In this document: positions 1-64,000 of the stretch, piece by piece
Position numbering within the stretch: the stretch's first letter is position 1
Layout: every line of letters starts with the position of its first letter
NCBI GenBank assembly: GCA_010909165.1
Contig: VJWM01000106.1
Coordinates: 434,001 to 498,000 of the forward strand
Length of the DNA: 64,000 nt
Direction of reading: 5' to 3'
From: Anthoceros angustus
Lineage: Eukaryota > Plantae > Anthocerotophyta
Notes under the pieces: generated by a model
The model's input: the letters and a program-made list of their open reading frames with translations, nothing else
Database searches by the model: none
Told to the model about the DNA's origin: nothing
Translations under genes and position numbers: made by a program

Positions 1-2231
1 AAAGACAGCTCTCTTCTTATAGGAAGGGAAAGCCCAGCTTCTAATTCGTCGGGTTGCTGGTGCATCATGGACTTGGAGCATGTGGTATCGTCATTGTTGT
101 TCCTGGGCCTGGATGGATCACAAGTGAAAACAGGGTGGGACAAGTGCCCTCCAAATTTCGGAGAAGAGCTGTATGCCTCTGCGTTAGACCTTTCCGTGTC
201 GGAATATCCCACATCAGACACCGCCCTTACTGCGAAGGTCTTGCTTCTGCTCGGTACCAAGACGTCCGTCTCGCATTTGCTAACAGGAAAGGATCTTGTC
301 CTGAGTACTGGGGATGTACCGAAGGTGCTGCTCGGGCCCTTATCGAGATAAACAGGGAGACGTCCAGTCTCTCCATGCACACCTAGTGTTGCCATGGCAC
401 TTGTCATAGTACTCGTAGCGTGCATGGAAGATGAGTTTCTAAGCATGCCATCATCACCAAGAAAGGTTTTCGGAGTTTCTGTTCGGCTGTCGGAGCTGTC
501 ATCCATTGGCATCCCAAGCACGTCACCCATTTGCTGCCGGGTACAACCTGTTTCCTGTTCGAAACCTCCAGATGCAAGACTGGCAGATAGCCTAGTAATT
601 TTCGTCAACCTCTCCCTGCATAAGGCTGCCGAAGTAGCTGGCTCAGTTTGATGTTCAACTTGCCCTGTAACTCCTTCCCTGGGTCCGTCACGTCGCAGGA
701 TAGACCTTAACTTAGCGTTCTCTTGCTCTTCCAGCTTTCTCTCCAGTTCTTGAACCCTGGCCTGCACTTTCCACAGTTTTAGCGGAAACTCTAGCTTGCC
801 ACAACACCATCTGACTGTTTCCAGATCTTTGGAACTAGGATAGCTCACCTTCAGCTTCTTCATCTGTTCAAAAGACTTTTCACACTTCCGAACAGCTTGC
901 CCCTCACTGAGGCCCAGCTCGTTGCACCTTGCCATTAAGTCCTTGTAGGTCCTATTACAACCAGTTCCTCGATGAGGCCACATCACCATTGCACACCCAG
1001 CACGCACTTCATGTCGACGTTTCGTACCTGTTTCGTAGGACCAGAGACTTGGTGAGAGTATCTATGATGTCCTCCTTGTTGGAACTCCTACCTAAACTTG
1101 CCAGCCTTAACACGTCCTCCTCAGCTATATCTGTATCTCCAATTCTGCCATAACAAAACACCCCGTTCAGAAAAAGTGCTGGCTTGTACCTTTCCCTGCC
1201 AATGCCTCACTCTACACTCGACACTCACAATTTGTGGGCAGCAAGCTCCTTAGCCATGGCTATGTTCTTCTCAAGCAGCATAGACCGCTCCATCATCGAT
1301 CTTCGCAACTCCTGTGGAACACAAAGGAAGATGTCAACCAAAATGGAGCAAACCTGCAGTCCAGCTGGCCAAATGCAGCCAAAGAAACTGGCATCACCTC
1401 TTGGGTTCTGGCAAGAGCTTCTTTGCAATATGATCTCTCTCTGTTAGCTTCGGTACGTGCAGCTTCAGCCTTGTCAACTCTCACTATATACTCTGACAGC
1501 TGCAAACGGCAAATCACATTACTGCCACTTACACCTCTTCACAAACCCATCACTTTGCATCCATTTAAACCACCAATGCCAACCTGGCTATCGAGGTCCG
1601 TCAGTTGCTCCTGATAAGAGCTCAAGGCAGCTTTTGCAACGGAGAGCTGGCCTTCCAGCTTGGTGACAAGAGCTTCATCGGCCTGTAAAAATAAAGCCAT
1701 GCACATAAAGCCATAAATCATAGGCCAACCTAAACGCCAGGACAAAGAAAAAAGGTGGAAGACTAACCACAGATCTCTCAGCGCAAGGCGGAGATTTTGA
1801 GGTCACTCCCAGCTGATTCCTAATCTTGGCGGTGTCGGCAGCGGATTGGAAGTACAACCTGTGCGTCTCCTGACTGGTGCATTCTTTCTTACACAAAGGA
1901 CAAGTCGCCTTCCTTCCGCGCGGCGTATACTCAATCCACTGCTGCAAGCTTCACAGCACACACACACACACACACACGACACATTGTACATTATCCTCAC
2001 ACCCAACATGCACCAACAGAATTCAAACACGCCCAGAGCTCTGTCAGCACAGACACAAGCTCACTCCCTCACTCCCTCACTCCCTCACTCCCTCACTCCA
2101 TCACTCCATCACTCCACTCACCATATGTCGTGGAACACATGCCCGCAGAGAGAGATAGAGAGCAGATCATCAGTAATCGGCCTGGCATCCTCGTAGCAAA
2201 TGGCGCATATTGCATTAGCCTCCGCCGTCAT
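1..2231 (-). CDS. TRAIP-like RING-finger E3 ubiquitin ligase with coiled coil; multi-exon, 3' end runs off the window
   Basis: Exon 1 (2231-2122) MTAEANAICAICYEDARPITDDLLSISLCGHVFHDIC splices via GT..AG to LQQWIEYTPRGRKATCPLCK, giving a complete RING. Later exons AKELAAHKL|IGDTDIAEEDVLRLASLG...TLTKSLVLRNR|TYKDLMARCNELG resemble the plant TRAIP-like family as recalled. The last exon is open to position 1. Confidence 0.85.
1957..2119. repeat. (CA)n microsatellite and (CTCCCTCA)n-type tandem repeat in intron 1 of the RING gene
   Basis: Seen directly: cacacacaca at ~1957-1977 and ctcactccctcactccctcactcc at ~2060-2119. Confidence 0.9.
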
Positions 2232-3370
2232 CTCTGCACTCCGCCTACACCAAAGCCCGCCCTGACTGCCAGGTCCTGGGCATCATCTCCATCACCCTAC
2301 ACTACCGCCCACCACATCCAAATTGCTGCCCGACCCTCTGCTACAAAATTGCGCATCACATCTACACAAAATCTTCCGCCCTGCCCTGTCCTGGCCACCC
2401 CTCCGATGCTCTAGCTCCAGAGCAGAGCACTACGTGCATCAAATCGCGGCCTGCCGGGCTCCGTCCAGCGCAAACTGATCGCACTTGTGGCTCCCCGGGC
2501 CCCGGGCTGGTGGTTGCTGAATTCAGCTCACTTGGCCGCAATCATTCCTTGCCTGAGCCGGCCCGGCATTGGATCCGATTCGTTCCAATTGGGCACCACC
2601 TGCAGCAGGAGGAGAAGATTGCGGTGTGCTTGGGCAGCGATGTGAAGGTGGAGGACTGCGGCAGCAGGGAAGTAGCCGGGGCATGTGAGCGAGCTCGAAT
2701 TTTTGGCGCCAAGAGGCGCAGAGCCTTGAAATGAGGGGCCGCGCCACCAAGATTGCACGAGGACCCCCTGGCCCGTCTCCGTGGCGCCCGCCGACTGCAC
2801 TATCATGTCATATCTCTACATCTCCGCTCCGCCAATTGTCGAGTCGTTAAATTCGACTCCAAACTGAGAGTCTGTTGTACATACAGTTGCAGTTTCAAAT
2901 TGCCGCAGTGCGCAGCCTATGCGATGTGTGATGTCCTGCTGCAGTTGCAGCAAATGCAGAGTCCAGAGACCCAGAGTCTCCAGAGTCCAGACCTGGGCTG
3001 TCATGTTCTTCCTGCTGCTGTCGGTGCGGGATCCAGAGGAGCAGCGGGCTGTTACAGTGTTAGTCACAGGCTGTGATTTGGACCCTGCTTGGACAGATCT
3101 GATGCACACAGTGCACGCAGCCTTCCCGAGAGAGAGAGACAAGAATGCAATGGCAGATTGCCCATGTCACACATTAAATTTTATGAGGAGGTGTACAACA
3201 GATCCAGTATTTCACATATATACAGAGCATATCCATGGCACCCTTTTGAGATGCACCTGCACCACCTTAAATGGCTACATACAACATGGTTTTCAGTATC
3301 TTGTATTCACAATATGGACAGTAATACACACAACGTGGGAGGAAGCCCACGCCCTTCGGCTCCAAGCTTG

Positions 3371-5482
3371 TTAAGCCTGCAAAACCTCACGACATGAGTG
3401 AGCACGATGTGGCAGCTTAGGTGTGTATAACATTATATTTGTTGTCTGCTGTTGTTGTACAGCATACCTGTTTCTGCTGTCGTCTTTTCTGCTGACGGAG
3501 CTGGCTGAGTTCGTCCCGTAGCCGAGCTGCGAGCCACGAGGAACACCAGGAGCCATTAGCATACGTGGTGACCTGGTGATAGTGGAAAATGTTCGGAGGT
3601 AAGAGACGCAAGTGACAAACCTGCGTCACCGTAGCGTTCTTCAACAGCTGCAATCATCAGGCTCCGGACCAGCACGAATTCTTCGGATGCAAAGTCAGAC
3701 TCTGCTTCAGGCCTGCATCCAGAACGTACGATGATTAAGTATGTGCCTGAGGGACCGCAGAGCTCAAACCAGTGGGAAAGGGGATATCATAAAGCACCGG
3801 TCCAGCCCAGCAATTGAGACTCCCAACGTGGCCCGAATCTGCCTTGAGGGCAGCTTTGCTGGGTCACTCACAATCCGAACGCCATCGCTGTAAGCAAGGG
3901 TTTTGTTGACTTGGATGGGAATCTGAGTGTTCAAGCATCAAAAGCATCACACAAGCTGAAGAATGTACTGTAGCATCTTCCAGACTGCTACAGGCAAGAG
4001 CATCCACATGACTGAGAAAGACCCACTTGCTCTTGTTCCCCAAGATAACAAACCCACCAAACAAAGAACCCTCTAAAAAGATCACCTGATATCAGCAGTG
4101 GCATACCAAAGAGCATGCCATACCTTGCATCGAGCAGCCAAGTTGATGGCATCTGATGGCCGAAGATCCAGACTAACAATCTTCTGTGTGTCTTCATGCT
4201 TCTGGAGAAGAGGGATCCAAAACACAGAGGAAGTGAGCTTCACAGCTTCCCGGAGCGCAGATCCGGTGGATAAGAGAAGGTGGATGGGGACACTTACCTT
4301 GCACAAATAGATACGGGCATAATAGGCTTCGTTCACTCTGCGAGTCACACGAGCTAACTTGGCCTGGAGAGCACAAAAAACAATAGCGTGCACCCCTGAG
4401 GTCACTCGTCACCACCAGACACAACGGTAAAAACACACCGACAACACTCATAGTATGCGTGTAGTCGGAGGGATGAGATGATGGAGCAAGTGAGATGGCG
4501 TGTGACACTCAACAGTAAAAACACACCGACTACACCCAACCTCGTGTGAACGAAGTGATCATTTCCCTTCTTACCTGGTAACCCATGACGTCGAGCATGT
4601 CCTTGATAACATGATATACAGTAGGCCTAGCCTGCAATTCACCCAGCACATGAACAGAGACAATAAGACCAAGATCTCGAAGCCGGAGCATCATCTGCTG
4701 GTCAAAGCTGAAAGCTATAAATGAAACGACTCTTGATACTCACAACTTGCACATCTCGAATAGCCTCCATAAGCATCGTGCTCGGCAACTCCGCTGTCCA
4801 CAGCAAAGACCGTTAGTGATCCAACAAGCCAATCTGACTTGAAACGCCATATCAAAACTGAAGCTCAAGAACAAAGGAAGGGAGCGTGCAAGGGCGTATG
4901 TTACATACTGACTATGATTGGCAGCATAAGATTGCTACCATCTTCCATTTTCAGCACGATCGCAGGCTGCGGCGCATAGTCGGGCAGTGGGCTTCCTTCA
5001 GGATTGTTGTGAGAACACTTCACGAGTCTCCCGTCACGCATTTTGATCAGAAAACCATCCGATCCGCTCTTCACCTCCACTGCGGACATGCCAGCATGTT
5101 CAAAACATGAGCGAGGCACAAGAAGCGAAAAATCCAGCCCAAAATCAGGCAACCAGAAATAAATCACACCTGCTTCAACAACCGAAGACTCCACGTAGTC
5201 CTCGTCGTGCTCGTCAAACCCATCAGCCATGCCTCCGTTGTTGAAAGACATGCTGGTGTGGCAGGGGCCCTTGCACTCCGGCGACAACACGAGCCTCTGT
5301 CCTAGGAGCTGCGGCTTAGCAGCCATCCAGGATGGCCGCACGGTTTCCAGCCTGTTCTTCAGGCACGCCGATCTCCTGAGCCCGGGGGAGGCAAGCGCAA
5401 TCGCGATGTCGTGGTTCAGAGCCGCGGCAGTGTGCACCGCCGCCACTGCGTTCATGGCTGCCCCTTGGAACACGGTTGCCAT
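3371..5482 (-). CDS. BBD: Bifunctional nuclease (DUF151/BBD family), multi-exon
   Basis: Exons encode DEHDEDYVESSVVEA, PDYAPQPAIVLKMEDGSNLMLPIIV, RVTRRVNEAYYARIYL, SLDLRPSDAINLAARCKV and EEFVLVRSLMIAAVEERYGDA|ARLRDELSQLR, all BBD hallmarks, joined by GT-AG introns. Start assumed at MATVFQGA; stop via a final mini-exon GCT TAA. Confidence 0.9.
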
Positions 5483-6380
5483 TTCTGCGCAAGCACGGAG
5501 GAACATTTCCGCTCAACCCAGACCCCAGGAAGCCCGACCACAAAGCTGCCCACAAATCCAGCACCACCAGCACCAACCCAAACGGAGCCGAGCCTCCTTG
5601 GGCGTCAGACCCATTTGGGTTGGCGCTCCCGGCCACACACAACCCACCACACCGACCTCCTCCAAATCCAGCAACCGGCCTGCACGATGGCGCTCAGGCT
5701 GGTTGCTGGTCACTCTACCCTCACCACTCACCAGCATCACCGACGAATCAGCGAGAGCGGCAGAGCCGCAGATGGCAGAGCAGGCCAGCCCAGTCCAGCC
5801 CAGTTCTCAAGATCAAACAGAACCACACACTTGCGAGACCGGAAAGGAACTGCAGCAAGGCTGGAGCAAGGAAATCTAACGCGGCAGCAACGCACAGGCC
5901 CAGGCGCAGCAAATATCAACTCACCTGTCCGGGACCAGGCTGATGCTGCTGCGGGAATGACGGCAGGCTGGTGTTAAAAGTCTGTGAGCAACCTTCTAAG
6001 CTGGGGTCAGGCTCAGCCACAACAAACGTTGCCGCCTACAACAGGAAAGGAGACGCAAGCTGCATGTATATATATCCGTGCACTGCACCGGTTCTCTTTT
6101 ATTAGCCCAAGAGGTTAGGCCTTGCGAAGGAGGATGGAAGGTGTCTGATTGCAGTGTTATCTGCAAAAGTGGATCTGCTCTTTTCTGCGGACTTGTTCCC
6201 TTTTCTCTCTAGGCGGCTGAGCTCACAGAATGTCACGCGTTCCTGGCTGGCACGGTGTAAAGATCCTGTCAGGCTGGATATGATCGGTATGTGATACGGC
6301 CTGCGTACTAACTGTGTACATACATACATGCATACGGGTGCGTGGCCGGGTGTGTGTTGGAGTAGCTCGAAAGCGTCGGG

Positions 6381-7964
6381 ATGGAGTTGGGTTTGGGAGG
6401 TGGTTTCGATGACAAGGCATTGAAGGGCGCTGTGACTGTGGAGCACGTCAATGGGAAGTCGGTGGCCAGTCGAGTATTTGCTCGCTATCCCCTCAAGTTC
6501 ATGATTCCCGAGAAGGTAAGTGTGGGAACATCTTCGTTTTCAGAAATTGAGACCTAAATTATCTGGGTCATGCCTGTGGGATTACGTCGCTTATCATGCA
6601 TGGTCTGCAGATGGCTGCGTCTGAGGTGGACGTTGTTTGGGTCTACGCAATCACCTATGGGGGTGGAATTGTTTCGGTGAGAACCTTAAGCTCATAGTGT
6701 TGGGGATTGGCCTGAGGTGGTCTTCGTACTTCGGATGGAAGTTTGATCTGACATGGGCTGTGTAATAACGTCATGCCAGGGTGACGTTATAGACTACAGA
6801 ATTGATGTAGCTGGAGCATGCACTGTAGTGCTCACTACCCAGTCTTCAACGAAGGTGTGTGATGCGAGGTTTTGGTTGGCTTCTTTGGGTGTCGCTGTTT
6901 CCCGAGCAGTAACAGACAGATTTCTGTTTTCCTGTTTTGGGCTGCCAGGTGTTTAAGTCTCTCGGTGGAATGCTGGCTGAACAGAGGCTTAAGGTAAGCC
7001 TAAGTTGGTGCATCAAGTCATTCCAGTGTGCAAACATTGCGGAGCCCCTCTAACTGGCCTCCTGTCACCGTCTGGGTGGTTAGGCATCTGTCGGCAGTGG
7101 TGCAATGTTTGCTTTGCTGCCCGATCCGGTCACTTGCTTTGCAGCTGCAAAATTCTCCCAGCTTCAGGTCTTCAGTTTGGCTTCTGATGGAAATCTAATC
7201 CTCCTAGACTGGTTAACAAGTGGTCGAAGGGAGCGTGGGGAAATCTGGGCTTTTGAAAGCTACAAAAGCAGGAACCACGTGTATATCGGCCAAAGCAAAG
7301 TGCTGATGGTGGACAATGTAAGCCGTTGATGTGGTTTACTTTTAAGATGGAAGCCACTTCTAAAGGGACTCTGTTTACAACACATTGTGATTCTCCATTG
7401 CAGGTTTGTCTTGAACAAGGGGCGGGTCTATCTGTAGCAAAGCGCATGCAGGGCTTTCATGTCGTTGCCATGCTTACAGTCTACGGGTAGGTGTTGCTTA
7501 CATCGAACCGAATAAACACAAGTGGAAAAGGAGGTTCACAGAAGAATCTGGTTTGCTTTTCTGTGTTTGCAGAACCCGATTAACAGCCTTCAGGCTGCAG
7601 CTGCAAGATAGAGTACGCTCTTTTACAAAAGAAAGTTTCAGTCAAAGGCAAATACGGCGAAGCCAAAATGGGGTTGCAGGATCAAGCGAGTGTGAGCAGA
7701 CCATGTTCATTTCATCTTGCAGTCTGGGGGCTCATGTATGTCTCATAATCAAGACATTGTGTTTTGTTGTTACGTTCTCTTTGAAGGGACTGTTTGCGTC
7801 CCCCACCCATTCGGCTCAATGTCTTCACATGGTGATGGATGCAGGATGAGGGCATCGTGATTCGTATCACAGCAAGAACGACAGAAGCCGTCTACGATTT
7901 CTTAAGAGAACAATTTGCGTGTATTCTGCCTTTACTGGGAGCCCTTCCGTTTCTTGGAAGATGA
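6381..7964 (+). CDS. URED: Urease accessory protein D, multi-exon
   Basis: Exons: VTVEHVNGKSVASRVFARYPLKFMIPEK, DVVWVYAITYGGGIVS, CTVVLTTQSSTK, LLPDPVTCFAAAKFSQ, LLDWLTSGRRERGEIWAF, and VIRITARTTEAVYDFLREQF...LLGALPFLGR*. These match plant UreD. Confidence 0.95.
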
Positions 7965-8081
7965 TCATCTGATGTGAGCCTTCTTCATTACCGCTTACCC
8001 AACAACTTTGCCTGCTTTCAAAATTGGACGGTTGTTGAATAGTTTATACTCCTGGGTCGTGAAGTTGAAACCTGGGGAGTC

Positions 8082-10805
8082 TTACGATTCATCCGTTTGG
8101 TAGTCAGGTTCGATGTCCTCGTTGGGGTGCACTTGCACGTAGCTGCTCTTTGTCACTGCTATTGGCTGTGGCACAGGAGGGATGGACAACCCAAGTACAA
8201 AAGCAACCACCTGCAGCAGAGGTCTTAGTCAGATGCAGTAGGATACCAACTCCAGCAGCTTGTTCTGTTCAGGTGACACTCAGCAGGCCGCAGAACACTC
8301 TAAGTCACAAGCTGCCGGATCCCGGAAGAGTCAAAACTTGGTTGAGAGGCCAGGCTACCATGGCAATTCCGGAGCAGATAATGCTGAACCCTGGGCAATG
8401 GAAGGGTGCTCTGTCGGACAGAAAGAGAGCTGCACAGGTAAAGGATAGGTGGTGCTCAGTACCCAATACATCAATGACTTAGAAGGGAAGTTCAGTTCCT
8501 CGTGTTACCTGTCAAAGGGCTAGTGATGAGAGGAGCCACTATGCTGGCAAATGAGCGCACACCTGCTACAAATCCTTGCAACTTTCCCTGCACAAGTTTT
8601 CCAGCGTGTGCATGTGATTTTTTGCAAAAGCATGTGATGCTCATCGTTATCTCTGGCCTCTTTGCAGAAAACACACCTGCTCATCCGGTACAGCAGCTTT
8701 GGAAACGAGACTCCCAATCTGCGTATGACCACGTAAGCAACAGGTAGGGATTCAGACTCATGTACCCTCATCTGCTGTTCCTACAAATCAAAGGGTTGGT
8801 AGCCAAGGTACTTACAATTGGAAACACAAATACAAACAGCACTCCTGTCAGGGCAGCCGCATAGGGAACCTGTAATTACTGGCAGTTAGCGCATTATTGA
8901 GAACATTAGGCTGCCTGTACAAGACAGAAGTAAGCTGATTGGTTACCCAAGGCGACCAGGCTATGCCATACAGGAAGGCCTGCATGTCAGAACAGCACTG
9001 CTTGTCAGTCACACTATGGGGTAGCTCCTACATGTAGATCGACACTGTTTGCAAGTGACCACGAGTTGGTGTTTGACACGCATCATCCTTACATGAACGA
9101 AGGATGCAAACAGGCCAGTGCAGAGAACTTTCCGATCTCCAAGTAGGTGTACGAGGAGTGGCATGATGATTATCTGATACACATAATAACTTCAGTAGCC
9201 CGAAAGAAAGTGGATGGATCTGTTGTTGAGATCGTCAATCTAACAAGCAGGGAGAGTGGAAGGCCTCAGTGACACGCACCTGAGAAATAACCGAAGCTCC
9301 TCCGGCAATGAGCATCAACTCCGCAAACTGATCTTTCCCGAAATTGAATGTTGCTTTCAAGTAGTACTGCGGTTGTGGAAGTTGAAATACAAAATTTCTT
9401 GTATTGCAACAGAAAACTAGGTGATGAATGGTGGTGTGTGATCAACCTACCAAGAGCGAGCTCTGAAGTCCGGCTTCTCCAAGATTGGAGAAAAATGCGA
9501 CCAGAGTGACTCGCATGAGCAATTTGCTGGTCCCCAGGCAAGACTATTAGATCCAGGGCGACATCTCAAGGATCAGCGGCTTGCAGATACGCTGACAACA
9601 TGGAAGCTATTTGCGGAGAGAAGGAGTCTCTCACCTGCCTCGAACAACTTCGGCAGTCTGCTGTATGGAAGTTCGACTACGCATGATCATAGGAGCTGAT
9701 GGCATCCATGAGGGTTTTGGCTGCTCTGCGGTCTGATCCGGGGGAGTTGCTCCTGTGCTCATGAGTGGCTGCCTTCGATTTGTCTCCACCAAGAACACTT
9801 TCAAGTAAACGGCAGCGGCGAGGGAGAGCAATGCTGCTGCCTGGTACGGGCACCCAAGCACACTAAGAAGACGGAACATTGGCTAGCAGTGTGCCCAAGT
9901 GAGGTGAATCAGATTTTCAAGACATGAAGGTCTCACTTTGAAGACATGGTCCTCGCCAAGGCCCCTGGCTAGCAAAGTTCCCATGACGAAGCCGGTTGAG
10001 AGAGAGCCCATCATGATCCCAAACGCAGGTGCCCTCAGCCTTTCCTCCACAGTATCTGCCTGCCCACAAGTCTTACAGATGTCTGTCAAACGTTCTTACA
10101 GTTGCAGCCACAAGATTTTTGAGGCAGGAACCTGGCCACACTGGAAGGGTGAAGTCTTTACCACATATGCCAGAGCGAGGCATGTCGTGCTGCCTTCACT
10201 AACCACTGCTGCAATGGTGCGCAGGACAAAGTATATGTAGACGAAGGTTGTGTTTCTGCTGTAGGACAAAACAGCTGGTTGTGCAGTGGTGTGTAAACGA
10301 TTAGTGACTGAGCTTGAAGACTGTTGACAGTGCAACTGGCACAGCCTCCCGGAAATGCAAGAGCTGGGAAGAAAAAACCAGGATCGGTCTGTCTATGGGT
10401 ACCGATGGGAATGATGGATGCCGTGAAAGGCACCAACAACAACGGTTTCCGTCCGTACTCGTCCGATAAACCCCCGAGTACTGGTGTAGCCAGCATGGTG
10501 CCTATGCCAGCTACCTGCAATTTTGCATTCCAATTCAGAATCTCTCCTTTCTTGTCAAGACATAAGGTCTTGCATCTTACCAGCAGCGTTAGACTCAAAC
10601 TCACCGCCTGCTGGAAGCCGGACAGAAAGATCGCCAAGCTGCATTTGTTCAGGCCAGGGCAAAGGGCTGCCAGAGTGACATCAATGAGGGCAGGCCAGAC
10701 CATCACAGCTGCCGTGTAATGGAGAAACAGAGCCAGCATAAGATGGGCAAGGGGTCGGACTACCCCAACCCTCTCCCTCATACTCCCCATAGCTGACTGC
10801 CTCAT
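8082..10805 (-). CDS. Major facilitator superfamily transporter (tetracycline:H+ antiporter-like / HIAT-MFSD14 type), multi-exon
   Basis: Hydrophobic helices; MFS motif A GGLSDEYGRKPLLL; PAFGIMMGSLSTGFVMGTLLAR; QGKLQGFVAGVRSFASIVAPL; final exon VVAFVLGLSIPP...QTDES*. Start may be the Met at 10805 or 10790. Confidence 0.9.
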
Positions 10806-12562
10806 CTTGGAGGCTGCCTAGAATGCTTTCAGTTCAAATAACCTCACGCATCTTCAATCCTTACTTGCAGTGCTTCTGAACAGACCCACGACGCCCTCCA
10901 TTCAAGGCTGCAATTGCAACCACAGTTCGAATGACCACATTTCTGCAGACCGCTTGCCTGCCCCGCATAAGCAAAAGAGAGCACCCCTGCTGCCTGAAAC
11001 ACCATCGACGCCCATTCGTGAGCAGGTGATCACTTCACGATGAAGCAAGTGTGCTAATCACTCCATCCCCTAAAGGAGTCCACAGACTGCGATTTCTAAC
11101 GCTACCGTTCAACCATGGATAACCGCTGCTCTGCCACTGCTGCCTTTCGTTCAAAGGCCATGCAGCTGTGTCCCTTACAGCAAGTCGTCTCCTCTCCGAA
11201 TAGCAACAACACCGGAAACCCACATGAATTCCTGTCTTCCTTGGCCCGTGGGTGTAGGCAAAAACTCAGGCATGTCCTGAAATCTCACAATGTGAGCTTG
11301 GGCTGCATCAAGAAACGTCGGACCAGAAAGCTACAGCCATCAAGCTTGCACAAAGGTTTCTTGACATCGTAGTCCTTCATTCTAGCACAGGACATGGATG
11401 TCCCCAGACACCGGGCAGTGATACCCTGTATCAAGAATCATAGGAGGACAAGCCTGCAGCAATCTCCTCCTCCAAAGTAGCAAATCGAGCTTCATGCAGC
11501 GTAGGTACAAGTTGGGCGGACTACAGACCTAATCAAGAAGCTTCCGTTTTGGGACCTTGATCCTAAGACGGACAGCAGAGTGGTTTCAAGAATCGCAGTA
11601 CATGCAGCCGCACCCGGTGTCCGATGGTACAGGTAAACCTGCAGCAATCTCGTGCGGGACAGAACAAAGGGAGAGCTGCACATATGCATATAGGCTATGT
11701 ACATAGTGTGTGGAGTTGTAATCAAGATATTAATCCGTAATTCGAACAGTGGGCTTTATAGGTATTGTTGGGCTCAGCGCGCTAACGGCTCGCAGTCCTG
11801 TGACACGGAATTGTGACGGTTGCTCTACCAGGGCACGACTCCAGGCTGGCTACGTGATTGAAGAAACTTGTATCAAAAGTGGAATCGAAGTCGAATACGT
11901 AGCACGAATTTGGAACCACAGTAACTGATCAGTCGCGACTCCTGCGTCAGGGGAAACGAACGGTTTCTTCACACGCCTACGAGCCTTTCTAGGGTTTGGG
12001 GATTGCTTACTCCGTTCCTTGCGAGGATGAAAGGATTTGTGACCATGTCCGTGCTCATCCTCTGAATGTTATCTCAGGTATCTGTGCAATGCTGATTGCA
12101 AATTGTCGAATGCTGGCTGGTTGCTCTTAGGAGATTTCCCAGCTTGCTCTTCAGCTCATGTTTCTGTTCCAAATGCTTGCTTGTTCTTCAAAGATTTCCT
12201 AAGCTCATGTTTTGTTCTCAACGCTTTCTCCTTCTGTTCTCTCCAGCAGGGACTCTGACGCAATGTTTGATCCAATCCGGAAACAAAAACTTTCCTGAGG
12301 CTTCGGCCAAGGGAGGTAGCTGAATTGGTGCTCGGCGAGGATGCGACTACCTGTGACGGAGATGGAAACGATGTAACGGCACAGAGTAGTAGTATCCTAG
12401 AGGGGAGCGCAGAATGACGGGGGAAGGATAGCTCTCACGGATCGGAGTAGCACAGAGATAACAATTGACAGCATACAGGGATTGGCGTAGCATTCACTAC
12501 TGGACGCGCGCAATTGGAGTAGAAAATCCGGTCACCAGGAAGTGCAGGGCAGATTGCGAGTC

Positions 12563-15500
12563 ATGGCTCCCGAGACAGGTGAGAAACGCAGGAGGCGGAG
12601 TTCTGGAGACAAAAACGAAGGCGATGAGGATGCACAACCACCTCCTTCGAGAACAGCTAAAATAGATGCTCGTCCATCCCCTCACCCGCTGCAGCAGCCA
12701 GCAGTTCCGAGTCTGCCAGCAGCAGCAGCAACAGCAGCAGCATCAAACCCTGGGATGCCCGCTCGCAAGACCAAAGCTCCGGTGAGGCGTGATCTTTCCC
12801 CGACCAGGTCCTCCGCTGGCGCCGAGAGCCACAGTCGGTCGCGCTCGAGCTCCCCCTCGGCGGTCTCCGACGAAGCGCAGGGCAGGGGAAGGGGAAGGGG
12901 TAGGGGTAGGGGGAGCGGTAGGGGAACGGGAACGGGAACGGGAACGGGAAGAGGAAGAGGAAGGGGAAGGGGAGCGCGGGGCGGAGTTGGGGACAGCAGT
13001 ACGCAACCAAGGAGGAGGGTGACGGCGGAGGATTCAGAGGAGATGGAGGACGAAGTGGTCCAGTTGGCTGAATTCCGGAAGTTCCTCCAGGAACCCGCAA
13101 CACAAGCGGCACAGATGCCTGCCAATGCTCCCGCTCCCGCTCCTGCTCCCGCTCCTGCTTCCAATCGGGTAGCAGGCATGCCAATTCAACCGGGCTCGGA
13201 CTTCATTCCAAAGCGAAATAGCAGGCTTGTTGAGGCTGTGCTCAGATTCGACCAATCGGCTCTGAAGAAACAACAGATGAAGTTGAAGAAAGGCGATCCG
13301 GAGAAAGAATACGTGCTGTGGTTGTTGCGCAACTGGCCTGCATATGAGCAAGGCAGATTGGATTTGGAAGCGGCGGCTCCACGTGCACCAGTTCGACAAC
13401 CTTCACCACCACCTCCACCGGAGGCACAAGGGGAACCGGCTCCCGCTCCTGCTTCCAATCGGGTAGCCGACATGCCAGCCGGCATGCCAATTCAACCGGA
13501 CTCGGACTTCATTCCGAAGCGAGAAAGCAGGGTCATCGACGCTGTGCTCAGATTCGACCAACCGGCTCTGAGGAGACATCAGTTCAAGTTGAGGAAAGGC
13601 GATCCGGAGAAGGAATACGTGGTGTGGTTGTTGCGCAACTGGCCTGCCTATGAGCAGGGCAGATTGGAGTTGGCAGTGGCGGCTCCACGCGCAGTGGCGG
13701 CTCCACGCGCAGTTCGACAACCTTCACCACCACCTCCACCGGCGGCACCGATGCCTGCGGATGCAGATGCAGATGCAGATGCAGATGCTCCTGCTTCCAC
13801 ACGGCAACCTGACGTGCCACTTAAACCGGGCTTGGCCGCAGATGCTCCTGCTTCCACACGCCAACCTGACGTGCCACTTAAACCGGGCTTGGACTTCACG
13901 CCTACGAGCACGCTTGCTTCCTGGGTGCGGAAGTTCGACAAAGCGGCTCTGATGAGCCATCTGATGAAGCTCAAGACGAACACTCCGGAGAGACAGTACA
14001 TCCAGTGGTTGTTGAAGAATTGGCCGCCTTTGGAAGCTCCAGCCGCAGTTCCTGAACCACCAGCAATCCGTCCACCAGAGCAACCACCTCCATCACCGCC
14101 ACCAGCACCACCAATTCTTCCACCAGCGCAACCAGCCCCACGACCACCACCACCACCACCTCGGGCAAATCCAGCCCCGCTTCGCAGTCCGGTTGCGCAT
14201 GTAAGCTTGAGCCCAGGAGGGAGCTCGAGCTCGAGCTCGGGCTCGGGCTCGGACTCGGACTCGAGCTCGGGGGGCTCGAGCCCAGAGGGCCCAAAGAGTC
14301 CAGACTCGGGCTCAGACTCCAGCCCAGAGCGCCCGAGCCCGGGCTCAAACTCCAGCTCCAGCCCAGACCGCCCAAAGATGGTAGACTCCGGCTCAGACTC
14401 GAGCCAGAAGAAGGCAGACTCAGGATCAGGCCCTGGTGACGAGATGGATGAGGATGAGGATGGGGATGGGGATGTGGATGGAATATCACCGCAGAGAAAG
14501 GGGGCGCAGGGAGGCTCAGGATCATTCTCCCGCCTGGTCTCAGGCTCAGCCCCGAGCCCAGAGCGCCCAGAGGAGGCAGACTCAGGATCTGGCCCTGGCG
14601 ACGAGATGGACGTGAGAGAGAATGTGGCTGGAATGCCAGACGACGGAGAGGAGGAACCATTTTACGCTGAGGGACCATTTTACGCAGAGCGACCATACAT
14701 CGATGATGGCACATATTACGCGGCCGTGATGGACGTGAGGGAGAATGTGGTTGGAGTACCAGACTCGTACGCAGAGGACGGGGATGAGGATGGGGGTAGG
14801 AGTGGGGATGGGGACGGGGATGAGGATGGGATGTCTGACGATGAGCAGGAGGAGGAGGGTGTGGTTGCCATTTCAGACGAAGAGGGGGAGGAGGAGGAGG
14901 AGCAGGGCGTGGTTGCGATGTCAGACGACGACAAGGACGAAGGAGAGGATTTGATGCCTAGGATGATAGAGGCATTCGAGGCAAGGAGGATGGAATTCGC
15001 CACAACGGGAGTGACAGTGAACGCAATACGCTCGCAACTGGAGCAGGATATGGATCTGCCAGACAAAGCCCTGAACCTGCCACTTCTCAAGGCCCTGCTA
15101 CGCAAACTTGTGGACGAGGCGATGGTGCAATGGCGGGACAGAGTGATCAACGCGTTCCAAGCTCGGTCGGCCCAGGCTGTCCAGGACACGTGGAATGCGA
15201 CCCAGGTGCGGATCATCCTGGAGAGCGACCTCGACGTGGAGTCGCTGGAGAACTACGAGAGCTTCATACAAGAGATGCTGAAGATCAGGCCTGCCTTCGC
15301 GGCCAGAGCGGGTGGGTGGATGGGGGGCAACCGGCCCACAGCGGAGACCGTGAGCAGGGTTCTGGAGCAGGATCTGGGCTTGTCGGAAAACGACCTGGAC
15401 ATTTACCGGGGGCTGATCGATGTGCTTCTGGAGGAACTGGCGGGCACGGAGGTGGTAGAGGAAGCGGAGAGGGCCGCCTTCCGCGAGCGACTGAGGGAGG

Positions 15501-18500
15501 TGGCGGGTAGGGTTTATCCCAGGGATGGGCGCAAGATCAGCAGGTTCGATTTCCAGAGGCAGGTGGAGCGGGAGATGCTGATGCGTCATCACACCCTGTC
15601 CCCGCACGGGGAGGACTTGGACGAAGTGTATAGGGAGTTGTCGAGCAGGGAAGGAGAGGCGGAGAAGGCAGAAGCCGAGAAGAAGAGCAAGAGGAAGAGA
15701 GGCAGGGACAAGGATGACCCGACGCTGCCGGATTTGCTCGAGGATGAGCCGCCCACGAACAGAGCAAGGGGGCAGGATGGTGGCTCGCAGAAGCGGTACA
15801 TCAGGCCGGGGCGCTTGCGGATCAGTCCCCCGCGTGATATGGAGGACTGCCGGGAGCCCAGGGAGAGGGTGGAGGCTGTTGTGGGCGGGAGAAAAGATCG
15901 GGGGTTGTCGGTGATGGAAGACATGAGGATGGACGTGGACAGCGCTGTGCCTCCGCCCAGCAGCTTGAGGCTGCCGGCTAGTTCCGGGGATGCGGGTGGA
16001 GATGGAATGGTGATGCTCACTGCCGAAGACTTGAATGTGGCTCCCTGTCCACGACCATTGCGGCCCCAGGGCAAGGTAGCTCTCCTGGGATTAGGTCTGA
16101 GCTGCAGCGACAGAGGATGCAATGGGAATGCATGGCATGGAGGGCTATAGCGTACACCAGGAGGAGATGAGCGCTAGCTGCAGGCACCAGCTGGTTGCAC
16201 CATCGTCGTCTGATAGTAGCATCTGTTGGTGGATGCTCTGCTCCAGGTTGTGGGTGCTCTGCTCCAGGTTGTGGGTGCTTCAGGATGCATGGGTGTTTGT
16301 ATGCGCCATGCCGACGTTGCTCGGAAGGTGCAGCTTGTTAGGGCGCTGACTGACCTATGGAGTTGTGCACTTGCAGGTGAAAGCAGCACGGGATGGACCG
16401 AAGGGCACAGCACCGGTGCCAAGACCAGCCCCTCCGCAGGTACCCCTTTCCGTATGCCTCTTGATGTGCATTGATTCGCTTGAGAGGTTGGCGTCCATGG
16501 ACAGGACACGGTTGCTGCTTCTCTGCATCACGCAAAGGTTGTGCAAGAGGCCATGTTATGGAGGACAGCCATGGCCACAAGCATACGCTGCCTGAGGTGC
16601 ACTCCTGAAGGTTCTTTGATGCCCTGTCGGATAGTGTAGCTATTTGTTTTTCAATCACGTGAGAATGCTCTTGGACGTGCCCATTTGTCCTGATCGTCTC
16701 GACTCTGATGCTGTCGGTGCCTGAATGGTGTGCGCGCTCAGCAGATAGCATCCTCTTCCGGGACATCAGGTGTTGCCCAGCAACAGTCGGGAGATGAAGA
16801 ACCTGTGAAACAGATGGTTCCCCACTCTGCGGTGCGTTCCAGTTCATGTATTTTACAGTCAGTCCGAATTGATGCTACTGTATGTATGCCTCATGCGTTG
16901 TGCACATGTACGCAGCCTAAATTCCGACGACCATCTCTGCGAGAACGACCACCTCTGCGGGAACAACCACGCCAGCCTCCAGTTGCTTCACCAAGACCTG
17001 TACCAGTTGTCCCCCAGCGTCAACAATCGAGAGATCAACAACATGGGAGACCGGTAATTCCTTAGTCTGCGTGTGCGTTCCAGGTGCGTTACGGTCGGTC
17101 CGAATTGATCCCACGTCTGTATGGATGCCTCACACGTTGTGCACATGTACGCAGCCTGCATACCACCCATACCAACGAGGACAACCTATGCGAACAAAAC
17201 CAGCCCAGCCTCCAGTTGCTTCACAATCTGCCTCAGGTGGCAGACAGGCAGCAGGAAGAAGCGATACTGGAGGAAGAGGAAGAGGCACTGTGGATGAGCC
17301 GAGGAAGGCCGTAGGAGGAGGGGACGAAGGAGAACCGGGCTGGGTCCCGCCGGATTGGATGAGGTTCCACTTGGGGGAGGAGAGCATGCAATACTTCCAG
17401 CCCCAGATTGGATTTGCCTCGGGCTTCACATTTATCCCGGACTCCTCCCATGGTTTCTCTCCTCAAAGACAAAGGGAGGGAGATGACAGAAACGCTCGAA
17501 CCCACCATGGACAGGACAATCTGTCGCTAGCAGGAAGGGTCCTGAACCAGCTCCCTCCACAGGCCAGAGTTTCCCTCTTGGAAACTCTCAACGGGGAGGT
17601 GCCGATGGAGGTGCAGTGCGAAGTGAGGAGAGAAAGGGAGCCTGTACAGGACACGACGAGCACAATGGCTGTCAGGATCAGCACTGTGCAATCGAGTGCG
17701 TTGGTGGCCTCACCACAGCAAGAGGCTGCTTATTCGAGGATGGGCAAGAGGAAGAGAGAGGGGAAGGGGGGAGAGGAGGAAAGCGAGGAGGAGGAGCGAA
17801 GGACACAGAGAGCCCGTGAGAGGGGAAGAGAGGAAATGAAGGGGAAGGAAGAGGAGGAAAGGAGGAGGAGGATGGAGGAGGACGTGATGAGAGATTCATC
17901 ACCTGAAGAGGGAGAGCTCAGAAAAACACCGTCACCCGAAGAGGGAGAGATAAAAGAAGGGTCATCACCTAAAGACGCAGACATGAAAGGATGGTCACCA
18001 GTTGAAGAGGGAGAGATAGAAGAAGGGTCATCACCTAAAGACGCAGACATGAAAGGATGGTCACCAGTTGAAGAGGGAGAGATTACAGCACTGTCATCAC
18101 CTGAAGACGCAGACATGCCAGAAGGGTCACCAGTTGAAGAGGGAGAGACTAAAGAACCGTCATCACCTGAAGACGCAGACATGAAAGAAGGGTCACCAGT
18201 TGAAGAGGGAGAGATACCGGGAGCAGGTGATGCAAGGTTAACACCAGACGCAAAGAGTGCAGACACGGAGAAGAGAAGAGATGACCCAAGGACCATCACA
18301 GACATACAGGAAGCATCGCCAGGACGGAACGAGGGGAAGGAGATGGGGAAAGAAGAGGAGAAACCAGCTAGCCCAGCGACCATGAAGCAGAAGGTGAGCA
18401 CTGGGCCGGTAAGAGAGTTTCACAGATTAATCGATAGACTACCCGACGAAAAGAGATTGATTCTGTTCCAGAACATGGAGGATACTCCGCCGGGAGAGAA

Positions 18501-21500
18501 AGTTCCCGTGGAAATCGTGGCATCAGGGAATGTGGAAGCTGCCACGTTGGGGCCACCAGGAACCGCTCCTCCGGCACCCATGGGAGGGCAGTGCTACACG
18601 ATCGTGGAAATGGAAAACGCTCTCATGTTGGGATCCGGCTCACAGCTCGATTTGGGACCTAGTTCACAGTTCGATCTGGGACTCGGCTCAGAGTTCGATT
18701 TAGGACTCGGCTCACAGCTCGATTTGGGACCCGGCTCAGAGAGCGATTCTGGACGCGGGTCACAGCCCGATTTGGGTCGCGTCTCACAGCATGTAGAGAA
18801 GTCGCTGACGCCGGACAGGGCAGCCGCAACAATGGAGGCCTTGGCACTGCTGCTACAAACTCTTCCGGAGCCGGAGCAACAGCAGGTCCAGGAAGCCATG
18901 GCCGATATGAAGTCGGGGGAGCGGCTGGTTGTTCACTCGGCGGAAATGGTCGAGGTCACCGCAACGGTAATCAGGCCGGAATCCGAGAAGGGCTCGCCGA
19001 AACAGACACAGACACCCTCCCGGTACGGCTCTCCGACCGTCTTCCCCGAATCCCTGGACGGAGCTGGGCCAGACCAGGAGGGCAATGCAACACCGAGGCC
19101 CCGGGTTGTTTACATGGCAGACAGAGGCGTGGTCCGCAGCCGTGCTCCCGCGCCGCAGCAGGAGCAGGAGCAGGCGCCCTGGCAGCCGGATCCGGTGACG
19201 GCCAAGGAAGCGTTCCTGATGGCGCAGCTGGAGCAGGAGAGGAGGATGGCGGAGGAAGCACGGGAGGTGCTGCGGCAGGAAAGGCTGGCGGCCGCGCAGG
19301 AAGCAGAGAGAGAGAGGAGGGAAAATGAGGAGAGAACCAGGGCGGAGATCGAGAGAGTGCGCCTGCAGCACGCGCAGGAGGTGGAGGCCATGAATCAGAA
19401 GCTGGCAGCCGCGCTTTTGCAGCTGCAGCAGGCCCAGCAAGCAGGTGCGTTGCAGCCGCCATTGCAGCAGGTGCAGGGGTTTGAGGACGTCATGACCGCG
19501 CCCGGCCCGGAGACGATGTATGTGCTACAGTCTCTCGTGGATTTGTCCAAGAGCCAGGAGCAGGCGCCGCAACAAGAGATTTCGGGGCCGCAAGAAGAGA
19601 CGCAGGAGCAGGTGTTCGAGGACGAGATACCTCAGCAGGAGCAGGTTTTGCAGGACGATCTGCCGCAGCAGGAGCAGGTTTTGCAGGACGAATTGCCGCA
19701 GCAGGAGCAGGCGTTGCAGTACGAGATGCCGCAGCAGCAGGAGCCGATTGTGGAAGACGAAGAGATGCCGCAGCAGGAGCCGATGGAGGAAGACGAGGCG
19801 ACGCCGCAGCAGCAATATGCGGCGGGCGGATACGTAGATTTGCTCTTGGGAGCACGTAGCCCGGAACAGGAGGAAGGAGAAGAGGGAGGAAGGAGAAGAG
19901 GTGGAGGAAGAGATGGCTGACGCGCCGGAGGGACGAGGGCTTCCGCGGTCGCCGAAGTCGCCGCCGCCGCCGGCGCCGCCGATCGCGTCACGGAGGCCGC
20001 TGCCAGTGCCGCCAGCGCCGCCAGCGCCGCCATCGCAGCCGCAGCAGCAGGCCGGCGGCAGGCAGGCACGACAGCCTCGACAGCCGAAAGTGCCGCGGGC
20101 GCAGGATGGAGGAAGGCAGCGGCAGCGGCGGCAGCGGCAGCCACCACGGCAACTGCGGCGGCCGGATCCAACTCCGGCCGGGCCCCAGAAGCCCCGATCC
20201 GCCCGATGCTGCATTCTGTGGGACTGCGGTGGTGCCGCGGGTACCTCCCGCCGCACCTCCCGCCGCAGATTCACCCGCCTGGTTTTGAGAAGGAATTGGA
20301 GGAACGACAGGAACACCGGTCGCTGGTGATCAAGATGATAGACAAAGTGCAAGCGTGGGATCAAGTGCTGCCGCCGGAACCGCACGAAGAGCGATGGAAG
20401 CAGTGGCAGCTAGAGCGATTGCAGCTGGAACAAGCCGAATCGGAGCGGCAGCGGCAATTAGGGCAGCAGCCAGTGGAGGAGGAGGAGGAGGAGGAGGAGG
20501 AAGAGGAGGAGGAGGAGGAGGCATGGCACCGGCCGGAGCATATGGAGGAGGACCTGCCGCAGCAAGAGGAGGAGGAGGAACGGGAGGATGGACAGCAGCA
20601 GCAGCAGCAGCAGCGAATGCGTGGATACCGGTGGTTGCGGTGGAATCCGTGCCCGCAGAACCTGCTGGCCAAACAGGAGAAGGCGCGGCAATGGATTTGG
20701 GGGTACGAGCTTAGGAAGGGGGTGGAGAAAGAGATGGAGAAACAGCGGCGCCTGCCCAGGTTCGAGCGCGCAGTGGAAGCGATGCGGCAGAGGGCTCACA
20801 TGGAGAGGGTGCAGGCGGGGCAGCCCGTCGGCCCCAAAGCTTCGGACAGTGCAGTGTTCCCAGATGCCACCCCGTACCCGCACTACATCACGACGAGTGA
20901 CCCTGTGCTCGAAGGGCGAGACGTGATAGATGGCCAGCGGGTTTTCACACAGGACCCCAGACTGCTGGCCTGGGCGGCCAGGAGGCGCCAGGTCATGTCG
21001 GACAATATGCGCCGTTTGTGGCCCGGTTTTGATGCCGATGGGTTTGTCGATGGGGTTGATCAGCCTCCTGTGGCTCCTCAGCCCCCTGGGGAGGCCCCCC
21101 GCGATGTGCCTTTGGGGTTCGGTCCGTATTTCGAGCAGCCTGCCCCGGCTGCGCTGCCTGGGGGTCCTGGGTCTCCTGACATGTATGTGGGCCTGTACAC
21201 GAATGACGGAGCAGTCGCGTTTCAGTACGTGGTGAGAGATGACGGACAAGCACAGCCTCAGCGCACGGCGATGGATGGAGGACAGGACCAGGGCCAGGAC
21301 CAGGACCAGGACCAGGACCAGGACCAGGACCAGGCCGTGATGGATGGAGGGCAAGCCCAGGCCCAGGCCCAGGCCCAGCACATGGTCATGGATGGAGGGC
21401 AAATGATGGATGGAGGACAAGCGCAGGCCCAGAACATGGACGTGGATGGTGGACAAGACCAAGCCCAGGCCCAGGCCCAGAACATGGTCGTGGATGGTGG

Positions 21501-24500
21501 ACAAGCGCAGGCCCAGGTGCCGGCCCGGGTTCCTCAGCAGCTGGATGAGGTGGAGCAATGGAAGGCCGAGAAGATACAAGAGCATGAGCTTCGAGGCAAT
21601 TATTATGGCAAGCCGGTGAAGATGCCGTTCTTGGAGGACCCAGGCTTCCGGTGGGAGTACAGGGGAACTCCCGTATTCCAGCCCAAGGACGGACATCGCA
21701 GCATTGGCCACCGCAAGGATATCGTTGTACGTAAAAGCTTGAAGCGCAGCATGCATAGATGCAACACATACTGGCTGGGGGTGGCATCAGGTGGAGGAGG
21801 GCGTGCGCTGTATGTATAGCACTTTGGGGCTCTCTCGCTCATCCTGTTTTGTTTTGTTTGTGTGTGGCTTGCTTCTGCTTCTGAGAGCTGGAAGTGGGTT
21901 GATGTATCCAGGACGATGGAAGGTGGACAGGCAAAGACAAGCCCCATGCGTGGGAATACGCCGGGGTAGTGTACTTGCCGGAACGCCCTGGCCATTTCCC
22001 GATCAACCCTCGGGACCTCCCTTTCACTCCGCAGCGTCTCGTTTATGTGGTGCAACGGATGGGGTTCACGTGGGAAAAGGACACTCTGGCCAAGTTGCCC
22101 AGGTATTCGGATCTCTGCCGAATTCTCCGAATGGAGCGCGTGTTTCCATCTCCGGCCTTCTCAACCTATCATTGGGATCCCAACATGAACTACGGACAAG
22201 ACTCACCTGCAAAGAGAGAAAGAAGGAGGGCTGCAGCTCAGGCCCGAGCAGCTCGGGCCCGCGCTGCACCTGGCGGGAATGGAGCTGAGGATGAGCAAGC
22301 GGAAATGGCTGCAGAACTCGAAGCCCTTTTAGGATTTGCGGATGACGTTGGTGACTTACAGGATCCGCATACTGTGATGAGGGAGGGGTTGCCATATGCG
22401 GATCAGAATCTGGTTGCAGATGATTTTGCAGATGGGGTCATGTTTAGAGGGCATGCTGCTGCTGCCCCTGCAGACCGTCGGAGAGGCAGGGGCAGGGGGA
22501 CGGGGACGGGGAGGCCCAGTCAGAACTCTCCAGACAATGGGGCCTCCAGACGTGGACGAAGACGCACAAAAAGAGACAAAGCTAACGACTCATATATGGA
22601 TGATGAGTTTGATCTTGACGACATTGTTGAGGGAGGAGACCAAGTATCTGCAGACCCACCATCACCTGGCTCTGCGGACGGGGGTACAGGCAGACGCATA
22701 CCCAGGAGCCAGGCGAAGGCTGTGGTGGCCGATGACGGCGATGATGATAATGACACTGGAAGGGGCGTAGGTGGAGGTAGAGGTAGAGGTAGAGGTCGAG
22801 GCAGAGGTAGGGGTAGGGGTAGGGGTAGGGGTGGGATATGGGTAGGGGTAGGGGTAGGGGTAGGGGTGGGATATGGGTAGGGGTAGGGGTAGAGGTAGAG
22901 GTAGGGGTAGGGGTAGAGGTAGAGGTAGAGGTAGGGCTAGAGGCAGGGGCAGGGGCAGGGGACGGGACGGGAGGCCCAGTCAGAACTCTCCAGACAATGG
23001 GGCCTCCAGACGTGGACGAAGACGCACAAAAAGAGACAAAGCTAACGACTCATATATGGATGATGAGTTTGATCTTGACGACATTGTTGAGGGAGGAGAC
23101 CAAGTATCTGCAGACCCACCATCACCTGGCTCTGCGGACGGGGGTACAGGCAGACGCATACCCAGGAGCCAGGCGAAGGCTGTGGTGGCCGATGACGGCG
23201 ATGATGATAATGACACTGGAAGGGGCGTAGGTGGAGGTAGAGGTAGAGGTAGAGGTCGAGGCAGAGGTAGGGGTAGGGGTAGGGGTAGGGGTGGGATATG
23301 GGTAGGGGTAGGGGTAGAGGTGGGGGTGGGATATGGGTAGGGGTAGGGGTAGAGGTAGAGGTGGGGGTAGGGGTAGGGGTAGAGGTAGAGGGGCTAGAGG
23401 CAGGGGCAGGGGCAGCAGGGGGCCAGTGGGGAGCCGTTGTGGATGGTCCCAAGGGGTAGAGGAAGGCCCAGGAAGAATCCTGTGGTTGTGTCTGATGACG
23501 ATGAAGAGACAGAGGAGGACGCGGAGAGACGGAGGAGGACGGCGGAGAGACAGAGGAGGACAGCGGAGAGACAGAGGAGGAAGGCGGAGACACAGACGAG
23601 GAAGGTGGAGACATGGATGAAGACGAAGAAATGGAGGAGAGCAGAGACCCACCACCAGATGTGGTTGCTGAAGTCAAAAGTCGGTTCCCTCGGACACGAG
23701 GAGCAGGTGGGAGGCAGCCGCCACCGGAATCAAACCAGAACTCTGACACTACCCTCATGATGGTGTTGCTTCCGACAGCTGAGCAGCAGTTGGCAGCTGG
23801 TGCACAGAAGCCGTACGAAGAGGAGCTGGATGACACAGTGTATGCTGGAGATTCCGCACTTGCCCATGACTCCTCTGATGGCTCCGAATATGAGTACAGG
23901 GTAGAGGACGGTGATGCAGGCCCAGAATCAGGAGAGGACATGTTGGAGCTGCCAGAGTCGCCCACTGTGAGCTATCCTGACCGTGCCGCATTTGCGTTGC
24001 AGATACAGATCACCACTCGTGTCACTTTGCACCGGTTGTCACGTTCGTCTGCTGGAGAACCCGAGTTCAGGATTGGTGTGGTGAAGGAAAGAATTGCCAC
24101 GATTGTTCGTCTGCCTAATTCATCAGGTGGGAGATTGGAGGGGATCTCACCTGGAACAAGGGCAGAGGAAGCAATCACAGCACCGGTGCTTTCCAAGCTG
24201 GATATGAAGCTGAGGACACTGGAACCATTGACTTCCTCACCTGGAGATACGAGCAGCCAGCTTCCGGGCATTCATGCATTTGCGATTGATGTGCGCCGGG
24301 ACGAGGTTCCCCTTCTGCAGACGTCGGGAATGATATCGCTCCACCTTCCCTCGTCTCACATCTGGGGGTTGGACCTTAGGAGTAGCGGAGGGAATTGGCC
24401 AAATGCTCCTCAGGCGTGGCAGCAGGAAGGGGAGGGGCGGCCAGCTCTGCCTCTGGGGCAGAACAATTTCTTGGTCTACCATGGCCAGATTCAGCCTAAG

Positions 24501-27500
24501 CTTTTGGAGAACTTTCTGCTTGCTGAAGTGGGCTCCCCAGCTCGACGGGATGCCGAAGAGGAGCTACTCCAGAATCTCCCCGAGATCTCCAGACGGGGTC
24601 ATGTCAGAGGCAGTATGTCTGAGGTGTATGAAGAAAGTGAGGATCCAGGATGGCAGCTGGTGAAATGGGAAGGCAAGTCCAGAAGTATGAGAAGGATGCA
24701 GGCCGAGTTTTTCCAGAAGAAAGCAAAGAACTGGACAAAGAGAGTCGCAGAACAGAGGGAACGACAGCTTGCACTCAGAGCTCCAGATCGTCCCCTGGCT
24801 CTCCCATTACCTCCTCGACCTACTAGTTTGACACCATCTCAATCTCAGTTTCTCTATTTGGTCGAACGCCGGCAGTGCCTGCTCCGAGCAAAGCGAAGGG
24901 TCATGGCTCAGGCTGCAGCGTACCACAGGAAGTTGCCTGTGCTGTCCCATCAGGCTCGTAACACTCTGGCCGAGTACCAGTCACCTGAGAAGCAGTTGGA
25001 GTTGCAGGCTGAGCGACAAGCTGTGATCACAGAAAAGTTGTTTGCCCATGCCAAGCCGGAGATGGAGGAACCCAATATTCCGACCATGTCGGATCGCTAT
25101 GATACAGCCCGCCGGTGGCTTGAGGTGATCAACGAAAGGGTCTTGGCTTTGGCAGTGGACAAATTTGCGCTTGCTGCCAAGCTGGCGAAGCACCCGTCAG
25201 TCGGCCTGAGCAGAATTCTTCCACAGAAAGCTGCTGTGAAGAGAGGGGCCCATTGGGCTGCAAGTAAGCAGCCAAGCTCTGATCACGAGAAGGTTTTACC
25301 TTTAAGTGCAGTCCTCAGTCGGAGTGAGGGAGGTCCCTCGTACAGGAGGCCTCCTTTGGGCGAACTTGAGCAAGAGCTCCAACAGCAGTCACAGATGCTG
25401 AGGCATAGGAAGATGAGGTTTTTGGTGGAGGCCAGAGACCATGTGCTTGCTGAGCATCTGAAGCATTTGGAAGCACTTGAGAAGGAGACAGACCCAGCTT
25501 GTGCTCGCCAGGCTAAAGCTCTTGCCCAAGCCCTATGTGGGAAACTTGAAGAATCGCTCGATGACCTCGAGGGCCACATCAGAGCATTAAGGCGGTTGCT
25601 TGGACGAACTGATAGTACTGCTGCAAAGTTGTCCGATCTGTCTCCCGAGGAATCTAGAGCCCGAACTGTTCTAGCAACCTTATTGGAAGACAGGGATGTC
25701 TTGCGAAAAGTTATTCAAAGAATTGAGGGAAAGGCAGGATTTGAAGGAGAGGATGATGATCCTTTCGACGTGGAGCAAGAGGTTCAAGTGAAATTGTTGG
25801 AGATGTCTGATCATTCCGTGTCCCTGCAACTGACAACCCAGGGCGGAAGGGACGCTTCGGAGAGGGTGCATGTGGACTTGACCGAGATCACTGATCCTCA
25901 TGATTCGCTTATGATGATCAAGGTGGGCATCAGGCCATCCTTAGGCAATTTTAGAACTCAGGATGGGCTGAGTCCAGAGGATTCGGAGGACAGAGACCCA
26001 CTGGTGGAGGCCATTAAGGAGGTCAGACGGTTGGAAGGTATTGAGGATGCCCATGCTCTGTTCATGCGCCAGCTGCGGATTGTGGAAGAGTGGCAAAGGA
26101 AGAGGTACAAGCTGGGGCAGGCTCGAACAGCCATAGCCCTTCGCAGGGCTCTGCGGGAGGAGAATGATCGAAAGTGGCAAGAAGGACTGCTAACAATGCG
26201 GCTTTATGAAAATGCTCTCACGAAAATTTGTGCTGAGTTGCAAGTAGGGGATCGTGATGAACTCACAGACTGGCTGATTGGCAACCAGCTGCGGCAGGAA
26301 GGGATGGTAAATGCCATCAATTATGTAATCCGGACGTATGGACTGAGTGTGTCTCATGCAGCACAGTGGGTAACGGACAGGTTCCAGGAGCTGGCAGGAG
26401 TTAGAGTCAGTATTACTGTGGAAAACTATGTCTTCGAGGATCCACCTGAGTTTCTCACATTTGATGCCACAATTGGTGAGCATCCTTATCTCCTTGCGCT
26501 CCCGGCTCCGGGGGATTCAGATTCTATTTCCAATTCTGACTACAAGGTGACTGATCAAGAGGAGGACAAGGATGGAGTAGAAGAAGTAGAAGCGGCAAAT
26601 GTAGAATCGACTTCCGAAGTGAGCAAGCTTGTGGCAATTCCTGCACTGCTACTTACCACGGCTATCACAGATCCAGCTTCTGGAGGAAGCCAATCCATGT
26701 TGGGTTCATCTGACACGGTAGAAGAACCTACAGATGCTATCTCTTCCCTTCCAGCAGAGACACCCAAAGCTGAGAATGCTCTCATGGTGGAAGAGGAGCA
26801 GATTCCTCAAAACATCAAGTCCAGCTACTTCAAGAGGAGCTCGCAGTTTGTATACAGTCTTTGCGGCTCAGGGGGAGCCATCGTGGGGTCAGCTATTGTA
26901 GTGGAAAGAAATTTGGGTTTGACAGTTATGCATAATGTGATGGACAGTGCTGGGGTTGTGCTAGGCAAGGGCCATGCATTTGCAGTGGGTGGTGTGAGCG
27001 TCAGGGAGAAGGCCTCGTTTCCTGACCTTGATCTGACTTTCTTGGACATGCCAGGAGGTTCCCATCTGGGCCTTACTTCCCCTGCCACTGGCACCGTCTC
27101 CCCTGAGCTGCCAGACAACATGAAGCAACTTCTAGGTGAGCAGGTGTTCATGGTATCTCATCCTCGAGTGAACTGGCCGGCAGTCACTCCAACAGTTGAA
27201 CAGTCGCAAGAAGAGCCTGTCACAGTAGTTCGAGGCGTGATCTCCAAGATACTAAGCTGTACCAATGTCTTGGCGACATACAAGTGTTTTCCTGGCTGTG
27301 CAGGGGGAGCTGTCTTCCTTGCGTCGTCTGGCGAACTTTTGGGCATCAACACCCATACGTGAGTTACTCTCTCGTTTGCGAACTCTGTCCTCTTTGACTT
27401 TTCGTGGTAATCGTGCTCCCGACGTTGCTTGTGCCATGCAATGTTCTGATGGCTTTCCGAGTTTTGCTCATGCCCTCCTAAAGTTTAAGCAAAGAGGACG

Positions 27501-27754
27501 TCACGGAGGAGATGCGGGCAGTCACCGAGGACATCAGAACCAAATTCGGTAAGTTAACTGACAAGGCCTTTGAGAGAAAGCAGGCGGAGGCAATGCAGGA
27601 AGCATGGAACAGGCTGTCCTCAAAGTTTCGGGCAGATTATGCCAGAAGAAATCTAGTGTACAAAGGTTCCTGCGGTGTGTTCGTTCCGTGGAATGTGATA
27701 AAGGAAAAGCTTGACAAGATCCTCCTCAGGGAACGCCAGAAACACATGTTTTAG
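12563..27754 (+). CDS. Giant, largely low-complexity protein (~4,700 aa if reconstructed): triplicated unknown domain, 4x DEK-C-like, EEGEI array, RG/AT-hook tracts, coiled coil, C-terminal trypsin-like domain; several single-base frameshifts
   Basis: Same-strand ORFs of 1202, 949, 537, 303 and 1249 aa. Phase-0 GT-AG introns join the exons 12563-16075, 16377-16439, 16742-16831, 16916-17053 and 17155 onward. A phase-2 intron 27359-27483 joins the last exon in frame. The join near 21780-21910 is inferred and less certain. Confidence 0.6.
14945..15645 (+). other. Four tandem DEK-C-like helical domains within the giant ORF
   Basis: VTVNAIRSQLEQDMDL, WNATQVRIILESDLDV, PTAETVSRVLEQDLGLSENDLDIYRGLI and ISRFDFQRQVEREMLM fit the DEK-C pattern (T-x-x-x-V/I-R-x-x-L-E-x-x-L/M-G-L..L..K/R..I), recognised from memory. 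Confidence 0.6.
17896..18216 (+). repeat. Coding tandem repeat (60 nt / 20 aa unit) containing SP(V)EEGE[ILT]
   Basis: Units such as tcacctaaagacgcagacatgaaaggatggtcaccagttgaagagggagagat are repeated; six EEGE[ILT] motifs in total. Confidence 0.95.
22490..23410 (+). repeat. Near-identical ~460-bp tandem duplication with (GGGGTA/AGAGGT)n RG-coding tracts
   Basis: gaggcccagtcagaactctccagacaatgg...gatgataatgacactggaaggggcgtagg occurs at 22511 and again at 22971 (offset 460). Confidence 0.95.
26848..27754 (+). other. Trypsin/chymotrypsin-fold peptidase-like domain at the C-terminus of the giant ORF, nucleophile Ser replaced by Ala
   Basis: GSAIVVERNLGLTVMHNV (His), DLDLTFL (Asp), FPGCAGGAVF (G-x-S-G-G position is GCA=Ala), GELLGINTH, and after the intron GSCGVFVPWNVI. 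Confidence 0.75.
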
Positions 27755-27903
27755 AATGTGTAATCTGTTTGCGAAATTTCCCTGTCCACAATATTGTTCC
27801 TCAATTTTGATAATTACGTTGTTGACTGGGCTTCCGATCAACTTGCCACACTCGATATCACTAGGAACGTCCTTACCAAACGCTATGTGGAAGACGGTTC
27901 GCC

Positions 27904-30900
27904 CTACAGATGAGTTCTCACAGACTCAACCGAGATTAGCCCAGCTTCATTACCAGGATGTTTGTAATCTCCGACCAAGAAACTGTGAACTAGTCCATTC
28001 ATGTCTGTCCACCAGCTCTGGCCCGGCTGCTTCCGCGCCCCGATTCTTACTCTGCTTGCCTGCATTTTTCGTGCTTCCTCCCACATCTGGGCGCCGGTAT
28101 ATATGTTCAACATTGACACATATGCTGCAGCATCTTTCTCGTCTAGCCGCAGTGCTTCATCGAACGCATGGCGCCCAACCTCCACGTTGTTCCACTTTCG
28201 ACAGGCACCCAGAAGGGTGTGCCAAACCGATGCACCATGCGGTGCAGGCATTGCCCTTGCCAGAGCTAGTGCCTCATCCAGGTGTCCTGCGCGTCCAAGA
28301 AGATCCACCATACAGGTGTAGTGGTCCGCATTGGGAGTCAAGCCATACTGTTCGCTCATAGACTCAAAGTACGCTCGCCCCTTATCCACCAGACCCGTAT
28401 GACTGCATACTGTTAGTACACTAAGAAACGTCACGCCATCTGGCTGCTTGCCATCCTCTCTCATTCGGAGAATCAGGTCAAAGACCTCTTCACTGTCTCC
28501 TTGATTGGCATATCCTGCTATCAGTCCGTTCCAGGCAACGACGTCTCTTTTTGGCAATGCAGCAAACACCTCACGTGCATCACCCATGCTGCAGCACTTT
28601 CCATACATGTTCATTAAACTGCTGGCCACAAGCACGTCCGTTTGGAGCCCTTCTTCTTTAATCTGTGCGTGAAGCTGCCTTCCCAGATGTAAAGCCGCCA
28701 TGTTCGCACATGCCTGCAGGAGACACAAAAATGTCACAGAATCTGGTGCAACCCTGTCTTCTTCTTGCATAGCCCTGTAAAGACCCAGAGCTTCGGGGCC
28801 CATGCCATTCTGAGAATATCCAGCAATCATGGAATTCCACATAACCAAGTCTTTCCGAGGAAGTGTCTCAAACACAAGCTGAGCGTCCTCCAGGCTGCCA
28901 CACTTTGCGTACATGTTTACCAAGCTGCTGCCAAGAAACAAGTCTTGGTGAAGTTCCTCTTCTCTGATTTGTGCATGAAGCTGCTTACCCTTCTCCAACG
29001 CTGAGGCGCCCACACTTGCACATGCCTGAAGGAGGCACAGAACTGTCACAGAATCGGGTGCAACAATGCCTTCTTCTTGCATGGCACTGTGAAGATGAAG
29101 GGCTTCCTGCCCCATGCCCTGCTGGGCATATCCTGCTATCATGGCATTCCATGTCACCACATTCTTTTGACGAAGTCCATCAAACACCCCCTGAGCACCC
29201 TCTAGGTTGCCACACTTTGCATACATGTTCACCAGGCTCCCACCTAGAACTACATCATCTTCAAGTCCTTGTTCTTGAATCTGTGCATGAAGCTCTTTTC
29301 CCTGTTCCAAAGCCAGGGAGCCAACACTCGCACATGCTTGGAGCAGGCACACAAATGTCACAGAATCGGGTGTGACAACACCTTCTTCTTGCATAGCCTT
29401 GTAGAGACAAAGGGCTTCCGGACCCAGGCCCTGCTGCGAGTATCCTGCTATCATAGCACTCCACGTCACTACATCTTTCTGAGGAAGTTCATTAAACACC
29501 CCTCTGGCATCGTCGAGGCTGCCGCACTTTGCATACATGTTCACCAAACTGCTCGCTACAAAGACATCAGCTGGCAGTCCTTGTGCTCTAAGCTGCAGAT
29601 GAAGCTGCCTACCCTTCTCCAAAGCCGGAGTGCCCACACTTGCACATGCCTGCAGAAGGCACACAAACGTCACAGAGTCAAGTTCTGCCAAGCCCTCTTC
29701 TTGCATGGCGGAGTGGAGACAAAGCGCTTCTTGCCCCATGCCCTGCTGGGTAAATCCTGCTAGCATGGCATTCCATGTCACCACATTCTTAACACGGAGT
29801 CCATCAAACACGCGCTGAGCATCCTCTAGGCTGCCACACTTTGCATACATGCTTACCAAGCTGTTGGACACAAAAACATCAGCCAGAAGCCCTAGATCTC
29901 TAATCTGTGCATGCAAATGCCTCCCCTGTTCTAAAGCTGAGGCGCCCATATTTGCACATGCCTGCAGGAGGCACACATAAGTCACGGAATTGGGTGGAAC
30001 AATACCTTCCTCTTGCATAGCATTGTAAAGCTGCAGGGCTTCTTGCCCCTTGCCTTGCTGAGAATAACCTGATATCATGGCATTCCACGTCACCACATTC
30101 TTCTGACCAAGTCCGTCAAACACTCTCTGAGCATCCTCCAGGCTGCCACACTTTGCAAACATGTTCACCAAACTGCTGGCTACAAACACATCAGCTTGAA
30201 GTCCTCGTTCTCTAATATGTGCATGAAGCTGCCTCCCACTCTCCAAAAAGGAGGTCCCCAAATTTGCACAAGCCTGCAGAAGGCATGAGAATGTCACAGA
30301 ATCAGGTGCAACAATGCCTTCCTGCAGCATATCCCTGTAGATACTAAGGGCCTCTTCCCCCATGCCGTGCTGGGAATATCCTGAAATCAAGGCACTCCAT
30401 GTGAACACATTCCTTTCACTGAGGCTATCAAACACAGCCCGAGCATCCTCTAGGCTACCACACTTTGCATACATGTTTACCAGGCCCCCACCGACAACCA
30501 CATCCCCCTGAAGTCCTCGTTCTCTAATCTCTGCGTGAAGCTGCTTCCCCTCCTCCAAAGCCAGGATGCCAACACTTGCACATGCCTGAAGGAGGCACAC
30601 GAATGTCACAGAGTTGGGTGCAGCCAGGCCCTCTTCTTGCATAGCCCTATAAAGACGAAGGGCTTTCTGACCCATGCCCTGCTGGGAATATCCAGCTATC
30701 AAGGCACTCCACGTAACTACATCTTTCCGAGGAATCCCGTCAAACACCCTTTGGGCATCTTCCAAGCTGCCACATTTTGCATACATGTCCACCAAGCAAC
30801 TAGAAACAAACAAGTCATGCTCAACTCCGCTACCCAACACATCTGCATGCACCTTCTGTCCAGATTCCAAGTCCCCTCCCCTTCCACAAGCCTGAAGGGC

Positions 30901-31617
30901 TGCTACAAACACATGACCATCTGGCTTCACACCTGACCCGCGCATCCGAAGATACAGTTCTATAGCTTGCCTATCTTGTCCATGCTTCACATGAGCAGAA
31001 ATGATGGCAGACCAGGTGAAGGCATCTGGGTTGGCAACCATATGGAACACATCCACAGCTTCTTGCAACCTGGCATGGGAAGCATACATTCGCAGGATGT
31101 GATTGCACAAGAACGTGTCCGACTCGTACCCCTTCTTCACGACGAGGGCATGCACACGGCGACCCAAGGGCAGATCCTTCTTAACCACACATAACTTGAG
31201 AACCGCATAGAAGAGGGACTCAACAACAAGGCAGCCATCGTGCACCAGCACTCCCAGAGCCTCGACAGCCTCGCCTGGCTGCCCCTGCTGACATAGTTCG
31301 ATCACGGTTTGAACTGTCACAGCACTTTGGTCTGCTGCAGGCCTGCCAGAGTCACGATCATCCGGCACGACCCACTTGGATGTAGGGGCACGACAACCCA
31401 TCTGCACATCCAGGGCAGCCAGCTTTGCACGGGCTGCCGTTCTTCCATAGGTTCTGCACCTCGCGGCTTCGTTCCTTGCCAGCAGCTGATTCCCTGAAGT
31501 CGGGTGAGCAGGAAGACCTCCTGGAGACCAACCAATTCGGGGCGTCCAAAAAATCTGTCCCCACGGCGGCTCCCACTTGCGTGGCTCTACTGTCACGCTC
31601 CACACCGTGACATCCAT
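27904..31617 (-). CDS. PLS-class PPR protein with E1/E2 and partial E+, no DYW (organellar RNA-editing factor type)
   Basis: About 29 P/L/S motifs (e.g. VNMYAKCGSLEDAQRVFD, VVTWNAMIAGYSQQG, SVTFVCLLQACA), then P2-L2-S2, E1 (ASVWHTLLGACR), E2 and QPGQSWW..VHSFLVGDYKHP. The true start codon is uncertain. Confidence 0.95.
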   Translation of the reverse strand: MDVTVWSVTVEPRKWEPPWGQIFWTPRIGWSPGGLPAHPTSGNQLLARNEAARCRTYGRTAARAKLAALDVQMGCRAPTSKWVVPDDRDSGRPAADQSAVTVQTVIELCQQGQPGEAVEALGVLVHDGCLVVESLFYAVLKLCVVKKDLPLGRRVHALVVKKGYESDTFLCNHILRMYASHARLQEAVDVFHMVANPDAFTWSAIISAHVKHGQDRQAIELYLRMRGSGVKPDGHVFVAALQACGRGGDLESGQKVHADVLGSGVEHDLFVSSCLVDMYAKCGSLEDAQRVFDGIPRKDVVTWSALIAGYSQQGMGQKALRLYRAMQEEGLAAPNSVTFVCLLQACASVGILALEEGKQLHAEIRERGLQGDVVVGGGLVNMYAKCGSLEDARAVFDSLSERNVFTWSALISGYSQHGMGEEALSIYRDMLQEGIVAPDSVTFSCLLQACANLGTSFLESGRQLHAHIRERGLQADVFVASSLVNMFAKCGSLEDAQRVFDGLGQKNVVTWNAMISGYSQQGKGQEALQLYNAMQEEGIVPPNSVTYVCLLQACANMGASALEQGRHLHAQIRDLGLLADVFVSNSLVSMYAKCGSLEDAQRVFDGLRVKNVVTWNAMLAGFTQQGMGQEALCLHSAMQEEGLAELDSVTFVCLLQACASVGTPALEKGRQLHLQLRAQGLPADVFVASSLVNMYAKCGSLDDARGVFNELPQKDVVTWSAMIAGYSQQGLGPEALCLYKAMQEEGVVTPDSVTFVCLLQACASVGSLALEQGKELHAQIQEQGLEDDVVLGGSLVNMYAKCGNLEGAQGVFDGLRQKNVVTWNAMIAGYAQQGMGQEALHLHSAMQEEGIVAPDSVTVLCLLQACASVGASALEKGKQLHAQIREEELHQDLFLGSSLVNMYAKCGSLEDAQLVFETLPRKDLVMWNSMIAGYSQNGMGPEALGLYRAMQEEDRVAPDSVTFLCLLQACANMAALHLGRQLHAQIKEEGLQTDVLVASSLMNMYGKCCSMGDAREVFAALPKRDVVAWNGLIAGYANQGDSEEVFDLILRMREDGKQPDGVTFLSVLTVCSHTGLVDKGRAYFESMSEQYGLTPNADHYTCMVDLLGRAGHLDEALALARAMPAPHGASVWHTLLGACRKWNNVEVGRHAFDEALRLDEKDAAAYVSMLNIYTGAQMWEEARKMQASRVRIGARKQPGQSWWTDMNGLVHSFLVGDYKHPGNEAGLISVESVRTHL

Positions 31618-32884
31618 GGCTGGCTCTCCTCTGCCTGGAGAGCCAAGCTAGCGAATTACAACATTGCACGCGGACTTATTCAGGCATTGATCCCAGCTCT
31701 TCTGTTGATCAAACCTTGGTTCCATTTCGTAGGCATTTTGCTCCAGCCGACTCGCAAGCCCGCATCATGCTGGAGCTGGTGAATGCTGGCAAATTCGTGC
31801 TCGTCTATGTGCCTATTCATCAGCTGAAAAGATCGTTCTGTCTACTTTCAAGTTTCATCCCACATCCCCCGGTTCCGGAACGGTAACGGGGAAACATGTT
31901 TCACTCCTTCCAAAATTACGGTGACTTTTTATATTTTATTTTCATGTACCTACGAAATATATTAATTTTAAAGCCTAGTCTATATTGGGTCAACCCCAAC
32001 CAATTAGGGACACACTTTTTTACCATAAATACGAATGTGGAGATTTTATTTTAAAAAATAGATTGGGAAATTTCATCAACCCCGAGAATAAAAGGGAACA
32101 ATCGAACAAAGGGCACCGTGCCAGGGGGACTAACCCCACAATCCGTATCTCGAAACTACTTAAAGCCTAAGAAATTCATGATTAAGGATATGAAAAGGCC
32201 TACTAGCACAGGGGCCAAAGACGCCGCATCACAGCACTTTTCGCCATCGTGTATGCCCCTTAGCCAATGCCCTCTATAGGGTGATGGACTCTCATTGCCT
32301 GAAGAAAGCCACAATACAAAAAAATGGATCAACCCCATTCTTGCAATTGAGGTAAGCCTTGGCACAGGCCTTGACAAATCAAGAGAAATCCTTAGCCATG
32401 CCCCCGCGAGTCTTGTGAAATGCCTGAAATGCAGCGTCTTCACTCAAAAGCACCTGGGTGATCCTTCAAATTTCCTTTAGAAAAGACCAAGACACATAAA
32501 TTGTCATACTATACAGAATCAAAGCCTCCACATTTGAAGCCCTCTGGATCAAAGCCCCCATTCTATCTATTAATTGATCACAACTACATCGCATGAATGA
32601 CGTCGAATGCTACAACACGTTGGTGGCTTTGATTTGAAATTTTCTTTCTATTGTAATTGGGTAATATTTTTTCATGCTTGATTTTTCTCTGGTTGATTGA
32701 ATACTAGAAAGAGAAAATGTGTGGGATAAAGATCAGTTGTTGTGTATGGGAGCAAAGATTGAGGAGGTTGTATAGAGCGTAGGAATGAATTCAACCTAAT
32801 TCATATTGCAGCATGGTTATATGTACATGAATATATTGGGTACTAGGAATATGACGTCCTTGAGGCAAGCTAGGGACATGTTAT

Positions 32885-33885
32885 GAGTGGATGCTCGGAA
32901 GGACTTCCCTCCTTTCTCGACATTTATTCGATGGTTTGAGGGGTTGCATCCCCGCCGAGAAGCGCTCGGCCAGCTTTCCGGTTGTCCTCCAGACCCTCCA
33001 TCCCAGTCCACAAGAGCGCGGCCCGCCTTGTTCTCGGAAGGGCGCAGGTGCTTGGCTATTGGCCCGCCCATGCATACGGGGTTTTCACATCGCACCAACC
33101 ACCTTCACTACTGCGATGCGATTCCGTCTTGGCCTGCTCCAGCCTGTGGCTTCTTCGCTCCTTACTTGCGAGTGCGGCTCTGCCCTCGATGATTCTGGGG
33201 TACACCTTGCTCGTTGTCCCCACGGGGGTCATCGCATTGCCACTCACGATGCCATCCGCGATGTCATGTTCGCCATCGCTCGCGAAAGCGGCTACATGGC
33301 CTGGAGGGAGCGGGTGTATACAGGTCGATCAATCAGGGCTGACCTGTACCTTGTCCGTGGCGACCAGGTTTCGGTGGCAGATGTGGTGGTTACCGATCCT
33401 ACACGAGACACCATCTCCGCTCAGGTCATCACTAACCGCCCAGCCGGGTCACGAGCGCTCTCAAGGTCCGCAAATATAGCAGGATGCAAGCGGGCCACCT
33501 CTTTATTCCGCTTGCACTAGAAACGTATGGGGCAATGGCTGAGGACTTTGACAAATTTGTCAAGTCGTGTGCCAAAGCCTACGATGCGCGTGAACACGGT
33601 CGTCCCTCTCGTACTTCACAAAGATACTTCCGACAACGGGTTTCAATTGCCCTTCAACGGGCGCTCTCAACGGCGATCCTCCACAAGGCGGCGATAGTAG
33701 GTGACGCATCTTCCTCTACCTCCGTGGTTTGCAGGCCGTTTATTCTTCCTGCATATGACATTGTGGGTGCAGTAGGTGACTTTCGGTAGGGAGCTCAGTT
33801 GCTCCTCTTCACCTCGATCCCTTGATCCCCTTTGGTTGTCCCCTCCTAGATGGGCTTTTCCCATTGTTTTTTCACCTCAATAAAA
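32885..33885 (+). mobile_element. 5'-truncated, frameshifted non-LTR retrotransposon of CRE-like (RLE endonuclease) type
   Basis: CECGSALDDSGVHLARC zinc knuckle, THDAIRD, RADL..VADVVVTDP, FIPLALETYG and FRQRVSIALQR form the RLE C-terminal signature. A short 3' UTR ends near aataaaa. Confidence 0.85.
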
Positions 33886-34175
33886 TCTTCTACTAGGAAT
33901 AAATCATGGTAGTCCTCATGAACTCCACCAATTCGGATTAGGCAATGGTGGTGTCCAACTCGCTCCAATGGTCTCTCTCTCTACAATATAAAGATATTAG
34001 GACATCTAGCCTCTAGAACTCCCTCCAATGGTAGTCGCTCTATAGAATACTGACATGCTAGGACACCTAGCCTAACATAAGTAACCATTAAATTTTAGTG
34101 AAAATAGAGCGAGATATATTCAGAGTAGCCCTATAGAACAATTTACAATAGGTGGCCCCATAGAGCTTTTTACAG

Positions 34176-34319
34176 TAGAGGATTTATAGCACCCCATCTA
34201 GTAGTGATACATAGAGCATGCATAGCACCCCATCCTAGTATTGATACATAGCGAATGCATAGCACCCTATCCTAGTAGTAATACATAGAGGATGCATAAC
34301 ACCCCATCCTAGTAGTGAT
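34176..34319. repeat. Tandem repeat, 36-37 bp x4
   Basis: Unit tagcaccccatcctagtagtgatacatagaggatgca, with copies starting at ~34187, 34223, 34260 and 34297 and no spacers. Confidence 0.9.
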
Positions 34320-34851
34320 CTGATTCAAAGGTGTTTGACCGTGGAGTTCTAATGGACCTACATGTAGACCTACATGTGGGACTTCCTAACATAATGCATG
34401 TATTTTGCCTTAATTAAATTAGTGATTTTTTTTTTCATCAATAGTATGGGTTCTCAACAAGCTATGTGATAGTGGCTTCCTTTTATCATTATTACGTTGA
34501 TTGTGAAGTCTAAATCTCTTGGTCTTGTATTTCTTTTCCTAGTTGCTTCTATCAAGAACAACTTTAATTATATACCTATTGTGAATATATCATATTTTAT
34601 TGTGTTAAGTAAAAACATTATGATGCATGTACCTTTAAGATTTTGGTTCATTACCTTTTAATTATGGTGCACAAAATACAGTACATATATCATATATGTT
34701 ATAAGTTTTTATTAAGGAAAGAGGAGATGGGTAAACCATATATGTTATGTTATCGTATGCACTACAAGTGACTTTAGACATCCATGGAGCTTAGTTGATC
34801 GTTTCCATTGCGGCCCTTGGGGTCTCCCTTAGATATCATATAGTAGATGAA

Positions 34852-34969
34852 TTTTAGGGTTCCACAGGTTTAGGGTTTTACGGCAGCTAATCTTCGAGGT
34901 TTAGGGTTTCATACGTATAGGGTTCTACAGGTTTAGGTTTTTATGGTAGCTGATCTTCCATGTTTAGGG
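34852..34969 (+). repeat. Degenerate interstitial telomere-like (TTTAGGG) repeats in a duplicated ~60-bp unit
   Basis: ttttagggttccacaggtttagggttttacggcagctaatcttcgaggtttaggg followed by a diverged second copy. Confidence 0.75.
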
Positions 34970-35019
34970 ACAGATGCCGGTTATATTTGACAAACAAATT
35001 GGAGAGTGGAGCATCCTAG

Positions 35020-36655
35020 TTTTTGATAAGGTTCCTTAATATTATTTTTTCCATGAGGCCTCCTTCTTCCGCTTCTGGGAATGACACTCCTTGCCTCGTC
35101 TTCGGCATTTTATATAAGGGTATTGTTGGTGCAAAAAGGCACATGGACATGATGCGCAAGGACTTTGACCGAAATGCATGGGAGGCTCAGGTGAGGGCTA
35201 CATCTTCCGGCGTTGCGACCCCTTCCTCCTCTCGTCGGGCTGCTCCCCTGGAGCCTCCACTAGAGTCTTGGCAATGGTTGCGGGCACAGTCTGATCATCT
35301 TTTGGCTCTTTATGACACGCGTCTCCCGGGACCCCGCCTTTTTCAGCGTCTCCCCCATCGACTGCAAGACGATGTGCTCTTGGCCTACAGGCTTCCCTTG
35401 AAGCGCCTCGCGTAGAACTCCCGAGATGAAGCAGCCTAGACTTTGTTTCTTTTTCTTCCCCGGTGGTGTCTCCATCGCTCTAGAGGTGGGAATTCACGTC
35501 ACAGGGAGGTTGCCTCCCGGCTCCGCCATTTCTGAGCCGGGGACTGGCAGGCTCTTCAAGAAGAGGGGGGCTGTGCTGCTCGATCGAGATTGGAGTCGGC
35601 TAAGCTTGATCAGGTTTGTCAAGACCTCGCGAAAGCGCGTCTCAAAAGGTGCCTCCCGCTTGGTCGCACAAGCGAGTATGCTAGGGCTGCTTGAGCCCTT
35701 CGGCTGGAGCCCGTAGCTCCGGCGTCCGAGGAGACTATTGCCGTTCTTCGGGCCATTGAACTTCGGCTCCAGATGTCCCCATCCCCCCAAATATCTGGAA
35801 TTTTGTGGCTAAGGAGCCCTTCTGTCTGGACAGGGTGGTTTTTGGTCGCGCTCCAACTACCGCCCCGCGGTTCTCTTCTGGGGGTCTTTCAGGAACTGTC
35901 TATGATCACCTCCGTGACTACTTCTTTCTTGAGAATCCCTCTAGTGGTTTTTCGGAGCTCTTTATCCTGGCGATGGCTGTGGCGCGGGGGGAGGCCCCCC
36001 ATCGAATTTCACGGGTGTTGTGGGTCAACAAGCTTTTGGCTATGGAAAAGCCCACTCCGGGGGTGCGCCCTATCGTCGTGAGAGAGGCGTTTCTACGTCT
36101 GATTAGCCGCAGCATAGCCCTCCAGCATAGGGAGCAATTCCGGGCTCATCTTACCCTCCATCAATTTGGCTCGCCACCCTTGGGGGCTGCGAGACGGTGA
36201 GTTTTGGAGTCGAGGCAGTTCTCCAGCTAAATCTAGATTGGGTTGCCCTTTAGGTCGATGTTGAGAACGCTTTCAACACCGTTTCCAGGGGGGCCATCTT
36301 CCAAGAGCTTAAAGACGCGGGCGGGCAACTGGCAAGTCTTATTCCTGTTGTTCGCTCTTTCTATGATTCCCCGTCTAACCTATATTATCAGCACGGCCCC
36401 TCGGTGGAGAGGGTCTCCGTGCTTGACTTCGTAATGGGAACCAGGCAGGGGGATCCCTTGGGGGAGCTCTCTTTACTATGGTGCATTTCAGGGCCCTGTT
36501 AATAACTTCCTCCTCGGTGTGGGAGTGCCCCTTTCCATCGGTGGCCAACGACACCCACATCCTTGGGCCAATGGACAAAGTCAAAGATGCTTTCGACCTC
36601 TTCTCCTTGGAGCTCTCCCTCCTTGGCCTGAAGGTCAAGATCTTGAAGTGCAAGT
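35020..36655 (+). mobile_element. CRE-like non-LTR retrotransposon, 5' part with RT domain (frameshifted pseudogene)
   Basis: KLLAMEKPTPGVRPIVVREAFLRLISR, HQFG, VDVENAFNTVSRGAIF, GTRQGDPLG, a degenerate YADD-like (V)ANDTHILGP, and LGLKVKILKCKW. The element breaks off at this point. Confidence 0.85.
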
Positions 36656-39600
36656 GGTATGGTGCTGCTAGCCACTGGGCACAAGAGTGCCGCAAGAAAA
36701 AAGCTCGAGAGCCACAACGATCACAATCCACAAGACCGTCAGCCAACATAGTTGTTAAGAAAAAAGGAGAAAACTCTAAGGCAACAGTGAAGATTCTCAC
36801 AGTGTGTATGACAAGTCCTTTACACGGCAATGAAGACTGGTTTCTAGATTCAGGAGCCACTACTCACATATGCAACAATAAGAATTTGTTTTCTAGCCTA
36901 ACCTTACGTCGGATGAAGGACAAGGTTCTGCTAGGTGACAAAAGGAGTGACACAAGCCTTAAAGTTGAGGGACATGGTCAATGTACCTTCACTCTCGACG
37001 ACAACACAACTCTGAAGAGTGAGCCGCGACGCTGAAGGAGGACGGCGCTACTGGCGGCGACGCGGTTTGTTGAGGAGGTAGGAACCCTGGGAGACTAACC
37101 CCGCTAGGAATTTCGAGGCGAGACATCACCGATTCGAGGCGCCGAGGGTAGTGAGGTTGCTGCAAGAGCATGGCGCCCAAGGCCGCAGCAGAAATTGTGA
37201 CCGCCCAGTGGCCGAATATGGACCATTGGAAGGTCCGAGCTGGGGAATTGGTGAAGGAGCTGGGGCTTGGCTTCATGGAGAAGCGATGGAATTATGTGAG
37301 CCTGGGACTGGTGTAGGAGTGTGCTCGCCAGCTGAAGAACAAGCAACCGGGCGAAGGAATTAGAGCGAAGCCTCAGGATTGGGACATCGAATTGGTCAGG
37401 AAAGTGTATGGGCGCAGCAAGGAGGAAGCGGGTGGATTGGTTATTGAACCCTCTCGAAAGAGGAGCACAACAGCGGCAGCAGCGGCTCTGGTCAAGTCGG
37501 GCATAATTCGGGAACCCAATGGCTGGTTGACCCGAGAATTGGTATCCGCACAGCTGATGGGATTGGCCAGATGGCTTCTTTGCTTCCTACAGCACAAGAA
37601 GCAGGATTATTTGTCTGACCATTTGTTGTTTTTTCTCCATGAAGTTGTCAAGGGTACAAGGATTGATTGGGGCCGGATTCTTTTTGACAAGCTGTGTGAG
37701 GAGAGGTTGAATCTGACCTCCTCTTCCCCTCGTCCCTCTCTAACTTCGCCATTCCTGGTTCACCTGTATGCACACTCTAACTGTCTGCCTGAGGTAGAAA
37801 TGGTGGCCTCTCTCCACATGTGGAAGCCAGTTGGGGAGGTGAAGTGGAAGGCGGAAGAGCCCAAGGAGGAGACAGAGGAAGGATCTGATAGTTGGGAGTC
37901 CGTGGCGACGGGCAGTTCAGAAGAGAAAAAGAGGTTGCCACAAGCAAGAAGAGAAAGGCTGGGGGAGCCAGGCGAGGTTCAACGAAGAGAGGAAGGGTGG
38001 ACGCGCGCGTCACCAGGTTTCGTCACCAGGTCGAAGGCGGGCGTCGCGCCTTGCTAAACAGAAGGAACTCCCATTCCCCAAGACTGCACTTAGAGCCAAA
38101 ACCGTCCTTGAACTTGTGCATGCCGATATCTTAGGAAAAATCCACAAGCCGTCATTAGGTGGAGCTGTGTACTACCTAACCCTGATAGACGACTTTAGTC
38201 GGTACTCCTGGACTTTCCCCATGCACCTGAAGAGCGACACTCTTATGCACTTTAAGGAATGGCTTCCAATTGCACAATGACAATTTGGATGCCTGCTTAA
38301 AGTCCTACGCAGTGACAATGGGACAGAGTTCGTCAACAATGCCTTTGATAATTACTTACAAGAACAAGGCATCCAACGACAGCTTACTGTCCCTTACACC
38401 CAGCAACAGAACGGAGTTGCTGAGCGAAAAAATCAAACGCTACTCGGAATGACAAGGAGTATGCTACTCTGGGCTACCTTACCTCAAGAGAGACATTTGT
38501 TGTTACACCCAGCAACAGAACGGAGTTGCTGAGCGAAAAAATCAAACGCTACTCGGAATGACAAGGAGTATGCTACTCTGGGCTACCTTACCTCAAGAGT
38601 ATTGGGCGGAGGCTGTTGTTACAGCCACGTATATACTTAACAGGATACTTGCCAACTCCGTCGCTGGGCAGACACCCTATGAGGCATTTTGGCATCGAAA
38701 ACCCAGTTTGCTCCACCTTCTGAGCAGGTGGATCCAAGGCCTTTGCCTACACCCCTACAGAGAAACGTAAGAAGCTAGAAAATCGATCTCAAGTCTCATT
38801 TTTGTAGGGTACGGTGAAATGTGAAAGCATACAAACTCTATGACCCAGACACTCAGATAGTGGTTCTTGCCCGTACTATCGCCTTCCTAGAGTCCTTACA
38901 CACGTCCACTTCAACACCCACAGCCTCTAACCTTTCAGAGGGAGAAGCCGGAGACGAGAACCTCGACATTGCCATCTTCCCTGCAGATGATATGGCAGAA
39001 CCTAACGGACTTGATGAACTAGCACCACCTGAAGAACTCAACCCTCCGGATCACCTTGTTGAACCTCCTCCTGCCGCAGCTCCTCACCCTATAGTAGATT
39101 AGGATGAACATAGAGGTGATCTCACCACAGGTGATGGGGCACAATCAGACATTGAGGAGGATGCAACATTGGACCCCCTTCAGGTCCCTGAACCTGGTCC
39201 TAACCCTGAACCTACCCTACGGCACTCTTCACGCTATATGCCACTACCAGACCAGTGGTCAGAACCTCATTATCAATCGGTTGATTACCGGACCTCCACA
39301 ATAGTCTTCAGTGCTACACAGAATATCCTTCCTGCTGACAAACCCCAGTCATATAAGGAAGCACTTGCTGGCCCCGATTGCTCCAAGTGGCAGGCAGCAG
39401 TGGAGAATGAATATCAATCCTTGCTTAAGAACAAGACTTGGAAACTAGCTGACCTCCCACCTGGACGCAAAGCTATCTCGAGTAAACTCAAACTCAAACT
39501 CAATGCAAAAGGAGAAATTGCCCGATACAAAGCTAGACTAGTGGCAAGAGGGTTTACCCAAGTTGAAGGCTTAGATTACCAGAAAACCTTCTCACCAGTT

Positions 39601-41805
39601 GTTCGAGCACAATCCATCCGCGTATTGCTAGCCCTCGCGGCTAAGTTGAATCTTGATCTACAGCAAATGGATGTGTGCACGGCCTTTCTCTATGGGGATC
39701 TGGATGAAGACCTATATATGGCACAACCAGAAGGATATCAAGATCCCAAACACCTTACCAAAGTGCTAAAACTTCTCAAGTGCATATATAGACTAAAACA
39801 AAGTGGCAGGGTATGGTATATTACCATGCATGTCTACTTGATTAGCTTGTCTTTTGTCCAAAGCACGGCAGACTCAAACGTCTACAGGCTCAGCAGAGGA
39901 AGCTATTTCGTCATAATAGCCCTATATGTCGATGATGTCATCCTCGCCACAAACAGCAAAACTCTGTTAGTTGAGGTCAAGCAGAAGTTAAGTACCAAGT
40001 TTGATAAGAAAGATATCAGGGAACATAAATCCTAAGAGTACGAGAAGAAGGGCTGCTGATAATTCACCAGCACAAATACATCAACGATATTCTACGAAAG
40101 TTCAAGCTTGATGAAGCAAGGCCTTCTACTACCCCCTATGCCACATGTATCAAACTTACCAGTCTTCAATGCCCACAGCCTGATGAAAAAATTAGGGATA
40201 TGAAGGATGTCCCCTACAGGCATGCAGTAGGCAGTCTGATTTTTGTGGCGAACTGGACAAGGCCAGACATCCAGTATTTAGTGAGCACAGTGTCTTAGTT
40301 CTTGGAAAATCCAGGTAGAGCACACTGGGCTGCAGTCAAGCGGATCTTCCGCTACCTCAAAGGAACCCACAATTATGGACTCTTCTATAGAAGAACTGGA
40401 CAGCAGAGGCTCACCTTGGCCGGATTCACAGATGCCGACTAGGCATCGGACAATGATTCCATAAAGAGCCTCTCTACTTATTGTTTCTTACTAGCCTCGG
40501 CTGCTGTAAACTGGTCGTGCAAGAAGCAATACTCCATAGCCCTATCATCCACAGAAGCAGAATATAAGTCGCTCACGGATGCTTCAAAAGAGGCTGAATG
40601 GGAAAGGACCTTCTTACGCGACCTTGACCAGACTCAGCAGTCACCTACCCCTGTTATGTGTGACAATATGTCAGCTTTGGCCCTTGTCGCTAACCCTCGT
40701 TTTCACGCCCGCACTAAACACATAGAAATTCAATACTACTATATTAGAGATGTGGTGGAGCGTGGAGTTGTGAAGGTGGGCTATGTGCACACGGACGATA
40801 ACCTTGCAGATGTGCTGACAAAAGGCCTGGCAAAGCATAAACACTACAAACGTCTCTCAGGATTAGGTCTAGATGACTACAAGAAGTATTTCAGGTGACT
40901 TATCTGGTGTGGTGTGGGTGGGGTGGGGTGGGGTGGGAACCCGAAGGTTCCGTAGGGAATTTTTTTGTCCTCAGTCACTTTTGAGGGCACAAAGGAGCTG
41001 CAGACGCCAATCACGATATTTCAGGCATATCAATCCGGTTAGTGGAACAACAGAGGGAGATGAACTGCTTTGTAAGGAGGATGAAGCTTACCTTAGGACC
41101 TAATCTCCTGGCAACACAACATACTCCTCACACTGCAGGCTTCACTTCCTGCTCCTCGTCATCCGGCAGTGGTGCCCTGCCAGTAGCCAACAGGAGCTCC
41201 AATTCCGCGATTCTTTCCATGGCTGCTTTTAGCTTGGTAGCTAGGATGGGGGCCGCGTACTTGGAGTAGCGCATCCTCGTCAGAACCTCCTGCTCCTCTA
41301 CCTTCTCCGCCCTCCTGACCCCCAGCAAAGGGCCGTGGTTGGCTGTGGCGAAGCTGTTGACACTCGCCACGAGCTGCTCTAGTGTGGGACATGGCGTCCC
41401 TGGTGGTGACTGAGAGCCGGCAGTTGTCTCCTTCTCCAAAAACCTCTTTCCCCTTCTTCCCTTCTGATACACTTCAGGGCATTCGTAGCTAGTAGCTCTT
41501 CGAGTCCTCATGTTTTTTGATCCTCCATGAGAGATAGCGATCAAGGATGAAGACACAAAAGAGGCTGAGTGCGGTGATGGAGAGGAGAATGGTCTCGAGG
41601 ATTTTTCATGGCGGCGGAAGCTTATGTTGGAGTCGAGCGTACTAGCGTACTGACAGGGTGAAGTGGGGCGTAACGGCTTCAGAACAGTATGAACGCGATT
41701 AACCTAACCGAGCTTACCTTTAGAGGGAGTGTTAGATATTGAAGGGTACCGCTATTAGGGTTACTTAAGTGAAGCATTATTAGGGTTACATATAAAATTA
41801 GAACA
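36656..41805 (+). mobile_element. Decayed Ty1/Copia LTR retrotransposon lacking 5' LTR and most of gag
   Basis: Gag knuckle remnant GAASHWAQECRKK; protease WFLDSGATTHIC; integrase LELVHADILG, PQQNGVAERKN and WAEAVVTATYILNR; RT RYKARLVARGFTQVEGLDY, QMDVCTAFLYG and ALYVDDV; RNase H RTKHIEIQYYYIRD. A polypurine tract agagggag is followed by TGTTAG...AACA (41730-41805). Stops and frameshifts are present. Confidence 0.92.
37020..38057 (+). mobile_element. Foreign GC-rich segment replacing part of the Copia pol; ORF resembles a retroelement accessory (plant-mobile-domain-like) protein
   Basis: ORF 37392-38057 ...GTRIDWGRILFDKL...SPFLVHLYAH... is not Copia pol. Copia coding stops at TLKS (37020) and resumes at LAKQKELPF (~38050). 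Confidence 0.5.
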
Positions 41806-41839
41806 CATGTACAGTTTTGCCAATTCTAATTATTTTTTT

Positions 41840-43015
41840 TCTCACGAGTCTACTCCTCGCTCCTCGCGAACAAACATCCAAGATAGCAGCATTTTGGAGA
41901 ATTTCATCGCAGGAGTTGAGGAGGGGTGCTTCCCCCTCCAAGTGTCCCTAAGGTTGGCTGGGGACTTCTTACCCCCTCTAGCCGGGGAGGGCATGCCTTC
42001 TTTTTCTTCGTTTCTCGCAGACGGGCTTCGGGGGTTGCAGGCTTCTCTCCAAGAGAAGCATTATGGGCAGGTGCTGCAGGGTCTTCTTCTGGAATCATAT
42101 ATTCCTCGTCCCACTAGAGCTCGCCTTTTCTTTTCCTCATGGAAGGTGCAGTTTCCTAGTTCATGGCCCGACCTTGCATCCAGGCGTTCCGAATCGCACC
42201 AGCTTCTTTTTCTACCGCGATGAGGTTTCGCCTGGCTCTGGTCCAACCACTAGCCTATTCTCTTCCGGTCTGTTGTTGTGGGGCCTCCATCGACGATCAT
42301 GGGACCCACTTAGAGTGTTTTGTCCAATGGGTGGACAACGGATTGCTACACACGACGCCGTCCGAGATGTCATGTTCTCGATGGCCAAGGAGAGTGGTTT
42401 CTTCCCTTTCAAGGAGCGGCAATATACTCTGCTCAATGGCGTCTTTATCAAAGCTAACCTTTTCTTGACGAGAGGGGGATGAGGTCTCAGCTGCGGATGT
42501 GGTTGTCACTGACCTATCTAGAGACTTTGTTAGTGACCATGTCATCATCAACCCTCCAGGTTGGGCAGCGGAAGGGAGCACAACTAAGAAAATTTATAAG
42601 AACAGGCCCATGCAGCAAGGTCATATTTTCATCCCCTTGCTATTGAAACCCATGGGGCCTTGGGTAAGGTTTTTTCTCGTTTTATCAAGGAGTGCGCAAG
42701 GGCCTACCACAACAATAGGGGCGGGGTTGGCTTCCCCCTTTCTAGTGTCGTGGCATATTTCAGGCAACGGGTTTCCATCGCCCTGCAAAGGGAATTGGTT
42801 AGCCCCATCTTTAGGACGATCACGAGTGCTGGAGATGTCGGCGGCACCAGTGGTAAGTAGGCCCTTCCCTATCTCGGACGGCGACATCTTAGGGGCGGTT
42901 GGGGGTTATAGGATAGATTAACGCGGGGGCACACCCCCCTAGCCTGGTGTCCCGTTGTGGGTTGTCCCCTTTCGCCTCGGGGTAGATGAGAAATCCCATC
43001 TCATTCTTTTTATAA
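41840..43015 (+). mobile_element. CRE-like non-LTR retrotransposon, 3' part (RLE domain and 3' UTR), probably the continuation of 35020-36655
   Basis: AMRFRLALVQP..CCCGASIDDHGTHL, RIATHDAVRDVMF, ADVVVTD, GHIFIPL and YFRQRVSIALQR are homologous to the copy at 32885-33885, including the 3' UTR ggttgtcccct..tagatg..cccat. Confidence 0.85.
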
Positions 43016-44896
43016 AGTCTCCACATTCCCTAGTAGATGAACCCATATCCTTTTCCATTTAAGGATTGCTCCATATAGTAGATGAACTCATATTCTTTTT
43101 CATTAAAGGATTGCTCCATATACGTTTCAATGAACAAGTTGTCGTGGATGAGCTACATGCGGGGCTTTGTCAATATTTTTGTTAAGTATTTCTAGCAATA
43201 TGAGACATTTATACTGCAATGTCTTATTTCTTAGCATTGTCTCAAACAAAGGCAGATAATAGCAAACCCATACAATACACAAAAATTCTCAATCTAATTA
43301 GTGCCCTTATCCTATTCAGGTTTCATGCAATAATTGCTTCCTTTTCCACATTGCCCCAAGTCTGTGCTTTATTTCCTCATGCTGCAATTCCTCACTTTCT
43401 CATATCTTCCTCACATCTTCTTTTTCTCTACCTATTCGTTACACTTGTCTTCGCCTTCTCCATTTATTACCTATATTCAAAGAGTTATATATATATATGT
43501 AGTAGGGTCAAAGTGGTTGACTATTTGGGCTTATACTCCACAGACTTACCTCAATTTTACTGAAAAACTTACCTAAGTCTTGGTCTTATGAATTCTAATA
43601 ATAATGATCTTTTCGCTCACATAAAAGAATTTGTTTCTCGTGCATATGTTTGTTGAATGTTTAACTCTGTCTAGATCATTATCCTTTTCTTTCTCTCTTG
43701 CATTGAATACATTCATCAAGTTTGGAATTCATGTATGCATCCCTTTAGTTTTCATTGTCGACTCAATTATGAATTTCATCCATCCAAAAATAGATTTTAT
43801 CCAAAAAAGTATCTTTAAAAATCTGAAGTAATGGAAAGGGCGGAAGAGATCGAAGAGTGCATAATCTAAACATTGGTCTAAAAAAAATATAACTGGATGA
43901 AGCTGCTTAATAAAATATCAATATAATATATATTTAGTACATCAGAGATCGAGGAGTGCATAATCTAAACTTTGGTCTAAACAAAATATAACTGGATGAA
44001 GCTGCTTAATAAAGTATCAATATAATATATATCTAGTATATAAATCGGATATGCATAGCTATAACTAAGTAACCATAATTAAGCTAACATAAGTATTTGA
44101 TACATGCTAATATTTTTTACCCAATCTGCACTTTAGTAAAGACAAGTAAACTTGAACTCAAACTATGTATGTACTTCATGCATATTAATGCTTGTTGAGT
44201 GAAGCTACATTCCATAAAGGCATCAAGTGTCTGATGAGTATAAAATCTAAGCATGTATGCTTTCATAAGCTTCCCTAATTTTCTTCACTTATAGTAAATC
44301 ATGTATGTATCCTATTGATTTCAACCTTTTACACTTGTCTGGTCTCACTTTTTGTACAATTCATAGATAAATGCACTACTACACTTTCTGAATTTATCTT
44401 TGAATTGAAAAAATATTAATTATGAAATTACATTATATAGATAAGATATAAGTAAATTAATTGATTATATTTTTTACTAAATTACCTTGAGCATCTTGGT
44501 TGATCTCACTACAATTGTTTTGACTTGCTGAATCATAATTTTTTTAATCATGTGCGACTTATACAGAACTTATCCAAATTTTGTTTAATGAACTCAATTA
44601 TTGAGTCAAATTTTCTTGAAAGGCCCAATTACAGGGTAAGAATAATTGATGGGCAAGAATTCTTATCTTGAATATCATAAGAAGTCCTAATTCACCATAG
44701 AAGAAAAGTAGATGAAGGAAAAAAATTGTAAATGTGACTATTCAATGACCAAGAAGGTATTTATATGATTTATTGAGTCAAAGAGTGTGTTCATATGGTT
44801 TAGTGAGTAAAGAGTGTAAGAGATTTACACCTACTTTTATGTTGATTATATTTGAGAAAGATCCCAGTGCGCATCACTTGCACATGGTGGATTTTG

Positions 44897-46564
44897 TCAT
44901 ATATGATGAAAATCGCCAAGATCTGGATGTGCCCACTCATAATCTGGATTTAATACCATAAAATTTCTAGTATCTGCATGTGTCCACTCACTGCAATTCA
45001 AGTCCATTTGCACATCTGGAATATCTATATTTAATGGTGGACCAATTGGCACATTTTGTTGTGTCCCTTCAATTTGTGTATCCCTATAAGTGGTTTCTAG
45101 ATTATTCTCTGGAGGATTTTGCAGTTGATAGTCCATTAAATCCATCTGGTAGTCTGATATGTCTAAGTCACTTGTTTGGCGTTGTGGTTGAAAATTTTGT
45201 GTTTGATTACCATTATAAAATTCTGCTTGATAAGTAGTGTTGTCACCACTATTTGGTGGGAGGTTTGGACTATTTGGTGGGAAGTGTGAACCATTTGGTG
45301 GGGCGTCTGGAGTATTTGGTGAGAGATTTGAACTATTTGGTGGGGGGATCGGACTTTTTGGTGTGGGGTTTTGACTATATGGTTTGGGGTTCATATTATT
45401 TGGACTATTTAGTGGGGAGTTTGGACTATTTTCAAGTGGGAGGCTTGGACTATTTGCATAATTTTGTGGGTGCCGACGCCTCATCCTCAATGGGATACCT
45501 TGTTCATTGCAATAAGTCCTGAAAAAGCGAACTTTGCCTCTTGAATACGATATTGATGCTATATTCCAGAATTTATCTAAGAAGAATTCCTTATAGTATA
45601 GAAAATTATTATTTTTATCCAGAAAGAGGGACGGTGCACCATATTGGTCACATACAACTCCCGACCTTACTTCAAAGTTAGTATCACAATAGATATTATA
45701 TTGTATTAGCTCCAATTCTTGGTCTGAGTAAAATTGGAGATAACATGGAGACCTTAAATATTCAAGAAAATTGAACACTACCGGACCATTAGAGTCACAA
45801 ATAATGTGATTTACTCTTTCTTTGCCATCTAAATCATACCACACAAAAGGATACATTTGATGCCCTCGTTCATCTTGTTTAATAAAATTATAGTCCCATA
45901 GGTGTTGTATGGCTTCTTGATGTTCGTCTTTCTCAAATTCAAGATTGGGATCATATTGAGAAATGTACAGCTTAAGAATATGTATCTCATTCTCAAAGTT
46001 CTTTTTCATGATCAAATATTTATCGCAAGCATCATATAATAATGCAATTGCACCTGTACAACCATACACACGATCAAACTTTCGTGCCCTTGAGTCATAT
46101 ATCATGGACTCCACTAGAGCCTCTTTATGCTTTCTAGGAAGCTTTTTTAACCCTTTTGTCATATTATTAAACCCATACCACGCATGAAGATAAGAAAAGG
46201 TTTTGGCATGCTCAGGTTCTGGATAAAACCATTGTGCCCACTGACAAGTTAGACCCGGACAAGTCACTCGTATAGCCCTGCAAGCTGAACAAGAGAACCC
46301 TTTTTTTTGAGTCCAATCTAGTATTGGTTTTCCATTCACATCCATCTGGTAAATATTATTTTTCTTATCCGTTATCTTTTTCCCTGGTTGTAATTTTCTT
46401 GGTATCTTGTACCACGCCCATAGTTTTCCCCGAATTCGCCCAGATTTGAATTTTTTCTGCGGTGTTGCTGAGTCTTGTCCTCCTTGTCCATCGTCTTCTT
46501 CTTTTTCTGTGTCTTGTGCTTGTGGGTTTTGAGATGATGTCACATTTCTTGACGTTGATGCCAT
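44897..46564 (-). CDS. Intronless divergent LOB-domain (LBD/AS2-like) protein in an AT-rich island
   Basis: C-block CSACRAIRVTCPGLTC (CX2CX6CX4C), GAS-like block ..LHAWYG..MIYDSRARKFDRVYGCTGAI, then a coiled coil, an unknown domain and SP/N-rich heptads. The ORF is intact at 555 aa. Confidence 0.85.
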   Translation of the reverse strand: MASTSRNVTSSQNPQAQDTEKEEDDGQGGQDSATPQKKFKSGRIRGKLWAWYKIPRKLQPGKKITDKKNNIYQMDVNGKPILDWTQKKGFSCSACRAIRVTCPGLTCQWAQWFYPEPEHAKTFSYLHAWYGFNNMTKGLKKLPRKHKEALVESMIYDSRARKFDRVYGCTGAIALLYDACDKYLIMKKNFENEIHILKLYISQYDPNLEFEKDEHQEAIQHLWDYNFIKQDERGHQMYPFVWYDLDGKERVNHIICDSNGPVVFNFLEYLRSPCYLQFYSDQELELIQYNIYCDTNFEVRSGVVCDQYGAPSLFLDKNNNFLYYKEFFLDKFWNIASISYSRGKVRFFRTYCNEQGIPLRMRRRHPQNYANSPSLPLENSPNSPLNSPNNMNPKPYSQNPTPKSPIPPPNSSNLSPNTPDAPPNGSHFPPNSPNLPPNSGDNTTYQAEFYNGNQTQNFQPQRQTSDLDISDYQMDLMDYQLQNPPENNLETTYRDTQIEGTQQNVPIGPPLNIDIPDVQMDLNCSEWTHADTRNFMVLNPDYEWAHPDLGDFHHI

Positions 46565-47074
46565 TATATGTCCACTCTGTCACTTTTTTTGACTTTGATG
46601 CGATTATATGTGGAACCTACACAACTTCTTATTGATATGTTTGAATGTGATTCATATACTCCTCTGGTGTTTTCATACTAAATACGTGAATGGATTGCAC
46701 GCATGGAAAAGGATGTCTACATATAAACATTCCTTATTTTTCTCAATAGGATATAGATATATGTAATACCTGATCAAATATTTATACGTTATATATATAA
46801 CAAATACCTAGTAGGCATAATAAATGGTTATTGTATATAGGTACCTAGGTAGGTACTTGAAAAAGTGAGCAATACCTAAAAATATAACCGATTTCCCTAT
46901 GACAACATAGTACATAATTTCAGTGTATGGTACTGAATTTATGTCCGAATGTGGGTCCGAGGGAGTGGTGGTTTACAACGATACGGATGGCGTGGGAAAG
47001 GGAGCTGAGTTTCTTGTAGCCGCTTCGCTCGAGCAAACAAAAATCGCTTGTGTGTTCTAGGCGAGTTGCAAGCA

Positions 47075-49240
47075 ATGGCCTCCTCTACGGCATCTTCGTC
47101 CCCTGGTCTGAATTCTCCCACATTGTCTGGGGATTCGTTGTCTCCTGCTGGAGCCAGAGATGGTGTTCCAGATGCACATGTACATGCACACCGGGGGTCG
47201 ACGCAGATTCTGCCATCTCCTCCCTACATGCTGTCCCCGCCGATGGCTGAAGGTGGTCTGTCCCCCGCCGGGCTGATCTCTCCCACGCACGTCAGAGCAA
47301 TGGTGTCGCCTCTCAGATCCTTCTCCCGGCAGACCAACTACGATTTCACCATGCACGACGGCGTACGTTTCCTGACCCCATGGGCAGGGAGGCGGGGCTT
47401 TGGCGGGTGGTGTGACTCCTGAGCTTGTTGCAGCTTTCAGACGCCTCGAGCTCCGCTTCGCGCACCGGGGAGAGTGATGTGGACAATGCGCATCAGCTGC
47501 TGAGCATGCAGGGCGCAATTGAGAAGTCGGCAGGTAGGTGGAGGCGGGGAGTGTGTGGTGGATTAGGGCGGGATGGGATGGGATGGAAAGGCATAGACTG
47601 GTAAGCTCCTTTGGTGGATGTGGCAGGTGACAGGCTGCAGAGTAGAAGGGCCTTGCACCAATCCGCAAGAGATGGCCTGTTTGACCAGACCTCAACCAGT
47701 TCCTTCAGACCGCAGGTACTGCTTGCTGGGATGGGCGAGGGTTTGGCAGATACGGAGTTTCTTTGTTTATTGCGCTCTTGGTGATGTGTGCAGGCCGCTA
47801 CTCCGGTGCCCGCCAGGTGACGCTCTGAGCTCTGCTTGGTTCACTCGTAAGAGATTGTTGGGAGCCTTGGGGAGAGAGGAAGGTAGGTCAATCGTACTTG
47901 ACGCGAGGAACGTTTCCGTTTGCTGTTTCTGCCTGTCAGCGATCCCGGTCTGTCGTTGGCAACTGCCAAAGATGAGCCAAGTAGCCGGGAGTCGTCAGAC
48001 GACGGAAGCTTGACGCCTGTGGATATCCCGTTGATTTTACATGGGGATGCTTCTGCGTATGAGCATTTTCAAGTATGGCTCGTTGGATAGTGTGAGACCC
48101 TTTTGGGTGGCGGGGTCTGCTGATGAATCTGATGGAGGTGAGATGTTGCTGCTGCAGGTGAGTGAGGAAATCAGTGGGCTCTTTCAGTACATTGACAGCT
48201 TCAAGCCGCAAGGTGTGGAGATAGGGACTATACTGAGGCCTTTCATCCCTGATTATGTACCTGCTGTTGGCGCGATTGATGAGTTCCTCAAAGTGCCTCG
48301 ACCAGATGGTCTTCCGGACCACTTAGGGTTGAAGGTAGTTGAGGCAGATGTGGGTGTCCGGGGGAAAGAAATGGGGTGTTGGTGGGCTTTCTATCATGGA
48401 ACACTTGTTGCATGTTTGTCAACTTTTCCAGTCTCTAAGCTCTCATGTGTCTTTGCAGCAGTCCACCGGTTCAATCGAAGGTTGTGTTTTATTCCTGTCA
48501 GGTTCTAGATGAGAGTGGGCCAAAACAAAGCGATCCGGCAGTTGTAAGCTTGCAGCTTCGAGCTGCTTCTATGCAAGCAAGCCAGTTTCCACTTCAGGTG
48601 AGACGGTGGAGAGAACTTCCAGAATGTATCCGAATGAAACGAATAGCTCTAGCTTAACATACCCGTCACGTTGTATGCAGGTAAGCTCGCTGGAGAATGC
48701 AGACAAGAACCCCAAGAAAATAGATGCTTGGATCACAAGTATCAGGGACTTGCACAGGAATAAACCTCCTCCATCAGTCATCTACTCAAAGCCAATGCCA
48801 GATATTGATAAACTCATGCAGGTATGGGTGAGATATCTTTTTACTCCAAACTTGACCACAATGTGCCATTAGAATGAGGAACTGAATTTCCATGGTTCAG
48901 GAATGGCCACCAGAGATTGAGAAAGTGCTTGGCGAGGTTGAACTTCCATCAGCAAAGCTTGATGTTGATCTTCCTACATTCAGTGATATATGTTGTGCCA
49001 TTCTAGACATTCCTGTGTACTCATCCCGCCACCCTCTTTACCCACATGGTGTAGTAGTGTATAGGGCCTCCACTGACAGTAGATGCGTTTTCTGGGACTC
49101 TGAGTTGACGCACCTTTCTTCGTGTGGACAGGTATAAAAGCCGGGTGGAGTCATTACACTTGATGTTTTCTCTGTATTTGGAGTTCAAGGACCAGCCCCA
49201 ATCTGGTGATACGGTGGCTGATTGGTCAAGCAGACACTAA
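47075..49240 (+). CDS. IFT46: Intraflagellar transport protein 46, multi-exon
   Basis: LFQYIDSFKPQ..LRPFIPDYVPAVGAIDEFLKVPRPDG..LGLKV|LDE..QSDPAVVSLQLR, KIDAWITSIRDLH..VIYSKPMPDIDKLMQ|EWPPEIE..DICCAILDIPVY and ESLHLMFSLYLEFK. The N-terminal exons and start are less certain. Confidence 0.92.
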
Positions 49241-49942
49241 AAGCTACCAGGTATTCATATCTACCGGATATTCATTTCATGTTATACACCGTCTAGGTGA
49301 TCTAAAGTTTTCTGCTTGTTCAGGGAAGCTTAAAGACTTAAGGTGCAGTTCACCCCTTAAGAGAATCAGGCTCCTGTTGTAACCTATTTGACCGATATCC
49401 AAGTTCTATCACCGAGCCATGTAGACAGCTGCTTTCCTGTAGCATACCACGGAGGCTACACGGCTGTACTTACCTGGAGGCTCCTTCCCTGCAGATCCTG
49501 CATTCACAGTTGGGTGTTCTCTCGGGGACAGGCTGCCAATGCCAGACTGTACTTGGTCACGTTATGTACCTTGTGTGGAGTAGCTGGACAGCTGGGGGCA
49601 TGGCGGGCTATGGAAGAATCACAAGAGACCTGCTGTACATCGATCACCTCTGGGGCAAGACTCTGGACTCTGTGTCAACAGGAATCAAATGGCTGGACAT
49701 GTTGCTTCCAATAAATAGCCACTGTGTACCGACTTCAGACGTACATATGCGTCATGTGTACTTGAGCGCAAGAAGCAGAGGCTCAGTTGTACCTATTTCT
49801 GGTTATGGCGGGAAGAGTCGAGGCGCACAAATTCAAGAGGCGGGTGATCCAGCCTGACATCTTGTCACTCTCACCGGCGGCTGATGGGCTGCCAGCAGGA
49901 CATATTCAGTTGCCTTCGCGACTGTGATATGGCCAGTGTCCT

Positions 49943-50632
49943 GCCCGTCCCCTAAGTCTCATGAGCAAATAAACGCGCTTGCCCACCATACCGCTCGTGT
50001 GGCACGAACCCCGATGCACATCCGATGCGCCGTGCGGCCGGCATCTCTCTCTCCCTTCCCGGCGGCCAACCCTCCGGCAACTGGTTCTCCCTCCAGTGCT
50101 CCACGGCTATGTCCCGCTCATTGCCTTAGACACAAGCGTTATGCTCTGACGAGCGCCAATGTCCTGCTTCCTCATTAGGGTTTACCCATGTCCTGCATCT
50201 TTATTAGGGTTTATAAGTGTTCTCAACTAAAAGTGAACGATAGTTTCCATCTTGACCATGTTCCAGTGAATCATAGTTCGTTCACGAAACACATCCAAGC
50301 TTATGCGCTCATGTGGATCGCTGAATGTCCCAGGCTCCGGCCAGGCTTGCGGAGACCTTATGTGCCATTGTGCTCACATCGCAGGCTTCGGAGACGTGAG
50401 CTCGCCTCATGAGCTTCTCCCCGTCATGCTTCCCCCAAGCCCTCCGAACTGAAGCGCTTGCAATGCCAATTACACGGGATAGATGAACTGGTTGAACACT
50501 GCGGACGGTGAAAAGATAGCCAGTTGCCGGAGGGTTGGTCGCCGGGAAGGGACAGAGGATGCCGGCAGCACGGTGCATCGGGGGTACGGTGAGCAGGCGC
50601 GTTTATTCGCTGATGAGGTTTAGGCGACGGGC
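49943..50632. repeat. Diverged inverted repeat (arms ~49943-50116 and ~50475-50632)
   Basis: tcccttcccggcggccaaccctccggcaactgg (~50051) is mirrored by ccagttgccggagggttggtcgccgggaaggga (~50520) with one mismatch. gcccgtc.cctaa..ctcat.agc.aataaacgcgc also aligns. Confidence 0.85.
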
Positions 50633-50947
50633 GTGTCCTGCCTGCCAGGATCTGCATTCATCACTGCTTCATGCCTGCCTGTAGGCTGTACACCTGATGA
50701 GCTGCGCGGCGTGCCGACTCCAACTCCGGGCACGCCTTCCCTGTACCTCTGCTCATTTCACTCTCTCTCGTCCCCCAGGCATCAGACACTCATCAAGTCG
50801 CTCATTCTTGGCATTTGTTCTTCAACACAGCTCCTCCTATAAGCTCTTGCATTAGACATCCAGGATGGCAGTTCCTCATCAGCTGTTGCATTAGAGATCC
50901 GGGCTCTTGTGTCGTTTGTAATTGAGTTGTGTCCACGGTATACAGCG

Positions 50948-53308
50948 ATGGTGAGAGGCACCAGTTTACAGCCCTGTTTGCTGCTGCTCTTGCTGCTGTT
51001 CAACTTGGCCCTCCCAGGTCTCAGAGCAGAGGACCCCACTCTGTCTCTGGTGTGGAAGGTGACGACCATCACAGCAGCTCCACTCGGCGTGCGTCAGAAG
51101 GTATATTGCAGACTGCGTTCCCGCAGACTGAGTGCTTCGATCAAAAGTTCGCTGCAGCTGCTGCTTCAGATGCGTAATGAGCGAATTGGCTGCATGCATG
51201 TGGATTCGATGTGCTCTGCCAGGTGATTGCTATCAATGGCCAGTTCCCTGGACCTGTGCTCCATGCAACCACAAATTGGAACCTTGTTATCAACGTGTTC
51301 AACAATCTAGACGAACCTTTCCTCCTCACATGGTAGGGTATTGGTCCTGTGAGCGGCATATGGCAAACATTGCACGGTGCCCATGCTGAAGGTTTTGACA
51401 ATGCTGGCTTGGAACTGGTGGCAGGAATGGAGTCCAGCTGCGCCACAACTCCTGGCAAGATGGAGTCCCGGGCACCAACTGCCCTATCCTTCCCGGCCAC
51501 AACTGGACGTACCACTTCCAAGCCAAGGATCAGATTGGGAGCTTCTTCTACTCCCCCTCTGCTTTCTTCCAAAAAGCTGCTGGCGGATTTGGCGGCATCC
51601 GCTTCGACAACAGGCCGATCATCTCAGTACCATTTGCCCCTCCGGAAGACGATGTCACGGTCCTGATCGGGGACTGGTTCCACAGTCCCTACACCGTAAG
51701 TCTACGCTTGCAAGCTACACCGGCCATGGGAGCCTTGCAGAACAGCTCCCACTCCCACCAGGACTAACGCTCTTCATTACTTTCTGCAGACTCTGAGAGC
51801 GCAGCTAGACGGTGGAAAGCTCCTCCGGGCTCCCGATGGAGTGCTCATTAACGGGGAGGGACCTTACGGGAATGGCAGCCACACGACCATCACTGTGAAT
51901 CCCGGTAAACCCATGACGTCTCCTCCACACATCTGCAGCTTGCAGCATGCAGCTGCAATTGCCTGCTTCAGATGAGATTGCAACTGAGCCCCCAGTCCTG
52001 GAACATGCAGGTGCCACTGTCCGTCTTAGGATATCAAATGTTGGCACCTCAACGTCTCTCAACTTCCGGATTGAAGGCCACCAGCTTCTGCTGGTTGAGG
52101 CAGAGGGCTCGTACACGAAGCAGGTGTGGTATGATAATTTGGACATCCACGTAGGGCAGTCCTGCTCTGTCCTGGTTACAGCAAACCAAAGCTCCCGAGA
52201 CTACTACATCGTGGCCAGTGCACGGTTTGAGGATCCTGCGATCACAGCTCCCGGGGTGGCCGTGCTTCACTACTCCAACTCGCAGCAAGGTGCGTCGGGG
52301 CCACTGCCAGCCGCTCCCAAGCCTGGAGACATCAAATTGTCACTCAAGCAAGCCCGCAGCATCAGGTTTGACACCCTCCCGCCTCCAGATCTATGGACCA
52401 TGACAGTCACCAGGTCCTGGATGTCCAGACGAACGCATGACCCAGATGTCATTTCCTATGCAGGTGGAATCTAACCACGGGTGCAGCACGTCCCAATCCT
52501 CAGGGCTCCTTCCACTACGGACTAATCAAAGTCACCGACACCTTTGTGATAGCCAATTCCGCGCCAGTCATCAGAGGCCTGCAACGCTTTGCCGTCAACG
52601 ACGTGTCATTCGTGGTGCCGGAAACGCCCATCAAGCTTGCAGATTTCCTGGGTATCCATGGCGTTTTCACACTGAACGGCATCTCCAAAACTCCTCAGGG
52701 GTGGAGCCCTGCTCTGGGCACCCCTGTTCTGGCAGGGGATTACCGGGGGTTCTTGGAGATTGTGTTCCAGAACTACGAGACCCAGATCCAGTCCTGGCAC
52801 ATCGACGGCTATGCCTTCTTCGTTGTCGGGTGCGTTTTCTCTCCAACAAATCTGTCAACAAGGTTATCATACGGGAGTTCCCGCCTCCCTCACCTTCTTT
52901 GTTTGTGCAGCTTCGGATTGGGTTCGTGGACTTCAGGTGACCGGGCATCCTACAACTTGAAAAACGCAGTGGCCCGCAGCACAACGCAGGTAGACACTCC
53001 TGATCAATCTAATGAAGCTCCTTCGAGGAACCCAAAAATTGCCCTCGGATACATCCTGCGAGCGGGTGTTTCCTGCTCACCACGTGTGTTTGTCTGGGCA
53101 GGTTTATCCCAACGCCTGGACAGCAGTGCTGCTGGAGTTGGACAACGTGGGATTGTGGAACATCCGCTCCGCAACGTTGTACAGGCAGTACCTTGGTCAG
53201 CAATTCTACTTGCGAGTATATGATCCGGCAGACTCTTTCAAATCGGAATACGCACCACCCACAAACTTACTACTTTGTGGAGACGCTAGAAAGAAGAGCT
53301 CTCATTGA
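50948..53308 (+). CDS. SKS: SKU5-similar (SKS) monocopper oxidase-like protein, multi-exon
   Basis: Signal peptide; INGQFPGP; WNGVQLRHNSWQDG (copper His absent); KDQIGSFFY; RLRISNVG..LNFRI; RPNPQGSFHYG; SWHIDGYAFFVVG; WTAVLLELDNVGLWNIRS. Confidence 0.95.
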
Positions 53309-53718
53309 GCCTCTTCATTATACCCCCAGAGATGGTGGAAAAGAAGTTTCACTCAGCCCTCCACTATCGTTTTTTTTTTTCGAGTATATCTAATATTTTA
53401 GTATATATCTACTAAAAAATATGAACCTTAGGGTTCAAGTTTATTTATGTAACTTTATTTATGTTCACTCGGTGTTTATTTATGTTCACTCGAATCAGTT
53501 TGGAGCAATGTCCAATCCGAATCACATCCAAAATGTATACATACAAGCTGCCACATGTATCGTGTCGTGAGCATTCAACACTTTAGAAAATATTCAGCAA
53601 ATATTTCTTACCAAATAATTCAAACATTCAATAATTTAACAAATATTCAGAAAATATTTCTTACCAAATAATTCAGCACCACGACAACAATCTCAAGCTT
53701 GCTATTGCTACATGCGCA

Positions 53719-53852
53719 TTGATCTGCTATTGATTTATTAATCTGGGTTTAGGGTGCAAGGTTTAGGATTGATCTGCTATTGATTTATTAATCTGGGTTT
53801 AGGGTGCAAGGTTTAGGATTTAGGGTACAAGGTTTAGGGTTTAGGGATTAGG
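53719..53852 (+). repeat. 50-bp tandem duplication running into telomere-like TTTAGGG repeats
   Basis: ttgatctgctattgatttattaatctgggtttagggtgcaaggtttagga x2, then tttagggtacaaggtttagggtttagggattagg. Confidence 0.85.
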
Positions 53853-54882
53853 TTGCAGTGATCTGCTTCATGCTTAGTGATGAGCAATCATAAGGGTGAG
53901 GTTTGGTATATAAGATATAGGTATAGAGTATGAATACAAAAGGTTTAAAATATATAGAAATATAAATTAAAAATGGTAATATATATATAGTTTATGAAAA
54001 TATTGTATACATTATTAAATAATATAAATTTTTCATAATAGCAAATTCAAGTTGCTATTATGATGTTTAAGAGGTGAAAATAAATTACATGGTTAAGTAT
54101 GATTGTAATTTATTATCTAACAAATAAAGTTGTTATTGTTATTGTAACATGATGGAAATTCAAGATGGTAGAACGCAAGGAGGGCAAGGATAAGATTAAG
54201 TACAATATTAAAGACCTCATGGTATGAAAAGACATATTTAAGCTAATGGGATATGGCTACAAACCTTGTGCATAAAGTTTTGTTCGGAAAAAGGCTTCTC
54301 TACAAGGCAAGTAACTCTAATTATATATTATTTTTTATTTAAAAAATGGAACTCATAAATTCATTAATAATGGTGAGTACCTTCCATATTCATCAAGAAA
54401 TAAAATAGCGATAAAATTTCATGCAAGATTCTACTATGCATAAAGTGACATTGAAATCATTGAAAAATACGAACAACCAAAACCATTTTATCAATACTCA
54501 GTTGGTAGATCTTATTTCAGATTTTGACTACCGAGGATTTTAATCATATACAAAACCATGAATATTTGGTATGGCATTCTAATCATATGCCAAACTATGG
54601 ATATTTGGTATGGTCAATAGAACTTCCCGATCAAGTTTATACTTTTGAATTTTCTTATTTTTATTTATATAAAATTGTTACATATGGCAATATGATATGT
54701 GTTGGGAATTAGAAAAAAATAGAAAATTTCCCCTAAAATGTAAATTTTCTCTATCTTTGGAAACAAAACAAAAGAGCATGTTATTATATAAAGAATATTG
54801 AATCCATTGTATTGACTTCAGTAAATCTTTCACTATATAATACAAGATAAAAGGCTGAACAAGAAACTATAAAGAAATCAAG

Positions 54883-56028
54883 ATGGGGACACCAAGAAAA
54901 GTGCAAGTAGATGGTGATGATAACGCGGATGCGCCTAAAAGAGGAAGACCGAAAAAAGTACAAGTCGATGATGATGCACCTAAAAGACCCAAAGGGAGGC
55001 CTAAAAAAGTACCAGTAGATGATGATGGCAACGCTGGTGCACCTAAAAATCCTAAGGGGAGACAAAAAAATAATGAGGGGGATTCCTCTGCACCTAAAAA
55101 TCCCAAGAGGAGACAAAAAAATAATGAGGCGGATTCACCTCCTGATGGAGCAAACGACAAAGCTGATGAACATATGTATCCTTGGTGTAAAATTCTTCCA
55201 GATGGTTCCATTACAAGAAGAGCGAGTTGTGGGCGTTGCATGGCGTTTCGAAAATTATGTTCAATCCAATGTGAGTTTGCACCATTTTATGATCCTAATG
55301 ATCAGCTTTTAGTTACCTTTATGAATGAAATGATTGGGGAGAATAGCTTTTTGACGAACTTATTCAAACACAAAGTCGCTAATGTGAGTAGAGAAGATTA
55401 TGCGGCTACAATTAATTTTGATGGAGAAGCACGACTGCATGACCTCCCATATGGTTGCGTCGGTCCATTACTAGCACTATATGATGTTTTTCTTGGTCTT
55501 AAAACTAAGGTGGGGAAGCTCTATAACCAAATTGAATGTCTTCGAGGTACTCTTCTACAATGTAACCCCTCAATTTCATTGGGCCATCCAAATCATGATA
55601 ATTTTATCCAAATAGACGAGCAAGGTAACAAATTTTACTCCCTAGTGTATGAAGGCTCAGAACCAGGTCAGCTACGTCTACAATTTTTCATCTTATGCGA
55701 CCATCAAGGCCCATTGATCTTTGAAGATAGAACTTTGAGGGTATTATATTACAAGCAGTTTACTGCTTCCTTAGAGTTCCCACAATATATTACTACTTTC
55801 AATGGCCTTAAGGGATTGAAGACGGGAGTTATATGTGGTGCTCTTGGCTTACCAAAACAACTCATATCGGAGGAAGGTGAAAGAATTTATCAAGAATTTA
55901 TTCTGAATGATAATTGGGAACCTTTAAAGATAGATGAACAAGGCAATCTTTTTCATATGTATATGAAGTGTGATCAAAATGGCCAACCTCTAGAATCAGG
56001 AAGGCGAATTCCCAGATGTGAAGAGTAG
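54883..56028 (+). CDS. Intronless divergent LOB-domain protein with N-terminal AT-hook-like repeats in an AT-rich island; probably truncated by premature stops
   Basis: KRGRPKK and RPKGRPKK repeats; canonical C-block CGRCMAFRKLCSIQC (CX2CX6CX3C); FDGEARLHDLPYGCVGPL; coiled coil; C-terminal domain alignable with the 44897-46564 protein. Confidence 0.85.
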   Translation: MGTPRKVQVDGDDNADAPKRGRPKKVQVDDDAPKRPKGRPKKVPVDDDGNAGAPKNPKGRQKNNEGDSSAPKNPKRRQKNNEADSPPDGANDKADEHMYPWCKILPDGSITRRASCGRCMAFRKLCSIQCEFAPFYDPNDQLLVTFMNEMIGENSFLTNLFKHKVANVSREDYAATINFDGEARLHDLPYGCVGPLLALYDVFLGLKTKVGKLYNQIECLRGTLLQCNPSISLGHPNHDNFIQIDEQGNKFYSLVYEGSEPGQLRLQFFILCDHQGPLIFEDRTLRVLYYKQFTASLEFPQYITTFNGLKGLKTGVICGALGLPKQLISEEGERIYQEFILNDNWEPLKIDEQGNLFHMYMKCDQNGQPLESGRRIPRCEE

Positions 56029-56978
56029 ACATTATTAATAGGCGAGATGGGAAATCCCATCTACCCCTGAAGACCGAGGAGAAACAACCCAAAAAGGGCT
56101 AATAGTAAAAGGGGAAGTCCTAGTCCCCTCGAATGCCTTTCCCGTAACTACCTACTGCACCAAGGATATCGTGATCAAGGATGATGAAGGGAATTCCCAG
56201 ATAACACCAAGACATATAATAGCAATGATAATTACTATGTCAACCGAATCTATATACCCCTATGGGTTTTTCAAGCATACGAAAAACTTAAAAAAGAGAT
56301 TATCTACTAACAAAGACATTAGATAACAACGTATTCAACAATAATGGAAATACAATCACACATTTCAATGGCAAGTCTTAAAACAAGGAAGAGTAGCCCA
56401 TGAGACACCTGGACTGTTTATTCATTATCTAAGCCATTTTCATCCTAATCATTTAGAAGCTTATTCGACAAGTTAAAACATACATAAATGAGGTGATACT
56501 AATATATTTATAAAATATAATTATATATATAATCTATATACCTAATGAGCAGAAAAATGTTATGCTTTAGGACATAGGTAGGTGGTTAAGGTTTTGGTCG
56601 ATGATTACCTAGTATTGCTTTTGCTAAGATTTTGGTTTGAATAGAGTACCTACAAATACCTCCCTTGATCGAGAATATTAGTACGTCGCAATTAGGGAGT
56701 GTTTTTAGGAGGATGACCTAGCGTACAGGGGTATGGTGGCAACTGCAGATTGGCAGCAAGATTTTGGAGTGTGCCGAGGCAGATCGCAGCAAGCCAGGTG
56801 GGTAAGTTTCCCAATTGCAGCGCTGTGTGTCGTGTGCGCGAATTGGTTGCGGCTGGAATGGCCTGTCGCTGAATCGGATCTCAGGGTTTGGTGTTGCCTG
56901 CTCCGCTGCGCAGGTCGGCGTTGGAACAGGCTAAGGGCCGGGCCTGTCGTGCATTTGCGGTCTTCCTTGCGCTGGCCG

Positions 56979-57781
56979 ATGGGGAGCAGGCTTGCAGCTC
57001 TGTGGAATCATCCAGCCGGGCCCAAGACAAGTACGTTCCTTGCCCTTTGCTGCCGGGTTTATGGCGGGTGTGGTTTTGTTGCGGACCTGGATGAGTTGAT
57101 GGTGTCTCTTTCTGAGTCAGTGCGGAGGATGGGGTTATGTTCATGCTTGTTGTGCAGTACATTTCTGGGCTCCGACCTTCAAATGGGGCCTGTCCATCGC
57201 GAACATCGCGGATTTCTCGAAGCCTCCTGAGAGGATATCGTATCCCCAGCAACTTGGTAAGTTTTCGGTTTTGAGCCTGGTGCATTGTGTTGGTGGTTGT
57301 GCCGTTCGTCTGCCGAGCCTTCGGATGACAGCTTTGTGTCTGGTACAGCTTTGGCGGCTACCGGGGTGATCTGGTCGCGGTACTCCACTGTCATCACACC
57401 GGTGAGTGGAATTGACGGATCTTCACTTACTGGTGGTTTGGGTAGGAGAAAGAGGGTGGGCTGGTGTGGAATTTTGAGATGTGCTGCAACTGAGTTTGAT
57501 GTGCTTACCGTTGGGAAATGTGGCAGAAAAACTGGAACCTGTTCAGTGTAAATGTGGCGATGGGCTCCACGGCTATCTATCAGCTGTCCAGGAAAATTAA
57601 GTATGCACGTGAAACCTGCTGCTTGTTTAAAGTCCGCTTGCTGTTGCCCTGAATCTTGTCAGGAGTGCTGGTGAGGAGTTTGCCTCGTTTTATGTCTGAT
57701 GGACATTTGAACTCCGCCTGCAGCCAGGACTACTTCGCTGGTGAGAAGGGGGTTGTTGCGGACAAGGGAGGTCAGAAGTAA
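56979..57781 (+). CDS. MPC: Mitochondrial pyruvate carrier (MPC2-type), five short exons, largely missed by the ORF track
   Basis: MGSRLAALWNHPAGPKT|(HF)WAPTFKWGLSIANIADFSKPPERISYPQQL|ALAATGVIWSRYSTVITP|KNWNLFSVNVAMGSTAIYQLSRKI|..QDYFAGEKG...QK*, joined by GT-AG introns. Confidence 0.93.
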
Positions 57782-58068
57782 AGCACAAGGGGTGTCGGCT
57801 TTGAGGAAGTGTCCCCATGAGCAAGGCACAGCTCATCATTGAACACCTGAAAGGCAGATGATGGTGTTACTTTCGGCATTTGTGTGTCAGAGTCCATTGA
57901 CCTTCGCAGATATTATAACGCTTCGGACATTGCATTGAAAGAAGTTAAGTTGGAAAGGGTTCTTGCTGCGGTGTCGTGTGCGTTTGCGAAATCGTAGATT
58001 ATTATGATGCTTCAAAATCTGACGATTCCTGGAATACTACAAGCTTAGCACCTACTATTTCCTCATCC

Positions 58069-59507
58069 TCACAACGCTTTGGTCTTGCCCTGGGTTTTCG
58101 AAAGAGCCTTCCTCCTTTGACCCACCATGTAGAGGTACATGTATGGGGCTCCTGTGCAGTCATTCCGGTATCAGTATGCAGACACAGTACCTACAGTAGC
58201 TCACTTGCAAAACAGTTTGACAGGTGACACACACGACGTGGGGCATTGCCTGGCAGGTAGCATAGGAGAGCTTGGATCGATGAAAAATAATAGTCGAATC
58301 CGAAGTTGAACTTGTTGGGCATCCTTATGCTGTAAAGCTCAGATCCCTATCCATCAGCCCGGCAACTTTCTCGGTTAGAAGGAGGACGAGGAAGGTAGAG
58401 AAATTGAGAAAAAGCCAGGCAAGCCACATCGCAGCTGAAAGCACGAACAGCTCTACAAGAGCGCACTTTAATGTAGGGCAATGCGACGTAGATTAGCCCA
58501 GCTTCGCTTAATATGCCGGTTGGGTACAGGATGATAAAGGTGGAATACCTGCCACAAATGGTCAATCCAGGAGAGAGCTTTGCATCCTAACGTGCATTAT
58601 GATGTCAGAACAGCCTCACCTGAGCCATGTCAGGAAGGAAGGAGTTTGCCCGAAAGCCTCTTTGAGGCCGAAAAACAAATAGCGTATCACCTAGGGACAG
58701 GTGCAAGAGAGTAAGCAGAAGCTAGGACGCATGAGCAGATGAATATCAAAGCGGAAGGCAAGAATGCACAGATTACTGCAACTACTACAGGTAGAGATCA
58801 GACCTCAGTTATCCCCCAGCTCAAGAGAAGGCTTCCAACTAACCAATGTTCTCTGGTCTGCAATCACGTGGTAGTAGCCTCAGTGATCTCGGATAACGAA
58901 CAGCCAACCCTGAAAGCAAGAAATCACAGGGCTGCCGAGTCTCTACCTCTGGGAAGCTCCACAGGATGCCCCATGTCACATAGATGCGTGATGCTATCTG
59001 CGGAAGCGTTGCACTCACTGGAGACCGGACAATGCCTGAAGGAGGAACAGTTGTTGGAGCCTTCAGCAACCTACCTCAAGTCAAACACACACAACCTACA
59101 ACCTACAGCTGCAGAGCCCACCTACCAACAATGCTGTTGAAGATCTTCAAAAGGACAAGGTCCCGGAGCAGCACACACCAAAAAAACAACAGTCAGGACA
59201 GGCGATGCAGCCGAACATGCAGCAGAACGATGCAGTTGGATGAAGCCAGGGCTACCTCCAACAACGCGGCAGTTTGCCATATCTGCAGATCTTTCTCGAC
59301 CGCAGGATACACTGCAGCGGGACCCTGCTTCACGATAGCGTTTACTGCAAAGTAGAGAATCCGCGACCTGCAGGCCAATGCCAAGCATCACTGCTAGTCA
59401 CCTAGACAATCTTCCACGCAGGTCAAGAGATCGCGGAGAATTGAGTACCAGCCAGCGAAGAGGACCCAGTTGTACAGGGACAGGTAGAGCCTCCGCACAG
59501 CCGCCAT
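58069..59507 (-). CDS. PAS2: Very-long-chain 3-hydroxyacyl-CoA dehydratase (PTPLA family), multi-exon
   Basis: MAAVRRLYLSLYNWVLFAGW, VYPAVEKDLQIWQTAALLE, RYSTFIILYPTGILSEAGLIYVALPYIK, YSIRMPNKFNFGFDY, and PYMYLYMVGQRRKALSK. Confidence 0.95.
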
Positions 59508-59677
59508 GGGAAATGGATATGCTCCAATTCTGGCAGAAGACGTCCTCGGCTTCCTCACGGGCTCACGGGCTCACGGGTGCCAATGGCAGAAGAGAAGGGA
59601 GAACGAGCTTGTGATTCCGGACGGGCACACATGCATAAACTCAAACACTTTAACTTGTATACTTGCATGGGCAAGTA

Positions 59678-62600
59678 CTAAATGGGAGACAGATAGCCGG
59701 CGAAGTCCAATGATTCCCGAGCTTCTGGTGATCCAGACAAGGGAGAAAGCACTGTGTAAGCAGGGCGTCTGTCTACGAGGTATTGCTTTACTAAACTCTG
59801 GGAGCTAGCGGTCTTCGGGATCTTTCTGGGCTGCCGCGCTAGTCTGTTTCGGAAAGAATTTGTTAGGGGAGGGTCGTCCTGCCTGTGAGGCCGCCAGGAC
59901 TGACTCAACCGACGGAATACGCTCATTTTTGTCGGCGAGGCAACCTGATGCATTTCCCAGCCTTGTAGACCTGTTTCTTCTTCACGTGGAAGAGACGAGT
60001 CGCACTTAAAGCTCACTCCTTGCTTCTTGGAGTAACCTGTCTTCGTAACCTCGGATTGGGACCTTTGCTTTCGAGCAGCTCTGGTACCAAACAGGGCCTT
60101 CTTCATCGCGGACATTTCAGGATAGACGTATGGGCCCTGCTTCTTCGTCCCCCCTTGTAGCATGTGTTCTTCCCAACCGTGTAGATACTTGCTTGATCCT
60201 GGACGAATCTTTGAGTAAACGACCTTTGGCATCAGCATACCTTCTTCCCTCGGCCTAACTGTTTCTGATAAGTCCAAGCTCAAGTTGGCGTACTTCTCCT
60301 TGGGATCGTAGCTTGTAGACAGATCCCAGGTGCTTGTACCATTGCGCAGAGAGTCAAACTGTTGATCCAGCACCTCCTCGGCTGTGTGATGCTGTGATGT
60401 GTGCTGGTTTGATTTCAACGGTGGTCCAGCTCCAACACCCATTCCTCCAGGGAGAGCCACTCTGCTGGAGGTTTGATCCAGGAGAAGCTTTGACGGTCTC
60501 AACCTAGACTCCAGTATGTCTTCCACCACATACCTCTCCAGCTCCATGACTCGCTGCTCACCCAGCTGTCTCCAAACCCCAATTAACCTTGGCACCTTGC
60601 TCCCCATCCCAGTCCTCCCTCTCGCTCTTTCCAAGACTTGAAGAAACACTTCTCCTGCCAGGAATTTCAGTTGCTTACACCTTTGCTTCTGCCTGACTGG
60701 CCCTTTCTGCTCAGCTTGTTCAATCATCGAACAGACTGTCAGCAACGCTCCATCCTCCCCACAAACCTTGTGAAAATCATCTCTTGTGCAAGTTGGCAGA
60801 GTGACCACCAACTTCTCAAGGGCCATGCATTGGAGGCCAGTGTCGCCAGACTTAAGCAAGCTCAAAAGAGCCATCATGATGTTTCCATCCAACATTTGAG
60901 GAATACCCAGGCAACGCTTCCTGGCAATAATTCCAAAAAGCTCCGTGACCTGGCCTAATAGGCTTGCGGTATGATACCTGAATAGACCCACAGCCACAGA
61001 TTTCAAATTCCGCATTACCGCCAAAGCTTTCAGTACAAAACATGTAGACGGACGTGCAAAAATCCATCAAAACGATTCAAACGCAATCCTAGAACGTAGC
61101 CTGTTTCCAGTTCGTGAGAGGTTGACCTCCAAAGCTGTTGCAGTATCTCAACTATGCCAGCTTTGTAGAAGACAGTGCAAGCCCCTTGCAATCTAGTACA
61201 TACGATAAGCAGGTCCAATGCCAATTCAAGCATACTCTGCTTCTTCCTCCTTGCCTTCCTTTTCCTATTTCCTTCTGCACCTGACTCCTTGTGCTGACCT
61301 GGAAATTTGTCCAACATGCCCCCAAGATTGTCCGTAATGCCGTTTATTCCCTGCACAGGGCCATCTGGTGTTATTGCTTTGACAGTTTCTTCCCAGGCTG
61401 TTGGCTCTACCTCTAGGAAAGGTTTCTGTGTCAGAACGTCTGAGTCTGCAGCAAAAGGCTTGAGCTCATAACCCCTCACTACTCCCTGAAAATCCACAAC
61501 GGGAAAGCTCCGGTATGGTGAGCTTGCATGCAAATCCTTAACAATCTCAACCATATGTTCAAGGATGACATAAGGCTGCCCATAGTTGTTCCACACTTTG
61601 GAGTTTTTCTTTAAATGCAGGGCTTCATATCGCAGCAGAGAAAGGTCAATATCTTCTACCACAAGATCCAACAGAGCTTTCAACACTTGCCTTTTCACTC
61701 TCACCCTGGGGTCATAAAACTGTTCCCTATGCCAGACGAGTGGATTCCCAGGTCCTCCAGGAACATCTGCGGGACCGTCTGACACACAGTGCAGGTTGTC
61801 AACCTCCGTGAAGACCTGAACAGAGCAGCCGGCTTTCAATCTTAAGCAATAGAACAATTGGACCAGGTTCATAGACCATGAGAAGGTATGACCAACACAC
61901 ACCTCACCTGCAAAAGGGTTCGCAATGGTTCCAATTTCCCTTCCAGAAGAGCGGACCTCGATTTTGGATCTTTGGAGTATGATTTGACCAGCTTTACTGC
62001 TGAAATGATGCCATCCACACCTACGCCTTCCAGAAATACTGGAATTCTCAACGCCAGCAAGACGACTTGCAAAGCATTTTGCGGCATAGCTGACCCCTCC
62101 CTCGCACCTGTCCCCACATGGCAACATGTAACCTGTAAATAAGCTCCGACTCGTAAACTGGGATCCTTTGCACCTAACTGGAGCAGCTTCAGTGCAGCTT
62201 CCCTGACGCATCTTGGTGAGGAAGTTGTAACCACCCAATTCACCTGAGCAATTTCCAGACCAGATCATACTCGTTCTCCAAAGGTGTGCTCTCGGCACAT
62301 AACATCAAATGACAAGCACCAGGGCATCTTCAAGGAAAGGTGGAGGGTCAAGTGCTGTTACAAGGCGGTTGACCACCCACGTGGGCCACTGCACACGAAA
62401 AATGGTTCTACCCTCCGTGCCTGGCATCTTTCTTGTGCCAGCAGCTCTCAGCACTGCTGCTGCAAGGTTATGAAAAGCAGGCGTGAACCATGCCATAACA
62501 CAAGGATATCCTTGACACATGGCTGAGAAAAAAATCTGGTTCTTCGGTCCGTGCACAGAATCAGCAAGGTTTGCCTCAAGCTGAGTAAGCAAATCAGCAA

Positions 62601-63872
62601 CATGGCTAGTTTCTCCTGCACACCACCATCAGAGCCATGATTAGAAAGATGCAAGCCTTCGCAGCCATGGTAAAATGCTCTTGAAGAAAGCTGAACAGCT
62701 TACCAACGCAGGCATCTGCATGGAGTCTCTGAACGAGCTTCTCGACAACGAGAAGCCTACAGTTCGACTCAAGCTTCTTGGTGGTCGGATTCACGGTGGC
62801 TGGACCAAATTTCTCCCGTGCAGAAGCTACTTCTACTTTTAGTTCCTTCGCAAGTACGTGCCTTTCCTGCTCTGACTTGCACTCCTTGACAGCAGACATC
62901 GAGAGGTAACATTCAGAACCGAAGCATTCGACACAGGGGAGAAATCTTCTCGAAGAAAAAACTTCTCTCAACATTTACGCTCGTTTTAAAAGCTTTCTAC
63001 CTCCAGTAGGAACTGAATCTTTTTGTCTCCCGGCACTAACGCCGCTGCTTTTTGAAGCCAATCACTTGATTCTTCAAACCTACTGAGCTTGGCTGCCGAC
63101 AGCCCTGCCCGGAAGAAAACCTTAGGATTCCTATGGTCTAACTCCAAAGCCTGCTTGCAAAAATAAAGCGCCCCGGTTGAAGCCTTGTTGCAAGGCGCAG
63201 TCACTGCTCAAAAAGATAAGGGCAGCTGCAGTAGCTGACCTGCTTGCAGTCCTCAAGGGCCTCTGCATACTGCTGGAGCTTGATAAGCGCACCTGCTCGA
63301 CATGCCAACAAAGCTGCCACCTCCCTCTCTATCCACCCTTGGATCCCGTCTAGTTTTTCTGCTCCTGCTCGCCCAGGCAGTGTCGTCGCACATTCAGTGG
63401 ACTCCAAATCTCGACTGCGGAAGTTGTCGGAACCATCCGCACTGGCTGCCCTTACAGGTCCAGAAGAAGGTGGGGTGTGGTGCGCCTGGATGTTCTGCCC
63501 TCGGACTGACGCATCAGGAGTACGACTGCCGTAACTGAGTTCCAAGGCTCTGGCCAATTCCTCATGCTGGAGAGAATGCATGGAACCTGCCATTGGCTCC
63601 AGAGAAGCCAGCTTGGTGCCGCTGTCCGGTGGCATCAGAGGCAAGGCTCCTGCCGGCTGAATGAGCTTCAGAGCATGGCAGGCATGGAGAACAGGTCTAG
63701 GGCCACGCAGATGGGGAGGAAAGTGCAGCGCAAAGAGCGCCCGAGTGAACAGGAGGACGGACTCATGGTAGTTGTGCAGGTGGAAGGCTAGATTGGCCCT
63801 GCGTCTAAGCTCCGCAGCCTGCGCCCAAGGAGCCGAGTCCACCACCGGCAGTGTCACAGCCCCGCAGACCAT
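59678..63872 (-). CDS. Large protein with N-terminal TPR motifs followed by ARM-like helical repeats; multi-exon, start may lie beyond the window
   Basis: TPR-like AAELRRRANLAFHLHNYHESVLLFTRAL, AALLACRAGALIKLQQYAEALEDCKQ|ALELDHRNPKVFFRAGLSAAKLSRFEESSDWLQKAAALVPGD. Long helical exons follow (FYKAGIVEILQQLW; ALLSLLKSGDTGLQCMALEKL). Confidence 0.7.
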
Positions 63873-64000
63873 AGTGGGTGGCAGAGGGGATGGACTCGAC
63901 AGGACAGGAGGCGACGCAGGAAAGGTACAAGTCGGTTAATGCAGCAGACAGCAGTTGGATGGTGTCGAACCGACCGGTATCAACCGCTGTGGTGACCAAC

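Follow-up and report, generated by a model that had tools for sequence, protein, structure and literature searches.

Introduction

HtrA/DegP proteins constitute family S1C of the PA clan in MEROPS. (GR)n tails, which occur in Sm D1/D3 and in other RGG/RG proteins, are methylated on arginine and serve as ligands of Tudor domains. A trypsin-like domain is also found in the vertebrate proteins FAM111A and FAM111B, which are active nuclear proteases of about 600–730 aa (PMC7534640, PMC10469034).

We have analyzed a window of 64,000 nucleotides from Anthoceros angustus (contig VJWM01000106.1, positions 434,001 to 498,000), in which a 15-kb stretch of the + strand consists of a chain of five long repeat-rich frames with a protease-like domain at its end. 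We regard it as a real protein-coding locus, restricted to its lineage, from a probable hornwort. A preliminary description had interpreted the five frames as a single gene. Here we report the conservation of its last unit, the identity of the C-terminal domain, and how far the upstream frames can be joined to it.

Results

Organization and Coding Character of the Locus

As had been described, five long open reading frames occur on the + strand (12491/12563–16150, 16921–19920, 19921–21819, 21903–22880, and 23505–27362, with a terminal piece at 27490–27754), and all coding between the two minus-strand neighbours is on this strand. The upstream neighbour, with its end near 10805, is divergent from the locus; the downstream one, a PPR gene with its end at 27904, is convergent with it. 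Gaps between frames are of ~770 nt at most, in agreement with the earlier remark that none of them is promoter-sized. A copia RT fragment was found at 39169–40035 of the window. The features of the locus are as follows:

12563–16075, + strand: ORF1 part, 1171 codons from ATG 12563 to a candidate donor GT at 16076; RG/TG tract, three copies of a ~60-aa domain, Pro/Ser/acidic tracts, four helical units, and a basic cluster
13163–13375, 13469–13681, and 13859–14044, + strand: the three copies of the ~60-aa domain in ORF1
14951–15649, + strand: the four helical units in ORF1
16377–16439, 16742–16816, and 16916–17053, + strand: candidate small exons in a GT-AG chain from donor 16076, after which ORF2 resumes at 17155
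17155–19917, + strand: ORF2 part, 921 codons; RG patch, EEGEI array (17896–18216), GSQLDL array (18628–18790), and a Glu/Arg-rich helical stretch
19602–19814, + strand: Q-rich 33-nt repeats in ORF2
19918–19920, + strand: single in-frame TGA parting ORF2 from ORF3, which have a common frame
19921–21819, + strand: ORF3, 632 codons between stops; start rich in Ala or Pro (ambiguous frame), poly-Glu, non-repetitive middle, and MDGGQAQ repeats (21279–21517)
21727–21911, + strand: candidate ORF3–ORF4 intron (GTACGT...CCAG), 185 nt, phase 0, T content 0.31
21912–22880, + strand: ORF4; ~100 N-terminal aa rich in aromatic residues, a stretch of Ala/Arg, an acidic patch, and (GR)n
22482–23415, + strand: tandem duplication (repeat family D8) of 457/460 bp, 97% identical overall, with a 300-nt core 100% identical
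23443–23524, + strand: ATG 23443, RGRGRPRK AT-hook-like motif (23449–23475), and start of the acidic array, in a frame one base off that of ORF5
23505–27358, + strand: ORF5; acidic heptad array, ~900 aa helical and non-repetitive, linker, and HtrA-like domain (about 26790–27358)
27359–27489, + strand: intron (GTGAGT...TTTAAG), 131 nt, phase 2, T content 0.38
27490–27754, + strand: last exon, 88 codons with TAG at 27752–27754; helical insert followed by GSCGVFVPWNV...KIL

The frames of the locus have coding character. They comprise 1219, 999 plus 632, 325, and 1285 codons, in DNA of 55–63% GC, and follow the codon-position order GC1 > GC3 > GC2, as does the neighbouring PPR gene. Scoring by a PPR-only codon model placed the ORF frame top of six in 47–87% of the scoring windows, against 17% expected. 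The highest value corresponded to ORF5 (87%, 53 of 61), and ORF1 to ORF4 reached 47–69% (27 of 57 in ORF1). Most of the modules that had been listed were found again: RG tracts, the ~60-aa domain in three copies, Pro/Ser tracts, EEGEI, Q-rich, and MDGGQAQ repeats, RGRGRPRK, and the acidic 21-nt array.

Conservation of the ORF5 Unit

An exhaustive search with ORF5 among 1.84 billion protein representatives revealed one relative, P0001 (E 1e-117), a protein of 1451 aa encoded by an 11,350-bp Logan contig. P0001 is 38% identical and colinear over ORF5; the ~900-aa helical region is conserved, and identity in the C-terminal 190 aa is 60%. ORF5 and P0001 terminate at an identical column of the alignment, compatible with an intron common to both. 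At the other end, the first Met of P0001 is located at most ~2 residues from ATG 23443, measured relative to a common V-[VT]-[ST]-D-[DE]-E-E-x-T-E motif, and the last unit may therefore be a separate gene. Word-index protein searches with ORF5 and with its C-terminus were blank and missed P0001 too, in the case of ORF5 because low-complexity words swamped the search, and no relatives were detected in metagenome (JGI) and viral-contig scans.

The proposed joining of the last exon holds in that a GT-AG intron (27359–27489) connects it to ORF5, but this intron is of phase 2 and not in-frame as had been stated. The best DegP match of the last exon is colinear and falls just after the GINT motif, with a score (11.9) not above those of shuffles. 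On sequence comparison, the last unit (about 23443–27754) can be regarded with firm confidence as conserved, and its domain and helical partner as real and almost without relatives. With Pfam blank and a single relative for the ORF5 query among the 1.84 billion representatives, the earlier statement that no family shows this layout is upheld, and the ORF5 unit defines a protein family with two known members only.

An HtrA/DegP-Like C-Terminal Domain

Comparison by hhalign of the C-terminal domain with E. coli DegP/DegQ/DegS gave a score of 33.4 (P 5.7e-4) over 151 aligned columns, with low mact, in a colinear match that runs through the His, Asp, and GNSGGA..GELIGINT motifs; none of 150 column shuffles reached this score, their maximum being 21.1. 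In addition, the top 30 ESM look-alikes were all trypsin families (score 0.97). The His of LTVMH and the Asp of DLDLTFL align with DegP His105 and Asp135, and DegP Ser210 aligns with an Ala (GCAGGA here and SCAGGA in P0001, versus GNSGGA). The His-Asp-Ser catalytic triad is consequently incomplete in both species, with Ser replaced by Ala.

Direct searches were negative. At E up to 10, neither ORF5 nor its C-terminus nor P0001 matched any Pfam family, Trypsin and Trypsin_2 included, and Pfam scans of all ORFs and their sub-pieces gave nothing above noise. PDB sequence searches with ORF5, as a single sequence or a two-sequence profile, gave no match, and PDB sequence or profile searches with ORF5, A1, the four helical units, the three-copy domain, and ORF2 to ORF4 returned only low-complexity or non-significant rows. 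AlphaFold predictions of the C-terminal domain from the unspliced sequence (single sequence or two-row alignment) had a pLDDT of 30. Beyond the GINT motif, the protein continues for 88 codons, and no match to a PDZ domain was obtained.

The trypsin fold formerly assigned to this tail is thus supported, as a putative HtrA/DegP-like fold, by profile–profile comparison and language model, but the catalytic Ser is absent and Pfam and PDB are blank. The alignments show a domain similar to HtrA/DegP with a Ser-to-Ala exchange. Since Ala occupies the nucleophile position, the most likely role of the domain is that of a pseudoprotease module that binds peptides without catalysis; that it would use the conserved neighbouring Cys instead is less likely.

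ORF1 to ORF3 and Their Candidate Junctions

In ORF1, the three copies of the ~60-aa domain match each other (BLASTP 1e-13 and 1e-10), and internal domain copies have a dN/dS of 0.6, mildly below 1 with small counts. A PEBP-like mL38 candidate for this domain was rejected as non-significant (E 0.13). The four helical units align weakly, with 25–30% mutual identity. By eye, they have the helical pattern T-x-x-x-[VI]-R-x-x-L-E-x-x-[LM], which we take to be that of DEK-C. Nevertheless, their former description as DEK-C-like received no support: the Pfam DEK_C model gave no match at E up to 10, the four-unit profile matched no solved structure in PDB, and no ESM look-alikes of the region were found.

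The three small exons proposed between ORF1 and ORF2 form a self-consistent chain. All four introns (301, 302, 99, and 101 nt) are candidate GT...AG introns, all exons are multiples of 3 nt, and the phase is 0 throughout. The T content of these candidate introns is 0.26–0.33, versus 0.14–0.16 in the adjacent ORFs. The last small exon-plus-intron unit is duplicated (16767–16991 versus 17004–17224, 74%).

ORF2 and ORF3 lie in one frame with a single TGA at 19918, a substitution-type break that is untypical of nanopore indels. The preliminary description had attributed the remaining breaks to single-base shifts; at this junction, a separation by two shifts was not borne out. The 20-nt unit before ORF5 (see below) does fit a one-base break. 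Enumeration of possible introns between ORF2 and ORF3 yielded many weak candidates, none of them convincing. The sequence at 19921–20288 is GCC-rich and open in all three frames. A Pro-rich frame considered for 19914–20200, where all three frames are open, had a poorer codon-usage score than the Ala-rich reading in the common frame. For the candidate ORF3–ORF4 intron, 21781 and 21791 are alternative donors.

Frame Breaks between ORF4 and ORF5

A word-index protein search with ORF4 residues 1–125 detected no homologue, and the PDB matches of ORF4 were to SmD1-type GR tails only. The end of ORF4 falls within a (GGTAGG)n array. Such an array closes each copy of the tandem duplication; its higher-order period is 35 nt, and it contains two 'GGGATATGGG' elements that each move the GR frame by one. 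The four elements lie at 22832–22877 and 23292–23337. The 35-nt period breaks the frame four times, and the (GGTAGG)n arrays are unreadable in one frame. In total, at least five frame disruptions occur between 19.9 and 23.5 kb, and all breaks except the TGA sit in repeats or G-runs.

The AT-hook that had been noted is present as PRGRGRPRKNP (23446–23478), preceded by ATG 23443 with a T at position -3, but its frame needs a one-base shift to reach ORF5. Both would be joined only if one 20-nt repeat unit represents a one-base loss, and the first unit of the acidic 21-nt array (23505–23524) does have 20 nt, exactly where the AT-hook frame would enter that of ORF5.

Discussion

We consider it possible, at a level somewhat below even, that ORF1 to ORF5 are a single ~4,700-aa gene, because they lie on one strand with no promoter-sized gaps, the gaps are T-rich and intron-like, ORF2 and ORF3 have a common frame, and the 20-nt unit is found at the entry to ORF5. 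Counted against it are the extent of the sole homologue found with the ORF5 query, which corresponds to ORF5 only, the in-frame TGA, and the non-triplet period of the arrays. Our fuller account, held tentatively and just short of an even chance, is that of a conserved ~1,390-aa core plus an upstream 11 kb that would most likely belong to the same transcription unit. The core would start at ATG 23443 or in an upstream exon, run through 27358, and, after the intron, end with 27490–27754. Its parts would be a short AT-hook-like head of basic character, an acidic repeat, the helical region of ~900 aa, and, at the C-terminus, an HtrA/DegP-like domain of the PA clan. The upstream 11 kb, on the same strand, would encode a repeat-rich, mostly disordered product (RG tracts, the private three-copy domain, and acidic, Q-rich, and EEGEI stretches), whose frames would be joined to the core through short T-rich GT-AG introns, giving a nuclear scaffold-type protein of ~4,700 aa. 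Indel errors, in an assembly of nanopore type, probably account for some of the frame breaks. We infer the single transcript, the nuclear localisation, the scaffold role, and the breaks as errors from these features; a chromatin/RNA scaffold is suggested by composition, namely RG tracts, basic clusters, and an AT-hook motif in the shift-needing frame.

A competing arrangement, which we judge somewhat less probable than the single gene, consists of two (or three) adjacent same-strand genes: an upstream, repeat-rich one formed by ORF1 to ORF4, maybe split at 16.1–17.1 kb, and an independent gene for the ~1,390-aa helical and HtrA-like pseudoprotease from ATG 23443. It agrees with P0001, the only homologue found with ORF5, being equivalent to ORF5 alone with its Met at a nearly homologous position, and with the more ordinary codon statistics of ORF5 (87% versus 47–69% of scoring windows for ORF1 to ORF4). 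However, only about 100–560 nt separate the last upstream stop (22880 or 23340) from ATG 23443, and this stretch is short and made of a coding-like duplicate and G-rich arrays, leaving little room for a 3' end and a promoter. ATG 23443 also has the T at -3, and the start of P0001 was set by an ORF caller for which any ATG of an open frame suffices; it is thus compatible with an internal exon as well.

That the locus is instead a decaying pseudogene or partly dead, with the stop at 19918, the non-triplet arrays, and the shifts all real and at most the ORF5 unit functional, we regard as unlikely. The number of disruptions in the 19.9–23.5 kb region, the identical fourfold recurrence of the 35-nt array units, as real inherited sequence would show, and the internal-repeat dN/dS of 0.6 point in that direction. 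Against this, stop-free frames of 1,000–1,285 codons would be short-lived under neutrality (P < 1e-13 at ~3% stops per random codon), the breaks other than the TGA are confined to repeats or G-runs, and the core is conserved in another species. The earlier suggestion of a transposon-derived locus received no support, and an origin as cargo or remnant of a transposon, Helitron, or virus appears very improbable. The copia RT fragment mentioned above would favour it, but no inverted or long direct terminal repeats surround the locus, the window contains no second copy of it, Pfam detects no transposase, RT, Rep-helicase, or capsid domain there, and viral contigs and JGI metagenomes contain no relative. 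One relative in 1.84 billion proteins also argues against a spreading element.

If the single-gene model holds, this would be among the largest hornwort genes, and its product would be a clean example of a giant disordered protein, restricted to one lineage, with an ancient protease fold, now without its nucleophile, as its anchor. The locus further points to sites at which the assembly probably contains indel errors or a tandem duplicate that is inflated, and at which a gene will be broken up or lost in automated annotation.

Comparison with Known Systems

PDB searches matched the long GR runs of ORF1 and ORF4 to the SmD1 tail, a compositional likeness to Sm D1/D3 tails and RGG/RG proteins only; here, the runs lack the Sm fold and lie in microsatellite DNA with frame problems. 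The helical units differ from the DEK C-terminal domain (DEK_C) in having no Pfam, PDB, or language-model match to it. With HtrA/DegP, the C-terminal domain shares the motif order GSAIVV..LTVMH, DLDLTFL, G..VxxxxxP, VVxGVIS, GxxGGA, and GELxGINT. In contrast to HtrA/DegP, both known members have Ala for the nucleophile Ser, no PDZ domain is present, and the domain stays below Pfam thresholds; moreover, a ~55-aa helical insert from a separate exon precedes the last strands, and the domain is joined to a helical, disordered protein of more than 1,000 aa.

FAM111A and FAM111B showed no detected sequence similarity to the present protein, which lacks the Ser and would be 2–7 times longer. The likeness is an analogy of layout, in which a nuclear, nucleic-acid- or chromatin-associated N-terminal part is followed by a trypsin-like domain at the extreme C-terminus. 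On this analogy, one may envisage, as a rather unlikely but more far-reaching version of the single gene, an expressed hornwort-specific nuclear scaffold of ~4,700 aa whose HtrA-derived pseudoprotease (or Cys variant) would dock or clip chromatin/RNP clients, as a convergent counterpart of FAM111.

Genomic Setting and Coding Character of the Locus

The window DNA is land-plant nuclear. Between 12.5 and 27.8 kb all coding potential lies on the plus strand only, in open stretches of 1219, 999, 632, 325, and 1285 codons (ORF1 to ORF5). At the GC content of this DNA (55–63%) a stop is expected in roughly 3% of random codons, so that frames of at least 1,000 codons are not due to chance. In every long frame GC1>GC3>GC2, as in the downstream PPR gene. 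Using a codon model trained on that gene alone, the six frames were scored in 120-nt windows (17% wins expected), with the following results:

Features of the locus and its surroundings
10158–10805, minus strand: first-exon-like ORF, nearest coding piece upstream, divergent; hydrophobic segments, GGLSDEYGRKP motif
12491/12563–16150, plus: ORF1; own frame best of six in 27/57 windows
16921–19920, plus: ORF2; 26/45 windows
19921–21819, plus: ORF3; 16/29 windows
21903–22880, plus: ORF4; 9/13 windows
22482–23415: tandem duplicate of 457–460 bp, 300-nt core 100% identical, bounded by (GGTAGG)n arrays
23505–27362, plus: ORF5; 53/61 windows
27359–27489, plus: candidate intron after ORF5; T 0.38
27490–27754, plus: candidate last exon, 88 codons
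27904–31617, minus: intact PLS-class PPR gene with E motif, 1237 aa, directly downstream of the locus
39169–40035, plus: Copia-type reverse-transcriptase fragment (RVT_2, E 2e-54)

ORF5 behaves in codon statistics as an ordinary gene; in ORF1 to ORF4, repeats and low-complexity sequence prevail. In the GCC/GCG-rich stretch 19921–20288 all three plus-strand frames are open, reading Ala-rich, Pro-rich, or Arg/Ser-rich, and the coding frame therefore cannot be chosen there from sequence alone. Two minus-strand ORFs, 20458–21756 (432 aa) and 23042–23965 (307 aa), were rejected as genes, being antisense shadows that mirror low-complexity coding tracts. The PPR gene, which contains seven 312-nt (104-aa) repeats with 65–80% identity, is convergent with the locus, 150 nt separating their stops. 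The upstream minus-strand ORF, searched as a fragment, had no match in Pfam, and it probably encodes a membrane transporter. With this divergent neighbor at ~10805 and the convergent PPR gene, the interval is bounded on both sides.

ORF5 Belongs to a Conserved Family With an HtrA-Like Tail

A word-index protein search with ORF5 gave no matches. Exhaustive phmmer comparison with 1.84 billion representative proteins identified a sole match, P0001 (1451 aa, 38% identity, E 1e-117), recorded on only one Logan contig, of 11,350 bp. Both proteins remain colinear between the acidic head and their final residue and end at the identical alignment column, G-I-N-T plus two residues; in the window, the ORF5 stop is the TGA within a GTGAGT donor. 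The simplest reading is a phase-2 intron common to both after G-I-N-T. The candidate GT-AG intron (27359–27489) leading to the last exon was located as described before, in phase 2 and not in-frame as had been claimed.

The last 190 residues of ORF5 (the tail domain) show 60% identity to P0001, greatly exceeding the overall value of 38%. Neither Pfam, nor sequence searches of the PDB, nor two AlphaFold runs yielded anything for this domain. In a language-model search, all clusters retrieved were trypsin, Trypsin_2, or PA-clan relatives (score 0.97). Annotated records supplied degP, degQ, and degS of E. coli, and their alignment was compared by hhalign with the two-sequence ORF5/P0001 tail profile, giving a score of 33.4 (P 5.7e-4) versus a maximum of 21.1 among 150 column-shuffled controls. 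The low-mact alignment was colinear across the whole protease domain, pairing LTVMH with TNNHV (His), DLDLTFL with SDIALIQ (Asp), and GCAGGAVFLASSGELLGINT with GNSGGALVNLNGELIGINT. The catalytic Ser position is Ala in both species, with a conserved Cys one position earlier. The last exon matched the Deg profile best, in local comparison, at the segment that should follow (GSCGVFVPWNV with GIGFAIPSNM), with a score not above shuffles. Profile comparison therefore backs the trypsin fold of the preliminary description, in the more specific form of an HtrA-like domain. At the level of sequence, these comparisons establish a conserved ORF5/P0001 family whose tail is HtrA-like and lacks the catalytic Ser; with the catalytic triad, the defining test, incomplete, the tail is most likely a pseudoprotease.

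Repeat Modules

The RG tracts, Pro/Ser tracts, EEGEI, Q-rich, and MDGGQAQ arrays, acidic tract (a 21-nt array), and RGRGRPRK motif described previously were all located, and a GSQLDL array is likewise present. The threefold ~60-aa domain (13163–14044) proved to be a real internal repeat (BLASTP between units 1e-13 and 1e-10, plus alignment), with a conserved D-F-x-P ... P-E-[KR]-[EQ]-Y-[VI]-x-W-L-L-[RK]-N-W-P pattern and dN/dS among units of ~0.6, from small counts. No relatives of these units were found in Pfam or PDB. A weak, non-significant resemblance (E 0.13) to the PEBP-like ribosomal protein mL38 was noted, centered on P-[DE]-x-E-Y-V-x-W-L-L-x-N-[WI]-P. The four units called DEK-C-like share 25–30% mutual identity and matched no DEK_C model, solved DEK domain, or look-alike; this label was dropped.

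One Transcription Unit or Several

The locus had been proposed to be a single gene. Judged from its sequence, expression as one transcript is plausible, falling somewhat short of an even chance. The proposed chain linking ORF1 to ORF2 by way of three small exons was recovered exactly, with GT-AG candidates in phase 0 throughout. Its candidate introns have T 0.26–0.33 versus 0.14–0.16 in exons, and two of its exon-intron units are old duplicates keeping the splice dinucleotides in both. ORF2 and ORF3 form one frame with a single TGA between them, and the T-rich ORF3/ORF4 gap offers several in-frame GT-AG options, e.g., 21727–21911. The remaining breaks had been explained as single-base shifts. 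The AT-hook segment lies in a frame one base off that of ORF5: the switch point coincides with a 20-nt unit heading four 21-nt units (starts 23505, 23525, 23546, 23567, and 23588), as a one-base loss would give. However, the TGA at 19918 is no indel, which argues against one unit.

That the locus comprises two or more genes is a slightly less probable reading; P0001, covering ORF5 only, speaks for it. Relative to the shared V-[VT]-[ST]-D-[DE]-E-E-x-T-E motif, the first Met of P0001 falls within ~2 residues of the position of ATG 23443, resembling a conserved start codon, although a first ATG taken by the ORF caller in an internal exon could mimic this. Also against one unit are the lack of any relative found by word-index search for the ORF4 N-terminal 125 aa and the structure of the ORF4–ORF5 interval. 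The duplicate there, with its identical core, may be a very recent unequal crossover or assembly inflation. The (GGTAGG)n arrays (22776–22961 and 23236–23391) have a 35-nt higher-order period that puts two shifts into the GR frame of each array. This period is caused by the repeated element GGGATATGGG, and an extra G in each copy would yield the 36-nt in-frame unit GRGRGRGGIWGR; the arrays reflect either homopolymer errors of a systematic kind or a minisatellite that is real and non-coding. A partly dead locus is unlikely, and a mobile or viral origin highly improbable: the locus is not flanked by terminal repeats, either inverted or direct, the window holds no second copy, Pfam revealed no element-type domain, and no relatives were found in viral and metagenome collections. 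The suggested transposon derivation thus found no support.

Possible Function

The basic clusters and AT-hook core suggest that the protein is nuclear and associates with nucleic acids. The long GR runs resemble the tail of SmD1, which is arginine-methylated and Tudor-bound. The locus product is proposed to be a nuclear scaffold, whose dead-protease domain would bind partner proteins at their peptide termini or at extended strands. Vertebrate FAM111 proteins are nuclear and have a C-terminal trypsin-like domain (PMC7534640, PMC10469034). Although homology with them is not detectable and the nucleophile is missing in the hornwort protein, they would provide the closest functional analogy to the proposed nuclear scaffold with a protease-like C-terminal tail.
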